From the NCBI GenBank assembly GCA_964387645.1, contig CAYLYM010000002.1, positions 642 to 64,641 on the forward strand: a stretch of DNA of 64,000 nt, given 5' to 3'. Source of the DNA: an uncultured Calditrichaceae bacterium. GTDB lineage: Bacteria > Calditrichota > Calditrichia > RBG-13-44-9. Positions 1 through 64,000 of this stretch are shown one piece after another (position 1 is the first letter of the stretch; each line of letters opens with the position of its first letter). The translations under genes and the position numbers were made by a program. Below the pieces are notes generated by a model, which saw nothing but the letters and a program-made list of their open reading frames with translations, was not told where the DNA came from and did not search any database.

Positions 1-119
1 AACTTCTTGTAAATATCAATTAGAAATTCCCAAGCGAATGAAAAAGGCTTTCGACCTTTTTAAATCATCTCTGGTCTAATTTTTTTTAAGTCAATTAGGT
101 AAAAAAAGCAGGAATCAAT

Positions 120-1016
120 ATGAAGAATTTATTATTTATTATAATTTTTTTATTTTCTTTTATTGTTTTTTTACGTTCAGAACAAATGCCCTCAGATAAA
201 CAGCTACTTTCTTTACTTCCTCAAGTTGAAGGATGGAAATTGGCAGAAAAACCAGAAATCTATATAAGGGAAAACTTATTTGATTATATTGATGGAAATT
301 GTGAATTATATTATTCTTATGGATTTAAAAAATTAGTTAGCGGATATTATGAAAAAGATGACAATCCGAATGCTTCGGTAACGGTTGATATTTATCATAT
401 GGGTACTCCAAAAGGTGCCTTTGGGGTTTATTCCAGTATGAGTAATCCCGATTATACCTATGAAGAAATTGGTTGTGAAGCAATTGTTTCTCCTTATCAG
501 TTGCAATTTTGGCAGGATCGTTACGAAGTCGAGATCCGTGGAGCCGGAATTGATGAAAGCTCAAATGTTCTGAAAACATTTGCGCACAAAGTTCTGGAAA
601 AATTACCGCCTTGTTCACCATTGGAAATTATTTTCTGGTTACCTGAAAAGGGCAGAGTTCCCCACTCCTTTAAGTATATTGCTGAAGGATTCCTGGGGCA
701 GGATTATTTCCCTGGAGGGGTTGAGGCGCTATATAAAATAGATGGTAAAGAAGTTAAAGGATTTGTTACAAAGGCGAATTCTGTTAAAGAAGCAAATGAA
801 TTTTTAAGGAAGTATCGTAAAGCGCAAATGAATTTTAAAGATGTTCAAATCAGTGAAGGGAAAAATTTCTTCACCTCGTTCCATCGATATACAGGCCATA
901 TGCGAGTGGAAGTTTTAGATAATTGGATATTTGGCGCCATATCTCAATCCGATGTCGATGGTTGTAATAAACTTGTATCTGTGATAAGATCACATTTAGC
1001 TTCTCGTGAAAAATAG
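120..1016 (+). CDS. Exported DUF6599-like protein
   Basis: Hydrophobic N-terminal signal; the segment EGWKLAEKPEIY..ENLFDYIDGNCELYYSYGF resembles DUF6599 proteins as I recall them; AGGA SD upstream. Confidence 0.65.
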   Translation: MKNLLFIIIFLFSFIVFLRSEQMPSDKQLLSLLPQVEGWKLAEKPEIYIRENLFDYIDGNCELYYSYGFKKLVSGYYEKDDNPNASVTVDIYHMGTPKGAFGVYSSMSNPDYTYEEIGCEAIVSPYQLQFWQDRYEVEIRGAGIDESSNVLKTFAHKVLEKLPPCSPLEIIFWLPEKGRVPHSFKYIAEGFLGQDYFPGGVEALYKIDGKEVKGFVTKANSVKEANEFLRKYRKAQMNFKDVQISEGKNFFTSFHRYTGHMRVEVLDNWIFGAISQSDVDGCNKLVSVIRSHLASREK

Positions 1017-1050
1017 AATTGATTGAATTAAATTTTTTGAGAAATAGGTA

Positions 1051-1737
1051 ATGAATACTTTAAAAACCAAAGCATTGATTTTAATTCTATTATTTTTATC
1101 TCTAATTTTTTCTTGCACAAGGAGCACTCAGTCTGAAGTGATTCGAGTGGCTTGTGTAGGAAATAGCATTACTTATGGCAGTGGGATACAAGATAGGGAA
1201 CATCGGTCATATCCAGCTCAGTTGGGAAAGATGCTGGGTGAAGGATATGATGTTCGAAACTTTGGTGTTAGCGGAGCAACAATGCTAAAAAAAGGCGATA
1301 AGCCTTACTGGAAACAGGAAGTATTTCAGCAGGCTCTGAATTTTAGGCCACATATTGTTATTATCCAACTGGGAACAAATGATAGTAAACCACAAAATTG
1401 GCAATACAGAGATGAATATAAGAAAGATTATCTGGATATGGTTGATCGTTTTCTGATCCAGGAACCACAGCCAAAAATATTTTTGTGTCTTCCGGTACCG
1501 GCTTTTGAAGTTCGTTGGGGGATTTGCCCTGAAGATTTAGAGGAAGAAGTGATACCTATAGTGAAAGAAGTTGCGGCTCAGAGGAACCTACCAATAATAG
1601 ACCTATTTACTCCTTTTAAAGGGAAAGAAGAATTGTTTCCGGATAAAATACATCCTAATGCAGAAGGCGCCAAATTGATGGCTGAAGTTATTTATCAAAT
1701 GATTACAGGTAAAAAAGCACCACTCACTTCGAATTGA
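1051..1737 (+). CDS. SGNH/GDSL-family carbohydrate esterase (acetyl esterase-like), probable lipoprotein
   Basis: SGNH blocks GNSITYG, NFGVSG, LGTND and DKIHPN; lipobox-like IFSC after a hydrophobic stretch. Confidence 0.9.
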   Translation: MNTLKTKALILILLFLSLIFSCTRSTQSEVIRVACVGNSITYGSGIQDREHRSYPAQLGKMLGEGYDVRNFGVSGATMLKKGDKPYWKQEVFQQALNFRPHIVIIQLGTNDSKPQNWQYRDEYKKDYLDMVDRFLIQEPQPKIFLCLPVPAFEVRWGICPEDLEEEVIPIVKEVAAQRNLPIIDLFTPFKGKEELFPDKIHPNAEGAKLMAEVIYQMITGKKAPLTSN

Positions 1738-1790
1738 GAATGGGTTTTAAAGGCTTAAGAAGATGATTGAAAAAAATCAGAGGAATTTTT

Positions 1791-3044
1791 ATGAAAAAGC
1801 TTGGTAAATATTCTATCGGAATAGGAGACCGTTTTGCACATCAAGGAAAAGCTCAACTAAAGGCTATTATTCAGGCCAAAGAGGTCGGAGTAGAAATCAC
1901 ACCAGTGTGGAATAAATCCTACCGGGAACATAACATCGTAAAAAGTAATCCGAAGGATACCAGAGTTGAAGCAGATGAAGCTGTAAAAGCGCTTGGCTGG
2001 AAAGATGCCTATTTTGTTGATGCCGACCATGTGGGAATGAAAACAGTTGATTTGTTTATTGATTATAGTGATTTTTTCACGTTAGACGTGGCAGATTTTA
2101 TTGGAAAATCGGCAATTGATGATGACATCAATGCTTTTGTGGAAAGAAATAGAAAGTTTTTAGGAAATTTACAAATTCCTGGTATTTCAGAAGTATTTCA
2201 GATTACAGAAGAACAATTAAAGGCAGTTGCTGAGAAATTTCTTTTTGCCATTCAGGAGGCTGGACGCATCTATCGTCACATAGCTGGTAAAAAAGCAGAA
2301 AACTCTTTTATAGTGGAAGTTTCTATGGATGAAACAGATGAACCTCAAACACCGGTTGAGTTACTGTTTATTTTAGAAGCAATTGCAGCGGAAGGTATTC
2401 CTGCCCAAACTATTGCACCGAAGTTTACCGGTCGGTTTAATAAAGGAGTTGACTATGTGGGGGATGTGGAACAATTTTCTCGCGAATTTGAGCAGGACGT
2501 GGCGGTTATCAATTTTGCTGTTAAATCCTTTAGACTTCCTCCAGATTTAAAACTGAGTGTTCATTCTGGTAGCGATAAATTTGCTATCTATGGACCTATA
2601 AATCGCACGCTTAAGAAATTTAAAGCAGGACTTCATCTGAAAACAGCTGGTACAACCTGGTTAGAGGAATTAATTGGTCTAGCCGAAGCGGGAGGTGAGG
2701 GTTTAAAAATTGCCAAAGATGTCTATAGTGAGGCGTATCGCCGTTTTGATGAATTATGTGGCCCGTATGCTGCTGTAATTGATATTGATAAAGAACAACT
2801 CCCAACTCCAGAAACTGTAGAAACGTGGGATGGACAAACTTATGCCGATACCCTGCGTCATGATCAATCTTGTGATAAGTATAATCCGAATTTTCGTCAA
2901 CTTCTACATGTTGGATATAAGATAGCTGCCGAGATGGGAGATCGTTATCTCAGTGCTCTGAGAAAATATGAAGGGATCATAGCCAAAAACGTTACAGAAA
3001 ATATCTTTGAGCGTCACATCAAACCCGTTTTTATCAATCAATAA
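1791..3044 (+). CDS. uxaE: Tagaturonate/fructuronate epimerase UxaE
   Basis: Motifs SIGIGDRF, YFVDADH, EVSMDET, FTGRFNKGVDY, KLSVHSGSDKF, HLKTAGTTWLEE. Start moved from the TTG at 1767 to the ATG at 1791, which follows an AGAGGA SD. Confidence 0.9.
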   Translation: MKKLGKYSIGIGDRFAHQGKAQLKAIIQAKEVGVEITPVWNKSYREHNIVKSNPKDTRVEADEAVKALGWKDAYFVDADHVGMKTVDLFIDYSDFFTLDVADFIGKSAIDDDINAFVERNRKFLGNLQIPGISEVFQITEEQLKAVAEKFLFAIQEAGRIYRHIAGKKAENSFIVEVSMDETDEPQTPVELLFILEAIAAEGIPAQTIAPKFTGRFNKGVDYVGDVEQFSREFEQDVAVINFAVKSFRLPPDLKLSVHSGSDKFAIYGPINRTLKKFKAGLHLKTAGTTWLEELIGLAEAGGEGLKIAKDVYSEAYRRFDELCGPYAAVIDIDKEQLPTPETVETWDGQTYADTLRHDQSCDKYNPNFRQLLHVGYKIAAEMGDRYLSALRKYEGIIAKNVTENIFERHIKPVFINQ

Positions 3045-3065
3045 AAACCTTATAAGGAGTGAATT

Positions 3066-3362
3066 ATGGCCTTTATTCGAAGAAATTGGACACCTGAAGA
3101 GGCTGATGAGTGGCATAAAGAAGATTGGATTGCAATCATCCTATCTGTGATCTCTTATATTACTTTAACTATTGGTGTGGCCTTATCTTTCTTATTGCTT
3201 ACCGAAGGATTTATTATTCTTCTAATAGGCGTTATCGTCACATTACTCATGTATTGGGTTATTGATCCCAAGCTTAGAGTCATTTCTAACGAGTACGAAA
3301 AGAAACAAAAGGAATTCCTTGAACATATTGAAGAGATTCAAAGATGGGAGGTCAGATCATGA
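3066..3362 (+). CDS. Small two-TM membrane protein (98 aa), first of three small ORFs before the SSS transporter
   Basis: AAGGAG SD; two hydrophobic helices flanked by charged ends (WTPEEADEWHKEDW ... EYEKKQKEFL). Confidence 0.8.
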   Translation: MAFIRRNWTPEEADEWHKEDWIAIILSVISYITLTIGVALSFLLLTEGFIILLIGVIVTLLMYWVIDPKLRVISNEYEKKQKEFLEHIEEIQRWEVRS

Positions 3363-3487
3363 CCAAAGGCCTGGCAGTGGTAATAGGGATGACTATTGCT
3401 TATGCTGCATCATTTATCGGGATGATTTTCGCATACATTTATTATAAAAGAAATAAGCAAAATTTAAAATCTGACAAGGAAGGTTAA
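3359..3487 (+). CDS. Small single-TM protein (42 aa, MTKGLAVVIGMTIAYAASFIGMIFAYIYYKRNKQNLKSDKEG); not in ORF track
   Basis: ATGA overlap with the stop of 3066..3362; GGGAGGT SD; one TM helix followed by a basic tail. Confidence 0.7.
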   Translation: MTKGLAVVIGMTIAYAASFIGMIFAYIYYKRNKQNLKSDKEG

Positions 3488-3488
3488 A

Positions 3489-3629
3489 ATGTTAATCACT
3501 TTGCTTTCATCTACACGTATTGGTTCGCCCATTCTTGGTGTAATTTTACCGGCAATTATCTTTGGTCTTTCGTTGCTACTCACCATTTTACTCATCCGCC
3601 ATTTTATGAAAAAGCATCCAGACGCATAA
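3489..3629 (+). CDS. Small single-TM protein (46 aa, MLITLLSSTRIGSPILGVILPAIIFGLSLLLTILLIRHFMKKHPDA); not in ORF track
   Basis: Starts 1 nt after the previous stop; AAGGAAGGT SD; one TM helix plus basic tail; ends 16 nt before the SSS start. Confidence 0.7.
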   Translation: MLITLLSSTRIGSPILGVILPAIIFGLSLLLTILLIRHFMKKHPDA

Positions 3630-3645
3630 CATAGATGGAGTTCTT

Positions 3646-5583
3646 ATGATCACTTTTGAATTATTAGACTGGATATGGTTATTTCTTTTTATTGTTTTGA
3701 TGGTTGTTTTTGGATCCTATTTTTATCGTTTGGGTAAACGTTCAGAATCAGATTTTTTCTTAGCAGGTAGAGGATTGCCCTGGTGGTTGCCAGCTTCATC
3801 AGTTTATGCCACCCATACAGCTACAGATACACCTATTTGGGTTGCCGGTGTTGTTTATAAATATGGATTTGCTGGATTGTGGTATGCCTTTTTTGCGGCA
3901 TGGTGTGCTATTAGTGCTTTTGTGTCCACCAAAATTTTCCGACGTTCGTTAGCTTACAGCCAAGCGGAGTGGCAAAGCCTACGTTTTGGTGGTCTGGGAG
4001 CAGAGATGTTGCGAGGCTGGTTAGCTGGATGGCAGGTATTTATGAATATGTTTATCCTTGGTTGGGTAGGTATTGCTATGGGCAAGTTGTGTAACCTGCT
4101 GTTTGGATGGGATTTGTGGATTGGTCTGGTACTTTTTACCAGCATTGGAGCTATTTACGTGCTTCTTTCGGGTTATTGGGGAGTGGTGATGGCCGACTTT
4201 CAACAAGGGGTCATCGCCTTCTTGGTAATTGTTATTGTATCTATTTGGGGTGTTGTTGCGGCTGGCGGTCCCGATGCTATTGTGAATAAGCTCAAAAAAT
4301 ACAATAGCACCTGTGAATGGAAAATTCCAGATGATGTTCCCAATAATACTACTGGAATAGTCAGAATTACTGATTCTGAGACGGGTAAAGAATTTGCGCG
4401 ATCTTCCGGAACTTTTACCATTTTGAATAAAGAAGATGAACAGCAATTTAGAGCAACTGAGGAACGGGTAAAACAATTAGTAACTCAGGTTGAAAGTTCT
4501 TCAGCGGATTATCCCGAGGTCTTGTTTCCACGTGCAGGAGATGTGCTTTTAGCAAACCATGGTTATAATGTGGTTTGGACAGCAGGTAAAACCGGAAAAC
4601 GGGTGAATGTTGAGTATTCATTTGACAATGGTAAAACATGGTCTGCCATTGAATTGAATCATTTTGATGGTCAAATATGGCGAATTAATCCATTCAGCTT
4701 TACTGGTTTAACCAAGGGGCAGTTTCCTGTGGCATGGTTTATTACCATGATGATCATAGCTCTTATTGGCGGTTTTGGCATGGGAACCACTATTGATTGG
4801 TACACCGAAGCCCAGAGAATTCAGTCGGCCAAATCCGTTCGGGATGCTTCTTACAGTATCTGGGCTGGAACGGCTTTGGTGCTCATTCGTAATTCAATCT
4901 GGGCGGCAGCTATCATGGGCTTTTTTGTTTTATTTCCACATTTAGGCCAGAGCAGTGAATACGAAATGGGATGGTACATCGTAGGATTTCGATATCTACC
5001 TGTTGGAATGGTTGGATTCCTATTTGCAGGAATTCTGGCAATTCATTTATCCACTGTTTCGACTCAATTAAATTTAGGTGCAATGTATGCCACTCGCGAT
5101 TTTTATCATCATTATGTTAATCCCAAAGCTGACGAGAAAAAATTGGTATTAGTTGGACGTATATCCACTTTTATTATTTTAATCGGGTCTTTCATATTTG
5201 GAACAATTATTGGTGAAGAAATCACGGCATGGTTGATTTTTGCTCTCTGGATTATGGCTGCTGGTGTTTGGTTACCAAATATTCTACAGGTTATTTGGTG
5301 GCGTTTTAATGCCTGGGGTTCCTTAAGTGCATGGATTGCTAATCTGGGATTAAGTTGGTTGATTGTCTGGGTCTTACCCAGGTTTGGTGTCATCCCAGAA
5401 TTGCCAGATTATTTGCAATTCTGGATTCTTATTGTCTTGAATGCACTTATTTACATTCCTGTAACTTACTTAACAAAACCAGAAGATATGGACCATTTAG
5501 TCAAATTCTACGTTATGTCTCGTCCAATTGGTTTTTGGGGCCCAGTGAAGAAAGAAGCTATTCGCAGGGGATTGATTTCTTAA
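3646..5583 (+). CDS. Sodium:solute symporter (SSS) family transporter with an about 125 aa soluble insertion
   Basis: SDFFLAGRGLPWW, GYWGVVMADFQQG, AQRIQSAKS, GILAIHLSTVSTQLN and LVLVGRI motifs; many TM helices; hydrophilic insert at about 4300-4680. Confidence 0.9.
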   Translation: MITFELLDWIWLFLFIVLMVVFGSYFYRLGKRSESDFFLAGRGLPWWLPASSVYATHTATDTPIWVAGVVYKYGFAGLWYAFFAAWCAISAFVSTKIFRRSLAYSQAEWQSLRFGGLGAEMLRGWLAGWQVFMNMFILGWVGIAMGKLCNLLFGWDLWIGLVLFTSIGAIYVLLSGYWGVVMADFQQGVIAFLVIVIVSIWGVVAAGGPDAIVNKLKKYNSTCEWKIPDDVPNNTTGIVRITDSETGKEFARSSGTFTILNKEDEQQFRATEERVKQLVTQVESSSADYPEVLFPRAGDVLLANHGYNVVWTAGKTGKRVNVEYSFDNGKTWSAIELNHFDGQIWRINPFSFTGLTKGQFPVAWFITMMIIALIGGFGMGTTIDWYTEAQRIQSAKSVRDASYSIWAGTALVLIRNSIWAAAIMGFFVLFPHLGQSSEYEMGWYIVGFRYLPVGMVGFLFAGILAIHLSTVSTQLNLGAMYATRDFYHHYVNPKADEKKLVLVGRISTFIILIGSFIFGTIIGEEITAWLIFALWIMAAGVWLPNILQVIWWRFNAWGSLSAWIANLGLSWLIVWVLPRFGVIPELPDYLQFWILIVLNALIYIPVTYLTKPEDMDHLVKFYVMSRPIGFWGPVKKEAIRRGLIS

Positions 5584-5704
5584 TAAGAAAGTAATTTTTT
5601 CTATGGTTTAAAAAAAGCGTGAGTAAATATTTTTAAAAGATATTTGATTATGTCTTTGCTCCGAAAAATTAAAATGTCGAAGATATTTTTAATATGACTT
5701 TATA

Positions 5705-5785
5705 GTAGGAGTGGCTTCCAGTCACGATTGATATTGAAATTAGGGACAAGGATGTCCGTCTGGCCACCTGGCAGGCTCGTCCTAC
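5705..5785. repeat. REP-like palindromic element (GTAG-type)
   Basis: GC-rich patch in an AT-rich spacer, bounded by GTAG (5705) and CTAC (5782-5785); internal hairpins GTGGCT-TCC-AGTCAC and GGACA-AGGA-TGTCC. Single copy in the window. Confidence 0.4.
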
Positions 5786-5914
5786 AATTTTGGATGATTT
5801 AAAAAAATCATTTTTCAGAGCTAAAATAACAATCGTTAAAAAATATCATCATAAAACTTATTAAATTAAAGTTAATGGGAGTGAAAGTTTAAGAAAGGAA
5901 GGAGATAAAGAGGT

Positions 5915-6748
5915 ATGAATCAGGAAGAATTAACCAAGATGTATGATTTCACAGATCGAACAGTGGTAGTGACGGGAGGAACGGGAATTTTGGGGGGTGA
6001 AATAGCCTGTGCGCTGGTGGGCTGTGGAGCGAATGTAGCAATCATGGACCGAAATACTGAGTTACGGGAAGATATGAAAAAGAAGATTGAAGCGTCTGTT
6101 GGAAGGGCGATTGTGGTCTATGGTGATGTTTTAGACCGTGATGTATTAAATCAATCTTTTGAACGTATTCTGGAAGAATTTGGAAAAGTAGATATTTTGA
6201 TAAATGCCGCAGGGGGCAATCATCCCGATGCGACAACTTCTCCGGAAAAACCATTTTTTGATTTACCTTTGGAAGCTTTTCGTTTCACATCTGAGTTGAA
6301 TTTATTAGGAACTGTGCTGCCCAGTCAAATTTTTGGGAAACATATGGCTGAAAGAGGAGAGGGGGTCATCCTCAATGTATCTTCAATGAATGCCTTTAGA
6401 CCTCTTACGCGAATTCCGGCTTATTCGGCGGCTAAAGCGGCTGTAAGTAATTTTACTCAATGGTTGGCTGTGCATATGGCACAGGAATATTCTCCAAAAA
6501 TCAGGGTGAATGCCATTGCTCCAGGTTTCTTCTTAACCATGCAGAATAAGTTCTTGCTAATTGATGAGAAGACGGGTGAACTTACACCTCGAGGAAAAAG
6601 TATTATAGACCATACGCCGATGGGACGATTTGGTGATCCGGAAGATTTATTAGGCACTGTTTTATGGCTGATTTCTCCAGCCTCATCTTTTGTTACTGGA
6701 ATTGTAGTTCCCGTTGATGGCGGATTTTCTGCCTTTAGTGGTGTTTGA
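5915..6748 (+). CDS. uxuB: SDR-type D-mannonate oxidoreductase (fructuronate reductase)
   Basis: TGGTGILG, INAAGGNHPDATT, SSMNAFRPLTRIPAYSAAKAAVSNFTQWLAVHMA, typical of SDR-type UxuB; uronate gene context. Confidence 0.85.
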   Translation: MNQEELTKMYDFTDRTVVVTGGTGILGGEIACALVGCGANVAIMDRNTELREDMKKKIEASVGRAIVVYGDVLDRDVLNQSFERILEEFGKVDILINAAGGNHPDATTSPEKPFFDLPLEAFRFTSELNLLGTVLPSQIFGKHMAERGEGVILNVSSMNAFRPLTRIPAYSAAKAAVSNFTQWLAVHMAQEYSPKIRVNAIAPGFFLTMQNKFLLIDEKTGELTPRGKSIIDHTPMGRFGDPEDLLGTVLWLISPASSFVTGIVVPVDGGFSAFSGV

Positions 6749-6795
6749 AAAAGAAACGAATGAAAAATAAACAAAAAGAAAAGAGAGGAAGAGGG

Positions 6796-8814
6796 ATGAG
6801 CAAGTTAAAGTACACTCCTGAGTTGCGAAAATTGGCTGCCGATACGATTCGATTTCTATCAGCAGACGGTGTTCAAAAAGCTAATTCGGGCCATCCAGGA
6901 ATGCCTATGGGCATGGCTGATGTTGCTTTTTTATTGTGGACGCATTATTTAAAATTTAATCCCAAAGATCCCAGGTGGCCGAACCGGGATCGGTTTGTGC
7001 TTTCAGCCGGTCATGGTTCTATGTTGCTATATTCATTGCTTTATTTAAGCGGTTATGATGTCACCATGGAGGATCTCAGATCATTTCGGCAATGGGACAG
7101 CCGTACTCCCGGACATCCCGAGTACTGGTGTCTTCCCGGTGTCGAAACAACTACCGGTCCGCTTGGACAGGGCTTCGCTAATGGTGTTGGTATGGCTATT
7201 GCTGCAAAAATGACTGCGGAGCGTTTTAATACCGCTGATTTCAATCTTTTTGGTAACCATTACATTTATGCGATCGTTAGTGACGGTGATCTGATGGAAG
7301 GTGTGGCTTCGGAAGCGGCTTCAATTGCCGGTCACCTGAAACTTGGCAATCTGATTTATATTTATGATGATAATCAGATCACCATTGAAGGAAATACCGA
7401 TCTAACTTTTTCTGAAGATGTAGCCAAACGTTTCGAAGCCTATCATTGGCATACCATTACTGTGGATGCTTACGATCATCAAGCAGTAGTTGATGCCATC
7501 GAAGAAGGACGTCGGGAAACTGAAAAACCGACATTAATAATAGCCAAATCGCACATTGGATATGGTAGTCCAAATAAACAAGATACTGCAGGGGTGCATG
7601 GTGCCCCATTGGGTGAGGATGAGTTAAAAGCTACCAAACGTAATTTAGGTTGGCCGGAGGATGCGGAATTTTTTGTACCTGAAGAAGTATCCAAAATTTT
7701 TTCTGAACGGGTTGAGGAATTAAAACAAGAATATGAAAGCTGGCAGAAAGCTTTCAGCGGATGGAAGGAAAAGAATCCAGATTTAGCCAGTCAATGGGAA
7801 AATTTTCAAAATAAAACGGTTCCTGAAGATATCGAGAAGGAATTATTATCTGTATTACCGCAAGAACCCGATGCGACACGTAAATTATCAGGTAAAGTTA
7901 TTCAAAAGATTGCTGATTTAGTGCCCAGCTTTGTTGGTGGCTCAGCCGATTTGGCACCATCTACCAATACACTGATGAAAGCTTATGAATCCATTGCTCC
8001 AGAGAAATTCTCCGGGCGTAATTTCCACTTTGGTATTCGGGAACATGGAATGGGAGCCATTCTGAATGGCATTGCACTTTATGGTGGTTTTATACCTTTT
8101 GGTGCAACATTTTTAGTGTTTTCCGATTATATGCGTCCGCCTATCCGTCTGGCCGCCTTAATGGAACAACAAGTAATTTATGTTTTTACACACGATAGTA
8201 TTTTTATTGGTGAGGATGGACCAACCCACCAACCCGTGGAGCATTTTGCTGCCTTACGTGCTATACCTAATCTAACAGTTTTACGTCCAGCCGATGGCAC
8301 TGAGGTTGCCATGAGTTGGGCTTATGCTTTGAAAAACCGTAAAGGACCGACTGCTTTGCTATTGACCCGACAAAAAGTGCCTGTAATTGAACGAGGTGGT
8401 GATTTTGATCCGAGTCTTGTCCTGAAAGGTGGTTACATCGTATCCAATTGTCAAAAAGATACACCCGATGTTGTCCTGATTGGAACGGGATCAGAATTGG
8501 CTGTGGCTATCGAGGCACAAAAGATTTTGAAAGAGCATAACATTGATGCCCGGGTAGTTTCCATGCCTTCTGTTGAGCTGTTTAAACACCAGGATAAAAG
8601 ATACCGAGATTCAGTGATCCCCCCGCAGGGCAGTAGAGTTGTAGTAATAGAAGCAGGTGTTGGTTTTGGATGGAAAGATATCACTGGCTTGCCGGTTTTG
8701 ATGATTGGATTAGATCGTTTTGGTGCATCCGCACCTTATAAAGTGCTTGCAGAAAAGTTTGGTTTTACTGGCGAGCAGGTGGCAACCAAAGTTATAGAAT
8801 GGCTTAAAAAATAG
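6796..8814 (+). CDS. tkt: Transketolase
   Basis: SGHPGMPMG, RDRFVLSAGHGSM, TTGPLGQG, GDLMEG, HFGIREH, THDSIFIGEDGPTHQP. Start moved to the ATG at 6796 (GAGGG SD). Confidence 0.97.
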   Translation: MSKLKYTPELRKLAADTIRFLSADGVQKANSGHPGMPMGMADVAFLLWTHYLKFNPKDPRWPNRDRFVLSAGHGSMLLYSLLYLSGYDVTMEDLRSFRQWDSRTPGHPEYWCLPGVETTTGPLGQGFANGVGMAIAAKMTAERFNTADFNLFGNHYIYAIVSDGDLMEGVASEAASIAGHLKLGNLIYIYDDNQITIEGNTDLTFSEDVAKRFEAYHWHTITVDAYDHQAVVDAIEEGRRETEKPTLIIAKSHIGYGSPNKQDTAGVHGAPLGEDELKATKRNLGWPEDAEFFVPEEVSKIFSERVEELKQEYESWQKAFSGWKEKNPDLASQWENFQNKTVPEDIEKELLSVLPQEPDATRKLSGKVIQKIADLVPSFVGGSADLAPSTNTLMKAYESIAPEKFSGRNFHFGIREHGMGAILNGIALYGGFIPFGATFLVFSDYMRPPIRLAALMEQQVIYVFTHDSIFIGEDGPTHQPVEHFAALRAIPNLTVLRPADGTEVAMSWAYALKNRKGPTALLLTRQKVPVIERGGDFDPSLVLKGGYIVSNCQKDTPDVVLIGTGSELAVAIEAQKILKEHNIDARVVSMPSVELFKHQDKRYRDSVIPPQGSRVVVIEAGVGFGWKDITGLPVLMIGLDRFGASAPYKVLAEKFGFTGEQVATKVIEWLKK

Positions 8815-8872
8815 CAGATTATGTTTGAATGGAAATAGATGTGGTAATTATAAAACCAAGGAGAGATAAAAA

Positions 8873-10327
8873 ATGGAAAAATACGATATTGGTCTAATAG
8901 GTCTGGCTGTAATGGGGGAAAATTTGGTATTAAATATGGAAAGGCACGGTTTTTCGGTAGCGGTTTATAATCGTACTGTAAGTAAAGTAGATGCTTTTAT
9001 TGAAGGACGTGCCAAAGGGAAAAATATAAAAGGATGCCACAGCATTGAGGAGTTGGTAGCCAGTTTGAAAAAGCCGCGCAAAATTATGCTTCTGGTGAAA
9101 GCTGGAAAACCTGTTGATGATTTTATTGAGCGTCTCATTCCGCATCTTGAGAAAGGTGACATCATTATTGATGGTGGAAACAGTTATTTCCATGATACCA
9201 TTCGACGGACAGAGTATGTGGAGAGCAAGGGATTATTATATATAGGCACTGGAGTGTCTGGTGGAGAAGAAGGTGCTTTAAATGGTCCTTCTCTCATGCC
9301 AGGTGGTTCACCGGAGGCTTGGCCGCATGTTGAGCCTATTTTTAAGAGCATTGCGGCAAAAGTGGCCGATGGTACCCCATGCTGTGAATGGGTGGGTAGC
9401 AATGGTGCTGGACATTTTGTTAAAATGGTGCATAATGGCATAGAATATGGCGATATGCAAATGATCTGCGAAGCGTACTGGATCATGAAAAATGCACTGG
9501 GTTTGACGCCAGAAGAAATGCAACCCATATTCACTGAATGGAATAAAGGTGAATTAAATAGTTATTTGATCGAGATTACCGCAGATATCATGGGAAAGAA
9601 AGATGATGAGACCGGAAAATCCATGCTCGATGTTATTCTTGATACTGCTGGACAGAAAGGAACTGGCAAATGGACTAGTCTGGAGGCGCTTAATCTGGGT
9701 GTTCCTGCACCTACAGTAGTGGAAGCTGTCTTCGCTCGTGCTTTAAGTGCTATCAAAGAAGAACGGGTAGAGGCCTCGAAAATTTTGCATGGGCCTAACA
9801 CAAAATTCGAAGGCGATAAAGAAGAATTCATCGAGATGATCCGCAAAGCACTTTATGCGGCCAAGATATGCTCATACGCCCAGGGATTTCAGATCATGCG
9901 AACTGCTTCTAAAGAATACAATTGGACTCTTAAATTTGGTGATATTGCTTTGATGTGGCGAGGCGGTTGTATCATCAGAGCTCAATTCCTGGATAAAATT
10001 AAAGCAGCATTTGATAAAAATCCTGATTTACCCAACTTGCTTTTAGATGATTATTTCAGAACTGCTATTGAAACGAATCAGGATGCCTGGCGAAAGGTAG
10101 TGGCGAAAGCTGTAGAGTTGGGAATCCCGGTGCCAGCCTTTAGTAGTGCATTAGCCTATTATGATGGATATCGCAGTGAGAGATTACCAGCCAATCTATT
10201 GCAGGCTCAGCGCGATTATTTCGGTGCTCACACTTATGAACGCGTGGATAAGCCGCGCGGCCAATTTTTCCATACTAATTGGACGGGACGTGGTGGAACC
10301 ACTTCTTCTACTACTTATAATGTCTAG
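8873..10327 (+). CDS. gnd: 6-phosphogluconate dehydrogenase, decarboxylating
   Basis: [62 protein letters not shown]. Confidence 0.98.
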
Positions 10328-10364
10328 CTGGATATTATATCTATCAAAAATACTGAATTGAAAG

Positions 10365-10395
10365 CAGGAACGATAGGTTATTTCTATCGCTCCTG
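10365..10395 (+). terminator. Intercistronic stem-loop after gnd (terminator or mRNA stabiliser)
   Basis: CAGGAACGATAG / CTATCGCTCCTG, 12 bp with one mismatch and a 7 nt loop; no clear U-tract. Confidence 0.45.
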
Positions 10396-10430
10396 TTCAA
10401 AGTTCAAACAAGTAATTTAAGGAAAACGAG

Positions 10431-11696
10431 ATGTTAATTGGAAAAGGCGCAAAAGATGTCGTTCTTAAAGAAGAGGAAGTTTTCAACCTGTGCGATCAGG
10501 CTTTTTCTCAAAAAGACCTTGATGGGAAAAAATTACTCGTGATTATCCCGGATCATTCTCGAACTGCTCCAATTGATATGATGTTCCGCCTGGTTTATCA
10601 ATTGCTGGCAGATCGGGTTCAACTTTTAGATTTCTTAATTGCTCTGGGAACACATCCCCCCATGAGCGATGAAATGATAAATAAGCGAGTTGGTATTACC
10701 CAGGAAGACCGTGTAACTAAATATCAAAAAGCCCGTTTCTTCAACCATTCTTGGAACGATCCTAATCAACTTCGATTAGCTGGTACGATCACCGAAAAAG
10801 AAGTTGAAGAGATTTCGGAAGGATTGATGCGAGAAGAAGTGGAAGTGACAGTTAACAAAATGATTTACAACTACGATCTGCTGTTGATAATAGGTCCTAC
10901 ATTTCCTCATGAAGTGGTTGGATTCTCTGGTGGAAACAAATATCTTTTTCCAGGAATTGCTGGACAGAAAATAATCGACATGTTTCACTGGTTGGGAGCG
11001 CTTATTACTAGTCCTAGGATCATTGGTACTAAGTATACTCCGGTTAGAAGAGTGGTCGATCGTGCAGCTCAATTTTTACCTGTAGAACGTATGTGTATCA
11101 GTCTGGTGGTCAAAGGTTATGATCTTGCCGGTTTATATATTGGCACACCAGAAGAAGCTTGGGATGCTGCTGCCGATCTGTCCAATCAGCTACACATCAT
11201 CTACAAAGAAAAACCTTTTCATACTGTTTTATCTCGCGCTCCGGAAATGTATGATGATTTATGGACGGGTGGAAAATGTATGTACAAATTAGAACCGGTT
11301 GTAGCGGATGGCGGAGAACTTATCATTTATGCACCGCATATTAAGGAAATATCTGTGACTCATGGAAAAATTATTGAAAAAATTGGTTACCATGTACGCG
11401 ATTATTTCTTAAAGCAAATGGATAAATTCAAAGACATTCCAGGTGGAGTAATGGCGCATTCAACACATGTGCGCGGTATTGGTACTTATGAGAATGGCGT
11501 GGAAAAACCGAGAATTAAAGTAACATTAGCAACTCAAATTCCGGAAGAAGTTTGTCAAAAAATCAACCTTGGTTATCGTGATCCAAGAACAATCAATATT
11601 GCTGATTTTGAGAATAGAGAGGAAGAAGGTATTCTTTATGTTCCCAAAGCTGGAGAAATGCTTTATCGTTTAAAAGACGATCCTTTTTGCAAATAA
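10431..11696 (+). CDS. LarA/DUF2088-family (nickel-pincer-dependent) 2-hydroxy-acid epimerase; candidate D-mannonate/D-gluconate 2-epimerase
   Basis: IIPDHSRT, IALGTHPPM, NHSW, GPTFPHEVVGFSGGNKYLFPG (equivalent to LarA PH..AGFSGGRK with the cofactor Lys kept). Substrate inferred from context only. Confidence 0.75.
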   Translation: MLIGKGAKDVVLKEEEVFNLCDQAFSQKDLDGKKLLVIIPDHSRTAPIDMMFRLVYQLLADRVQLLDFLIALGTHPPMSDEMINKRVGITQEDRVTKYQKARFFNHSWNDPNQLRLAGTITEKEVEEISEGLMREEVEVTVNKMIYNYDLLLIIGPTFPHEVVGFSGGNKYLFPGIAGQKIIDMFHWLGALITSPRIIGTKYTPVRRVVDRAAQFLPVERMCISLVVKGYDLAGLYIGTPEEAWDAAADLSNQLHIIYKEKPFHTVLSRAPEMYDDLWTGGKCMYKLEPVVADGGELIIYAPHIKEISVTHGKIIEKIGYHVRDYFLKQMDKFKDIPGGVMAHSTHVRGIGTYENGVEKPRIKVTLATQIPEEVCQKINLGYRDPRTINIADFENREEEGILYVPKAGEMLYRLKDDPFCK

Positions 11697-11892
11697 CAAT
11701 TCCCAGTGTTAAATCCATTAAAGTGAAAATCATAATTTTAATTTTATTCATCTAAATCGAAAAATATTTTTCTTTTTGCAAAATTAAAGAATGATTATAT
11801 TTAAACAATTCTTTAAAAGAAATATTTCTCAAGGCTAATTTTGAGAAGAAATAGAAGTTAAAAACTTACATGTCGAAATTGGAGGTTAACCG

Positions 11893-13185
11893 ATGGCACA
11901 GAATAAAAATGTTGTTGTTGCCCAATCTGGTGGGCCTTCGCCGGTTATAAATAATTCCTTACGTGGAATTATTGAAACCTGCAAGATGTTTCCAGACAAA
12001 TTTGCTACCATTTATGGCGGTTATCATGGGGTTGAAGGAATTTTAAAGGAAGAACTACTTGATTTATCTGCTCAACCGGAAGAAGAGATTTCTCTTTTAC
12101 GTACAACCCCGGCAGCGGGGTCAATCGGTACTTGCCGTTACAAATTGAGAGAACATCAACAGGAAGATTTCGAACGCGTCATCGAAGTATTTAAAGCACA
12201 TAATGTGGGGTACTTTTTCTACATAGGGGGCAACGACTCGATGGACACCGCCAATAAAGTAGCAAAGTTAGCTCATAAAAGAGGATTAGATCTTGTTGCT
12301 GTGGGTGTGGCAAAGACCATCGATAATGATGTTGGCGATTCTGAATTCAAATTAATCGATCATACACCGGGTTACGGAAGTGTGGCACGCTATTGGGCAC
12401 ATATTATTCAAAATGCCAATGAAGAAAATATGGGATCATCGCCGTCGGATCCTGTATTAGTGATTCAAATGATGGGTCGGAAGATCGGATTTATTCCAGC
12501 GGCCGCACGATTAGCTGATCCCAAACGTGAAATGCCGCTACAAATTTATATGCCAGAATCAAATGTATCTATGGAGGAGTTGGTAGACAATGTAAATGAT
12601 GAACTAAAAAGAAGCGGTCGGGTAATTGTTTGTATCAGTGAAGGGTTTGATGTAGGAGATGTTGGCGCAGTAAAAGATGCTTTCGGCCATACGCAATTCA
12701 GTGCCAGCAAATTGACCGTGGCTCAGATTGTAGTGAATCACTTGAATAGTGTTGGATTAAAAGCCCGTGGTGCAGCTCGAGGCCAGGTACCTGGCACTGA
12801 CCAGAGGGATACCATGATATATGCTTCTACAGTAGATTTAGACGAAGCATACAAAATCGGACAAAATGCAGTTGTTATTGCCATAGAAAGTGGCTCTGGA
12901 TATATGTCTACTTTGAAAAGACGTCCTGGAATTATATACAATGTGGACTATGATAAAGTACCTCTGGAATTGGTGGCCAACTCAGAACGTGAATTTCCAA
13001 AAGAATGGATTGCACCAAACCGGATTGATGTAACAGATGATTTTGTGCGGTATGCTCGGCCCTTGATTGGAGAGGATTGGGTGAGTGTTCCTATTATTAA
13101 TGGTCGGCAGAGATTTACCCGTTTCAAGAAAATTTTTGCTGAGAAAAAACTACCACAATATGTGCCCCAGGCTTATCGATCTTGA
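11893..13185 (+). CDS. pfp: Phosphofructokinase family, probably PPi-dependent
   Basis: AQSGGPSPVIN, GGNDSMDT (Asp in GGxD indicates the PPi type), KTIDND, MGR motifs. Confidence 0.8.
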   Translation: MAQNKNVVVAQSGGPSPVINNSLRGIIETCKMFPDKFATIYGGYHGVEGILKEELLDLSAQPEEEISLLRTTPAAGSIGTCRYKLREHQQEDFERVIEVFKAHNVGYFFYIGGNDSMDTANKVAKLAHKRGLDLVAVGVAKTIDNDVGDSEFKLIDHTPGYGSVARYWAHIIQNANEENMGSSPSDPVLVIQMMGRKIGFIPAAARLADPKREMPLQIYMPESNVSMEELVDNVNDELKRSGRVIVCISEGFDVGDVGAVKDAFGHTQFSASKLTVAQIVVNHLNSVGLKARGAARGQVPGTDQRDTMIYASTVDLDEAYKIGQNAVVIAIESGSGYMSTLKRRPGIIYNVDYDKVPLELVANSEREFPKEWIAPNRIDVTDDFVRYARPLIGEDWVSVPIINGRQRFTRFKKIFAEKKLPQYVPQAYRS

Positions 13186-13223
13186 AAAGATTAAATTATT
13201 GAATAATATAAACGATAAGGAGG

Positions 13224-14117
13224 ATGCAACCAATGACTGACCCGCAGGCTGAATTACGTAATATGGAACCACAGCACGAATACCTTGTGGCTATTGATTC
13301 TGATGGTTGTGCTTTCGACACTATGGAAATCAAGCACAAAGAATGCTTCATTCCCAACATTATTAAATACTGGCACTTGCAACCAGTATCTAAATATGCC
13401 CGTGCTGCTGCTGAATTTGTTAATCTATACTCTAAATGGCGGGGGATTAATCGCTTTCCAGCTCTAATTATGGTTTTTGATTTACTACGCGAATGGCCTG
13501 ATGTCAAGAAACGTCAAGTGGAAATTCCAATAGCACAACCTTTGCGGGATTGGATTCAGCGAGAAACGAAACTTGGTAACCCGGCCTTAAAAGCGGAAGT
13601 AGAACGTACCAATGATCCAGTCCTTAAGCAAGCTCTGGAATGGAGCGAAGCTGTGAATCGTACAGTGGCCGACATTGTACATGGAGTTCCGCCCTTTCCA
13701 TACGTGCGCGAAAGCCTTGAGAAAATTTCCCAATGGGCAGATATCATTGTCTGCTCCGCCACCCCTTACGAAGCCTTAAGAAGAGAGTGGGAAGAGCATG
13801 ATATTGCGAAATATGTACGCGTAATAGCTGGACAGGAAATGGGTAGCAAAAAGGAACATATTCAATTAGCTTCGGAAGGCAAGTATGACAAGGATAAAGT
13901 TTTGATGATAGGTGATGCACCGGGTGATATGAAAGCTGCAAAAGCCAACAATGCCAAATATTTCCCCATTAATCCAGGACATGAGGATGATTCCTGGGAA
14001 TTCTTCTACAAAGAGGCTGCGGATAAATTTTTAAGTGGAGAGTATACGGAGGAATATGAAACGAAACTGGTGGCGGAATTTGAAAAGCTTTTACCTGAAA
14101 AACCTCCCTGGAAGTAG
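13224..14117 (+). CDS. HAD-superfamily hydrolase/phosphatase
   Basis: Motif I DSDGCAFDT, motif II CSAT, motif III K (GSKKEH), motif IV IGDAPGD. Confidence 0.85.
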   Translation: MQPMTDPQAELRNMEPQHEYLVAIDSDGCAFDTMEIKHKECFIPNIIKYWHLQPVSKYARAAAEFVNLYSKWRGINRFPALIMVFDLLREWPDVKKRQVEIPIAQPLRDWIQRETKLGNPALKAEVERTNDPVLKQALEWSEAVNRTVADIVHGVPPFPYVRESLEKISQWADIIVCSATPYEALRREWEEHDIAKYVRVIAGQEMGSKKEHIQLASEGKYDKDKVLMIGDAPGDMKAAKANNAKYFPINPGHEDDSWEFFYKEAADKFLSGEYTEEYETKLVAEFEKLLPEKPPWK

Positions 14118-14150
14118 ATTATATTCCTATCGGCTTTCTTGCAAAAAATT

Positions 14151-14187
14151 CCTGAAGCAGAATGTTCGTAAAACATTCTGCTTCAGG
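14151..14187 (+). terminator. Rho-independent terminator
   Basis: Perfect 16 bp stem CCTGAAGCAGAATGTT / AACATTCTGCTTCAGG, 5 nt loop, followed by TTT; lies just after the HAD gene. Confidence 0.8.
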
Positions 14188-14588
14188 TTTCTGAGGAACA
14201 GTTTATTGACAGAAATTAAAATTTAAGTTCGGTGATATTATCTATAAATTTAAGTTGAATTGCAAGCCAACTATTTTAACTCCAGTGGTTAAAATAATTT
14301 CGTTATTTAGTGTTTATTTAAAATATGAATTTACCACCCCCTGGGTTTTTTAGGGAATTAGGTGATTAAAACTTTCGTAAAAAAGTTACTTAAATTTTCA
14401 TATTAAAGAATGTTACCCGCCTGGTTTTATTACCTCATGAAGTTGATTTGTCCTGCTTTCTTATTGCTATTCATGAATGGATATAAATTCAATCTTTCTT
14501 TAAGTAAAACTCTCGATATTTTTTAAAGAAATGTCGTTAATATTTTATAGAAGTTCCATTTAATAAAGATTTGTGAAAAATAATGGCC

Positions 14589-14617
14589 TTGCAACATGAA
14601 ATGAAAATTGTTAATAT
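14589..14617 (+). promoter_or_regulatory. Putative sigma70 promoter for the GHMP kinase-galU-uxaC unit
   Basis: TTGCAA-17 nt-TAATAT, about 50 nt upstream of the ATG at 14667. Confidence 0.55.
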
Positions 14618-14666
14618 CACATTAAATTAAAAAATTTATGAATAAAAAAACAGATGTTGCAGGCCA

Positions 14667-15662
14667 ATGATTATTGAAACTCATGCTTTTGCCAGGGCAG
14701 GCTTACTTGGTAATCCTTCTGATGGTTATTTCGGAAAAACCATTTCTATTAGTGTTCGAAACTTTGGTGCTCATATTTCTTTATACGAAACGCCTGAATT
14801 GCAGATAATTCCTCAAGAAGTGGATAAAAATGTTTACAGAAATATCCACGAGTTAGTTGAAAATATTAGCCTGACTGGATATTATGGTGGAGAAAGACTC
14901 ATCAAAGCAGCTATTAAAAAGTTTTATGAATACTGCCGGGAAAATAAAATTAAGATTAGTAACCGAAATTTTACCATTCGCTATCATTCTTCAATACCCA
15001 GACAGGTAGGACTTGCTGGTTCTAGTGCTATTATTACTGCCACAATGAAAGCTTTGATGAAATTTTATCAGGTAAAAATCCCATTAGAAATTCTTCCTAA
15101 TGTAGTGCTTTCTGCAGAAGTAGACGAATTGGGAATTAATGCTGGTTTACAAGATCGCGTTATTCAGGCTTATGAAGGATGTGTATATATGGATTTTGAT
15201 AAAAAATATATGGAAAAACATGGTCACGGTAGATATGAGCGGATTAATCCAGAGCTTTTACCCAATCTTTATATTGCCTACAAAACTGACTTAGGTAAAG
15301 TCTCGGGCAAGGTTTTAAATACGATTAAACAGAGATATGACGAAGGGGATGAATTTGTCATCAATACCCTGAACCAGATTGCTGAACTGGCTGAATTGGG
15401 CAGGAAGGCGATTCTGGATCGTGATTATGATAAGTTGAATGAATATATGAACTTGAATTTCGATTTACGCCGCAAAATTATGAATATCAGCGAAAGTAAT
15501 CTGGAACTGGTAGAAACAGCTCGCAAATGTGGTGTATCAGCAAAGTTTTCTGGTTCAGGTGGATCTATTATTGGTATTTACAAAGATGACAAAATGCTAA
15601 CCAGATTGATTGTTAATTTAAAAAAAATTAAAGCTAGAGTCATAAAACCCTATATTGTGTGA
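14667..15662 (+). CDS. GHMP kinase, glucuronokinase-like
   Basis: GHMP motifs IPRQVGLAGSSA and AKFSGSGGS; the N-terminus FARAGLLGNPSDGYFGKTIS matches the plant glucuronokinase N-terminus as I recall it. Confidence 0.8.
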   Translation: MIIETHAFARAGLLGNPSDGYFGKTISISVRNFGAHISLYETPELQIIPQEVDKNVYRNIHELVENISLTGYYGGERLIKAAIKKFYEYCRENKIKISNRNFTIRYHSSIPRQVGLAGSSAIITATMKALMKFYQVKIPLEILPNVVLSAEVDELGINAGLQDRVIQAYEGCVYMDFDKKYMEKHGHGRYERINPELLPNLYIAYKTDLGKVSGKVLNTIKQRYDEGDEFVINTLNQIAELAELGRKAILDRDYDKLNEYMNLNFDLRRKIMNISESNLELVETARKCGVSAKFSGSGGSIIGIYKDDKMLTRLIVNLKKIKARVIKPYIV

Positions 15663-15677
15663 TTAAGGGAGGTAAAT

Positions 15678-16577
15678 ATGGTTAGAAAGGCTGTGATACC
15701 TGCTGCGGGAATGGGTACTCGTTTTTTACCTGCTACCAAAGCACAACCTAAAGAAATGTTGCCCATTATCGATACCCCAACTATTCAATATGTGGTTCAA
15801 GAAGCAGTAGATTCCGGGATTGAAGATATTTTAATTATTACAGGTAAAGGTAAAAGAGCTTTGGAAGATCATTTTGACCGAAACTTTGAATTGGAGGTTT
15901 TATTAGAAAAAAAGAATGAAATGTTTTATTATAATGAAATTCGCCGTATTGCCGATATGGCGAATATTCATTTTATCAGGCAAAAGGAGCTAAATGGGTT
16001 GGGTGATGCCATTTCTTATGCCGCAGATCATATCGGTAATGAGCCGTTTGCGGTTCTTTTAGGCGATACTATTGTCGATTCAGTTATTCCTGTTACTCAA
16101 CAGTTGATCGATATTTATGAACAATTTCGTCAATCAGTGATTGCAGTTGAAGAAGTGCCCGAAGATAAAGTAAATCGTTACGGTATTGTTGGTGGGAAAA
16201 AGATTAGCGATAGAATTCTTGAAGTCGATCAACTAATCGAAAAACCTTCTGTTGAAGAAACTCCATCTAATCTAGCGATTGCTGGAAGGTATATTCTTAC
16301 ACCTGAAATTTTTAAAGCTATTAAACAAACATTTCCTGGTAAAAACAATGAAATTCAATTAACTGATGCATTAAGGATACTTCTCGATAGAGAAAATATT
16401 TATTCATATACTATTGAAGGTAAGCGTTACGACATAGGGAACAAATTGGATTACTTAAAAACAGTGGTTGAGTTTGGATTAAAACGACCGGAATTCAGTG
16501 AGCCTTTTTCTGAATTTCTCCAAGAAATCATCCAATCTCATATTAAAAAGAATCATCAAAATGATACAAATAAGTAA
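15678..16577 (+). CDS. galU: UTP--glucose-1-phosphate uridylyltransferase (GalU family)
   Basis: KAVIPAAGMGTRFLPATKAQPKEMLP, GLGDAI, LLGD, EKP, GRYILTP, NEIQLTDAL. Confidence 0.92.
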   Translation: MVRKAVIPAAGMGTRFLPATKAQPKEMLPIIDTPTIQYVVQEAVDSGIEDILIITGKGKRALEDHFDRNFELEVLLEKKNEMFYYNEIRRIADMANIHFIRQKELNGLGDAISYAADHIGNEPFAVLLGDTIVDSVIPVTQQLIDIYEQFRQSVIAVEEVPEDKVNRYGIVGGKKISDRILEVDQLIEKPSVEETPSNLAIAGRYILTPEIFKAIKQTFPGKNNEIQLTDALRILLDRENIYSYTIEGKRYDIGNKLDYLKTVVEFGLKRPEFSEPFSEFLQEIIQSHIKKNHQNDTNK

Positions 16578-16606
16578 AACTTCACTGTAATAAAAGGGGA
16601 TTTATT

Positions 16607-18025
16607 ATGTCAGAATTTGTTTTGGAAGAAGATCGTTTTTTTGAACCAGATCCGATTATTAGGAAAATAGCTCGCGAACTTTACCAAGAGGTAAAGGATC
16701 TGCCTATTGTTAGTCCACATGGACATGTTGACCCGCGGATTTTGGCTGAAAATACGCCTTTTCCTGATCCGACAGAACTTATTCTTATCCCTGATCATTA
16801 TATTTTCCGAATGCTTTATTCTCAGGGAATTCCTCTGGAATCACTTGGGATTCCTACGATAGACGGGACACCGGTGGAAACGGATCACCGCAAAATCTGG
16901 CAAATTTTTGGAGAGAATTTTTACCTATTTAGGGGAACACCAACTGGTGTCTGGTTAACTCATGAATTTTATGAAGTTTTTGGTATTCGTGAAAAATTAA
17001 CTGGCGAGTCGGCTTTGCGAATCTATGATCAGATTCAGGAAAAACTACAATCACCGGAATATCTACCACGCAGCTTGTATGACCGGTTTAATATTGAGGT
17101 ATTAACTACTACCGATGGAGCAGAAGATACATTGGAATATCATAAGAAAATTCAGAAATCCGATTGGAACGCTCGTATAATTCCATGCTTTCGTCCCGAT
17201 GCAGTCGTCAATATCACAGCTAAAGATTGGAAACAACATATTCACCGGTTGAGCGAAGTGAGTGGCATTGAAATAAATTCTTTTAAAAATTTTATCAAAG
17301 CTCTGGAACAGCGGCGAGAATTTTTCAAGTCCATGGGAGCAGTTTCAACTGACCAGGGTATTGTAAGCCCTTACACGCATGAATTATCGCCGAATGAAGT
17401 GGAAGCTATTTTTCAACGCGCTTTAAAGGGGACCGCTACCGAAGAGGATTGGAATCAATTTACTGCCCACATGTTGATGGAAATGGCAAGAATGAGTGTA
17501 GAAGATGGTCTGGTAATGCAAATCCATCCGGGGTCTTTCCGAAATCACAATAAATTCATCTTTGAACGATTTGGTCTGGATAAAGGCTGTGATATTCCTG
17601 TACAAACAGAATATACTCGAAATTTACATGAATTACTCAACAAATATGGTAACCATCCAAATTTTACGTTGGTTGTTTTCACGTTGGATGAGAGCACTTA
17701 TTCTAGGGAATTAGCACCGTTAGCAGGTCATTATCCGGCTATGAAATTAGGTGCAGCCTGGTGGTTCCATGACAGCATTGAAGGAATGATGCGGTTCAGA
17801 CAACATGTTACCGAGACTGCTGGATTCTATAACACGGTTGGTTTTACTGATGATACGCGAGCTTTCCCGTCCATTCCAGCGCGTCATGATGTAGCCCGAC
17901 GGATCGATGCTAATTTCCTGGCAATTCAAGTATCTAAACACATAATTGACTTAGAAGATGCTCGAACTATCATAAAGGATCTTGCTTATAATATTCCAAA
18001 AAAAGTTTATAAATTAGACAATTAA
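16607..18025 (+). CDS. uxaC: Uronate isomerase (glucuronate/galacturonate isomerase)
   Basis: SPHGHVDP, PDHYIFRMLYSQG, MQIHPG, LGAAWWFHD, GFTDDTRAFPSIPARHDVARR. Confidence 0.95.
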   Translation: MSEFVLEEDRFFEPDPIIRKIARELYQEVKDLPIVSPHGHVDPRILAENTPFPDPTELILIPDHYIFRMLYSQGIPLESLGIPTIDGTPVETDHRKIWQIFGENFYLFRGTPTGVWLTHEFYEVFGIREKLTGESALRIYDQIQEKLQSPEYLPRSLYDRFNIEVLTTTDGAEDTLEYHKKIQKSDWNARIIPCFRPDAVVNITAKDWKQHIHRLSEVSGIEINSFKNFIKALEQRREFFKSMGAVSTDQGIVSPYTHELSPNEVEAIFQRALKGTATEEDWNQFTAHMLMEMARMSVEDGLVMQIHPGSFRNHNKFIFERFGLDKGCDIPVQTEYTRNLHELLNKYGNHPNFTLVVFTLDESTYSRELAPLAGHYPAMKLGAAWWFHDSIEGMMRFRQHVTETAGFYNTVGFTDDTRAFPSIPARHDVARRIDANFLAIQVSKHIIDLEDARTIIKDLAYNIPKKVYKLDN

Positions 18026-18220
18026 GCAGTCGAAAAAGCTTATTTTAAATCAGGTAATTATCCTTATGTTTTGTAAACACTTGAAAAATTAATTTGAAAA
18101 TTTTATGTTAATCATTACTTTATTTGAACATAATTTAAATCTGGAAGATATGTTTGAACTCCCGGATTTGTAGCTTATGAAATAATTTAATTAAAAATTG
18201 ACTAAATTGGAGGAATTGGA

Positions 18221-19213
18221 ATGCGATCGTTGAAAATTTTAATTTATTTTACTCTTCTTACTTTTATTATAATTGGTTTTTTGTTTTCCGGTTGTGGAAA
18301 GAAGAGTAATGTCGTCACCTTGAAGATGGCTCATGGATTGGCGACCACCCACCCGGTACACAAAGCCATGGAATTCATGGCGAAAAAAGCACTGGAAAAG
18401 TCTGATTCCACGCTGGTGATTGAGATTTATCCAAACGAACAATTAGGCAACGAAAAAGAAATGCTGGAAAAATTACAGTTGGGTGCTATTGCTCTTACCA
18501 AAGTATCCAGCAGCATGTTAGAGAGCTTTCTAGATGAGTACAAAGTATTTGCTCTTCCTTACATTTTCCGCAACGATGAGCACAAATGGAAAGTATTTAA
18601 TGGTCCTATTGGTAAAAAGATATTGGCTTCTGGTGAAAAAATTAAGCTGAAGGGATTGGTTTATTATGATGCAGGTTTCCGTAGTTTTTATACCCGAGAA
18701 AAACCGATTTTGCATCCTGATGATTTAAAAGGATTAAAGATCCGAACTCAGCAAAGCCCCATGGCAATGAAAATGATTTCGGCTTTAGGCGGATCGGCCA
18801 CACCCATTTCGTGGGGCGAATTATACACAGCCCTTCAACAGGGTGTAGTAGATGGTGCAGAAAATAATCCACCTAGCCTTTACACTTCCAATCATTACGA
18901 AGTCTGTAAGCATTATAGTCTGGATGAGCATACGGGAGTGCCAGATGTTGTTTTAATCAATACTGATGTCTGGAACAGATTGTCCCCTCTTCATAAAAAA
19001 GCTCTTATGGAGGCTGCTGAAGAATCTGTACCTTATCAAAGGCAATTGTGGAAAGAATTTGTAAAGGAGAGTATGGATAAAATGGTTGCAGCGGGTCTAA
19101 AAGTATATCATCCCGATAAACAGCCTTTTAAAGAGAAGGCTATGGCATTGTGGAAAGAATTTGAAGGAACAATTGTTGGCGAATTGGCAAAAGAGATTCA
19201 AGAGGTGAAGTAA
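18221..19213 (+). CDS. dctP: TRAP transporter substrate-binding protein, lipoprotein (probably uronate-binding)
   Basis: YPNEQLGNE, DLKGLKIR, ELYTALQQGVVDGAENN; lipobox FSGC. Confidence 0.93.
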   Translation: MRSLKILIYFTLLTFIIIGFLFSGCGKKSNVVTLKMAHGLATTHPVHKAMEFMAKKALEKSDSTLVIEIYPNEQLGNEKEMLEKLQLGAIALTKVSSSMLESFLDEYKVFALPYIFRNDEHKWKVFNGPIGKKILASGEKIKLKGLVYYDAGFRSFYTREKPILHPDDLKGLKIRTQQSPMAMKMISALGGSATPISWGELYTALQQGVVDGAENNPPSLYTSNHYEVCKHYSLDEHTGVPDVVLINTDVWNRLSPLHKKALMEAAEESVPYQRQLWKEFVKESMDKMVAAGLKVYHPDKQPFKEKAMALWKEFEGTIVGELAKEIQEVK

Positions 19214-19215
19214 TC

Positions 19216-19707
19216 ATGTATAAACGAATAAGAAAAGGGCTTGATACATTTTTAGAAGTTCTTACAGCAGTGGTTATGGGTATCTTGGTTCTGGATGTAA
19301 CTTGGCAAGTAATAACTCGTTTTATTCTGAAAAATCCGAGTAATTGGTCGGAGGAATTGGCCACTTATCTGATGATTTGGGTTGGTCTACTGGGGGCGGC
19401 TGTTGCGCTAAATCGTGGCGCACATCTGGGTATTGATTATTTCGTTGGAAAATTGGATCAAAAGAAAAGACTGATCACAGAGCTTATCGTCTTCCTCTCT
19501 ATTGGGTTTTTCTCGGTCTTTGTGTTAATTTTGGGTGGTGTTAAACTTGTTCAAGAAACCTTCCAGATGGGACAAACGGCTCCGGCTACCGGCATTAAAA
19601 TTGGTTATGTTTATATTTCTGTGCCAGTTTCTGGCTTTTTTATTGCCCTTTACAGTTTTGAATTTTTTGTAGAAAGCTTTTTAAAGCTGAAAAAACTATC
19701 ATCTTAA
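19216..19707 (+). CDS. dctQ: TRAP transporter small permease
   Basis: QVITRFI, WSEELATYLMIW, GAHLGID; four TM helices. Confidence 0.92.
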   Translation: MYKRIRKGLDTFLEVLTAVVMGILVLDVTWQVITRFILKNPSNWSEELATYLMIWVGLLGAAVALNRGAHLGIDYFVGKLDQKKRLITELIVFLSIGFFSVFVLILGGVKLVQETFQMGQTAPATGIKIGYVYISVPVSGFFIALYSFEFFVESFLKLKKLSS

Positions 19708-19789
19708 ATTTCTAGTGATTTATCTCCGCAGAGGGAGATGAGAATAAGTGTTGATTAATTGGTTATATTAATTCAAAGTGGAGTTGTCA

Positions 19790-21088
19790 ATGGATTGGCC
19801 TACAATTGTTCTGGTTGTTAGTTTTGTTGTTTTGCTTTTTTTGAATGTACCTATTGCCTTTGCCATTGGTATTTCAACCCTTTTAACCATTTATACCATC
19901 GGTGGATTACCTGCTCTCAAGATTGTGGCACATACCATGGCAACAGGTATCGATAGCTTTGCTTTACTCGCTATTCCATTTTTTATCTTAGCCGGACTTT
20001 TTATGGGTCGCGGTGGAATTGCCCGAAGGCTGATCGACTTTGCCAACGTGATTGTCGGTCGATTTCCAGGTGGCCTGGCGTATGTAAATATTTTAACCTG
20101 TATGCTTTTTGGCGCGATATCAGGGTCAGCCGTTGCGGCTGTTTCCAGCGTCGGTGGATTCATGATTCCTCTAATGAATAAAGAAGGTTATCACCGCGAT
20201 TTTAATGCTTCGGTAAGTATTACAGCAGCAACAACTGGATTACTTATTCCGCCAAGCAATGTAATGATTGTTTATTCTCTGGCTACCGGAGGAATTGTCT
20301 CTATTGCTGCGATATTTCTGGCTGGATTTCTACCAGGGTTTCTGATGGGCCTTGGTTTAATGATAGTTAGCGGTATAATTTCTATTCGGCGTGGATATGG
20401 AAAAGGTATAAAATTTGGTTTGAAAGAAGGGTTTATTAAATTTCTGAGTGCTATTCCGCCATTATTCTTAGTGGTATTAGTTCTCGGTGGTATTTTAGCA
20501 GGATTTTTTACTGCTACTGAAGCCGCAGCAATTGCAGTCGTATATGCCTTCATTCTATCAGTCTTTTTTTACAAAGAGGTTAAACTTAAAGATATCCCGC
20601 ATATTCTTTTACAAGGAGGCATTACTACTGCTGTTGTGTTTTTGCTTATTGGAACTTCCATGGCAATGTCCTGGGTGTTAGCCTATCAGGATATACCACA
20701 AAATATCAGCACTGCCTTATTAAGCCTTTCGAATAGTAAGATTATCATCCTGTTGATTATCAACCTCATTTTATTAGCGGTAGGTACTTTTATGGATATG
20801 ACACCCGCTGTGCTGATTTTTACACCCATTTTCTTACCAATTGTTCAGAATTTAGGTGTGCATCCTATTCATTTTGGTATTATCATGATTATGAATTTAT
20901 GTATTGGTATTTGTACTCCACCAGTGGGTTCTGCGTTGTTTGTCGGCTGTGGAATTGCTGAAACGACTATAACTAAAGTACTGAAACATATTATTCCATT
21001 TTTCATTGCCATGATTATTGTCCTGTTTATCACTACCTATATTCCTGAAATTTCCCTCATTATTCCACGTCTCTTCGGCTTTCACTAA
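19790..21088 (+). CDS. dctM: TRAP transporter large permease
   Basis: LLAIPFFILAG, GAISGSAVA, LLIPPS, GICTPPVG. ATG at 19790 preferred over the GTG at 19778 (GGAG SD). Confidence 0.95.
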   Translation: MDWPTIVLVVSFVVLLFLNVPIAFAIGISTLLTIYTIGGLPALKIVAHTMATGIDSFALLAIPFFILAGLFMGRGGIARRLIDFANVIVGRFPGGLAYVNILTCMLFGAISGSAVAAVSSVGGFMIPLMNKEGYHRDFNASVSITAATTGLLIPPSNVMIVYSLATGGIVSIAAIFLAGFLPGFLMGLGLMIVSGIISIRRGYGKGIKFGLKEGFIKFLSAIPPLFLVVLVLGGILAGFFTATEAAAIAVVYAFILSVFFYKEVKLKDIPHILLQGGITTAVVFLLIGTSMAMSWVLAYQDIPQNISTALLSLSNSKIIILLIINLILLAVGTFMDMTPAVLIFTPIFLPIVQNLGVHPIHFGIIMIMNLCIGICTPPVGSALFVGCGIAETTITKVLKHIIPFFIAMIIVLFITTYIPEISLIIPRLFGFH

Positions 21089-21095
21089 GATAAAT

Positions 21096-21128
21096 GAAAC
21101 CACCTTGAAAAGGATTCAGGGTGGTTTC
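21096..21128 (+). terminator. Stem-loop terminator after the TRAP operon
   Basis: GAAACCACCTTGAA / TTCAGGGTGGTTTC, 14 bp with one G-U pair. Confidence 0.7.
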
Positions 21129-21400
21129 TGCAATTCTTGTATTTAGTTTTTATTTTCTAAAAAGACTATAAGTTCATAAGCTTCTCAATAAAATGCGTCC
21201 TAGTTTATTTTTAAAATTTGTTTGAATTAATCTATTTAACAAAAGCTTTTCATTTTTTGAATATTAGATTTGTTAATATTTTATATTGTGAATTGTTTTA
21301 TTCACTCTATCTATTATTTATAAACGGGGAGTGGATTTACAAAATTTTTGAATTTATTGAATAAATTGATATTAAATAATTCAATTTTTTTGAGGAGGAT

Positions 21401-23560
21401 ATGCAAATAAGGTTTGGTCTCTTTTCTATTTTAATTTTCATTATTAATATATTTATAATTTATTCAGTGTTAGGAAATAGTCGGATAGAAGCTGTGTTAA
21501 TAGAAACGCCGCCTAGGATTGATGGGCGAGTTGTTGAAGATGTATGGTTTAAAGCAGCAGTAGTTGATCAGTTTTTCCAGAGGGAGCCAGATACTGGTCA
21601 ACCCTCATCACAACCAACTGAATTTTACGTCTGTTACGATCGAGATTATCTTTACATTGGAGTCAAATGCTATGATGATCCTGCTAAGGTTACTGCGAAA
21701 GAAATGGCGCGCGATGCCAGTTTAAAATATGATGATAAAGTAGCCATCATTATTGATACTTTTCTTGATCGTCGGAATGCTTACTGGTTTCAAATTAATC
21801 CACGCGGTTGTATTGGCGATGGAATTTTGAGTCAAAATGGTGCTGCATTAAATAAACAGTGGGATGGGCTTTGGGAAGGACGTGCTAAAATTCATGAAAA
21901 GGGTTGGGATGCCGAAATAGCCATACCGTTCAAGACCTTGAGTTTCCATCCTGGTCAGACTACCTGGGGCATCAAATTTATGCGCGAAATTCAACGGAGA
22001 AGTGAAAAGGTTTATTGGCCGGTTGCGAATTTAGATACTTATAAGTTCCAGGTGTCAGATGCAGGACTATTGGAAGGTCTTGATGGTATTTCGCAGGGTG
22101 TGGGATTGGATGTTGCTCCGTACGTTCTGGTTGGATTAGATCAGAAAGTTGGAACGAATTATAAGTACCCCTCAGATGCAGGTGTTGATATTTTTTATCA
22201 GATTACCTCGGGAATAAAAAGCGCTATTACAATAAATACAGATTTTGCACAAACAGAGGTTGACGATCGTCAGATTAATTTAACACGTTTCAGATTACAT
22301 TTTCCGGAGAAACGTGATTTTTTTCTTGATGGCGCCAGTTATTTTCAATTTGGGAGAGAAGGTGATCGGCAAAATCGCTATGCTAAAAAATTAATTCCAT
22401 TTTTTTCACGACGATTGGGATTAGATAAAGATGGTAATCCAATTCCAATCGTATGGGGAGCCAAAGTGACTGGTCAGGTTGGTAAATGGAATCTGGGATT
22501 TTTGAATATTATGGATGAGCGGTCGACAGGAAAAAAGAACTTTACAGTAAATCGAGTATCTCGCAATTTTGGAAGCCAATCGTCAATTGGAATGATTGCA
22601 ACGCACGGAAACGCCCTTTCAGAGGATGATAATCTACTTCTGGGTGTTGATGTGAGATTAGCTACTTCAACTTTCCGTGGCAACAAGAACCTGGCTTTTT
22701 TAGGATATCTTCTCAAATCCAAAACAACCGGTCTATCAGGAAATGATTTCGCTTTTGGAAGCGAGATCGTTTATCCTAACGATTTTTTATTTTTCAGAAC
22801 TGGTTATCACCAGATTGAAGAAAATTTCCGAGCAGGAGTTGGTTTTGTTCCAAGGTTGAATTACCGGGAATCCTATGCTGAAATTTTATTTGGTCCTCGA
22901 CCAAAAAGGTGGGGAATCTTACAAATTAAATTTGGCTCAGAACTGGATTATTTAACAGATTTGAATAATTATTTACTTACCCGAGAAGTTCGGTTTATAC
23001 CATTTTCCATATATTTTAATTCTGGAGATGAAATCGCCTTTGATATATCTCAACGGTATGAGTTTTTAGATAAACCTTTTAATATTTACACGGATCATAT
23101 TATTGATCCTGGCATTTATTCCTTTTGGCGTTACCAAATTAGAGTTGGCAGCGCCCAAAGACGAAATTTCTGGACTACTGTAAATTACAATTGGGGTGAT
23201 TTCTGGAATGGAGAAAACAAGCAATTGCAGTTGGCTATGGGATATAAAATCACTGTTCCTCTTTTCATGGGGCTGCAATTAGAACACAATGATGTTTCTT
23301 TAATCGACGGTGCTTTCAACGCCAAGGTTGTGCGTCTAAACGCCGATATTCTATTCAGTCCCAGGATAACTTTAAGCAATTTTATTCAATATGATAATTT
23401 TTCAAAAGAAATGGGTTGGCAATCTCGTTTTCGCTGGATTCTAAAACCGGGTAACGAAATTTTACTGGTTTGGAATTCTATATGGGAAGAACCCTTAGAA
23501 CGTTATGAAATTTCTCAAAGTGCTTCTCGATTGAAATTCTGTTACAATTATAGATTTTAA
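21401..23560 (+). CDS. CBM9-like domain plus DUF5916 protein; probable outer-membrane beta-barrel
   Basis: Signal peptide; PRIDG, QREPDTG, D.F.DRRNAYWFQINPRG, NTDFAQTEVDDRQINLTRFRLHFPEKRDFFL, FFSRRLG; alternating beta pattern and a terminal YRF. Confidence 0.8.
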   Translation: MQIRFGLFSILIFIINIFIIYSVLGNSRIEAVLIETPPRIDGRVVEDVWFKAAVVDQFFQREPDTGQPSSQPTEFYVCYDRDYLYIGVKCYDDPAKVTAKEMARDASLKYDDKVAIIIDTFLDRRNAYWFQINPRGCIGDGILSQNGAALNKQWDGLWEGRAKIHEKGWDAEIAIPFKTLSFHPGQTTWGIKFMREIQRRSEKVYWPVANLDTYKFQVSDAGLLEGLDGISQGVGLDVAPYVLVGLDQKVGTNYKYPSDAGVDIFYQITSGIKSAITINTDFAQTEVDDRQINLTRFRLHFPEKRDFFLDGASYFQFGREGDRQNRYAKKLIPFFSRRLGLDKDGNPIPIVWGAKVTGQVGKWNLGFLNIMDERSTGKKNFTVNRVSRNFGSQSSIGMIATHGNALSEDDNLLLGVDVRLATSTFRGNKNLAFLGYLLKSKTTGLSGNDFAFGSEIVYPNDFLFFRTGYHQIEENFRAGVGFVPRLNYRESYAEILFGPRPKRWGILQIKFGSELDYLTDLNNYLLTREVRFIPFSIYFNSGDEIAFDISQRYEFLDKPFNIYTDHIIDPGIYSFWRYQIRVGSAQRRNFWTTVNYNWGDFWNGENKQLQLAMGYKITVPLFMGLQLEHNDVSLIDGAFNAKVVRLNADILFSPRITLSNFIQYDNFSKEMGWQSRFRWILKPGNEILLVWNSIWEEPLERYEISQSASRLKFCYNYRF

Positions 23561-23693
23561 AATAATATTAAAAACAAGCTAAATGGATGTGGGAATATTG
23601 ATATAAATTTACCAGATATAATCGTAAGAATTGCTAATTTGTTTAAAATATAATTTTTTAATGTAATTTTATAATTTTAAATTTATATTGTTA

Positions 23694-23722
23694 TTGAAAA
23701 GATCAAAATAGTTTTGTAGACT
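23694..23722 (+). promoter_or_regulatory. Putative sigma70 promoter at the start of the oxidoreductase block
   Basis: TTGAAA-17 nt-TAGACT, about 40 nt upstream of the ATG at 23765. Confidence 0.45.
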
Positions 23723-23764
23723 AATATTAAGTTGCCAATCAACACAAAATAAGGAGAATGAACT

Positions 23765-24760
23765 ATGGCAAGACCTGTTACCCTTTTTACCGGTCAATGG
23801 GCTGATTTGCCCTTGAAAGATCTGGCCAAAATGGCTGCGGAGTGGGGCTACGATGGTCTGGAGTTAGCCTGTTGGGGTGATCACCTGGATGTCGAGAAGG
23901 CAGCTACGGATCTGGATTATTGTGAGAAGCAAAAGCAGATTTTAAAAGATAATAACCTTCAGCTATTTGCCATTAGCAACCATCTGGCTGGACAATTGGT
24001 ATGTGATCCTAACAACGACAGTCGTTCTGATGCTTTTGCTCCAGCTGATTGTGCGGGCGATCCGGAAAAAAAACGTGCCTGGGCAGTAGAATCTATGAAG
24101 AATGCTGCACGTGCCGCCAGGAATTTAGGCATCAAAATTGTAAATGGATTTACTGGCTCTTCAATCTGGCATATGTTCTATAGTTTCCCACCAGTAACTG
24201 ATCAGATGATTGAGGACGGTTTTAAATACTTTGCTGATATGTGGAATCCAATTCTGGATGTTTTTGATGAGTGTGGCGTAAAATTTGCGCTAGAAGTACA
24301 TCCCACTGAAATTGCTTTCGATCTTATTACTGCAAAAAAGGCTCTGGAAGCTATTAATTACCGGAAGTGTTTTGGCTTTAATTTCGATCCCAGCCATTTG
24401 CACTGGCAGATGGTCGATCCGGTAAAATTTATTTATGAATTCCCTGATAGGATTTTCCATGTTCATATGAAAGACGCTGCTTTACAATTAGATGGACGTA
24501 CTGGTATTCTTGGTTCGCATTTGAATTTTGGCCATCGTGAACGCGGATGGGATTTCCGTTCACTTGGTCGCGGCGGAGTGAATTTTGAAGAGATAATTCG
24601 AGCCCTCAACCATATTGGATACAAGGGGCCCCTCTCGGTTGAATGGGAAGACAGCGGAATGAAACGCGAGCAAGGAGCCAAGGAAGCCTGCGAATTTGTT
24701 AAAAGAATAGATTTTGAACCTTCACAGGTTGCCTTCGATGCAGCTTTTGAACAAGAATGA
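23765..24760 (+). CDS. Sugar phosphate isomerase/epimerase family (AP-endonuclease-2 TIM barrel), cytoplasmic
   Basis: [26 protein letters not shown] and SVEWE metal-binding motifs; no signal peptide. Confidence 0.88.
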
Positions 24761-24780
24761 TATTATAAAAGGTAAGAATA

Positions 24781-26100
24781 ATGAGTCCAAAAGAAAAGAT
24801 GAATCGGCGTGAATTTATAAAAAAATCAGTGGGAGCTGCTGCTTGTGCAGCAGCCTTCCCCGCTTTTATCCCTTCAAAAGTTTTAGGAAGAAACGGTTCA
24901 GTACCGCCTAGTGAGAAAATTACCATGGGTTTCATTGGTGTAGGTGGAATGGGAACGGGTAATTTGCGTGGTTTTATCGGAAAACCCGATGTTCAAGTTG
25001 TCGCAGTTTGTGATGTAGATACCGAGCACCGTAATAGGGCGCGAGATATTGTTAATTCAAGGTATGGTAATAAAGATTGTGCGACTTATAATGATTTTCG
25101 AGATTTATTAAACCGGGATGATATTGATGCGGTGTGCATTGCAACCCCAGATCATTGGCATGCATTAATTGCCGTTGCTGCAGCCCGGGCAAAAAAGGAT
25201 GTTTATGCCGAAAAACCGTTGGCCTATTCTATTGCCGAAGGTCGTGCCATTGTCGATGCTGTCCACCGTTATAACATCGTCTGGCAAACTGGTAGCCAGC
25301 AAAGGTCAGGTCGGAATTTTCGTTTTGCCTGTGAATTGGTTCGTAATGGACGAATCGGTGAAGTTAAAGTTGTCCGAGTGGGGTTGCCTTATGGGAATGG
25401 TATTCGCAAAGCCAGTACCAAACCTGCGCCTGTCCCCAGAGGATTCGATTACGACATGTGGTTAGGGCCGGCTCCGTGGGCACCTTATTGTCCTGCACGT
25501 TGCCACTGGAACTTCCGATGGATTAGTGATTACTCACAGGGTCAATTGACTGACTGGGCTGGTCATCACATTGATATTGCCCACTGGGGTATGAACACTG
25601 AATTGTCTGCTCCTATTGAAGTTTTCGATGCACGAGCTGATTATCCCAAAGCTGAAGACGGTCTTTTCGATACTCCTCCCAGTTATCGTTTTGTCTGTAA
25701 GTATAAAGAAGGTTTTACCATGGTCGTTTCTGATACCCGACAACATCCAATTGGACGAGGCGTGTTGTTTGAGGGTTCGGAAGGCTGGATATTTGTCAGC
25801 CGCAGCGGTATGAAAGCCAACCCGGAATCGCTCTTAAAATCGAAAATTGGACCAAACGAAATTCATCTTTACGAAAGCAATGATCACAGACAAAATTTTT
25901 TAGATTGTGTACGAACGAGGAAGAAAACGGTAGCCCCAGTTGATGTTGCTCATCATTCCATCATGGTAGCTCATATCGGTGCCATTGCCATGAAATTAGG
26001 GCGAAATTTGCGATGGGATAACAAAAAAGAACGTTTTATTGATGATCCAGAAGCCAATCGCTTACTTTCACGTCCCATGCGGAGTCCCTGGAAAATTTGA
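24781..26100 (+). CDS. Tat-exported Gfo/Idh/MocA oxidoreductase
   Basis: NRREFIK Tat motif; GFIGVGGMG, ATPDHWH, EKPL, DWAGHHID. Confidence 0.92.
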   Translation: MSPKEKMNRREFIKKSVGAAACAAAFPAFIPSKVLGRNGSVPPSEKITMGFIGVGGMGTGNLRGFIGKPDVQVVAVCDVDTEHRNRARDIVNSRYGNKDCATYNDFRDLLNRDDIDAVCIATPDHWHALIAVAAARAKKDVYAEKPLAYSIAEGRAIVDAVHRYNIVWQTGSQQRSGRNFRFACELVRNGRIGEVKVVRVGLPYGNGIRKASTKPAPVPRGFDYDMWLGPAPWAPYCPARCHWNFRWISDYSQGQLTDWAGHHIDIAHWGMNTELSAPIEVFDARADYPKAEDGLFDTPPSYRFVCKYKEGFTMVVSDTRQHPIGRGVLFEGSEGWIFVSRSGMKANPESLLKSKIGPNEIHLYESNDHRQNFLDCVRTRKKTVAPVDVAHHSIMVAHIGAIAMKLGRNLRWDNKKERFIDDPEANRLLSRPMRSPWKI

Positions 26101-26152
26101 TTAGAAAATTTTATATAATAATTTGAAATCAAAAATTATTCACCAAAAAATT

Positions 26153-27532
26153 ATGGGTGAAAATCAAATTTCAAGGCGGTCTTTTCTAAAAAGGTCGGCA
26201 GGGACCCTCGTAGGTACTTTGCTCTTCCCTTATTTTGTGCCAGCATCAGCATTAGGTAAAAATGGTTTTACTGTTCCAAGTGATCGTATCACTATGGGAT
26301 GCATTGGACTTGGTGGGCAGGGCACTTATAATATGCGTAATTTTATTCAGCAACCAGATGCACAAGTGATTGCTTTATGCGATGTAGATCGTGGTAGTAC
26401 TGATTATGGTATTTTAAATGCCGGAAGTTATTTTGGACTGGAACCAGCTTTGAAAAGAGCATTAGATGAATATGCCCGACAAAACCGCCCGGTAAATACA
26501 GAAAGTATTTCTTTGTATACAGATTTTCGTGAACTGCTGGCAAGAGAAGATATCGACGCTGTAACAGTGTGTACCCCGGATCATTGGCATGGATTGATTA
26601 CTATTGCTGCAGCAAAAGCCGGCAAAGATATTTATTGTGAAAAACCTTTAGTCAACAGTATTCCAGAAGGGCGAGCTGTTTGTGAAGCAGTAAAATGTTT
26701 TGGAAGAGTTTTACAAACAGGGAGTCATGAACGTTCCAACGATTCCGTCCGATTTGCATGCGAACTGGTGAGAAATGGCAGAATAGGTGAACTTCGCACC
26801 ATTGAAATCAACATGCCTAACTCTGATCAGCATCATAAATGGATACTGTCCCATAATCAGCCGCAACCAGAAATGCCGGTACCGAAGAATCTGGATTATG
26901 ATATGTGGTTAGGGCCAGCACCCTGGCGACCTTATACCCAAAATGGAGTGCATTTTTTCTGGCGTTTTATTCTGGACTTTGGTGGTGGAGAAATGACAGA
27001 TCGTGGCGCACATATCATTGATATTGCCCAACTGGCCAATAATACAGATAATTCTGGTCCAATAGAAATAAAAGGAGTTGGTAAAGCACCGAAGACGGGA
27101 ATTTACGATTGTTTTATGGATTATCAATTTGAATGTTGGTATGCCAATGGTGTCCGGCTTATCGGCAGTAGTAAGGGAGAACGAGGGTTGAAACTGGTTG
27201 GGTCTGAAGGTTGGATTTTTATTCACATCCACGGAGGTCGTTTAGAGGCAGAACCAAAATCGTTACTGCGAGAAAAAATTGGACCAGATGATATTCACAT
27301 CGGTAGAAGTCCCGGACATCATCGAAATTTTTTAGATTGTGTTAAAACACGAAATTTACCAGTAGCCCATGCCGAAATAGGTCATCGAACCGCCACTATT
27401 TGTCATTTATTGAATATTGCTTACCTTACCGGACGTCCAATTAAGTGGGATCCAGTTAAAGAAGATGTTGTGAATGATCCCGAGGTACAGCGCCTTGTTA
27501 ATCGGCCAATGCGTACTCCCTGGCATGTATAG
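26153..27532 (+). CDS. Tat-exported Gfo/Idh/MocA oxidoreductase
   Basis: SRRSFLK; GCIGLGGQG, TPDHWH, EKPL, DRGAHIID. ATG at 26153 preferred; the TTG at 26123 remains possible. Confidence 0.9.
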   Translation: MGENQISRRSFLKRSAGTLVGTLLFPYFVPASALGKNGFTVPSDRITMGCIGLGGQGTYNMRNFIQQPDAQVIALCDVDRGSTDYGILNAGSYFGLEPALKRALDEYARQNRPVNTESISLYTDFRELLAREDIDAVTVCTPDHWHGLITIAAAKAGKDIYCEKPLVNSIPEGRAVCEAVKCFGRVLQTGSHERSNDSVRFACELVRNGRIGELRTIEINMPNSDQHHKWILSHNQPQPEMPVPKNLDYDMWLGPAPWRPYTQNGVHFFWRFILDFGGGEMTDRGAHIIDIAQLANNTDNSGPIEIKGVGKAPKTGIYDCFMDYQFECWYANGVRLIGSSKGERGLKLVGSEGWIFIHIHGGRLEAEPKSLLREKIGPDDIHIGRSPGHHRNFLDCVKTRNLPVAHAEIGHRTATICHLLNIAYLTGRPIKWDPVKEDVVNDPEVQRLVNRPMRTPWHV

Positions 27533-27555
27533 TGATTTAATGGAGGATTAAATTT

Positions 27556-28881
27556 ATGTCTCAATCTAAAAAAATAAATCGAAGACAGTTTTTAAAAAAT
27601 GCATCAGCAATTACCTTAAGCGCCGTGGCAGCGCCAACTATTATTCCAGCATCTGTGCTTGGCAGAAACGGTACCATTGCACCAAGCAATAAAATTGTTA
27701 TGGGATGTATTGGTGTGGGATGGCAGGGTACTTCTAACATGGAAAATTTTTTAAGAGAACCAGACGCCCAGATTGTGGCGGTTTGCGACGTTGATAAAAA
27801 TCATTTACAACGTGCTAAACAAATTGTAGATAAACATTATGGTAATAACGATTGTGCTGTTTACCACGATTTCCGCGAATTATTAGAACGGGATGATATT
27901 GATGCCGTTTCGTTAGGTTTACCTGACCACTGGCATGCCATTCCTGCCATAATGGCTGCAGAAAAAGGTAAGGATATTTACGGAGAAAAACCATTATCAC
28001 ATACGCTAGCCGAAGGTAGAGCTATTTGCAATGCTGTTAAAAAATATCAGCGTATCTGGCAAACCGGCAGTTGGCAGCGATCGCAGGATAAATTTCGTTT
28101 TGCCTGTGAATTGGTGCGGAATGGACGAATTGGTAGAGTCCATACTGTGGAAGTAGGTTTACCATCCGGTCATACAGATTTTGCTGGTACACGTCATTTG
28201 AATAAAATAACGCCAGTACCTGAGGAATTGGATTATGATTTCTGGATTGGCCCGGCACCTTATCAACCTTATGTGCCTGCAAAAGTTCATAAAAATTGGC
28301 GCTGGGTTTTAGATTTTGGTGGAGGTCAGTTGTTAGACTGGGTTGGTCATCATCTTGATATCGCTCATTGGGGACTTGGATTAGAATATACCGGGCCAGT
28401 AGAAGTAGAAGGTTATGGCGAATATCCTAAAGACGGTATTTGGAATACAGCAACCCGTTACAAGATTACCACAAAATATCGAAATGGCATCACTATCATT
28501 TTAGCCGGTGGACATGATGATATCTGCAATGGAAAAAGAGGTACTAAATGGATTGGTGAATACGGGTGGATCTGGGTAGATCGTAGTGGAATTGATGCAA
28601 ATCCAAGGAGCCTTTTAAAAGAAAAGATCGGTCCCGATGAAATTCATCTCTACCGTTCTCCAGGACACTGGCGAAATTTTCTGGATTGTATTAAAACCCG
28701 TAAGACAACCATTGCGCCTGCTGAAGTAGCGCATCGATCGGCAACTCCCGGACACCTTGGTCAAATCGCCATGTTACTCGGTCGAAAAATACATTTTAAT
28801 CCCGATACAGAAGAAATATTAAATGATGAAACTGCCAGCAGAATGTTGAGTAACGCTTTCCGAAGTCCCTGGCACTTATAA
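27556..28881 (+). CDS. Tat-exported Gfo/Idh/MocA oxidoreductase
   Basis: NRRQFLK; GCIGVGWQG, PDHWH, EKPL, DWVGHHLD. Confidence 0.92.
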   Translation: MSQSKKINRRQFLKNASAITLSAVAAPTIIPASVLGRNGTIAPSNKIVMGCIGVGWQGTSNMENFLREPDAQIVAVCDVDKNHLQRAKQIVDKHYGNNDCAVYHDFRELLERDDIDAVSLGLPDHWHAIPAIMAAEKGKDIYGEKPLSHTLAEGRAICNAVKKYQRIWQTGSWQRSQDKFRFACELVRNGRIGRVHTVEVGLPSGHTDFAGTRHLNKITPVPEELDYDFWIGPAPYQPYVPAKVHKNWRWVLDFGGGQLLDWVGHHLDIAHWGLGLEYTGPVEVEGYGEYPKDGIWNTATRYKITTKYRNGITIILAGGHDDICNGKRGTKWIGEYGWIWVDRSGIDANPRSLLKEKIGPDEIHLYRSPGHWRNFLDCIKTRKTTIAPAEVAHRSATPGHLGQIAMLLGRKIHFNPDTEEILNDETASRMLSNAFRSPWHL

Positions 28882-29071
28882 AAAATTTGAGATTTTTATT
28901 CGAAAGAGTTGTATCTGATAAGTTTTGCAAATTATTTCTTGTATAAATAGAAATTATTATTTTTTAGGAATATTGTGTTTTTCAAAAAATTACAATATCA
29001 TTAATATTCGTTGTAATTTATAGAAAATTACATTATAAATTATTTTAGTAAAATTAACAGAAGGGATAGCC

Positions 29072-31906
29072 ATGAGATTCAGTAAACTGATTTTCTTACC
29101 GCTAATTTTGTCGTTTTTATGCCTTCTATTTTTTCAAAATCCAATTCAAGCACAAACACCTGAAGAGATTCAGAAAATTGAGAACGCAGCCCCTGAAAAG
29201 GCTACTGTTACACCAAAAAAACCCCGCAAGCTATTGGTAGTGTCGATTTGTCATGGATTCAAACACAAGTGTATTCCTATTGCTGCTAAAGCTATCGAAA
29301 TTTTAGGAAAAAAGACCGGCGCATACGAAGTAGTACATGCTAAAGACCTGAGTGTTTTTGAATGGGATAACCTCAAGCAATATGATGGAGTGCTTTTCAA
29401 TAACACGACCAAGCTGAAATTCGATAACGAGAAATGGCGTAAAAATTTGCTGAAATTTATTAAAAATGGGAAAGGTGTGATAGGCATACACGCTGCAACG
29501 GATAATTTTTATGACTGGCCGGAAGGCGCCGAAATGATGGGTGGCCTGTTTGATGGACATCCGTGGAATTCGAAGGGAACCTGGAAAGTGAAAATAGACG
29601 AACCCGATCACCCCTTGAATGCGGCTTTCGAGGGGAAAGATTTCGAAGTGAATGACGAAATTTACCGCACCAAAGGTTTCACCCGGGAGAAACTGCGAGT
29701 GTTGGTCAGTCTGGATATGGCTGATGAAGTTAATTTGAGTGCGAAAGGGGTAAAATATACTGATAAAGATATCCCCATTAGCTGGATTCGCCGGTATGGT
29801 AAAGGTCGTCTATTTTATTGTTCTTTTGGGCATAATAATCATATTTACTGGACCCCTTCGATTTTGCGGCATTATTTAGATGGAATTCAGTATGCGCTCG
29901 GCGATTATCCGGTGGATGATACTCCCAGTGTCGACAAATACATGGAGGATGCCGCCAAATACCAGTGGGGCCAGAGCCGCGCTTCGCTCACCATGTTAAG
30001 TGATTTTGTACGCTGGGCAATCGACCATCCGGATGTTCGTGCCCGCACAGAGGAACGATTCATTAAATTTTTAAAGCGAAAAGATGCCAGTCTGCCGGGA
30101 AAACAATTCGTTTGCCGCCAATTGAGCCTGATTGGTACCGAAAAATCCGTTCCCGTACTGGTCAGTTTGCTTCGGAAGGAAAAAACTTCTAACATGGCAA
30201 GGTATGCACTGGAGCGAATTCCGGGTGAAAAGGTAGATGTGGAATTACTTAAAGCTTTGAAAAAAACCAGGGGATTGGTCAGGATTGGGATTGTTAATAC
30301 ACTTGGAGTAAGACGATACGCAAAAGCCCTTTCAGAGTTAAAGAAACTGGTTTATGATAAGGATGCTGAGGTAGCCAGTGCGGCTGTTGCAGCCATTGGT
30401 CGGATTGGTGGAGATCAGGCTGTTAAGATTTTGGCAGAAGCTAAGAACAAGCTCAGCGGGAAATTGCGTAATCAGGTTCTGGATGCCTATCTGGCATGCG
30501 CTGATCAGTATTTAAATAAAGGCAAATCTACTGCTGCAAATAAGATATACCGGGAATTATATCAACCAAAGGAACCTGTACCTGTGAGAGCATCAGCTTT
30601 AAGGGGACTAATTCTTTCTGACCTGCAGAATGGTGTGCAAACGATAAAGGAGGTTCTGCAAGGGGATGATACAGAATTGCAAGCAGTAGCTATAAGTATG
30701 ATTCGGGAATTACCTGAGTCAACAGATGTGCGTGAGATTGCTGAACTATTGCCTGATCTTCCATTGGAAGGACAGATTCAATTACTCTCAGCGTTAGCGG
30801 ATCGTGGCGATTCAGCTGCTCGCATGGTAGTTTTAAAGGCTACGGAAAGTCCCGAGGCTGAAGTCCGCATTGCAGCACTCAGAGCTTTGGCTGTGTTAGG
30901 AAATTCCCGAGATGTAAAGCTTTTAGCCAGTAAAGCTGCATCCTCCCGGGGGAAAGAGAGCCAAATTGCACGTGAAAGCTTATATCGACTGAGCGGTCCA
31001 GATATCGATGATACTATCTTGAAAACCATCCCTGATGTAGAACCAGCTGTTAAAGTTGAACTTATCCGAAGCCTGGCGGAACGCGGTGTCACAAAAGGCG
31101 TAGATTTGTTGTTCACCACTGCAAAGGATGAAGACAGTAAAGTGAGAGTGGAATCGCTCAAATCTCTGGGTGTACTGGCCGCACCGGGTCGTTTGTCAGA
31201 ATTGATTCAGCTTTTACTTCAGGCGCAAACCGATACTGAACGTCGTGAAGCAGAACGAGCAGTATACGCTGTAACGCAGAAAATTCCTCCAAAAGGTGGT
31301 AAAGCAGAAGCCATCCTTGCCGTTTTACCTATAGTAAAAGACGAGACCAGCCGCGGATCTTTGCTACAAGTTTTAGGAAGAATTGGTGATCGAAAAGCGC
31401 TGGGTATCTTAAGAAAATCTCTTAAATCGAAAAGTGATGTCATAAAAACGGCGGCTATTCGTGCGCTTACTGACTGGCCCACACCAGAACCAGCCGAGGA
31501 TTTATTGGAAGTTGCCAAAACCTCTAAAAATAAAGTTCATCAGGTTCTGGCTCTGCGCGGTTACATCCGATTGGTTGACGTCATGCATACTCACCCAGCC
31601 AGTGTTACCCTTAAAATGTATAAAACCGCAATGGAATTGGCTACTGAGGCGAATGAGAAAAGAATGGTTCTGTCTGCTTTGGCTAATGTTCAATCTGTTG
31701 AAGCGTTAAATTGGGCGATGAATTATCTCAATGATCCCCTGTTAAAAGGCGAGGCGCAAGCAGCCGCAGTGCGAATTGCAAGGGAAATTTATCGTTCTTA
31801 TCCAGATGAATGTAAAAAAGCTATGGAGAAAATTCTGACAACAAATCCGTCTGAACAAGTGAAAAATAATGCGGAAAGGGTTTTAAGATATATCCAAGAA
31901 CTGTAA
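29072..31906 (+). CDS. Secreted ThuA-like domain fused to a long HEAT-repeat solenoid
   Basis: Sec signal; ThuA-like GFKH, GVIGIHAATD, GGLFDGHPW, DEIY, GRLFYCSFGH; about 650 aa of HEAT-like repeats (e.g. VRIAALRALAVLG). Confidence 0.8.
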   Translation: MRFSKLIFLPLILSFLCLLFFQNPIQAQTPEEIQKIENAAPEKATVTPKKPRKLLVVSICHGFKHKCIPIAAKAIEILGKKTGAYEVVHAKDLSVFEWDNLKQYDGVLFNNTTKLKFDNEKWRKNLLKFIKNGKGVIGIHAATDNFYDWPEGAEMMGGLFDGHPWNSKGTWKVKIDEPDHPLNAAFEGKDFEVNDEIYRTKGFTREKLRVLVSLDMADEVNLSAKGVKYTDKDIPISWIRRYGKGRLFYCSFGHNNHIYWTPSILRHYLDGIQYALGDYPVDDTPSVDKYMEDAAKYQWGQSRASLTMLSDFVRWAIDHPDVRARTEERFIKFLKRKDASLPGKQFVCRQLSLIGTEKSVPVLVSLLRKEKTSNMARYALERIPGEKVDVELLKALKKTRGLVRIGIVNTLGVRRYAKALSELKKLVYDKDAEVASAAVAAIGRIGGDQAVKILAEAKNKLSGKLRNQVLDAYLACADQYLNKGKSTAANKIYRELYQPKEPVPVRASALRGLILSDLQNGVQTIKEVLQGDDTELQAVAISMIRELPESTDVREIAELLPDLPLEGQIQLLSALADRGDSAARMVVLKATESPEAEVRIAALRALAVLGNSRDVKLLASKAASSRGKESQIARESLYRLSGPDIDDTILKTIPDVEPAVKVELIRSLAERGVTKGVDLLFTTAKDEDSKVRVESLKSLGVLAAPGRLSELIQLLLQAQTDTERREAERAVYAVTQKIPPKGGKAEAILAVLPIVKDETSRGSLLQVLGRIGDRKALGILRKSLKSKSDVIKTAAIRALTDWPTPEPAEDLLEVAKTSKNKVHQVLALRGYIRLVDVMHTHPASVTLKMYKTAMELATEANEKRMVLSALANVQSVEALNWAMNYLNDPLLKGEAQAAAVRIAREIYRSYPDECKKAMEKILTTNPSEQVKNNAERVLRYIQEL

Positions 31907-32077
31907 ATAATTTTGCCAGATTGTTGAAAAAGAATTTCGTCCGGGCGTCTGTGTAACCAGGCAAGAAAAATTTTGAGAAAGATGAGGTTTTTAGATTGAG
32001 AACATTAAGTGTTAAAAAATACTTAGTTTTCATCGTATTTTATTAAATAATTCTGTTTGATAAATGAACCAGAGGGG

Positions 32078-33103
32078 ATGATGTCAGAAAAAATGAATCG
32101 TCGAAATTTTTTAAAGAAAACTTTAGCTGCATCAGCAACCGCTCCTCTGATTTTAAGTTTTGAAGAAAAAGCTTTGTTAGCGGCAAAATCCAATTATAGT
32201 AAATCACCGGAAAAGAAGACTGCTTCGATGAAAATCCCAACAGGAAAGATAAAAAATGTTGAAATCACCCGTTTAATCGTTGGTGGAAACCTTACCAGCG
32301 GTTTTGCCCATAGTCGTGATTTGATTTATGTATCATCATTGTTACGTCATTACTTTACAGATGATAAAATTTTCGAAACCTGGCAGCTTTGTGAGGAAAA
32401 TGGGATAAACACCGCCATCCTGCGACTGGATAATCAGGTGATCCGATTAATTAATAAGTACTGGCATGAAGTCGGTGGTAATATTCAGTGGTTAGCTCAG
32501 GTAAAGATCAAAGAAGATGATTTATTTTCAGATATCTCCCGGGCTATCGATAATGGAGCCATTGGAGCTTACATTCATGGAGGTGTGGCTGATAAATTTA
32601 TTACTCAGGGAAAAATTGATTTGATAGCCAAAGCAGTGGAGTATATTAAAGATAATGGGGTGATTGCCGGTGTTGCCGGTCATTTGTTGCAGGTGCCTAT
32701 GACCTGTGAGAAAGAGGGCCTGGATGTGGACTTTTACATGAAAACATTAAATAGTGGTAATTATTGGACGGCAGGGCCGCGATTAATCGAAGATGAAAAT
32801 TGGGTGCCTGATCCCGAGAAAGAGATTGTACCAGAATATAATCCCCGTACGCATGACAATATCTGGGCTACTACCCCCCAACAAACCATCGCTTTTATGA
32901 AAAAGGTAAAGAAGCCCTGGATTGCTTACAAGGTATTGGGTGCTGGAGCTATCCATCCGAAAGAAGGTTTTGATTATGCCTTCCGGAATGGAGCGGATTT
33001 CATTTGTGTAGGTATGTTTGATTTTCAGGTTCAGGAAGATGTGGCAATTGCTCAAAAGGTGCTTTCCAGCGATTTGAAACGCAAACGTCCCTGGTGTGCC
33101 TGA
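32078..33103 (+). CDS. Tat-exported aldo/keto-reductase-like fold protein
   Basis: NRRNFLK; ITRLIVGGN and KPWIAYKVLGAGAIHPKEGFDYAF, AKR-barrel-like. Start at 32078 or 32081 (GAGGGG SD). Confidence 0.65.
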   Translation: MMSEKMNRRNFLKKTLAASATAPLILSFEEKALLAAKSNYSKSPEKKTASMKIPTGKIKNVEITRLIVGGNLTSGFAHSRDLIYVSSLLRHYFTDDKIFETWQLCEENGINTAILRLDNQVIRLINKYWHEVGGNIQWLAQVKIKEDDLFSDISRAIDNGAIGAYIHGGVADKFITQGKIDLIAKAVEYIKDNGVIAGVAGHLLQVPMTCEKEGLDVDFYMKTLNSGNYWTAGPRLIEDENWVPDPEKEIVPEYNPRTHDNIWATTPQQTIAFMKKVKKPWIAYKVLGAGAIHPKEGFDYAFRNGADFICVGMFDFQVQEDVAIAQKVLSSDLKRKRPWCA

Positions 33104-33248
33104 TTACCGATTAAAGAAACTTGAATATCCGCCCAATCTGGATTGTTCGTGTAATATTTATTCTAAAATGGAAGTGGTGTGAAAAATATATTTTTAGAGC
33201 AAGAGTGGTTAGATAATTTCGAAAGAAAATTTAATGAACAATTAACTA

Positions 33249-34352
33249 ATGAAAAAATATCGCTACATTCTTGAATGCGGTTTTATTTTACTATTTACCA
33301 TTGTTATTTTGATTCTGATAGGTTGTGACCAGCAAAATGATCATCGAAAATTTGATTCTGCCAAAAAGATTGTTAAAGATCTTGACCCGTTCATGGGAGA
33401 CTACCAGGGAGAGATAACGTTTGATTCAGGAGAAAAACGACCTCTTTATTCCCAGGTTATTGCGTATGGTAATGGCCAATATCAAATCAATTTTTTAAAA
33501 GCTTTTGATGCAAGGAATGTTCTCATTTTTTCTACAAAGGTTCAAAAAACGGACCAATCCATCCAGTTTTCAAAAACAGTTTCAGAGGGTGAATTCAAAA
33601 ATTCAACGTGGGAAGGTTTACTTGGAGTAGAAGGTCTGGTGGGAAAAATTGAGGGAAGCCAGGCGGGACGTTTCCAATTGAAAAAAGTTGTCCGATTATC
33701 TCCCACTTTAGGTGCAAAACCGCCAGAGGGTGCGATTGTTCTTTTTGATGGCACTGGATTTGACGAGTGGGAAGGACGCGGAAAAGGCGGTTTACTGGGT
33801 TTATTATTCAAGCACAGTGAACCAGCCTGGAAATTGGTTGATGGTACAATGGAGGTGGTTCCACGAAGCGGTTCTATTCGAACGAAGAGAAAATTCAGGA
33901 ATTACAAATTACATTTGGAATTTCGAAGCCCTTTTATGCCTTTTGCGAAAGGGCAGAAACGCGGTAACAGTGGAGTATATAACCTGGAACGTTATGAAGT
34001 CCAGATTTTAGACTCTTATGGTCTGGAAGGAAAAGATAACGAATGTGGTGCTATTTACAAGGTTGCTGCTCCACGCGTGAACATGTGTGCTCCGCCTATG
34101 CAGTGGCAAACTTATGATATCACCTTCCATGCTCCTCAATTTGATCCCTCAGGAAAAAAAGTTCAAAATGCTCGCATCACTGTTGTGCACAATGGTGTCA
34201 CTATTCACAAAGACCTGGAAATTCCACATCCAACCGGCGGTGCAAGAATAAAACCCGAACAGATGATGGGTTCTATTTCATTGCAAGATCATGGAGATCC
34301 CGTCCAATTTCGGAATATATGGTTAGTTGAGTTACCTGATGGAAAACGGTAA
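33249..34352 (+). CDS. DUF1080 (3-keto-disaccharide hydrolase family) lipoprotein with N-terminal extension
   Basis: Lipobox LIGC; VLFDG, LHLEF, GNSGVY, WQTYDI, GSISLQDHGDPVQFRNIW. Confidence 0.88.
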   Translation: MKKYRYILECGFILLFTIVILILIGCDQQNDHRKFDSAKKIVKDLDPFMGDYQGEITFDSGEKRPLYSQVIAYGNGQYQINFLKAFDARNVLIFSTKVQKTDQSIQFSKTVSEGEFKNSTWEGLLGVEGLVGKIEGSQAGRFQLKKVVRLSPTLGAKPPEGAIVLFDGTGFDEWEGRGKGGLLGLLFKHSEPAWKLVDGTMEVVPRSGSIRTKRKFRNYKLHLEFRSPFMPFAKGQKRGNSGVYNLERYEVQILDSYGLEGKDNECGAIYKVAAPRVNMCAPPMQWQTYDITFHAPQFDPSGKKVQNARITVVHNGVTIHKDLEIPHPTGGARIKPEQMMGSISLQDHGDPVQFRNIWLVELPDGKR

Positions 34353-34410
34353 ACAGCAAGAATTCTTAAAAATGGGAAAATCTTAAAGACATAGAGAGGA
34401 GGCTCTGGTC

Positions 34411-35358
34411 ATGAAACCACAAGATCAGGAAAAGAGACTTTCCCGCCGGGAGTTTTTATCCAGATCCGCCCTGGCGGCTGCTGCCATATCAGTCGTCGGT
34501 ACAACTTCCAAAAGCCAGGCTTCTAACAGTTCTGGCGATAAACATCATTTTAAACTGAAATATGCACCGCATTTTGGCATGTTCAAAAATCACGCCGGAA
34601 AAGACTTAATCGACCAGATAAAATTCATGGCGGATGTTGGATTTCGCGCCCTTGAAGATAATGGAATGAAGAACCGGTCAGTGGCTTTACAAGAAAAAAT
34701 TGCCAGTACCATGGCCAATTTAGGCATGGAAATGGGTGTGTTTGTTGCCCACAAAATCTATTGGAAAGAACCAAATCTTGCCAGTGGAGACGAATCGCTT
34801 CGTGAGGAATTTTTACAGCATATCAGAGAATCCGTGGATGTTGCTCGGCGTGTCAACGCCAAATGGATGACGGTAGTTCCTGGTCATGTGGATTTACGCA
34901 AGGACATGGGTTATCAAACAGCAAACGTCATTGAAGCATTAAAACGAGCTTGTGACATCCTGGAACCTCATGGTCTGGTGATGGTTTTAGAACCGCTGAA
35001 TTTTTATAACCATCCCGGCATGTTCCTCACTAAAATTCCGCAAGCCTATCAAATCTGTCGCGCTGTAAATAGTCCTTCTTGTAAAATTTTATTTGACATT
35101 TATCACCAACAAATCACTGAAGGCAATCTTATTCCTAACATCGATATGGCCTGGAGTGAAATTGGTTATTTTCAGATTGGTGATAATCCTGGAAGAAAAG
35201 AACCGACCACTGGAGAGATTAACTACAAGAATGTTTTCAAACATATTTATGAAAAAGGCTATAAAGGGATTCTTGGAATGGAACACGGAAACAGTAAAAA
35301 GGGCAAAGAGGGTGAGTTAGCAGTTATAGATGCTTATAAGGAAGTAGATTCATTTTAG
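34411..35358 (+). CDS. Tat-exported hydroxypyruvate-isomerase-like TIM barrel (AP-endonuclease-2 family)
   Basis: SRREFLS; YAPHFGMF, VLEPLN, LFDIYHQQITEGNL, QIGDNPGRKEPTTGEINY. Confidence 0.88.
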   Translation: MKPQDQEKRLSRREFLSRSALAAAAISVVGTTSKSQASNSSGDKHHFKLKYAPHFGMFKNHAGKDLIDQIKFMADVGFRALEDNGMKNRSVALQEKIASTMANLGMEMGVFVAHKIYWKEPNLASGDESLREEFLQHIRESVDVARRVNAKWMTVVPGHVDLRKDMGYQTANVIEALKRACDILEPHGLVMVLEPLNFYNHPGMFLTKIPQAYQICRAVNSPSCKILFDIYHQQITEGNLIPNIDMAWSEIGYFQIGDNPGRKEPTTGEINYKNVFKHIYEKGYKGILGMEHGNSKKGKEGELAVIDAYKEVDSF

Positions 35359-35393
35359 CTAGTTAAAAATAAAAAAGAGACAGGAAGGGCTAA

Positions 35394-36074
35394 ATGAAAA
35401 AAATTGCTTATTTTGCACTATTTATTTGTTTTATTTTCGATTTTATCGAATGTACTCAAAAAGAGGAGCAAGAATCAACAGAGCCTGTTTCTCAAAAAGT
35501 CATCACACCTACTCAAAAAATTGTTCTCTGGAATGGTAAAGATTATTCCGGGTGGAAGCTGGTATTGGAGGATCCCGGTGTGGATGTAAAAACGGTGTGG
35601 TCTGTAAAAAATGGAAACGCTTATTGCACAGGCGTGCCCAAAGGGTATATGCGGACTGTGGACAGCTACACAAATTACAAACTTCATGTGGAATGGCGGT
35701 GGCCAGAAGAGCCAGGTAACAGTGGTGTGCTTCTTCACTGCCAGGAGCCGGATACGGTTTGGCCGGTGTGTGTTGAGGCGCAATTACATTCCGGGGATGC
35801 CGGAGATTTTATTTTAATGGGTGGCACTTTGCTCAATGAGCAGGTGGACAAGACGATGCGGAGAATTCGCAAAAAAGAAGAAAGCAGTGAAAAAGCCGCG
35901 GGTGAGTGGAATACTTATGATATTATTTGTAAGGACGATACCATTAAATTGTTTGTCAACGGCGTATTGCAGAATGTAGGGACTGGCTCTTCAGTGAAAT
36001 CGGGTTTTATTGCCTTACAGAGCGAAGGTAAACCCATTGAATTTAGAAATATTTATCTGGAACCAGTCGAGTGA
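35394..36074 (+). CDS. DUF1080 family protein, exported
   Basis: LWNGKDYSGW, YKLHVEWRW, GNSGVLLH, GEWNTYDI, GFIALQSEGKPIEFRNI. Confidence 0.88.
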   Translation: MKKIAYFALFICFIFDFIECTQKEEQESTEPVSQKVITPTQKIVLWNGKDYSGWKLVLEDPGVDVKTVWSVKNGNAYCTGVPKGYMRTVDSYTNYKLHVEWRWPEEPGNSGVLLHCQEPDTVWPVCVEAQLHSGDAGDFILMGGTLLNEQVDKTMRRIRKKEESSEKAAGEWNTYDIICKDDTIKLFVNGVLQNVGTGSSVKSGFIALQSEGKPIEFRNIYLEPVE

Positions 36075-36180
36075 ATCTATTCACATCGAATAAATTAATT
36101 TTTTTGTTGAGATCATTAAAAATAATTTTAGTTTTGAGATAGAAACAGCGATGAGTTTAAAATGAAGGAATTTCAACCAT

Positions 36181-37704
36181 ATGAAGAAGCTCCTGCGATT
36201 TCTGTTTCGTTTCATTCGTCGTCATTATATTCCTTTAATTTTCTTTTTTATTGGTATTGTAACTGTTTTTCTTATACGTAGCGGAATCGAATATACTTCA
36301 ACGGATGCGTTTTGTGAATCATGTCATGTACATCCACAGGCAATCTCCAGTTGGAAGTTAGGTCAGCATCGCGACACAGAGAGTGGTGTTGTGGCACATT
36401 GTACGGATTGTCATTTACCCCCCGATGGCTGGGATTACCTGGTAGCCAAAGCTAAAACAGGATTACGAGATATATTTAGTACATTATTTAAAGATGTATC
36501 CAGGATTGATTGGGAGTTGAAATCCCGTCGAGAACATGCCGTCAGGCATGTGTATAAAGCTTCATGTTTGAAGTGTCACCAGAATTTGTTTCCGAAAGGA
36601 TTAACTAAAAAAGGTGAGGATGCCCACCTTTATTATGAACAGAATGCGGAAAAGCTTCGATGTATCAATTGCCATTTGAAAGTCGGACACTTTCATAAAG
36701 AAGAACCGAAATTAGCTGCAATGAATGAGAAATCTGGTAAAGATAAAGTCATTTATACAAAGCCAGCAGTGGTAACAGAGTTTAAAGATTATACTGAATA
36801 TATCCCGGGAACTTCAGTGAGTTTTGAGATGGTAGCGATACCAGGTGGGACGTTTACTATTGGTAGCCCGCAAGATGAGCCTTACCGGGATGAAGATGAG
36901 GGGCCACAGCGTACCATCGAAATCAGTCCTTTTTGGATGGGAAAGACTGAAGTTAGTTGGGACGAATATTTTGCTTTTTACCGACAGACGCATCGTGAAG
37001 GCCGGAGCGAAGACCAATTGACTACAATCAAGAAAATATCAGATGTGAATGCCATTACTGGCCCAACTCCACCCTATGGTAATCCTGATCAGGGTTGGGG
37101 AAGAGGGAAACGTCCGGCCATTACCATGACATACCACGCCGCGACTGTCTATTGTCAATGGCTTTCGCAGGTCACGGGAAAAAAGTATCGTTTACCGACC
37201 GAAGCTGAATGGGAATATGCGGCCCGAGGAGGAACAACCGGCGCTTATTTCTTTGAAGGCGATCCGCGAAAGTTCTCTGAAACCCGCCTGTGGAATAAAA
37301 TTTTTGGCATCGATACCACCATTAATCAATATGTGATTTATCGGGGCAACAGTGGTGGGAAAACTCATTTGCCTTCAGCGGTGAAACCGAATCCTTTTGG
37401 ATTGTTACATATGCTTGGTAATGTAAAGGAATTTTGCCTGGATTGGTATGCACCAGATGCTTACGCTGCCTATCCTGCCGATGAAGTTATTAAAGATCCT
37501 ACCGGACCACCTACTGGTACGGAACATGTCATTCGTGGGGGATCTTTCAAAAGTTTGGCGTCAGAAGTTCGCGTTGCCGCACGTGAATCAACTCATCATG
37601 ATGCCTGGATGGTAACTGATCCACAAATGCCTAAAAGTATATGGTGGTATTCAGATAATAATGAAGTAGGCTTTCGGGTCGTATGCGAATATGAACAAGA
37701 ATAA
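36181..37704 (+). CDS. Fusion of NapC/NirT-type membrane tetraheme cytochrome c and FGE-sulfatase (SUMF1/EgtB/PvdO) fold
   Basis: N-terminal TM then TSTDAFCESCH, CTDCH, CLKCH, CINCH; C-terminal EMVAIPGGTFTIGS, YRLPTEAEWEYAARGG, PNPFGLLHMLGNVKE, VIRGGSF, GFRVV. Confidence 0.88.
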   Translation: MKKLLRFLFRFIRRHYIPLIFFFIGIVTVFLIRSGIEYTSTDAFCESCHVHPQAISSWKLGQHRDTESGVVAHCTDCHLPPDGWDYLVAKAKTGLRDIFSTLFKDVSRIDWELKSRREHAVRHVYKASCLKCHQNLFPKGLTKKGEDAHLYYEQNAEKLRCINCHLKVGHFHKEEPKLAAMNEKSGKDKVIYTKPAVVTEFKDYTEYIPGTSVSFEMVAIPGGTFTIGSPQDEPYRDEDEGPQRTIEISPFWMGKTEVSWDEYFAFYRQTHREGRSEDQLTTIKKISDVNAITGPTPPYGNPDQGWGRGKRPAITMTYHAATVYCQWLSQVTGKKYRLPTEAEWEYAARGGTTGAYFFEGDPRKFSETRLWNKIFGIDTTINQYVIYRGNSGGKTHLPSAVKPNPFGLLHMLGNVKEFCLDWYAPDAYAAYPADEVIKDPTGPPTGTEHVIRGGSFKSLASEVRVAARESTHHDAWMVTDPQMPKSIWWYSDNNEVGFRVVCEYEQE

Positions 37705-37837
37705 ATTTTATATTTTGTTTTTTTAGTGTATATTATTAAATAGTTAAAGAATCTGGAGTTTTGTGAGCCCTATGAATATATTTTTGATATACTAAATCAA
37801 TCTTTATTTTGTCAAAACAAGATAGGGAGAACATGTA

Positions 37838-39163
37838 ATGGAAAAAACTGTAAACCGCAGGGAATTTTTAGAGATAGGCGCTGCTGCAGCGGCAGGTGCC
37901 TTGATTTTGGGTTGCGCCAAAAAGAAAAAAGTTGAACTCAAACTCCCGCCGCTTTTAGATCAGGCGCCTGAGGGACCTGTTTTAAAGGCTGGATTGATTG
38001 GTTGTGGAGGAAGGGGAACTGGTGCAGCATTAAACTTTTTAGATGCCGGACCAGGTTTACAAATTACCGCTTTAGGAGATGTATTTGAAGATCGTATTGA
38101 AAAATGTGCCAAAAAGTTAAAGGATCAGAAAAATGTCGAAGTGCCGCGCGATCACTGGTTTACAGGATTTGATGCCTATAAAAAAGTTCTGGATTCTGGT
38201 GTCGATCTGGTTATTCTGGCTACCCCTCCCCATTTTCGACCAGAACATTTTGCCGCAGCCGTGGAAGCGCGTAAACATGTTTTTATGGAAAAACCCGTTG
38301 CGGTCGATCCGGTGGGAGCTCGTTCAATAATGGCTACTGCTAAAAGAGCTGATCAACTGGGCTTGAAAGTTGTTACCGGTACTCAACGAAGACATAAAAG
38401 AGATTACATTGGTACTTATAAGCAGATTATGCAGGGAGCTATCGGTGACATTGTTTCGGCCAATTGCTACTGGAATCAAAGGCAATTGTGGTACCGTACA
38501 CCTAAAAGTGGTTGGACAGAAATGGAATATATGATCCGCGATTGGGTAAACTGGTGCTGGTTATCTGGTGACCATATCGTGGAACAGCATGTTCATAATC
38601 TGGATGTAGTCCATTGGTTCACAGGTAAGGTACCTGTGAAAGCTGTGGGATTTGGTGGACGTCACCGCAGGGTTACAGGCGATCAATATGATTTTTTCAG
38701 TGTGGATTACGTATATGATAACAATATGCATGTTCATAGCATGTGCCGCCAGATTAATGGTTGTGCTAACAATGTTTCAGAGTTTTTCATGGGAACCAAA
38801 GGTTATGCAACACTAAACAATAGTGGAGTGCAGAAGATCTACGATCATAATGGTAAACTTATCTGGGAATATGAATATCCCAAAGATGAGTCAGGTAAAC
38901 CTACTAACAAACCTAAGGTAAATCCCTACGTTCAGGAGCATATCGATCTGGTAACCTGTATTCGTCAGGACATTCCAATTAATGAAGCTGAAAATACCGC
39001 TATCTCAACATTAATCGCTATAATGGGACGGATTTCTGCCTACACCGGTAAAGAAGTTACCTGGGAAGAAATGATGAGTTCGGATTTGCGGTTAGGTCCA
39101 AAAGAGTACAAATTAGGGCCGGTTAATATTCCTAAGGAAATTCCAGTTCCCGGAGAGGCTTAA
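37838..39163 (+). CDS. Tat lipoprotein Gfo/Idh/MocA oxidoreductase (BT2159-like)
   Basis: NRREFLE plus lipobox ILGC; GLIGCGGRG, ATPPHFRP, EKPV, RDWVNWCWLSGDHIVEQHVHNLD, which I recall from Bacteroides BT2159-type proteins. Confidence 0.88.
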   Translation: MEKTVNRREFLEIGAAAAAGALILGCAKKKKVELKLPPLLDQAPEGPVLKAGLIGCGGRGTGAALNFLDAGPGLQITALGDVFEDRIEKCAKKLKDQKNVEVPRDHWFTGFDAYKKVLDSGVDLVILATPPHFRPEHFAAAVEARKHVFMEKPVAVDPVGARSIMATAKRADQLGLKVVTGTQRRHKRDYIGTYKQIMQGAIGDIVSANCYWNQRQLWYRTPKSGWTEMEYMIRDWVNWCWLSGDHIVEQHVHNLDVVHWFTGKVPVKAVGFGGRHRRVTGDQYDFFSVDYVYDNNMHVHSMCRQINGCANNVSEFFMGTKGYATLNNSGVQKIYDHNGKLIWEYEYPKDESGKPTNKPKVNPYVQEHIDLVTCIRQDIPINEAENTAISTLIAIMGRISAYTGKEVTWEEMMSSDLRLGPKEYKLGPVNIPKEIPVPGEA

Positions 39164-39249
39164 TACAAATTATCTTCTATTTAAAAGTATCTTCTATTTT
39201 AAATAAAGATGGTACTTAAAAAAAAAATTAATTAATGAGAGGGTTTAAG

Positions 39250-40641
39250 ATGGAAGAGAAAAAACAAAAAGAATCCAAAACCATGACAAGGCGTGATTTT
39301 ATTGGCAAGTCTGCGGCGGCAGCCGCTACCGTAACTGCTTTTACTATTGTACCACGCCACGTAGTTGCGCGTTCAGGTAAAACGCCACCCAGCGATAAAT
39401 TAAATATTGCCAGTGTTGGCGTATGGGGAAAGGGCCGTTCGGATATTATGAGTGTTAGCTCCGAAAATATTGTGGCGTTGTGCGATGTGGATGACGAACA
39501 TATGGCCATGTTCCGAGATTATTCGAAAAAGGAAGGTAAACCAGAAATTTTTGAAAAAGCCAAAAAGTATCGTGATTTCCGCAAGATGCTGGAAGAAAAT
39601 GATAAGATTATTGATGCTGTTACAGTAACGACACCTGATCATAATCATGCGGTGATTGCCGCCATGGCCATGAAAATGAAGAAACATGTATTTGTTCAGA
39701 AACCGCTGACCCATACTATTTACGAAGCGCGTTATCTGGCTAAACTGGCTAAAGAAACTGGTGTTGTGACTCAGATGGGTAATCAGGGTCATGCCGGTGA
39801 AGGTGGGCGTCTGATTTGTGAATGGATATGGGATGGAGCAATTGGTGAAATTCGTGAAGTGCATTGTTGGACAAACCGGCCTATTTGGCCACAGGGAATT
39901 GAGAGACCCAAGGAAATTCCTTCAGTTCCCAGCACGTTGGATTACAACCTGTGGTTAGGCCCGGCACCGTTTAAACCATACCATCCGATTTGTTCACATT
40001 TCAACTGGCGTGGTTGGTGGGATTACGGTACGGGAGCTATAGGCGATATGGGTGCTCATATTCTCGACCATGCTTACTGGGCTTTAAAATTAAAATATCC
40101 GACTTCAGTTCATGCCACATCAACTCCATGGACAGAAGATTCTTATCCCCTTGCGGAATTAATTACCTGGGAATTTCCAGCACGCGAAAATATGCCTCCG
40201 GTAACTCTTCATTGGTATGATGGTGGTTTAAAACCTCCTCGTCCACCACAAATTGAAGATGGTCGCATGATGGGAGATCGTGGTGGCGGTGTTCTTTTTA
40301 TTGGCGATAAAGGTGCTTTAATGTGCAGTGTCTATGGACGAAATCCACGGATTATTCCAGAATCAAAAATGAGAGAATATAAACGTCCTCCTAAAACCAT
40401 TCCAAGATCACCTGGTATTCATGAGGAATGGATTCAAGCTATTAAAGAAGGTAAAAAATCCACAACTGATTTTTCCTATTCCGGTCCACTAACTGAAACC
40501 ATGTTATTAGGTAATCTGGCTATCCGGTTCCAGGATAAGAATACAAAACTTTATTATGATGGTGAGAAAGGGGAAATTACTAACCTGCCGGAAGCAAATG
40601 AATTCTTACACTTCAAATACCGACCGGGTTGGCATTTATAA
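39250..40641 (+). CDS. Tat-exported Gfo/Idh/MocA oxidoreductase (BT2158-like)
   Basis: TRRDFIG; PPSDKLNIA, TPDHNH, QKPLTHTIYEAR, TQMGNQGHA, GAIGDMGAHILD. ATG at 39250 preferred over 39235. Confidence 0.88.
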   Translation: MEEKKQKESKTMTRRDFIGKSAAAAATVTAFTIVPRHVVARSGKTPPSDKLNIASVGVWGKGRSDIMSVSSENIVALCDVDDEHMAMFRDYSKKEGKPEIFEKAKKYRDFRKMLEENDKIIDAVTVTTPDHNHAVIAAMAMKMKKHVFVQKPLTHTIYEARYLAKLAKETGVVTQMGNQGHAGEGGRLICEWIWDGAIGEIREVHCWTNRPIWPQGIERPKEIPSVPSTLDYNLWLGPAPFKPYHPICSHFNWRGWWDYGTGAIGDMGAHILDHAYWALKLKYPTSVHATSTPWTEDSYPLAELITWEFPARENMPPVTLHWYDGGLKPPRPPQIEDGRMMGDRGGGVLFIGDKGALMCSVYGRNPRIIPESKMREYKRPPKTIPRSPGIHEEWIQAIKEGKKSTTDFSYSGPLTETMLLGNLAIRFQDKNTKLYYDGEKGEITNLPEANEFLHFKYRPGWHL

Positions 40642-40662
40642 AAGTATTTTTTTCGTAGAGTT

Positions 40663-40693
40663 GAGGGTGGATATTAAAGGTATATCCACCCTC
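40663..40693 (+). terminator. Stem-loop between 39250..40641 and 40735
   Basis: Perfect 12 bp GAGGGTGGATAT / ATATCCACCCTC with a 7 nt loop. Confidence 0.6.
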
Positions 40694-40734
40694 TTGCTAA
40701 TTTTCCTGTCAGATTTTTTACAGGTTGGATTGGT

Positions 40735-41808
40735 ATGAGTGACAAGATAAGAGTCATTGTCGTGGGTTGCGGGAATATGGGGTCTTCCCATGCTCGCGCT
40801 TATAAAGCTTTAGATGGTTTTGAATTGGTAGGATTAGTTGCCCGTACTTCTTTACGCCGAAGTCCTCTGGCCAAAGAATTGGGTGGAATTCCTGAATTTG
40901 ATACTCTTCGAAAAGCTATCATCGAAACCCAACCTGATGCAGCCGCTATTTGTACCTATCCCGATACCCATTATGAATTCACCCGAACCTGTCTTGAGGC
41001 CGGCATGCACGTTTTTGTAGAAAAACCATTAGCCGAAACTGTGGATCAGGCTAAAGAAATTGTTTATTTAGCTAAACAGAAGAACAAAAAGGTGGTGGTG
41101 GGATACATTTTACGACATCATCCCGCCTGGAAGCAGTTCGTGGAAGAAGCCCGTGCCCTTGGAAAACCACTGGTTATGCGGATGAATCTCAACCAGCAAA
41201 GCAAAGGAAAGGAATGGGAAACCCATAAAAATCTTATGAAGAGCATGTCTCCCATTGTGGATTGTGGCGTGCATTATGTGGATATCATGTGCCAGATGAC
41301 TCGATGTAAACCTATCCGGGTTCATGCTATCGGAGCCCGTTTAAGCCAGGAAGTTTCATCTGAGATGTATAATTACGGTCAATTGCAGGTTGTCTTTGAA
41401 GATGGATCGGTGGGGTGGTATGAAGCAGGATGGGGGCCCATGATGAGCCAGGTGGCTTTTTTTGTAAAAGATGTCATCGGACCTAACGGCTGTGTGAGTA
41501 TAGTTGAACCACAAGCAACAACTGAAGCAGCTTCCTCCGATATCGATTCCCACACCAAGACAAATTCATTATTGAAACATCTGGCAGAGGTTGATGAACA
41601 GGGCAATTTTGTTCACCGTGATGTTCTTATTGATACATCGGATGAACCGGATCACCAGGAACTGTGCAATCGAGAACAGGCTTACTTTTTAAAGGTCATT
41701 CAGGAAGATTTGGATTTAACAGATCATTTGGAAGATGCTATTAATAGTTTGAGAATTGTGCTTGCCGCCGATGAATCCGTTAGATCTGGCAGGGTAGTCT
41801 ATTTATGA
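40735..41808 (+). CDS. Cytoplasmic Gfo/Idh/MocA oxidoreductase
   Basis: VVGCGNMG at the very N-terminus (no signal), EKPL, DCGVHYVD. Confidence 0.9.
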   Translation: MSDKIRVIVVGCGNMGSSHARAYKALDGFELVGLVARTSLRRSPLAKELGGIPEFDTLRKAIIETQPDAAAICTYPDTHYEFTRTCLEAGMHVFVEKPLAETVDQAKEIVYLAKQKNKKVVVGYILRHHPAWKQFVEEARALGKPLVMRMNLNQQSKGKEWETHKNLMKSMSPIVDCGVHYVDIMCQMTRCKPIRVHAIGARLSQEVSSEMYNYGQLQVVFEDGSVGWYEAGWGPMMSQVAFFVKDVIGPNGCVSIVEPQATTEAASSDIDSHTKTNSLLKHLAEVDEQGNFVHRDVLIDTSDEPDHQELCNREQAYFLKVIQEDLDLTDHLEDAINSLRIVLAADESVRSGRVVYL

Positions 41809-41861
41809 CATCCTGTTCTAATGATTTATTTTCTTTCGGATAAACCAGATATGGAGGTATT

Positions 41862-43088
41862 GTGGAAAGGAATATTTACCTTCGATTAAGTTTGATGATG
41901 TTTATAGAGTTTTTTGTCTGGGGAGCCTGGTATGTAACGGTTGGTAATTATATGAACAGTATCGGTATGGCAGATGTTATCTATTGGGCATACACAGTTG
42001 GACCAATCGGCGCGATTGTTTCCCCGTTTTTTCTGGGAATGGTGGCAGATCGATTTTTTGCTACAGAACGAGTATTAGGTGTCTTACACACCGTTGGTGG
42101 CATTGCAATGTTTATAGCGCCCTTTGTTGCAGAAGGTGGTCCAGCTTCAGCTCCGCTTTTTATTGTCTTTTTGTTAATCCACATGTTATGTTATATGCCC
42201 ACAATTAGTCTGGCTAATTCACTGGCATTTCACCACATTACCAATCAGGAAAAACAATTTCCGATTATCAGGGTTTTTGGGACCATTGGCTGGATCGTTG
42301 CAGGAATTTTTGTTAGTTATGTATTAAATGCTGACGAGAGCGCATTACCTCTTCACATTGCCGGATTGGCCGGAATTTTAATGGGGCTTTATAGTTTCAC
42401 CTTACCGCATACACCACCTCCTGCAGCAGGAGAAGAAGTATCCATCCGGAAAATTTTGGGACTGGATGCCTTAGCACAGCTAAAAAGTCGGCCATTTATT
42501 GTTTTTATCATCAGTTCATTTCTTATTTGTATCCCTTTAGCAGCATATTATGCTTATGCGCCGGTTTTCGTAAACGTGGCGAAAATTTCCAATCCGGCAT
42601 TTAAGATGTCATTTGGTCAAATGTCAGAAACTTTATTTATTATTTTAATGCCCTTATTTTTTAGCTTTATGGGAATAAAATGGATGTTATTGACTGGAAT
42701 GTTTGCCTGGGTATTAAGATATGTACTCTTCTCACTTGCAGCTCCTACTGGTATATTATGGATGATTATGGCCGGGATTATTCTTCATGGCCTTTGTTAT
42801 GATTTTTTCTTTGTCGCAGGCCAAATTTATGTCGATAAAAAATCGACTCCAGCCATACGCGGGCAGGCACAGGGATTCCTGGTGCTGGTTACTTATGGTG
42901 TGGGCATGTTAATCGGTGCTCAGGTTTCCGGATGGGTTTTCAATGGAATCGTTACCGGGAATGTGGAAAATGCTCTTTCTCAATGGCAGGTGTTCTGGAT
43001 TATTCCAGCTCTTTTTGCAGGAATTGTGATGGTGATATTTGGAATTTTATTTAATGATCGTTTGCCGGAAACTAAAACGGCTTCATAA
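41862..43088 (+). CDS. MFS permease, nucleoside:H+ symporter (NupG/XapB)-like
   Basis: LSLMMFIEFFVWGAW, ADRFFATERVLG, FPIIRVFGTIGW, GQMSE, LHGLCYDFFFV; GTG start with GGAGGT SD. Confidence 0.88.
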   Translation: MERNIYLRLSLMMFIEFFVWGAWYVTVGNYMNSIGMADVIYWAYTVGPIGAIVSPFFLGMVADRFFATERVLGVLHTVGGIAMFIAPFVAEGGPASAPLFIVFLLIHMLCYMPTISLANSLAFHHITNQEKQFPIIRVFGTIGWIVAGIFVSYVLNADESALPLHIAGLAGILMGLYSFTLPHTPPPAAGEEVSIRKILGLDALAQLKSRPFIVFIISSFLICIPLAAYYAYAPVFVNVAKISNPAFKMSFGQMSETLFIILMPLFFSFMGIKWMLLTGMFAWVLRYVLFSLAAPTGILWMIMAGIILHGLCYDFFFVAGQIYVDKKSTPAIRGQAQGFLVLVTYGVGMLIGAQVSGWVFNGIVTGNVENALSQWQVFWIIPALFAGIVMVIFGILFNDRLPETKTAS

Positions 43089-43146
43089 AAATTTTATTTG
43101 TTTTTTTAATATTAAAGGATTCATAAGAAGTTAATTTTCCAGAGCT

Positions 43147-44418
43147 ATGTCAAAAAAAACAACCTTAAATCGACGTCAATTTCTGAAAAATACTTTTATT
43201 GGAATTGGATTATTTTCAATTGTTCCACGCCATGTACTGGGAGGACCGGGTTATACACCTCCCAGCGAAATGTTGACCAAAGCCGTCATTGGTGTTGGCT
43301 CCATGGGGCGTTGGCATCTGGGAGAAACCGGCGCCAAATTGTTGGCTGTTTGCGATGTGGATGATAAACACCTGCAACGAGCTTTAGAAATAGCTGGACC
43401 GGGAGTAAAGGGATATCATGATTTTCGGGAAGTTCTGGCACGACCGGATATCGATATTGTCCACATTGCCACACCGCCACACTGGCATGCTTTGATTGCC
43501 ATCGCCGCTGCCGAAGCTGGAAAAGACATTTGGTGTGAAAAACCTATGACCCGCACCATTGGTGAAGGAATTAAAGTAGTGGAAGCTGTACAGCGATATG
43601 GCCGTATATTCCGCATAAATACCTGGTTCCGGTTCCGATCCCGGTTTTATGGTTTTGGTACGCCAGTTCGCCCCATAAAAAAGTTGGTTGACAGCGGTTT
43701 GTTGGGTTGGCCATTAAAGGTAAATATTTGCGCGGCTACGGGTTTTAATTGGAAATTCCAGTGGAGTGGGAAAAAAGACCTCAAACCACAATGGATACCG
43801 CCACATCTGGATTATGATTTCTGGCTGGGACCAGCACCTTATAAACCTTACCATCCGCATAGAGTTCATGTCACTTTTCGTGGTTATTGGGATTATGATG
43901 GTGGTGGTCTGGGAGATATGGGACAACATTACATGGATCCGGTTCAATACCTCCTGAATAAAGATGATACCAGTCCGATAGAAATAGAGGTCGATGCACC
44001 GCAGCAACATCCCGATGCGGTGGGAAGCTGGCGAAAGATTAGATTGCGTTATAGCGACGGCTGCGAAATAATTCTTGATGGTGAAAATAAAGAGAAAGAT
44101 GTGCCATTCATAGAAGGTCCACATGGGAAGTTATTTCGCGGTTTTAAGTCGAATATTCCCAATTTGGAAGAAAAGCTCCGAGAGTTTCCCGATCCTGAAC
44201 CGCAGGTAACCGATTTCATCGAAGCAGTAAAAACGCGCCAAAAATTTGCCCTCAATGAAGCCAATGGACATCGTTCGGCTACCCTGGTAAATTTAGCAAA
44301 AATAGCTGTGCGTTTGGGCAGAAATCTCAAGTTCGATCCAGTGAAGCAACGCTTCATTGGGGATGAAACGGCCAATCGGCTTATTTTTCAACCCATGAGA
44401 GCACCATGGCATCTTTAA
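43147..44418 (+). CDS. Tat-exported Gfo/Idh/MocA oxidoreductase
   Basis: NRRQFLK; VIGVGSMG, ATPPHWH, EKPM, DMGQHYMD. Confidence 0.9.
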   Translation: MSKKTTLNRRQFLKNTFIGIGLFSIVPRHVLGGPGYTPPSEMLTKAVIGVGSMGRWHLGETGAKLLAVCDVDDKHLQRALEIAGPGVKGYHDFREVLARPDIDIVHIATPPHWHALIAIAAAEAGKDIWCEKPMTRTIGEGIKVVEAVQRYGRIFRINTWFRFRSRFYGFGTPVRPIKKLVDSGLLGWPLKVNICAATGFNWKFQWSGKKDLKPQWIPPHLDYDFWLGPAPYKPYHPHRVHVTFRGYWDYDGGGLGDMGQHYMDPVQYLLNKDDTSPIEIEVDAPQQHPDAVGSWRKIRLRYSDGCEIILDGENKEKDVPFIEGPHGKLFRGFKSNIPNLEEKLREFPDPEPQVTDFIEAVKTRQKFALNEANGHRSATLVNLAKIAVRLGRNLKFDPVKQRFIGDETANRLIFQPMRAPWHL

Positions 44419-44459
44419 TTCTGGAATTGTTTAATGGTAAAAAAGGATACTTTATCCAG

Positions 44460-47400
44460 ATGAAACAACATGTCAAAAATCTCTTGTTTTTTTTAGTTCT
44501 TTTACTTATAGGCTGTTCTGCAGGCTTAAAAACAGGTCTGTCTGTGAAACCAGAGTATTCCTTAGAGGATATTCTTGTTCAATATCCTGCAGAGAATGAA
44601 GTCCAATGGCAATTGTTGAATGAGGCATTGCTGAAATGGGGAGAACAGGGCATACTCCAAATATGCGATAATTTGGTTCCGACAAAGGTAGGGGGCGATA
44701 GTTTATCAAGGTATGCCATAAGCGGATTAACTAAATATCTATCCAGAGCAGGACTGGAAAAGCAAAGAAAAATGTATGTTCGCACTATTCTTCGAGCGCT
44801 GGAAAAAGAAGATGAAACCGAAGTTCAACATTTTCTAATTGAGCAATTACAATGGATTGGAGGAGATGAATCAGTCAAGCATTTGGCCAGATTTTTAAAT
44901 GATGATAAATTGTGTGATCCCGCAGTCAGAGCCCTGAAAGCCATAGGCAGCTCCAGCGCAAAAGAAGTTTTGTTGAAGGGACTGAAAAATTGCCATAATA
45001 AAAAATGTTGTCTATCACTTATTTTAACCCTTGGTGAACTTGAGTATGAAAAAGCGTTCGATCAAATAAAAGATTTTGTTGACAGCAAGGATAAAGAGAT
45101 TCGAGATGCAGCCTTCTTTGCTCTGGCCAGCCTGGGTCAAACCAGAGCTATTTCAATTTTTCAAACGACGCTGACAACAAGTGAAAATTCCAAAAAAAAT
45201 ACTTTATTTACAAATTTTCTACTTTTAGCTAGAAGATTGAAAGAAAAAGGAAATATAAAGCAGTGTGAAGTGATCTGTCGAGATCTACTAAATTCTGATC
45301 AGTATCAAGCGGATGGGACTGTAAAGGCTGCGGCGTTGAGGCTATTAGTGGAAGCTGTGGGAGAATCTGCAATAGATGAACTCGTTTCAGCGATAACAAG
45401 TGAGGATAAAGCTTATCGATCAGTTGCTCTGGAGTTAGCAGTGAATGTTGGAGGCCCGGAGGCCACCAACATCTGGATTGAGAAATTGAAACAGGTCTCT
45501 CCAGAAAAACAGGCCGAAATCGTCACGATGTTAGGTGACAGAGGCGATACCCTGGCTTTCCCGATTGTGCAGGAGATGTTGTCCAGCGAAAACAAAAATG
45601 TGCGGTTAGCGGCAATTGTGGCTATGAGTAAGTGTGGAAGAGAAAGTGCCATTCCTCATCTGATGGAATTGTTGAGAAAAACGAATGACCGGGAAGAGAT
45701 CAGGCTTATCCTTCAAAACTTAGAGAAATTGATAGAAAGCCGTCAATTAATGTCGAAGCTGGTAAACTCACTGGACAATTTTACTACACCTGCCATTGAA
45801 GAAATTATTCATCTATTGGTAGAGCGAAATGCTCGAGATCATATAAACAAAATCGCCAAATTAATGGATCACTCAGAGAAAAGAATTCGTCTAGCTGCCA
45901 TTCGAGCTGTAGGAGAATTGGGCGATGGTTCATATTTGGATAATTTGACAGAAATTTATCTAACCTCGGATAAGGGCGGGGAAGAATCGGCTACTTTGAA
46001 TGCACTGGTCTCGTTGGCCCGCCGCACCAATCGCCTGGTTGAAGTCAGTCAAAAGTTGGTTGATTTATTTCCCAGAGTGAACCGGGAAAAACAAAGAAGA
46101 ATATTAAGGGCACTTCCAAGGATTGGTAGTGATGAAGGACTGAAATGTGTCAGAGAAGCTGTTCTGAATTTTAAAGGTGAAAAGCGTACCGAAGCCATTC
46201 GTTCCTTATCAAATTGGAGGAAATTAGAAGCAATAGACCCGTTATTTGAGATTCTCGAAAAAGATACTGCTTTGGTTCATAAGATTCTCGCATTACGTGG
46301 ATTGCTGCAAATTTTAAAAGCTGATACAGTACTTGGTCCTGTCGAGAAATTGAATTTTTATCAAAAAGTTATGCACCTGTCACCGCGTTATTCAGAGAAA
46401 AAGATGATACTGGCCGCAGTAAGCGGTTTAGAGCATGTGCAGAGCCTTAAATATATTTTGAAATATTTACAGGATGATTCGTTAAAAACGGAAGCTGCGA
46501 TGGCGGCATATCAAATGGCTGTTTCCATGTTGGACGCCAATCGCGAATCCATGGCCAGCGAAATCATTCAGACACTTATTACATCTCAACTTGATTCCAA
46601 TACTGTTTATACTATTAAAGAAAAATTTATTGAACTGGAGCGATTGAATGAGCCACCGCCTGGATTTCGTGCACTTTTCAATGGGAAAAATCTGGCTGGC
46701 TGGAAAGGACTGGTCGGCAATCCGGTTACGCGAGCCAAAATGACACCTGAGGAATTAGCTAAAGCTCAGGCTAAAGCAGATTCTTCGATGCGTGAACACT
46801 GGAGAGTTGAAAACGGTATTCTGATTTTTGATGGCAAGGGTAAGAATATTTGTACGGTAGAAGAGTTTGGTGACTTTGAATTGTTAGTGGATTGGAAAAT
46901 TGAAAAGGGCGGTGATAGTGGTATCTATTTAAGAGGTTCTCCACAGGTGCAAATCTGGGACATTACTGAAAGGCCTGAAGGTTCTGGAGGGCTTTACAAT
47001 AATAAGTTACATCCCAGTAAGCCACTGGTGCCTGCAGATTTGCCTCCCGGAAAATGGAACCGTTTTAGAATAATTATGATTGGCGATCGTGTTACCGTTT
47101 ATTTAAATGGTGTTAAAGTGGTGGATAATGTGGTGATGGAAAATTACTGGGAGCGGGATAAACCTATTTATTCTCGTGGTCCAATTGAATTGCAAGCCCA
47201 TAACACATCTTTGTATTTCAGGAATATTTTCATCAGGGAAATTCCCAGAGAAGAAAAATCTTTTAAGGGTCCACTTTTTAATGGAAAAGATTTAACGGGT
47301 TGGGAATTGGTGGGAGCACAATCCGGGACATGGCGGGTCGAGAATGGCGTACTTATCACCGAAGGCCGTGGGGGAGGATGGTTGTCCACCACACGGGAAT

Positions 47401-47852
47401 TCGATAATTTTAAATTAGAATTGGATTTCCGCGTTTCTCAAGGTGGAAACAGTGGCGTTTTCATCCGGGCACCACATGAGGGAGATCCGGCTTATACTGG
47501 AATGGAAATTCAAATTCTGGACGATTACGCCCCAAAATATGCCAATTTGAAGCCCTGGCAATATACCGGAAGCATTTATGGTGTGCAGGCACCGGCCCAG
47601 CGGAAGAGTAAACCAGCCGGCACCTGGCAACATTTTGTGATTACCTGTGATGGCCCTAACATTACAGTTGAATTAAATGGAGACATTATTATTCAAACAA
47701 ATTTGATTGATCACATGGACAAAGAAAAAGAACATCCAGGATTGAAGCGTAGGAGGGGTTTCATTGGGTTACAAAACCATGGAAGCCGAGTAGAATTCAG
47801 GAATATTTATATCACAGAATTGGGAGTAAATACAAAAATGGTAGACAAATGA
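44460..47852 (+). CDS. Lipoprotein: HEAT-repeat solenoid plus two DUF1080 domains
   Basis: Lipobox LIGC (true start 44460; the ORF-track start overlaps the upstream gene); HEAT repeats; GDSGIYLRG...GPIELQAH and GNSGVFIR...GFIGLQNHG. Confidence 0.87.
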   Translation: MKQHVKNLLFFLVLLLIGCSAGLKTGLSVKPEYSLEDILVQYPAENEVQWQLLNEALLKWGEQGILQICDNLVPTKVGGDSLSRYAISGLTKYLSRAGLEKQRKMYVRTILRALEKEDETEVQHFLIEQLQWIGGDESVKHLARFLNDDKLCDPAVRALKAIGSSSAKEVLLKGLKNCHNKKCCLSLILTLGELEYEKAFDQIKDFVDSKDKEIRDAAFFALASLGQTRAISIFQTTLTTSENSKKNTLFTNFLLLARRLKEKGNIKQCEVICRDLLNSDQYQADGTVKAAALRLLVEAVGESAIDELVSAITSEDKAYRSVALELAVNVGGPEATNIWIEKLKQVSPEKQAEIVTMLGDRGDTLAFPIVQEMLSSENKNVRLAAIVAMSKCGRESAIPHLMELLRKTNDREEIRLILQNLEKLIESRQLMSKLVNSLDNFTTPAIEEIIHLLVERNARDHINKIAKLMDHSEKRIRLAAIRAVGELGDGSYLDNLTEIYLTSDKGGEESATLNALVSLARRTNRLVEVSQKLVDLFPRVNREKQRRILRALPRIGSDEGLKCVREAVLNFKGEKRTEAIRSLSNWRKLEAIDPLFEILEKDTALVHKILALRGLLQILKADTVLGPVEKLNFYQKVMHLSPRYSEKKMILAAVSGLEHVQSLKYILKYLQDDSLKTEAAMAAYQMAVSMLDANRESMASEIIQTLITSQLDSNTVYTIKEKFIELERLNEPPPGFRALFNGKNLAGWKGLVGNPVTRAKMTPEELAKAQAKADSSMREHWRVENGILIFDGKGKNICTVEEFGDFELLVDWKIEKGGDSGIYLRGSPQVQIWDITERPEGSGGLYNNKLHPSKPLVPADLPPGKWNRFRIIMIGDRVTVYLNGVKVVDNVVMENYWERDKPIYSRGPIELQAHNTSLYFRNIFIREIPREEKSFKGPLFNGKDLTGWELVGAQSGTWRVENGVLITEGRGGGWLSTTREFDNFKLELDFRVSQGGNSGVFIRAPHEGDPAYTGMEIQILDDYAPKYANLKPWQYTGSIYGVQAPAQRKSKPAGTWQHFVITCDGPNITVELNGDIIIQTNLIDHMDKEKEHPGLKRRRGFIGLQNHGSRVEFRNIYITELGVNTKMVDK

Positions 47853-48095
47853 GCATTATTAAAATTGGGACAAAATTGTCGTTGCTGGTAAATAATGAAG
47901 ATGTAGATTTAAATAAAGTACTAAATTCCAATTTATTTATGAATGTAGATTAAGAAGTAAAGTTCTGATGAATTTATTTGATACAAAGACATTTTGAGGT
48001 CGATTTAATCTTTAAAAAACATGGTATTACTTTTTTTCGATATGTATCAGAAACCATGAACTTGCTAAAATAATAATAATAATGAGGAGGACAAA

Positions 48096-49574
48096 ATGGT
48101 TAAGAAGATCGCTTTTACCACATTGATTGTTGTGTTATCGTTTGCGGTAATAAATTGCGGAAAATCGCAGCAAACATCGGTTCAAAAAACTTCAGCCGAG
48201 GAAACTGAATTACCAACAACCTATCATCCTGCCATTGATTTTTATGATGGTTGGCATTTGGCTGTTCAAGCCTGGTCATTTAATCGTTTTACTTTCTTTG
48301 AAGCCATTGATAAAGTGGCTTCTCTGGGTTTAAGTTGGATTGAGGCTTATCCAGGTCAAAAGTTAAGTTCGGAATATCCTGATGCCAAATTTGATCCAAC
48401 CTTACCGGCAGAATTGAGAGCTCTGGTGAAACGTAAATTAAAAGAAACAGGTATTCGATTGATTAATTACGGAGTGACAAAATTGCCCAATGATGAAGCG
48501 GAGTGTCGGAAAGTTTTTGAATTTGCGAAGGAATTTGGTATAAAAACCATAATGGCAGAGCCGCGCGAAGATGCTTTGGATTTAATTGAAAAACTCTGTC
48601 AGGAGTATCAGATTCAGGTGGCTATTCACAATCATCCCAAGCCATCTTATTATTGGAATCCGGATAAAGTGTTGGAAGTTTTAAAAGGACGAAGCAAGTG
48701 GCTTGGAGCTTGTGGCGATATTGGGCATTGGATGCGTTCTGGGATAGATCCATTGGAAGCGTTGAAAAAATTAGAAGGTCGATTACTTAGTTTGCATTTT
48801 AAAGATTTAAATGAATTTGGTGTGCGAGAGGCTCACGATGTTCCCTGGGGTACCGGAAAGGCAAATGTTCCAGCTCTTTTAGCTGAACTTCATCGTCAGG
48901 GCTATAGGGGTGTATTTTCCATAGAGTATGAGTACAACTGGCTAAATTCACTTCCCGAAATACGTCAATGTGTAGAATATTTTAATCAAGAGGCGGCAAA
49001 ACTCAATCCCTCTGGTTGGAAATATTTATTCGCTAAAGATTTATCCAACGCGATTTTCAAGGAAGGCAGTTGGACAATGGAAGATGGTGTTTTAACATGG
49101 CATGGTGGCAGCTATATCTGGACTAAAGAAAAATATGGTGATTTTATTTTAGATTTAGAATTTAAACTGGCTCCCCAAACCAACAGTGGCGTTTTCCTAA
49201 GAGCTGGATCACTGAAAAATTATGTTCAAACTTCCATTGAAGTGCAAATTCATGAAACCACTGATGGTACCAAACATGGCCAGTGTGGAGCTATTTATGA
49301 TTGTTTATCTCCCAGGGTTAATGCAGTCAAAAAGCCTGGCGAATGGAATCGGTACACCATTACATGCAAAGACAATAAAATTTATGTTGTACTAAATGGT
49401 GAACCTATAATAGATATGGATCTCGATTTGTGGACGGAACCTCACAAAAATCCCGATGGGACCAAAAACAAATTCCGTACGCCTTTAAAAGATTTCCCAA
49501 GAGAAGGGTATATTGGATTGCAAGACCATGGAAAACCTATCTGGTTTAGAAATTTAATGATTAAAGAATTGTAA
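48096..49574 (+). CDS. Lipoprotein fusion: AP-endonuclease-2 TIM barrel (BT2156-like) plus DUF1080
   Basis: Lipobox VINC; GWHLAVQAWSF, IEAYPGQ, AIHNH, GDIGHW, LHFKD, SIEYE; then TNSGVFLR...GYIGLQDHGKPIWFRNL. Confidence 0.87.
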   Translation: MVKKIAFTTLIVVLSFAVINCGKSQQTSVQKTSAEETELPTTYHPAIDFYDGWHLAVQAWSFNRFTFFEAIDKVASLGLSWIEAYPGQKLSSEYPDAKFDPTLPAELRALVKRKLKETGIRLINYGVTKLPNDEAECRKVFEFAKEFGIKTIMAEPREDALDLIEKLCQEYQIQVAIHNHPKPSYYWNPDKVLEVLKGRSKWLGACGDIGHWMRSGIDPLEALKKLEGRLLSLHFKDLNEFGVREAHDVPWGTGKANVPALLAELHRQGYRGVFSIEYEYNWLNSLPEIRQCVEYFNQEAAKLNPSGWKYLFAKDLSNAIFKEGSWTMEDGVLTWHGGSYIWTKEKYGDFILDLEFKLAPQTNSGVFLRAGSLKNYVQTSIEVQIHETTDGTKHGQCGAIYDCLSPRVNAVKKPGEWNRYTITCKDNKIYVVLNGEPIIDMDLDLWTEPHKNPDGTKNKFRTPLKDFPREGYIGLQDHGKPIWFRNLMIKEL

Positions 49575-49735
49575 TTTTCTTATAACTGAGCAAATTTATT
49601 TGCGAAAGGAATAAAAAGGAAATAAACTGATCTGAAGAGAAATTGATTTTATAGATTTTTCTCTTTATCCTTATATTTAAAAGTGGGGCAGAATTTATTT
49701 AAATACAAAATTCAAAAGAAAAAATGAACATATAC

Positions 49736-49764
49736 TTGACCCAAAGAATGCTATTTATTATTAT
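49736..49764 (+). promoter_or_regulatory. Putative sigma70 promoter for the oxidoreductase-multiheme-cytochrome b unit
   Basis: TTGACC-17 nt-TATTAT in the 49575-49923 spacer. Confidence 0.55.
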
Positions 49765-49923
49765 AGGACACTATTGAAGGTAAATTTGAGTGATTAATAC
49801 AATTAAAAATGAAAAACATTTAATTTAAACTTCTTTTTATTTAGTTATCTGGTTAATTTTTAAGTGATTGTATTTTCAAAATATTTTAAAAAAAGGAAGG
49901 GAAAGTATTATTATAGGTGTCTT

Positions 49924-51288
49924 ATGAGCAGTGACAAAAAACAAAACGCTATGGACAGAAGAAGTTTTTTGCGGTATACAGCTGTAGCTGGGGCCGGGCT
50001 TATGGTTACTTCTTTAGCTAGGCCTGCAAGAGTAACTTCTTCTTCAGACGATTTAAACATTGCCTTATTAGGGGCAGGAGCACAGGGACAAGTTTTAATG
50101 AATGCTATTCTAAAATTGAACGCCAAACCCAATATGCCGCAGGTGAGGTTTAGGGCCGTTTGCGATATTTGGAAAGATTACAACCAGAAACGGGCAGCTC
50201 GATTGTTACAGAAATATGGACATAATGTAAACCGTTATGAAGATTATCGGGAAATGCTGGCCAAAGAAAGGGATCTGGATGCGGTAATTATTGCTACGCC
50301 AGACTTTTGGCATGCTCGGCATACAATTGCCTGCTTGGAAGCCGGTTTAAATGTCTATTGTGAAAAAGAAATGTCTAATAAACTTGAAGATGCCAAAAAG
50401 ATGGTGCTGGCGGCTCGTCGAACTGGAAAGTTATTACAAATAGGGCATCAACGAAGGAGTAATCCACGTTATATACATTGCTATAACAAATTAATTAAAG
50501 ATGCCCAGATTCTGGGACGAATCACTACAACTCGCGGACAATGGAATCGATCGGTTCAGCCAGATTTAGGATGGCCCAAAAAGTATGCCATTGAACCAAG
50601 CGTCCTGAGAAAATATGGTTTTGAGAATATGCGGCAATTTAGAAATTGGCGTTGGTACAAACGACTAGGTGGCGGTCCAATTGTAGATTTAGGGTCCCAT
50701 CAAATTGATATCTTTAGTTGGTTTCTTGAAGCCAATCCTTCTTCAGTAATTGCCAGTGGTGGTACTGACTATTACGATAAAAGCACTCATGAATGGTATG
50801 ATACTGTAATGGTTATTTACGAATATGATACGAAATATGGAAAAGTGAGGGCATATTACCAGACCCTGACAACCAACAGTAGCGAAGGTTATTTCGAAAG
50901 CTTTCTTGGTGACCAGGGAACTTTACAAATTTCTGAATCTGGTAATCGTGGTGGTGTATGGCGAGAACCATCGGCTCCTATCTGGGATAAATGGGTGCAA
51001 ATGGGATATATTTTGGAACCTGAGGAGGAAAAAAAGAAACAGGATGTTACAGCGGTATTGGATGTGCGAGAAACTATTGCTCCACCCAAACACAATTTGC
51101 CAGTTGTATTAAAAGATCCGTATCATTTACCTCATTTACAGAATTTCTTTGATGCTGTTCGCGGAAAAACTAAGTTGAATTGTCCTGCTGAAATAGGTTA
51201 TGAAACAGCCGTGGCTGTTCTGAAGGTGAACCAGGCGGTTGAAGCTGGCCGAAAGCTCACCTTTAGGCCCGAAGAGTTTCATGTTTAA
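49924..51288 (+). CDS. Tat-exported Gfo/Idh/MocA oxidoreductase (EKE variant)
   Basis: DRRSFLR; ALLGAGAQG, ATPDFWH, CEKEM in place of EKP, DLGSHQID. Start moved to 49924. Confidence 0.88.
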   Translation: MSSDKKQNAMDRRSFLRYTAVAGAGLMVTSLARPARVTSSSDDLNIALLGAGAQGQVLMNAILKLNAKPNMPQVRFRAVCDIWKDYNQKRAARLLQKYGHNVNRYEDYREMLAKERDLDAVIIATPDFWHARHTIACLEAGLNVYCEKEMSNKLEDAKKMVLAARRTGKLLQIGHQRRSNPRYIHCYNKLIKDAQILGRITTTRGQWNRSVQPDLGWPKKYAIEPSVLRKYGFENMRQFRNWRWYKRLGGGPIVDLGSHQIDIFSWFLEANPSSVIASGGTDYYDKSTHEWYDTVMVIYEYDTKYGKVRAYYQTLTTNSSEGYFESFLGDQGTLQISESGNRGGVWREPSAPIWDKWVQMGYILEPEEEKKKQDVTAVLDVRETIAPPKHNLPVVLKDPYHLPHLQNFFDAVRGKTKLNCPAEIGYETAVAVLKVNQAVEAGRKLTFRPEEFHV

Positions 51289-51318
51289 ATGATGTATATT
51301 GGTTGTAAGGGGAGAATT

Positions 51319-53289
51319 ATGGCAAAAGTAGGAATAATATTCTGCCTGATAGGTGTGGTGCATTTCCTTTTTGCACAAGCAGATACCTCGCAATCGGGTA
51401 TCGACACTCAGAAAGTAGCTTCGGATTCTATAATTAGTGAGCAACCAAAAAAGCTGGAATTAAAGCTAGGCGACAAAAATGACGGAAATCGTTCGATACC
51501 GATTCACCTTATCGATATATTCGATGAAGAGGGCATGAAAATATTTCCTGAGGATCGCCCGCAGTTACCATTTTCTACCAAACAAACCTGTTTACCTTGT
51601 CACAATTATGAAATTATCCGTAGAGGATGGCATTTTAATGCTTTGGATCAAGATGTTCCCCCAGGGAGACGTGGTGAACCATGGATTTTGTATGATCCTT
51701 TAACCGCTACACAATTACCATTGTCGTATCGTTCCTGGCCGGGGAGCTATCGACCCGAAGATTTAGGTATAAATTATTTCACTTTCACTCGAAAGTTTGG
51801 TCGGCATTTTCCGGGTGGTGGTCCTGGAGAGAAAGCCGAAGAAGACGATCCAGATGCCTATGTTCGCTGGATGGTTTCTGGCCAATTGGAGATTAATTGT
51901 TTGAGCTGTCATAATGCCCATCCTGAACATGATCAAGCCGAATTTGCTGCTCATGTGACTCGAGAAAATTATCGGTGGGCAGCGGCAGCATCAAGTGGAC
52001 TGGCCATAGGTAAAGGTTCCGCCAAAGACATGCCTAATAATTTTGATATTTATTTTGGTATCGATCCGGATAATCCCAGAGCCATACCCCCTAGCATAAC
52101 TTACAAACCTAATATTTTTGACGAAAGAGCTCGGGTTTTTTTCAATCTTGTCAGGAAAGTTCCTGCAGAAAGGTGTTATTTTTGTCACTCTACTGTTTAT
52201 TTAGAGGAAAATTTGGTGGAAATGTGGGAAATGGATGAGGATGTTCATCTCAAGGCGGGAATGACTTGTGTAGATTGCCATCGTAACGGATTAGATCACA
52301 TGATTGTGAGAGGTTATGAAGGAGAATCGGAGGTGAGAGAAAATCCTGTTATTGCTTCATTTACTTGTAAAGGTTGTCATCTGGGTACTGAAGATGGAGA
52401 AATTCCCCTTACCGGTCGATTAGGTGCCCCAAGGCCTGAGCACAAAGGTATTCCAACCGTCCATTTTGAAAGACTTTCCTGTACAGCTTGTCATTCTGGC
52501 CCCTGGCCAACTGACCATGCTTATCGCATTAAAACTTCTAGAGCAAATGCACTGGGCACTCATACCGTCAATCGAAATGAAGAAATTATTCCCAAGCTTC
52601 AAGCAACCGTTTTTGTAAAAGATGAATCCGGGAAAATTGAACCACATAAGTTGCTTTGGCCTTCTTTTTGGGCTGAAATCAAAGGTGACAGTGTGACTCC
52701 ATTGCTTCCGGAAAAAGTACAACCGGCTATTCTCAAAGCCTTAGCTGCGGATACTTTAACGGATAGTATGAATTATGAAAAAATACTTTCTGGCGATTGG
52801 CCAGAATTAAGCAGAGATCAGATTATCCTGATTTTGAAAGAATTATCATCTGATAGTACTCATCCTATGCATGCAGCTTATATTGGTGGAGGAAAATTAT
52901 ATAAACTTTCTAAATCAGGAGATCTGGTAAAAGAAAATCATCCTGCTGCTCAACCCTATACCTGGGCATTCGCTCATGATGTTCGACCAGCATCCCAATC
53001 ACTGGGCATTCATGGTTGCAATGATTGTCATAATAATAGCGCCCCCTTTTATTTTAGCAAGGTAGCTGTTCTATCACCTTTGAAATTCCAGAATGAGAAA
53101 TTTCGTAGAATGACTTCTTTTGAAAAAACAGGTGTTTTATTTCCAAGACTCTTCGCCATGACATTTATTTTCCGACCCTGGTTAAAGTTAATAATTTTCA
53201 TTTGTAGTATTATTATCGCTTCAGTATTAATTCTTTATGCCTTCAAAGGCCTGGACAAGATTATAAAAGTTTTAGCGGATCAACAATAA
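51319..53289 (+). CDS. Periplasmic multiheme (7x CxxCH) cytochrome c with C-terminal membrane anchor
   Basis: Sec signal; CLPCH, CLSCH, CYFCH, CVDCH, CKGCH, CTACH, CNDCH; C-terminal hydrophobic helix. ATG 51319 follows an AGGGGAG SD. Confidence 0.88.
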   Translation: MAKVGIIFCLIGVVHFLFAQADTSQSGIDTQKVASDSIISEQPKKLELKLGDKNDGNRSIPIHLIDIFDEEGMKIFPEDRPQLPFSTKQTCLPCHNYEIIRRGWHFNALDQDVPPGRRGEPWILYDPLTATQLPLSYRSWPGSYRPEDLGINYFTFTRKFGRHFPGGGPGEKAEEDDPDAYVRWMVSGQLEINCLSCHNAHPEHDQAEFAAHVTRENYRWAAAASSGLAIGKGSAKDMPNNFDIYFGIDPDNPRAIPPSITYKPNIFDERARVFFNLVRKVPAERCYFCHSTVYLEENLVEMWEMDEDVHLKAGMTCVDCHRNGLDHMIVRGYEGESEVRENPVIASFTCKGCHLGTEDGEIPLTGRLGAPRPEHKGIPTVHFERLSCTACHSGPWPTDHAYRIKTSRANALGTHTVNRNEEIIPKLQATVFVKDESGKIEPHKLLWPSFWAEIKGDSVTPLLPEKVQPAILKALAADTLTDSMNYEKILSGDWPELSRDQIILILKELSSDSTHPMHAAYIGGGKLYKLSKSGDLVKENHPAAQPYTWAFAHDVRPASQSLGIHGCNDCHNNSAPFYFSKVAVLSPLKFQNEKFRRMTSFEKTGVLFPRLFAMTFIFRPWLKLIIFICSIIIASVLILYAFKGLDKIIKVLADQQ

Positions 53290-53308
53290 ATAGAGGTAGT
53301 CAAGGCTT

Positions 53309-53968
53309 ATGTTTTTCCGAATATTATCATTTATTGGATTGATAGCTGTTATTATATGGATTTATTCTGCTTTAAAATCCAATCAAGAAATAAAGAAAAG
53401 TATAGGAGTATGGATAAAAGGGCAAATTCAAGAAATTTTTATTGCTTTTAAAAATATTAAAAAAACGCCTCCATCTGATTATTTTGTAATTTTCAGGAAA
53501 ACTATTTATTTTTTAACAATTTTATGTGTGCTAATTTTAGCATTTACTGGATTTTTACCAGTACTTTTTGGTAGTCACCTTTCTGGTTATTTGCTTTTGA
53601 TTCATGTGAGTGTGGCGCCTATTTTTGCTATTTGTATGGCTCTTATTAGCCTTATTTGGGCTAGTCAAAAACGTTTTGACCGTCTCAATTGGGAATGGTT
53701 TAGAAAATTATTTAAAAAAAATCGAAATCAAAGTAATAGTGTTCAATTTTATAATTGTACAGAAAAAGTATTCTTCTGGTTTTTGTTAATTTTAGCTTTG
53801 ATAATAATTCTATCCATATTGTTAAGCATGCTTAAATATTTTGGAACTGGAGCGCAGGAGTTTTTGATACAATTGCATAGGTTTAGTGCCTTGTTTTTTG
53901 TGATAGCTTCGTGTTACCATACGTATTTAATAATATTTCAATGTATTAAAGAAAAATCTATAAAGTGA
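53309..53968 (+). CDS. Cytochrome b-like membrane protein (FdnI/formate dehydrogenase gamma-like)
   Basis: 4-5 TM helices; LLIHVSV, FYNCTEKVFFW, and QLH...CYH with His residues 14 apart; the helix-I His position appears to be Tyr (RKTIYF). Confidence 0.7.
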   Translation: MFFRILSFIGLIAVIIWIYSALKSNQEIKKSIGVWIKGQIQEIFIAFKNIKKTPPSDYFVIFRKTIYFLTILCVLILAFTGFLPVLFGSHLSGYLLLIHVSVAPIFAICMALISLIWASQKRFDRLNWEWFRKLFKKNRNQSNSVQFYNCTEKVFFWFLLILALIIILSILLSMLKYFGTGAQEFLIQLHRFSALFFVIASCYHTYLIIFQCIKEKSIK

Positions 53969-54138
53969 TTTAATTTGTCAATATTTAATGATTTTTTAAA
54001 TATTTTACTTGAGAAAGAAATAGTAAATGTTTAAGATTTTTGAGCCACATAATTAATTGAAAAAATTATATTGAATATGTTTGCCCCCATTTATTTCAAT
54101 ATAAAATATATAAGCAATGATTGTAAGGAGGAGAGAAG

Positions 54139-55287
54139 ATGGAAAAAATTGTATGTTTATTAGCGCTTTATGGTTTGGGAATGTGTTTTGCATTATTGGG
54201 ATCAATTAGTGTTAAGCTAATGCCGCGATTGGAAATTGATGAAGGAAAATTTGGATCCTTAATCTCGGTTTTTATGTTTTCTGCAGTGATTGCCTCGCTT
54301 ATTATTGGAGTGGTAATTGATTCGATTGGTTATAAACCTGTTGCAATTATTGGTTTTCTTTTTACTGGATTAGTTATTTTGCTCATGGCTCGTGGTAAAA
54401 CTTATGGTCTGGTGTTGATATCGTGTATATTATTGGGATTTGGAGCTATGGCATTAAATACTGCTGGAAATACTTTAGCACCAGTTGTATTATTTGGAGG
54501 AAAGAATCCAGCGGCTGCTAGTAATCTTGGTAATGTATTCTTTGGATTAGGCCTATTTCTTACTCCATTAATTGTTAGTTACTTATTTAAAAAGATTTCC
54601 TATGAAAATGCTGTTTCTGTTCTTGGTATAATTGCTTTTGTTCCCCTTATTTTTGCTATTCCTGCAACCTACCCAGCAAGTCAAGCCGGATTTAAACTTT
54701 CGACTGCATTTGGATTACTTGGTGAGCCCGCTGTCTTACTCGGAGCTATAACACTCTTTTTCTACATAAGCTTAGAATCTTCACTTACTAACTGGTTGCC
54801 TTCATTTGGTAAAGAAATTATTAAAAAAGCACAGAGTGATATTGATGAAAATGTCGTGGATGCCTCAGCAGCACAGTTACTTTCATTTTTTGCTATTGCT
54901 ATGATGATTGGTCGATTAATTGCAAGTCAGATTCCCGCCATTACTACTTATGGAGCCTGGTTTATTATTGGTGCTGCATTGCTTTCTTTAATAATAATAT
55001 TTTTAATGACTATTACCAAAAGTGTAATGTTTTCCAGAGTTTGTGCTTTTCTTGCTGGTTTATTTTTTGCTCCTATATTTCCAACAACAGTGGGAGTTAC
55101 ATTTGCTAAATTCAATCCCGAAATTTATGGAAGTATCTTTGGTATTATCTTTGCTGTAGGTTTGCTTGGTGCTGTAACTATACCTAAAGCAATAGGTAAT
55201 TTGGCTCGTGGAACGAGTGTTCAAAAAGGTATGAGACTTCTTATACCTGCATGTATAATTCTAATAGTTTTAGGCTTTTTCTTATAA
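54139..55287 (+). CDS. MFS sugar transporter
   Basis: About 12 TM helices; GVVIDSIGYK loop, NLGNVFFGLG, AMMIGRL, APIFPT. Confidence 0.85.
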   Translation: MEKIVCLLALYGLGMCFALLGSISVKLMPRLEIDEGKFGSLISVFMFSAVIASLIIGVVIDSIGYKPVAIIGFLFTGLVILLMARGKTYGLVLISCILLGFGAMALNTAGNTLAPVVLFGGKNPAAASNLGNVFFGLGLFLTPLIVSYLFKKISYENAVSVLGIIAFVPLIFAIPATYPASQAGFKLSTAFGLLGEPAVLLGAITLFFYISLESSLTNWLPSFGKEIIKKAQSDIDENVVDASAAQLLSFFAIAMMIGRLIASQIPAITTYGAWFIIGAALLSLIIIFLMTITKSVMFSRVCAFLAGLFFAPIFPTTVGVTFAKFNPEIYGSIFGIIFAVGLLGAVTIPKAIGNLARGTSVQKGMRLLIPACIILIVLGFFL

Positions 55288-55302
55288 CTTCTATTTAAGT
55301 AG

Positions 55303-55335
55303 ATTCAGGGGCCTAAAATTCCTTGGCCCCTGAAT
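55303..55335 (+). terminator. Rho-independent terminator after the MFS gene
   Basis: Perfect 11 bp ATTCAGGGGCC / GGCCCCTGAAT followed by ACTTT. Confidence 0.75.
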
Positions 55336-55676
55336 ACTTTCATTTAAAATTGAAATTTTTTTATTGTTTATTAATCGCACAAGTTGCCACAAATTTAATC
55401 CACAAGTTAGTCCACTAATTTTGCTATTTATTGAAGTATTCTAAGTTATTGAACAGTGTTAATTTCTCTAAAGAATTTTAATTTTCTCTTTGACAGTGAA
55501 TTTGTATTGTGATTTTTTTACCTGCCTAACCTATTTTTTCTCATATTTGAGATTAAACCTGATTTAATTTTTGGAAGGGAAACTACCAAATTACTGATCT
55601 ATTTTTTAAAAATATTCACATTTTCTTTAAACTATCACAATATTTAAGTTAAGATAAATAAAAGGATAGGTGAGCA

Positions 55677-56951
55677 ATGGAAAAAGAAAAAATTATTTCA
55701 TTTCTAAACGAATCAAAACATCATTTAGAAAATGAATTACTGCCTTTTTGGCTAACTCGCTGTAAAGACGAAAAATATGGTGGATTTATTACTCATTTCG
55801 ATAAAGATGGGAATGATACTGGTGAGGATGAGAAATCCCTGATTGCTCAAACACGAACAATTTACACCATGGCTTCAGCTCACCGGGCCGGATATGGCGA
55901 TGGTCAGTGTCTGGAATTTGCTAAACATGGCGTGGATTTTTTACTGAATAAAATGTGGGATAAAGAAAAGGGTGGTTTCTATTGGATGCTGGATCGCAAA
56001 GGAAATATAAAGATAGATCAGAAAATTCTTTATGGTCATAATTTTGCCATTTATTCGTTAAGTGAGTACACCCTTGCTTCGGGTGATCCGATAGGGCTGG
56101 AATATGCGGAAAAAACTTTTGATCTTATTCAAAAATATTGTACAGATACCATGTATGGCGGATATTTTGAGATGTTTGATAGAAATTGGAATTTATGCGG
56201 TCCGGGAAGTCAAGGGGGAGATCGGAAGACCCTGGATGTTCATATGCATTTAATGGAAGCGTTCACCACCTTGTTCGAAGCCAGTCAGAAGGAAATTCAT
56301 AAAAGAAAATTACAAGAAGACATCGAGATATTGCTACAACGCATGTTGCATCCTGAGTACGGTACGGGTATTCCACAATTTTGGCGAGATTGGCGTGTAG
56401 CCCCGCAAATAAAATTTGATATTGTTTGGGGTTGGGATCGATTTGCTAATGGACAAAAAAAGGCCCATGCAGAAGATAATACTTCCTATGGTCATAATGT
56501 AGAATTGGCCTGGCTCTTTATTCATGCTTTGAATGTCATGGGAATTCCAGTTTCAGATTATGAGGATGTACTTAAAAAATTGTTCGATCATGCGGTGAAT
56601 TATGGTATCGATCACGAGTATGGTGGCGTTTACGTCGAAGGCTCTCATGCTGGGGAAGTTTATGATCGTGAAAAAGAATTCTGGCAACAAGCAGAACTAC
56701 TTATAGGGATGTTGGATGCCTGCATTTATTTCAAAGATGAAAAATACTGGCAAGCTTATGAAAAAGTCCATCGTTTTGTTTTCGATAAGATGATCAATCA
56801 TCAAGTAGGTGAATGGTGGCCTTTGTTAACCCGTGAAGGTCAGCCCATCTGGACCCATATGAGCCATTCATGGAAAGTAAACTATCACACCGTACGAGCA
56901 ATGGTGCAGAGTATTAAACGGTTAGAAAAATTATTGGAGATGACATTGTAA
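55677..56951 (+). CDS. AGE-family epimerase/isomerase (cellobiose 2-epimerase-like)
   Basis: LLPFWL, AQTRTIY, YGHNFAIY, KTLDVHMHLMEA, SYGHNVELAWL, WQQAE, WKVNYHTVRA. Confidence 0.88.
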   Translation: MEKEKIISFLNESKHHLENELLPFWLTRCKDEKYGGFITHFDKDGNDTGEDEKSLIAQTRTIYTMASAHRAGYGDGQCLEFAKHGVDFLLNKMWDKEKGGFYWMLDRKGNIKIDQKILYGHNFAIYSLSEYTLASGDPIGLEYAEKTFDLIQKYCTDTMYGGYFEMFDRNWNLCGPGSQGGDRKTLDVHMHLMEAFTTLFEASQKEIHKRKLQEDIEILLQRMLHPEYGTGIPQFWRDWRVAPQIKFDIVWGWDRFANGQKKAHAEDNTSYGHNVELAWLFIHALNVMGIPVSDYEDVLKKLFDHAVNYGIDHEYGGVYVEGSHAGEVYDREKEFWQQAELLIGMLDACIYFKDEKYWQAYEKVHRFVFDKMINHQVGEWWPLLTREGQPIWTHMSHSWKVNYHTVRAMVQSIKRLEKLLEMTL

Positions 56952-57029
56952 TTTTTCAGGAAGTTGGGAAAGTTCTCTATTAAAATTATTCTTTATTACT
57001 CATCTGATTTTTTATTTCGAAAATGAATA

Positions 57030-58964
57030 ATGTTGGATAAAAATTGGCATGGGATGTCTATGAAGGAAAGTCGAGTTAGAGAGATATTGGAAAAAATAAA
57101 AAATGTCCGTATAGCAGTTTATGGTGATTTTTGTCTTGATGCTTACTGGATTTTAGATCCGCATGGTTCAGAAGTTTCTGTGGAAACAGGACTTTTAGCA
57201 GAGGCTGTTCGTGAGCAACGATATTCTCCTGGTGGAGCTTCAAACGTTGTAGCTAATGTTGCGGCATTGGAACCGGCTTCTGTTTTGGCTATCGGTGTCA
57301 TCGGTAATGATATTTTTGGAAGAGAATTGCTTCGTCAACTGAGGAAGCTGAAGATTGATACCAGTGGTCTGATTATCCAAAAAGAAAATTTCGATACGGT
57401 GACTTTCGCCAAAAGATATCTTAACGATCAGGAACAACCTCGCATCGATTTTGGCTTTTTTAACCGTCGCTCTCGAAAGACGGATCGGGCCATTTTAGAC
57501 AACCTTCGGAAAGCTTTAAATGAATACGATGTGGTGATATTTAATCAACAAGTACCGGGAAGCCTGACCAATGAAGAGTTTATCGATGAGTGCAACAGGT
57601 TATTCCTGGAATTTAACGATAAAATCATCCTGTTTGATTCACGGCATTACGGACACCGTTTCAAACATGTTTATAGAAAGACCAACGATATCGAAGTAGC
57701 CCGATTGAATGGAGTCGATGTATCATCTGGTGATATTATTCCTCTCTGTGATATTAAAAAATTTGCGCAAAAACTTTTTAATGAATCTCATAAACCGGTT
57801 TTTGTAACACGGGGTGCACGCGGGATAATTACTGTTGATGATGATGGGATTCATGAAATTCCAGGAATTCAACTTTTAGGTAAAATTGATCCGGTTGGTG
57901 CAGGTGACACGACTATTAGTGCTTTGGGACTTTGTCTGGGCGCAGGGTATTCTCCATCTGAAGCGGCCGAATTTGCTAATTTTGCGGCAGCAGTCACTGT
58001 TCAAAAACTTTTTACTACCGGTACGGCCTCTGCCCCTGAAATTATTGAAATGTGCCGAAATGCCGATTATATTTATCAGCCTGAGTTGGCTGAGGACATT
58101 CGCCAGGCAAGGTATATCGAAGGTACCGAAATCGAAGTATGTGGTGACATGAATATAATCACTTCGGGCAAAATAAAACATGCTGTTTTTGACCATGATG
58201 GAACAATTAGTACATTACGGCAGGGATGGGAAGCAATCATGGAGCCGGTTATGATCCGTGCTATCTTAGGGGATCAATATGAAACGGCTGATGAAACACT
58301 TTATCATAAAGTACGCAATCGGGTTTTGGAGTTTATTGAGGCAACTACAGGAATGCAGACTATTGTTCAAATGGAAGGTCTGGTGGCGCTGGTTAAGGAA
58401 TTTGGCATTGTGCCGGAAAGTCAAATCCTGGACAAGTTTGGTTATAAAGAGATATACAATAACGCATTGATGGAAATGGTGAATAAAAGAATGGCTAAAT
58501 TGAAGAGAGGGGAGTTGGATGCTACCGATTTCACGGTAAAAGGAGCAGTGGATTTTTTAAAGGCGCTCCGAGACCATGGTGTAACGCTTTATTTGGCGAG
58601 TGGAACTGATCGTGAAGACGTTGAACGCGAAGCAAAATCTCTCGGGTATGCCGATTTATTTAATGGAGGTATTTATGGTGCAGTTGGAGATATCAAGAAA
58701 TATTCTAAAAAAATAGTGATCGAAAAGATAATGAACGAAAACCAATTAAGTGGTGTAGAATTACTGGTGGTCGGCGATGGACCGGTGGAGATTCGGGAAT
58801 GTCGTAAACGAGACGGTATTGCAATAGGGGTTGCAAGTGATGAAATTCGTCGACATGGTTTAAACACCCGTAAACGAACGCGACTCATAAAAGCAGGAGC
58901 GCAACTTGTTATCCCTGATTATTCTCAAAAACATCATTTGCTTACTATTCTGTTTCCTGGATAG
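57030..58964 (+). CDS. Bifunctional PfkB (RfaE/HldE-kinase-like) carbohydrate kinase plus HAD phosphatase
   Basis: IAVYGDFCLDAYW, PGGASNV, DPVGAGDT (PfkB); FDHDGT, LASGT, VVGDGPVE (HAD). Start could be 57054 or 57060. Confidence 0.82.
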   Translation: MLDKNWHGMSMKESRVREILEKIKNVRIAVYGDFCLDAYWILDPHGSEVSVETGLLAEAVREQRYSPGGASNVVANVAALEPASVLAIGVIGNDIFGRELLRQLRKLKIDTSGLIIQKENFDTVTFAKRYLNDQEQPRIDFGFFNRRSRKTDRAILDNLRKALNEYDVVIFNQQVPGSLTNEEFIDECNRLFLEFNDKIILFDSRHYGHRFKHVYRKTNDIEVARLNGVDVSSGDIIPLCDIKKFAQKLFNESHKPVFVTRGARGIITVDDDGIHEIPGIQLLGKIDPVGAGDTTISALGLCLGAGYSPSEAAEFANFAAAVTVQKLFTTGTASAPEIIEMCRNADYIYQPELAEDIRQARYIEGTEIEVCGDMNIITSGKIKHAVFDHDGTISTLRQGWEAIMEPVMIRAILGDQYETADETLYHKVRNRVLEFIEATTGMQTIVQMEGLVALVKEFGIVPESQILDKFGYKEIYNNALMEMVNKRMAKLKRGELDATDFTVKGAVDFLKALRDHGVTLYLASGTDREDVEREAKSLGYADLFNGGIYGAVGDIKKYSKKIVIEKIMNENQLSGVELLVVGDGPVEIRECRKRDGIAIGVASDEIRRHGLNTRKRTRLIKAGAQLVIPDYSQKHHLLTILFPG

Positions 58965-59164
58965 ATTACACTTTTATTTGTAATTATTTCGGTAAAAAAA
59001 TGTAAAAATTGCAATTTCGAGCAATTAAACTTTGAAATAAAAAAAAGATTTTAGTAATTTTAGATTGATTTAATTTTAGTTTATATTAGATTAGTGATTA
59101 ATTTTGGAGGCTTCAAAATTCATTTCATTATAAATAACTAATTAGAATTTGAAGGAGGAGGTAC

Positions 59165-60082
59165 ATGTCTCTAAATAAGAAAGACTTATCTCGCCGGGAA
59201 TTTATTCAACAGGGTTCAAAAGCAGCAGCAGGATTGGTGGCCGCTAGTGCACTGGCTGCTTATAATGTAAAAGCCGGACAAAAGCGTGGTTCAAAAATGC
59301 GTTTTGGTTTGGTAACATACCTTTGGGGTAAAGATTGGGATTTGCCAACACTGATCCGTAATTGTGAACGAACCAATGTTCTGGGTGTTGAGTTAAGAAC
59401 ACAACATGCTCATGGTGTTGAATCTAACCTGAATGCGCGTCAACGATACGAAGTGAAAATACGTTTTCAGAACAGCCCGGTTACGCTGGTTGGACTGGGA
59501 ACTAATTTTGCTTTCCATTATGTCGATCAGGATCGCCTGAAAAAAGAAATTCAGGGAGCTAAAGATTATATCAAATTATCTTATGACGTTGGTGGAAGCG
59601 GTATTAAAGTAAAACCTAATGCTTTACCTAAAGAAGTTCCTCCGGAAAAAACTTTTGAACAGATCGGACGCTGTTTAAATGAGCTTGGTAAATATGCGGC
59701 AGATTATGGGCAAAAAATTAGAGTAGAAGTTCATGGTAAAGATACTCAAAAGCTTCCTAACATGAAAAAGATTTTTGACCATGTGACTGAACCAAATGTA
59801 GGCGTGTGTTGGAATTGTAACCAACAGGATCTGGAGGGAAAAGGGTTAGAATATAATTTTAATTTAGTAAAAGATCGTTTTGGAGATACGGTTCATGTAC
59901 GAGAGCTGAATAATCCTGATTATCCTTACCAGAAATTAATTAATCTCTTTGTTCAAATGGATTATGCCGGGTGGATCTTATTAGAAGCGCGGGGAAATCC
60001 TCCTGACCGTATCAAGGCCTTGGCTGAACAATATGCTCTTTTTAAAGAAATGTTAGCAAAAGCTCAGGATCAATTTGGTTGA
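59165..60082 (+). CDS. Tat-exported AP-endonuclease-2-family TIM barrel, divergent metal site
   Basis: SRREFIQ; GVELRT, RVEVH, CWNCN, VHVREL, LLEAR. Confidence 0.78.
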   Translation: MSLNKKDLSRREFIQQGSKAAAGLVAASALAAYNVKAGQKRGSKMRFGLVTYLWGKDWDLPTLIRNCERTNVLGVELRTQHAHGVESNLNARQRYEVKIRFQNSPVTLVGLGTNFAFHYVDQDRLKKEIQGAKDYIKLSYDVGGSGIKVKPNALPKEVPPEKTFEQIGRCLNELGKYAADYGQKIRVEVHGKDTQKLPNMKKIFDHVTEPNVGVCWNCNQQDLEGKGLEYNFNLVKDRFGDTVHVRELNNPDYPYQKLINLFVQMDYAGWILLEARGNPPDRIKALAEQYALFKEMLAKAQDQFG

Positions 60083-60149
60083 TAGAAAGTTTTAAATTTT
60101 GTTAATGTTTAAAGATTAACTTTTCACTTAAATAAAAGGAGGTAATCGT

Positions 60150-61616
60150 ATGTCTTCTGAATCCAAAAAAATGTCGCGTCGTGAGTTTATAACACGCGGT
60201 GCAGCAGGACTTGCTGCTGGAAGCGCATTATTTTCAGCAGCAAAGGTTTATTCAAAACCAGGTGCCAGAGTTATAGGCGCCAATGACACAATCAATATGG
60301 CTATCATTGGCATTCGTGGCCGCGGTGGGAGTCTGATTTCGAACTTCGCTAGCATTAAGAATGTTCGTATTAAGTACTTTGTAGATGTGGACGAAAATTT
60401 ATTTGCTTCAAGGTTGGCCCAATTTGAGAAAAAATTTGGCTATCGTCCTAAAACAGAATGGGATATGAGACGGGTCTTTGATGATCCAGAAATAGATGCG
60501 GTTGGTATTGCCACACCGAATCATTGGCATGCATTGGCCACTATCTGGGCGTGCCAGGCAGGAAAACATGTTTATGTAGAAAAACCAGCTTGCCATAATA
60601 TCTGGGAAGGTCGCAAGATGGTTGAAGCAGCCCGGAAATATAATGTCTTGGTGCAAGTTGGTTTCCAGAACCGTTCTAGGATAAATACTAATGCCGCTAT
60701 TAAATTCTTACGTTCCGGAAAACTGGGTCATATTTATATGGCACGCGGTTTGTGTTTCAAACCTCGTGGCCCCATCGGTCGGTACCCGGATGGTCCGATG
60801 AAACCTGGAACAAAGCATTATTTAGACCTAGAGAAGAAAAATACAGCTCCTGTTTATACCAAAGAATATCTATCAAAAGTCCATTATGATATGTGGTTGG
60901 GTCCTGCTCCTAAACGCCCGTTTAATCCAAATAGGTTCCATTACAACTGGCACTGGCATTGGGACTACGGCAATGGCGACACCGGTAATCAAGGACCACA
61001 TCAGTTCGATATTGCCCGTTGGGGATTGAACAAAAATGAACATCCGGTTAAAGTTCGTTCTATGGGTGGTTATTTTGTTTATGATTCTTCGCAAGAAACA
61101 CCAAATACTCAAATTTCAATTTTTGAATATGCTGATGGTACGATTTTAGAGTTCGGTACTCGTGGATTGATGACCAATCCTGAAGGTATTACATTACCAG
61201 GAGGTGTTAAACCAATTACAATTGGCAATATCTTTTATGGTTCTGAAGGTTGGATGCAAATCGATTCAGGTGGTAACTGGCAAACCTTCTTTGGTCGAAA
61301 GAATGAACCGGGACCCAAATCTGGCGATACGGATGAAGAAGCTTATGATCCGATGAACCTAGCTGGGGCTGGAGGCGGTCGACATTTTGCTAATTTTATT
61401 ATGGCTTTGCGTAGTGGCAAACGAGAGGACTTAACCTGTGATATTGAAGAAGGCTACATGTCCAGTGTATTGCCGCACCTGGGGAATATTTCTTACCGAC
61501 TGGGGCGCGATCTCATTTTCGATGGCAGTAAAGAGAAATTTGTCGATGATAAAGAAGCAGATGCTTTACTAACTCGCGATTATCGTCCACCGTATGTTGT
61601 GCCTGAAAATGTTTAA
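60150..61616 (+). CDS. Tat-exported Gfo/Idh/MocA oxidoreductase
   Basis: SRREFIT; IIGIRGRG, ATPNHWH, EKPA, GDTGNQGPHQFD. Confidence 0.92.
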   Translation: MSSESKKMSRREFITRGAAGLAAGSALFSAAKVYSKPGARVIGANDTINMAIIGIRGRGGSLISNFASIKNVRIKYFVDVDENLFASRLAQFEKKFGYRPKTEWDMRRVFDDPEIDAVGIATPNHWHALATIWACQAGKHVYVEKPACHNIWEGRKMVEAARKYNVLVQVGFQNRSRINTNAAIKFLRSGKLGHIYMARGLCFKPRGPIGRYPDGPMKPGTKHYLDLEKKNTAPVYTKEYLSKVHYDMWLGPAPKRPFNPNRFHYNWHWHWDYGNGDTGNQGPHQFDIARWGLNKNEHPVKVRSMGGYFVYDSSQETPNTQISIFEYADGTILEFGTRGLMTNPEGITLPGGVKPITIGNIFYGSEGWMQIDSGGNWQTFFGRKNEPGPKSGDTDEEAYDPMNLAGAGGGRHFANFIMALRSGKREDLTCDIEEGYMSSVLPHLGNISYRLGRDLIFDGSKEKFVDDKEADALLTRDYRPPYVVPENV

Positions 61617-61647
61617 TTGAAACCTGAAATTTTATTTTATGTTTATG

Positions 61648-61677
61648 ACCCCCGGGGGTTTTTTAAACCCCGGGGGT
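61648..61677 (+). terminator. GC-rich stem-loop, probable terminator
   Basis: ACCCCCGGGGGTTT-TTT-AAACCCCGGGGGT, 31 nt after the stop at 61616. Confidence 0.65.
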
Positions 61678-61939
61678 GTTTATAATTTTAAAATCCGATT
61701 TTTAAACCCACCCAACACAAAAACTATAATTGTAAAAAAATGTAACAATATTGCTGTTTTTCATACCTTTTTTTAATTTATTTTCTAAATATACTTAATT
61801 ATAAAATATTGAAGATAGTTAGTAAAAAACTGACTGAGAATTATCTATTCAAATCTGGAACATAATTTATTGGGGAAAATTTTAAAAATAGAGACTAAAA
61901 TGTACGAGGGAAATTTTGGAAAGAAGACATCAAAACTCT

Positions 61940-63208
61940 ATGGGAATATTGAATAGGCGGCAATTTATTAAACGAGCTGCTTCCAGCACTTTTGCAACAT
62001 TTGCTGCCCCTTTTATAGTTCCAGCAAGTGTGTTTGGTGCCAATGCTCCCAGCAACCGAATAACTATTGGTAGCATTGGTGTTGGAGGTATGGGCACTAA
62101 TAATCTGCGTGGATTCATGTCTCAACCTGGAGCACAAGTAGTAGCTGTTTGTGATGTGGATACTGAACATAGAGAACGAGCTCGCAAGATTGCGGGTCTT
62201 GATAAATCGGCCGCATATAACGATTTTCGTGAGTTACTTGCCAGAGATGATATCGATGCTGTGGTCGTCTGCACCCCTGACCATTGGCACGTACCGATCT
62301 CCATTGCTGCAGCAAAAAGTGGTAAAGATATTTATTGTGAAAAGCCCTTGACCAGATACATTGCCGAAGGAAGAAGATTGGTAGAGACAGTTCGGAGATA
62401 TAACCGCATCTTACAAACGGGGTCTCAGCAGCGTTCTGATGATCGCTTTCGTTTTGCTTGCGAATTGGTGCTTAATGGGCGAATAGGCGAACTTCGCACA
62501 ATGTGGGTGGAAATTCCAGGGAATAATCGGAAAAATCCACTTAATTGGAAAGTTGAACCTGTACCAGAGGGATTTGATTATGAAATGTGGTTAGGTCCGG
62601 CGCCCTGGGCACCGTATACAAAACAACGATGTCATTACACTTTTCGATTTATCTTGGATTATTCTGGCGGACAGATCACCAATTGGGGTGCCCATTATCT
62701 GGATATTGCTCAATGGGGAAACGGGACTGATCTTACTGGTCCGGTTGAAATAGAAGGTAATGGTGAATTCCCTCGTGATGGACTTTTTAATACGGCATTA
62801 CGATATCATATTGAATACAAATATGCCAATGGAGTTAAATTAATTTTAAATACAGGTAAAGCTGGTATTCGGTTCGAAGGAACGGAAGGGTGGGTTTATG
62901 TCGATCGAAGTCGAATTGATGCTGATCCGAAATATATATTAAAATCTAAAATCAGGCCTGATGAAAAGCATTTATATGTGAGTCGTGACCATAAAGCTAA
63001 TTTTTTAGAATCTATTAAGCTGCGTAAAAAGCCTATTGCTGATGTAGAAATTGGTCACCGATCAGCGACATTGTGTCATTTAGGAAATATTGCTCTTTTT
63101 ACCGGACGTAAATTGTATTGGGATCCTGATCAGGAAAGGTTTATCAACGATGATGTTGCTAATAGTTATCTTGAACCGAGCCGACGTCCACCCTGGCATA
63201 AGGATTAA
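61940..63208 (+). CDS. Tat-exported Gfo/Idh/MocA oxidoreductase
   Basis: NRRQFIK; GSIGVGGMG, TPDHWH, EKPL, NWGAHYLD. ATG 61940 preferred; the TTG at 61916 remains possible. Confidence 0.9.
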   Translation: MGILNRRQFIKRAASSTFATFAAPFIVPASVFGANAPSNRITIGSIGVGGMGTNNLRGFMSQPGAQVVAVCDVDTEHRERARKIAGLDKSAAYNDFRELLARDDIDAVVVCTPDHWHVPISIAAAKSGKDIYCEKPLTRYIAEGRRLVETVRRYNRILQTGSQQRSDDRFRFACELVLNGRIGELRTMWVEIPGNNRKNPLNWKVEPVPEGFDYEMWLGPAPWAPYTKQRCHYTFRFILDYSGGQITNWGAHYLDIAQWGNGTDLTGPVEIEGNGEFPRDGLFNTALRYHIEYKYANGVKLILNTGKAGIRFEGTEGWVYVDRSRIDADPKYILKSKIRPDEKHLYVSRDHKANFLESIKLRKKPIADVEIGHRSATLCHLGNIALFTGRKLYWDPDQERFINDDVANSYLEPSRRPPWHKD

Positions 63209-63331
63209 GTCTATTTTTTAATAGATTCTGTTAAAATAAATAGATTAATTAAAGGTTGTTGTTGATTGAAATTTTGATATAGAATTTACTATTTAATGGG
63301 AATTGTTTATAAAAGATAAAAAGGATTAATA

Positions 63332-64000
63332 ATGGTATTAAAAAAGAAAAATCTAATTGTTGTTTTTTTACTATTTTTTGCTGCATGCAGTCCAACAAAT
63401 AACAAATCGGTTGTAATTCATCTCCAAAGTGAGCCTTCGCTAATTTCTGGAGAGAATATTCCATTAAATGTCGCATTGGAACTTCCTGATCAATTTAAAA
63501 ATACTGCTTTAAATGAGATTTTAGTAAAAGTTCAGCAAAAAGGAAATTCTTCCTCCATACTGGATGGGCAGTTATCCCACGGACCTGATGGTAAGATTTA
63601 TTTATGGTGGATTGCTCCGAAAATTGAAAAAGGTCAGGTGATGAGTTGGCAGGTTACTCTGACCAAAGGTTCACGGGAAATGCAAAAAAAAGGATTTCGA
63701 TGGAAGGATGTACCAGGCCAATATCTAGATTTACAATTTGATGGACGGAATATTATTCGTTATGTATATGCATACGATCGTTCATCTCCAGAAAAAATCG
63801 AAGAAACGAATAAACCCTTTCATCATATATTTGATTTCGATGGTAAAGACTTTATTACAAATAGTCCAGGCGGTCTTTACCCACACCATAGAGGATTATT
63901 TATTGGATGGCAGAAAGTAGAATGTGGTTCGCAAACTTTCAATTTCTGGTCTATGGAAGAAGGTGTTTCTCAAAAACATCAAAAATTTTTACAGATAGAA
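63332..64000 (+). CDS. Lipoprotein of the DUF6807/PmoA-named family, truncated by the window end; not in ORF track
   Basis: Open frame of 223 codons from ATG 63332 (AAGGA SD) to the window end; lipobox FAAC; KPFHHIFD...PGGLYPHHRGLFIGW motif. Confidence 0.7.
   Translation, partial: MVLKKKNLIVVFLLFFAACSPTNNKSVVIHLQSEPSLISGENIPLNVALELPDQFKNTALNEILVKVQQKGNSSSILDGQLSHGPDGKIYLWWIAPKIEKGQVMSWQVTLTKGSREMQKKGFRWKDVPGQYLDLQFDGRNIIRYVYAYDRSSPEKIEETNKPFHHIFDFDGKDFITNSPGGLYPHHRGLFIGWQKVECGSQTFNFWSMEEGVSQKHQKFLQIE

Follow-up and report, generated by a model that had tools for sequence, protein, structure and literature searches.

A conserved gene cassette encoding a Tat-exported Gfo/Idh/MocA dehydrogenase, a heptaheme cytochrome c and an FdnI-like cytochrome b as a possible sugar:quinone oxidoreductase

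Periplasmic Gfo/Idh/MocA (GFO) enzymes initiate a pathway of glycan degradation that was recognised recently and has a broad specificity, and huge expansions of these enzymes occur in Planctomycetota, KSB1, Bacteroidota and their relatives. Since NAD(P) is unable to exchange in the periplasm, the recycling of the bound cofactor is acknowledged to be an open point, and published work on periplasmic glycoside 3-dehydrogenases left the re-oxidation of bound NAD(H) open. The locus described here raises the question of whether one GFO orthogroup may deliver its electrons to a cytochrome chain of its own. The locus was analysed within a window of 64,000 nucleotides, i.e., the whole stretch of DNA under study, from an uncultured Calditrichaceae bacterium.

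Layout and protein features of the cassette

Three adjacent genes, denoted A, B and C, were located by the ORF check on the forward strand at 49924–53968, with gaps of 30 nt (A–B) and 19 nt (B–C). The order, positions and gaps given in the initial annotation were reproduced for all three. A promoter-like site (TTGACC-17 nt-TATTAT, 49736–49764, forward strand, 10/12 matches in a consensus scan) was present, as had been claimed, and lay 160 nt ahead of the probable start codon of A. However, 25 such sites were found in the AT-rich stretch against 17.3 ± 4.5 expected, which was not a clear enrichment over chance, and the site was hence considered weak evidence only. The search for a terminator within the trio gave no convincing one.

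The maximal open reading frame of A spanned 49864–51288 and reached up to a GTG at 49864. The likely start was the ATG at 49924 (454 aa), which had AGGTG 6 nt upstream, gave the N-terminus MSSDKKQNAMDRRSFLRY and matched the ortholog consensus in length; the ATG at 49951 was also possible. The product of A (49924–51288, forward strand) matched PF01408, PF02894 and PF22725, with E-values of 5.8e-19 for GFO_IDH_MocA and 3.6e-13 for GFO_IDH_MocA_C. Both Gfo/Idh/MocA profiles were passed, at 69.4 bits for PF01408 (cut-off 24) and 50.3 bits for PF02894 (cut-off 22.9). The N-terminal Rossmann motif GxGxxG (G41/G43/G46) was found in all 68 orthologs that covered it (72 in total, 4 gapped there). Asp72, the lysine of EK(E) and DLGSH were kept together with GxGxxG across the 72 orthologs, and the catalytic motifs E138-K139-E140 (Pro of EKP replaced by Glu) and D246...H250 (D-x-x-x-H) were conserved likewise. 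The twin-arginine motif RRSFL occurred in MDRRSFLRY and was followed by a hydrophobic stretch. The Tat profile TIGR01409 scored 17.0 bits, just above its cut-off of 16.7, the Pfam TAT_signal model scored 19.3, below its cut-off of 22.7, and R-R-x-F was invariant among the orthologs. The profile matches and the invariant motif bore out the initial description of A as a Tat-type Gfo/Idh/MocA protein, and they support a competent NAD(P) dehydrogenase that is probably exported by Tat.

The closest solved relatives of A were the C-glycoside 3-dehydrogenase DgpA, glucose-fructose oxidoreductase and a glucuronide 3-dehydrogenase, and the orthologs shared 57–74% identity across phyla. Membership of the BT_2158 family (NF058561) was rejected, with a score of 86.5 bits where the cut-off is 750 and a match confined to the N-terminal 275 residues. 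A was hence assigned to a separate subfamily.

Gene B (51319–53289, forward strand, 656 aa) had AAGGGGAG upstream of its start at 51319, and an alternative ATG at 51289 directly adjoined the stop codon of A. Exactly seven CxxCH motifs were counted, starting at residues 101, 204, 296, 327, 360, 398 and 577 (numbered from the ATG at 51289). The N-terminus resembled a Sec signal (MAKVGIIFCLIGVVHFLFAQA, then a break before D), and the structure model placed a C-terminal helix at 598–655. A Sec-exported protein with seven CxxCH motifs and a C-terminal membrane helix, as first proposed, was thus recovered. All seven motifs were invariant across 30 homologs, as were seven further His residues, which are candidate distal ligands, and 130 of 150 family representatives carried seven motifs. 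Pfam matches were limited to residues 289–404, and a solved relative was found neither by sequence nor by fold. The family comprised 494 clusters at E ≤ 1e-30, all of them unnamed.

Gene C (53309–53968, forward strand, 219 aa) encoded an FdnI-like cytochrome b with an extra N-terminal helix and four core helices in the predicted layout. It reached 45.1 bits for PF01292 (cut-off 30.1; E-value 1.2e-11) and 35.9 for the Fdn gamma equivalogs, under their cut-off of 115.85. FdnI (1kqf_C, E 6e-6) was the sole match in the PDB. In the alignment, Tyr67, His99, His190 and His204 of C stood opposite His18, His57, His155 and His169 of FdnI. Three of the four His residues expected in helix I, helix II and helix IV (two) were therefore present, with Tyr67 in helix I, in agreement with the initial annotation. 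Among 77 orthologs, His99 was kept in 76, His190 in 77, His204 in 56 and Tyr67 in 61, and the Tyr67/His204 positions were Tyr/His, His/His or neither within the family. His99 and His190, near-universal in the family, are the predicted ligands of a periplasm-side heme b, and Tyr67 and His204 occupy the putative cytoplasm-side ligand positions. Because the latter pair varies across the family, a second heme b in C is doubtful; the FdnI-like two-heme picture does not extend across the family, in which the periplasm-side ligand pair alone is universal.

Conservation and genomic context

The A–B–C order, on one strand and with short gaps, was found in 80 species-level genomes of KSB1, Calditrichota, Planctomycetota, Omnitrophota, Acidobacteriota and Bacteroidota. 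The string was also found in Ignavibacteriota and was confirmed by independent gene calls. The hosts are uncultured bacteria, and many of the lineages are anaerobes, a point that weighs against a respiratory route in need of a terminal electron sink. Relatives of B were encoded by at least 567 genome stretches. Among the 80 loci found through B, an A-type gene lay upstream on the same strand in 77 of the 77 with upstream sequence, and of the 77 with downstream room, C was separate in 75 and fused to B in 1. With A as the seed, B was the next gene in 53 of 70 loci. A search for the three-gene neighbourhood in other genomes had been proposed in the initial annotation, which named a cytochrome pair mostly lacking the dehydrogenase as an argument against its reading. 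The neighbourhood was kept in essentially every related locus and in at least six phyla, and the 77 upstream A-type genes ran counter to that argument.

The A orthologs beside B gave E-values of 1e-165 to 1e-234, whereas those of paralogs were 1e-15 to 1e-33. Judged by sequence similarity, B is adjoined by the A orthogroup only and not by the Tat-GFO paralogs. In 46 of 150 representatives and in the B reading frame of locus L020, B continued into a C-terminal cytochrome b domain, and the fused domain began at helix 1 of C. This fusion point fixes a topology with the B globule in the periplasm and helix 1 crossing the membrane outwards, like that of FdnI. From the standpoint of gene structure, B and C are one unit. 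A fusion of A with B was sought and none was found, so that a putative contact between the two proteins is deduced only from the adjacency of their genes. In about 10 loci without B, a DoxX/DoxD protein (PF07681 3e-9, PF04173) lay directly after A. The usual placement of this membrane protein where B and C are missing supports a probable link to quinone. Hence, the B–C fusions and the DoxX/DoxD substitute fit a reading of dehydrogenase, wire and quinone anchor. The high identity of A across phyla suggests that the gene island moves horizontally, and the conserved order is therefore not fully independent evidence.

Upstream of A, a lipoprotein-like fusion (48096–49574, forward strand) combined a xylose-isomerase-like TIM barrel (PF01261 4e-21) with DUF1080, a 3-keto-disaccharide hydrolase family (PF06439 2e-43). 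A homolog of the fusion was present in 54 of 80 related loci, directly 5' of A in many, and independent gene calls also showed it as a neighbour of A. The window further contained nine Tat-signal GFO paralogs, DUF1080 proteins, TIM-barrel lyase-like proteins and ThuA, a set that matches the enzymes of 3-keto-glycoside pathways (PMC8121099; bioRxiv 10.1101/2024.03.25.586180). A signal-less ApbE flavin transferase gene accompanied A in most related loci and was absent from the window. The ApbE target motif D-x-x-[S/T]-G-A-[S/T] (PMC12052999) was absent from every ORF of loci L001–L080, of L161 and of the window, and A, B and C had neither a flavin-binding domain nor a canonical flavinylation motif. 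The co-travelling ApbE hints at the involvement of a flavin.

Proposed electron route and alternatives

We consider it somewhat probable that A–B–C forms a periplasmic, membrane-bound dehydrogenase of sugars or glycosides that delivers electrons to the quinone pool. The assembly of a complex, the nature of the substrate, the direction in which electrons run and, most of all, the step from hydride to single electrons are features that we infer. A would be folded with tightly bound NAD(P), exported by Tat and used to oxidise a sugar hydroxyl, which, from the relatives and neighbours of A, is probably the one at C3 of a glycoside, with a 3-keto sugar as the product. The reducing equivalents would pass to the seven c-hemes of B, anchored beside C by its C-terminal helix, and then through the periplasm-side heme b of C (His99/His190) to quinone. 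Such a route would spare A the need for a second sugar substrate to keep its cofactor oxidised and would tie the surrounding 3-keto-glycoside pathway to respiration. As the second heme b site varies across the family, quinone might be reduced either at the cytoplasmic face, which would conserve energy as in Fdn-N, or at the periplasmic face.

NAD(P)H is an obligate two-electron hydride donor, whereas hemes accept single electrons, and we know of no precedent for the step from bound NAD(P)H to heme. The weak link of the proposal is therefore chemical. The connection may be made via a covalent FMN installed by the ApbE that accompanies A in related genomes, via a small-molecule mediator or by a direct reaction. 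The sugar:quinone oxidoreductase reading of the initial annotation, which did not address this step, was supported in part by the conserved unit, the B–C fusions and the DoxX/DoxD substitute.

Electrons might also run the other way, with B–C acting as a CbcL-like quinol oxidase and A reducing a periplasmic keto-sugar or other carbonyl, either as a kind of anaerobic respiration or to balance redox. Proteins of the CbcL/MtoC/MtrH class, which unite a multiheme c with an FdnI-like b, are thought to be bidirectional (PMC6295460). Anoxic sediments are the source of many hosts (Sedimentisphaerales, Omnitrophota, KSB1), and GFO enzymes of the 3-keto-glycoside pathway also reduce 3-keto sugars. However, the surrounding pathway requires an initial oxidation, and the transfer from menaquinol to bound NAD(P)+ is strongly uphill according to general knowledge of midpoint potentials. 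The mismatch between hydride and single electrons applies equally, and we regard reverse flow as unlikely.

The single cytochrome pair among nine Tat-GFO paralogs in the island could instead point to A and B–C being co-expressed without direct electron exchange, where B–C would oxidise a small diffusible reductant from A or its neighbours, or serve several paralogs via a shuttle. B is large for seven hemes (about 94 residues per heme), its strongly conserved non-heme regions could form a substrate site, and the related enzyme AL3 is re-oxidised in vitro by dehydroascorbate and erythrose. Such indirect coupling seems improbable, given that the A orthogroup alone is locked beside B at the E-values above and that a candidate second His for all seven hemes argues against an open catalytic heme. 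Shared synteny without shared function, through transfer of the whole sugar island as a block, would agree with the very high identity of A across phyla and with the long syntenic stretches of neighbouring genes. It is nevertheless highly improbable: A–B–C stays intact while its surroundings are reshuffled (HEAT-DUF1080 or TIM-DUF1080 on the 5' side; MFS, GFO, permease or ApbE module on the 3' side), and where B–C is lost, its place is taken by a different membrane protein, from a family whose name refers to quinone.

The preferred reading, delivery of sugar electrons to quinone, can be extended, though only tentatively, to an undescribed and widespread respiratory class. In this class, the prosthetic NAD(P) of a Gfo/Idh/MocA enzyme would be re-oxidised by the heptaheme c plus b module or by a DoxX sister form, and a non-canonical ApbE flavin, attached in the cytoplasm before Tat export, may take part. 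It could be the missing electron route of periplasmic 3-keto-glycoside pathways.

Comparison with known systems

A literature search for the cassette architecture found no description, in line with the initial annotation, which knew of no such complex. With one GFO orthogroup beside its own cytochrome chain, A–B–C is a concrete, testable candidate for cofactor recycling. If the proposal is true, a new catalytic module would be added to the three-subunit periplasmic dehydrogenase design, and abundant uncultured bacteria of sediments would couple extracytoplasmic sugar oxidation to the conservation of energy. It would also raise the chemical question of a hydride carrier feeding a heme wire. The cassette may be regarded as a variant of the membrane-bound periplasmic dehydrogenases, with a function that we infer.

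FdnGHI of E. coli (1kqf) likewise combines a Tat-exported periplasmic catalytic subunit, a wire with one C-terminal helix and a four-helix cytochrome b, and FdnI is the only solved protein matched in sequence by the C family, with aligned heme-ligand columns. The catalytic subunit of FdnGHI is a molybdoenzyme and its wire carries four FeS clusters, whereas the cassette has an NAD(P)-type Rossmann enzyme and a Sec-exported wire of seven c-hemes. Moreover, C differs from FdnI in the Tyr of helix I, the non-conserved cytoplasm-side heme site and the extra N-terminal helix. CbcL, MtoC and MtrH (Geobacter and others) consist of a periplasmic multiheme c and an FdnI/HydC-like b that react with quinone or quinol (PMC6295460). 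They resemble the B–C unit in architecture, which is encoded here by adjacent genes and by fusions elsewhere in the family. They are tied to extracellular electron transfer and lie beside other cytochromes or MtrAB, whereas the partner in the cassette is a sugar dehydrogenase.

The LacABC-type glucoside/lactose 3-dehydrogenases, composed of an FAD flavoprotein, a cytochrome c and a small Tat subunit, share with the cassette the membrane-associated periplasmic oxidation of glycosides at C3, electron transfer via cytochrome c and DUF1080 neighbours (PMC9007349; PMC8121099). Unlike A, their catalytic subunit is an FAD enzyme able to give single electrons, and they have neither an FdnI-like cytochrome b nor a heptaheme protein. 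BT2158/AL3 and the glucose-fructose oxidoreductase of Zymomonas are, like A, Tat-exported Gfo/Idh/MocA enzymes with Rossmann and D-x-x-x-H motifs and pathway neighbours, and they hold the nicotinamide cofactor tightly. In contrast to the route proposed for the cassette, a second sugar substrate serves here to regenerate the cofactor, and there are no dedicated cytochromes.

The three genes in the window and their recurrence

The ORF listing and motif counts resolved A, B and C as three genes on one strand of the window. A, the twin-arginine (Tat) dehydrogenase gene assigned to Gfo/Idh/MocA (GFO) by Pfam, ended at 51288 (+). ATG 49924 was its most likely start because AGGTG was located 6 nt upstream and the N-terminus then had the length of the ortholog consensus. 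B (51319-53289, +), encoding the heptaheme cytochrome c, carried a Sec-type signal, and CxxCH occurred in it exactly seven times; C (53309-53968, +) scored above the cut-off for the cytochrome b family PF01292. The intergenic gaps were 30 nt (A–B) and 19 nt (B–C), and no convincing terminator was found inside the trio; co-transcription of A–B–C is thus likely. The promoter-like element placed at 49736 by the initial annotation was present but statistically unremarkable, and an Rfam scan of the whole window returned no matches. The repeats upstream of A were unremarkable overall. An imperfect 25-nt direct repeat ending TATTATTATAGG occurred there in two copies 150 nt apart (49743-49767 and 49893-49917), the first overlapping the -10 element of the promoter-like site and the second immediately preceding the A start codon.

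The distribution of the trio was evaluated from both ends. A genome scan with the single B protein gave zero matches, whereas matches were obtained with the alignment as query. In the scan of one genome per species, at least 567 stretches encoded B relatives, and the best 80 were analysed; their hosts belonged to KSB1, Calditrichota, Planctomycetota (Pirellulales-labelled, Phycisphaerae and Sedimentisphaerales), Omnitrophota, Acidobacteriota and Bacteroidota. An A-type gene was located upstream of B on the same strand in all 77 of these best 80 loci that had upstream sequence, and was almost always adjacent. The full-length A copies near B had E values of 1e-165 to 1e-234, compared with 1e-15 to 1e-33 for paralogs. 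Downstream of B, 77 of the best 80 loci had room for another gene; C was next in 75, fused in L020 and absent in L016. In the reverse direction, A was used to seed 70 metagenome loci with at least 500 nt after A, and B was next in 53 of them. In a 3.4 Mb assembly and in a Melioribacteraceae MAG, gene calls made independently, with Pfam precomputed, gave the same A–B–C string. Because the order emerged from both seeding directions, a cytochrome pair occurring mostly without the dehydrogenase, which the initial annotation had named as evidence against its proposed operon, is not what was observed.

Subunit features and natural fusions

A matched PF01408 (5.8e-19) and PF02894 (3.6e-13). Its twin-arginine motif was RRSFL, for which the TIGR01409 score was just above the cut-off, and R-R-x-F was invariant among the orthologs. 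Across 72 orthologs, conservation covered GxGxxG, the Asp that closes strand 2, the EKP-type Glu-Lys and the Asp/His of DLGSH; judging from these residues, A looks like a working nicotinamide-dependent enzyme. An Asp ending strand 2 is typical of a preference for NAD over NADP. The closest solved relatives were the C-glycoside 3-dehydrogenase DgpA, glucose-fructose oxidoreductase, 1,5-anhydrofructose reductase and glucuronide 3-dehydrogenase. The best NCBIfam model was the BT_2158 glycoside 3-dehydrogenase, for which A scored 86.5 bits where the cut-off is 750; A is related to that family but outside it. Every database copy of A had only a generic name, and the AlphaFold model of A was poor (pLDDT 50). 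An SGGT stretch of A was considered as a flavinylation target and rejected, since the Thr position was not conserved (T/I/V).

In the alignment of 30 B homologs, all seven CxxCH motifs were invariant, together with exactly seven additional His, which suffices to give every heme bis-His ligation. Pfam covered only residues 289-404, with NrfB/NapC/c7-like packing of hemes 3-6; the remainder was conserved without matches and carried two hemes within an N-terminal part of about 250 residues and a single one within a C-terminal part of about 200. The B profile gave only chance-level matches, to nitrite reductases, among the PDB sequences. AlphaFold modelled B with mediocre confidence (pLDDT 62, with the heme core below 50), and a Foldseek search of this weak model against the PDB found nothing better than E 0.06. 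A long C-terminal helix was predicted in the model at 598-655. The family was well delimited: a search of 1.84 billion representatives gave 494 clusters (50% identity) at E<=1e-30, none of them named.

Natural B–C fusions, with the heptaheme c and the cytochrome b domain on one polypeptide, were found in 46 of the top 150 representatives of the B family (about 30%; P0122, P0124, P0125, P0127 and others) and in the L020 ORF (L020:6938-9484). In the fused polypeptides, the C-terminal helix of B continued straight into helix 1 of the C-type domain, and the B membrane helix replaced the extra N-terminal helix of C. These fusions support the assignment of B and C to one unit, and they fix a predicted topology as in FdnI, the cytochrome b subunit of formate dehydrogenase-N (Fdn-N), with the B globule outside and helix 1 running from inside to outside. 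No A–B fusions were found, and the long B homologs considered as such owed their length to insertions only. About 10 A-seeded loci without B–C had a membrane protein of the DoxX/DoxD family, 160-180 residues long, directly after A (L099:1866-2351 and L136:3058-3603; also L108, L112, L139, L140, L145, L146, L149 and L154), which matched PF07681 (3e-9) and PF04173, the thiosulfate:quinone oxidoreductase small subunit. This replacement of the cytochromes is consistent with electrons from A going to the membrane quinone pool. In high-GC contigs, apparent A–DoxX fusions proved to be artefacts of ORFs read in the wrong frame.

FdnI was the sole PDB match for the profile of 26 C orthologs, and Tyr67, His99, His190 and His204 of C were aligned with His18, His57, His155 and His169 of FdnI, respectively. 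In the Fdn-N structure of Jormakka et al. from 2002, His57 and His155 reportedly bind the periplasm-side heme and His18 and His169 the cytoplasm-side heme. Hence, the ligand reading of the initial annotation, in which the helix I His is replaced with Tyr, was borne out by the alignment. Among 77 orthologs, His99 was kept in 76, His190 in 77, His204 in 56 and Tyr67 in 61. Tyr67 and His204 tended to be kept or lost together, and both were present in 53 of the 77. In the 47 fused proteins (46 representatives and the L020 ORF), these two positions were Tyr/His in 7 and His/His in 5, and most had neither. The conservation pattern indicates that the periplasm-side heme is the constant feature of the C family. 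A second heme with unusual Tyr/His ligation is possible in the C of the window; the family does not require one. Because the cytoplasm-side pair varies across the family, quinone reduction is possible at either the cytoplasmic face, as a proton-motive half-loop like that of Fdn-N, or the periplasmic face.

The sugar-oxidation island and the flavin lead

Between about 24 kb and 64 kb, the window formed an island of genes for periplasmic sugar oxidation. This island contained nine twin-arginine GFO genes, including A, and one GFO gene without such a signal, as well as three non-GFO Tat-signal proteins, namely two xylose-isomerase-like TIM barrels and one without a Pfam match; those other than A were located at 24781-44418 and 59165-63208 (+). 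This set of periplasmic sugar oxidoreductases is unusually dense. The island also encoded xylose-isomerase-like TIM barrels and several proteins with DUF1080, the 3-keto-disaccharide hydrolase family domain, some fused to TIM barrel or HEAT domains. Two large exported proteins were a ThuA (trehalose utilisation)-HEAT protein (29072-31906, +) and a HEAT protein with two DUF1080 domains (44406-47852, +); many related loci had homologs of both upstream of A. The island families are those of the 3-keto-glycoside pathway, which comprises a GFO 3-dehydrogenase, a TIM-barrel lyase and a DUF1080 lyase/hydratase (bioRxiv 10.1101/2024.03.25.586180; PMC8121099). According to the same sources, the periplasmic dehydrogenase holds NAD tightly and requires its re-oxidation in place, and one of the two proposed an unknown second sugar for this re-oxidation.

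At 36181-37704 (+), a second quinol-linked heme protein of the island joins a NapC/NirT-type tetraheme cytochrome c (four CxxCH), which is anchored in the membrane, to an FGE-sulfatase-like domain. The same fusion recurred in related sugar islands (L164:1573-3111, with homologs in L006, L012 and L059). Downstream of C, 54139-58964 (+) encoded an MFS transporter, an N-acylglucosamine/cellobiose 2-epimerase-like protein and a pfkB-type sugar kinase–HAD phosphatase-like fusion, and an MFS transporter was observed after C in six related loci as well. The glucuronate isomerase and subsequent TRAP transporter genes (DctP, a small ORF and DctM) at 16607-21088 (+) are an ordinary block for uronate uptake and catabolism, with no counterpart in the related loci.

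In most related loci, C was followed on the same strand by a string of genes for an F5/8-type-C lipoprotein, a PMT_2 (GT-C) membrane protein, an ApbE-family flavin transferase and, frequently, a GT2 glycosyltransferase (for example L161:14013-18123, L164:13848-17694 and L022:9479-13508). ApbE was found in 36 of the 51 loci with enough downstream sequence, directly after C in L018, L044 and L055. It stayed beside A in loci without B–C (L113, L114, L116 and L120) and in DoxX-type loci (L099 and L108). These ApbE proteins had no signal peptides and would therefore act in the cytoplasm, where Tat substrates such as A fold; cytosolic ApbEs are already known (PMC12052999). The canonical flavinylation motif D-x-x-[S/T]-G-A-[S/T] was absent from every ORF of the 80 loci, L161 and the window, and the window contained none of the four module genes. 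Flavin involvement is, for these two reasons, a lead and not a finding. GT2 and GT39 genes were also present in the Alistipes fosmid of the 3-keto-glycoside paper (bioRxiv 10.1101/2024.03.25.586180).

Proposed function and relation to known systems

The best reading of the sequence and gene context is that A–B–C would form a three-part periplasmic dehydrogenase:quinone oxidoreductase, in which A would be the catalytic subunit, B the electron wire and membrane anchor, and C the quinone-reactive cytochrome b. The weak point is the first step, from the hydride on NAD(P)H to single electrons on heme. NAD(P)H donates a hydride and hemes accept single electrons, and enzymes normally bridge the two via a flavin; no recognisable flavin domain was found in A, B or C. 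Indirect coupling of A to B–C through a small reductant is possible, and the large conserved non-heme parts of B would then have a role. Electrons may instead flow in reverse, from quinol to a keto-sugar; a CbcL-like module could support this, but the route via NAD(P) is unattractive in energy terms. That the three genes are pure hitch-hikers on a mobile island is unlikely, as their surroundings were reshuffled while A–B–C remained intact, and B–C was exchanged in some loci for DoxX/DoxD, another membrane protein of a quinone-related family.

Full-text literature searches for the A–B–C cassette found no description of it. The cassette is widespread and unannotated, and it touches an open question and a real mechanistic puzzle. 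Precedents exist for the design that links a periplasmic dehydrogenase through an electron wire to a quinone-reactive cytochrome b, and for the b–c module; novelty lies in a catalytic partner that carries a prosthetic nicotinamide, in the heptaheme family as such and in the variability of the second heme site. The overall three-part build of the proposed complex is like that of Fdn-N, and the B–C half resembles the bc-cytochromes of the CbcL/MtoC class (PMC6295460). LacABC, likewise encoded beside DUF1080 genes, is an FAD-type dehydrogenase using cytochrome c (PMC9007349).
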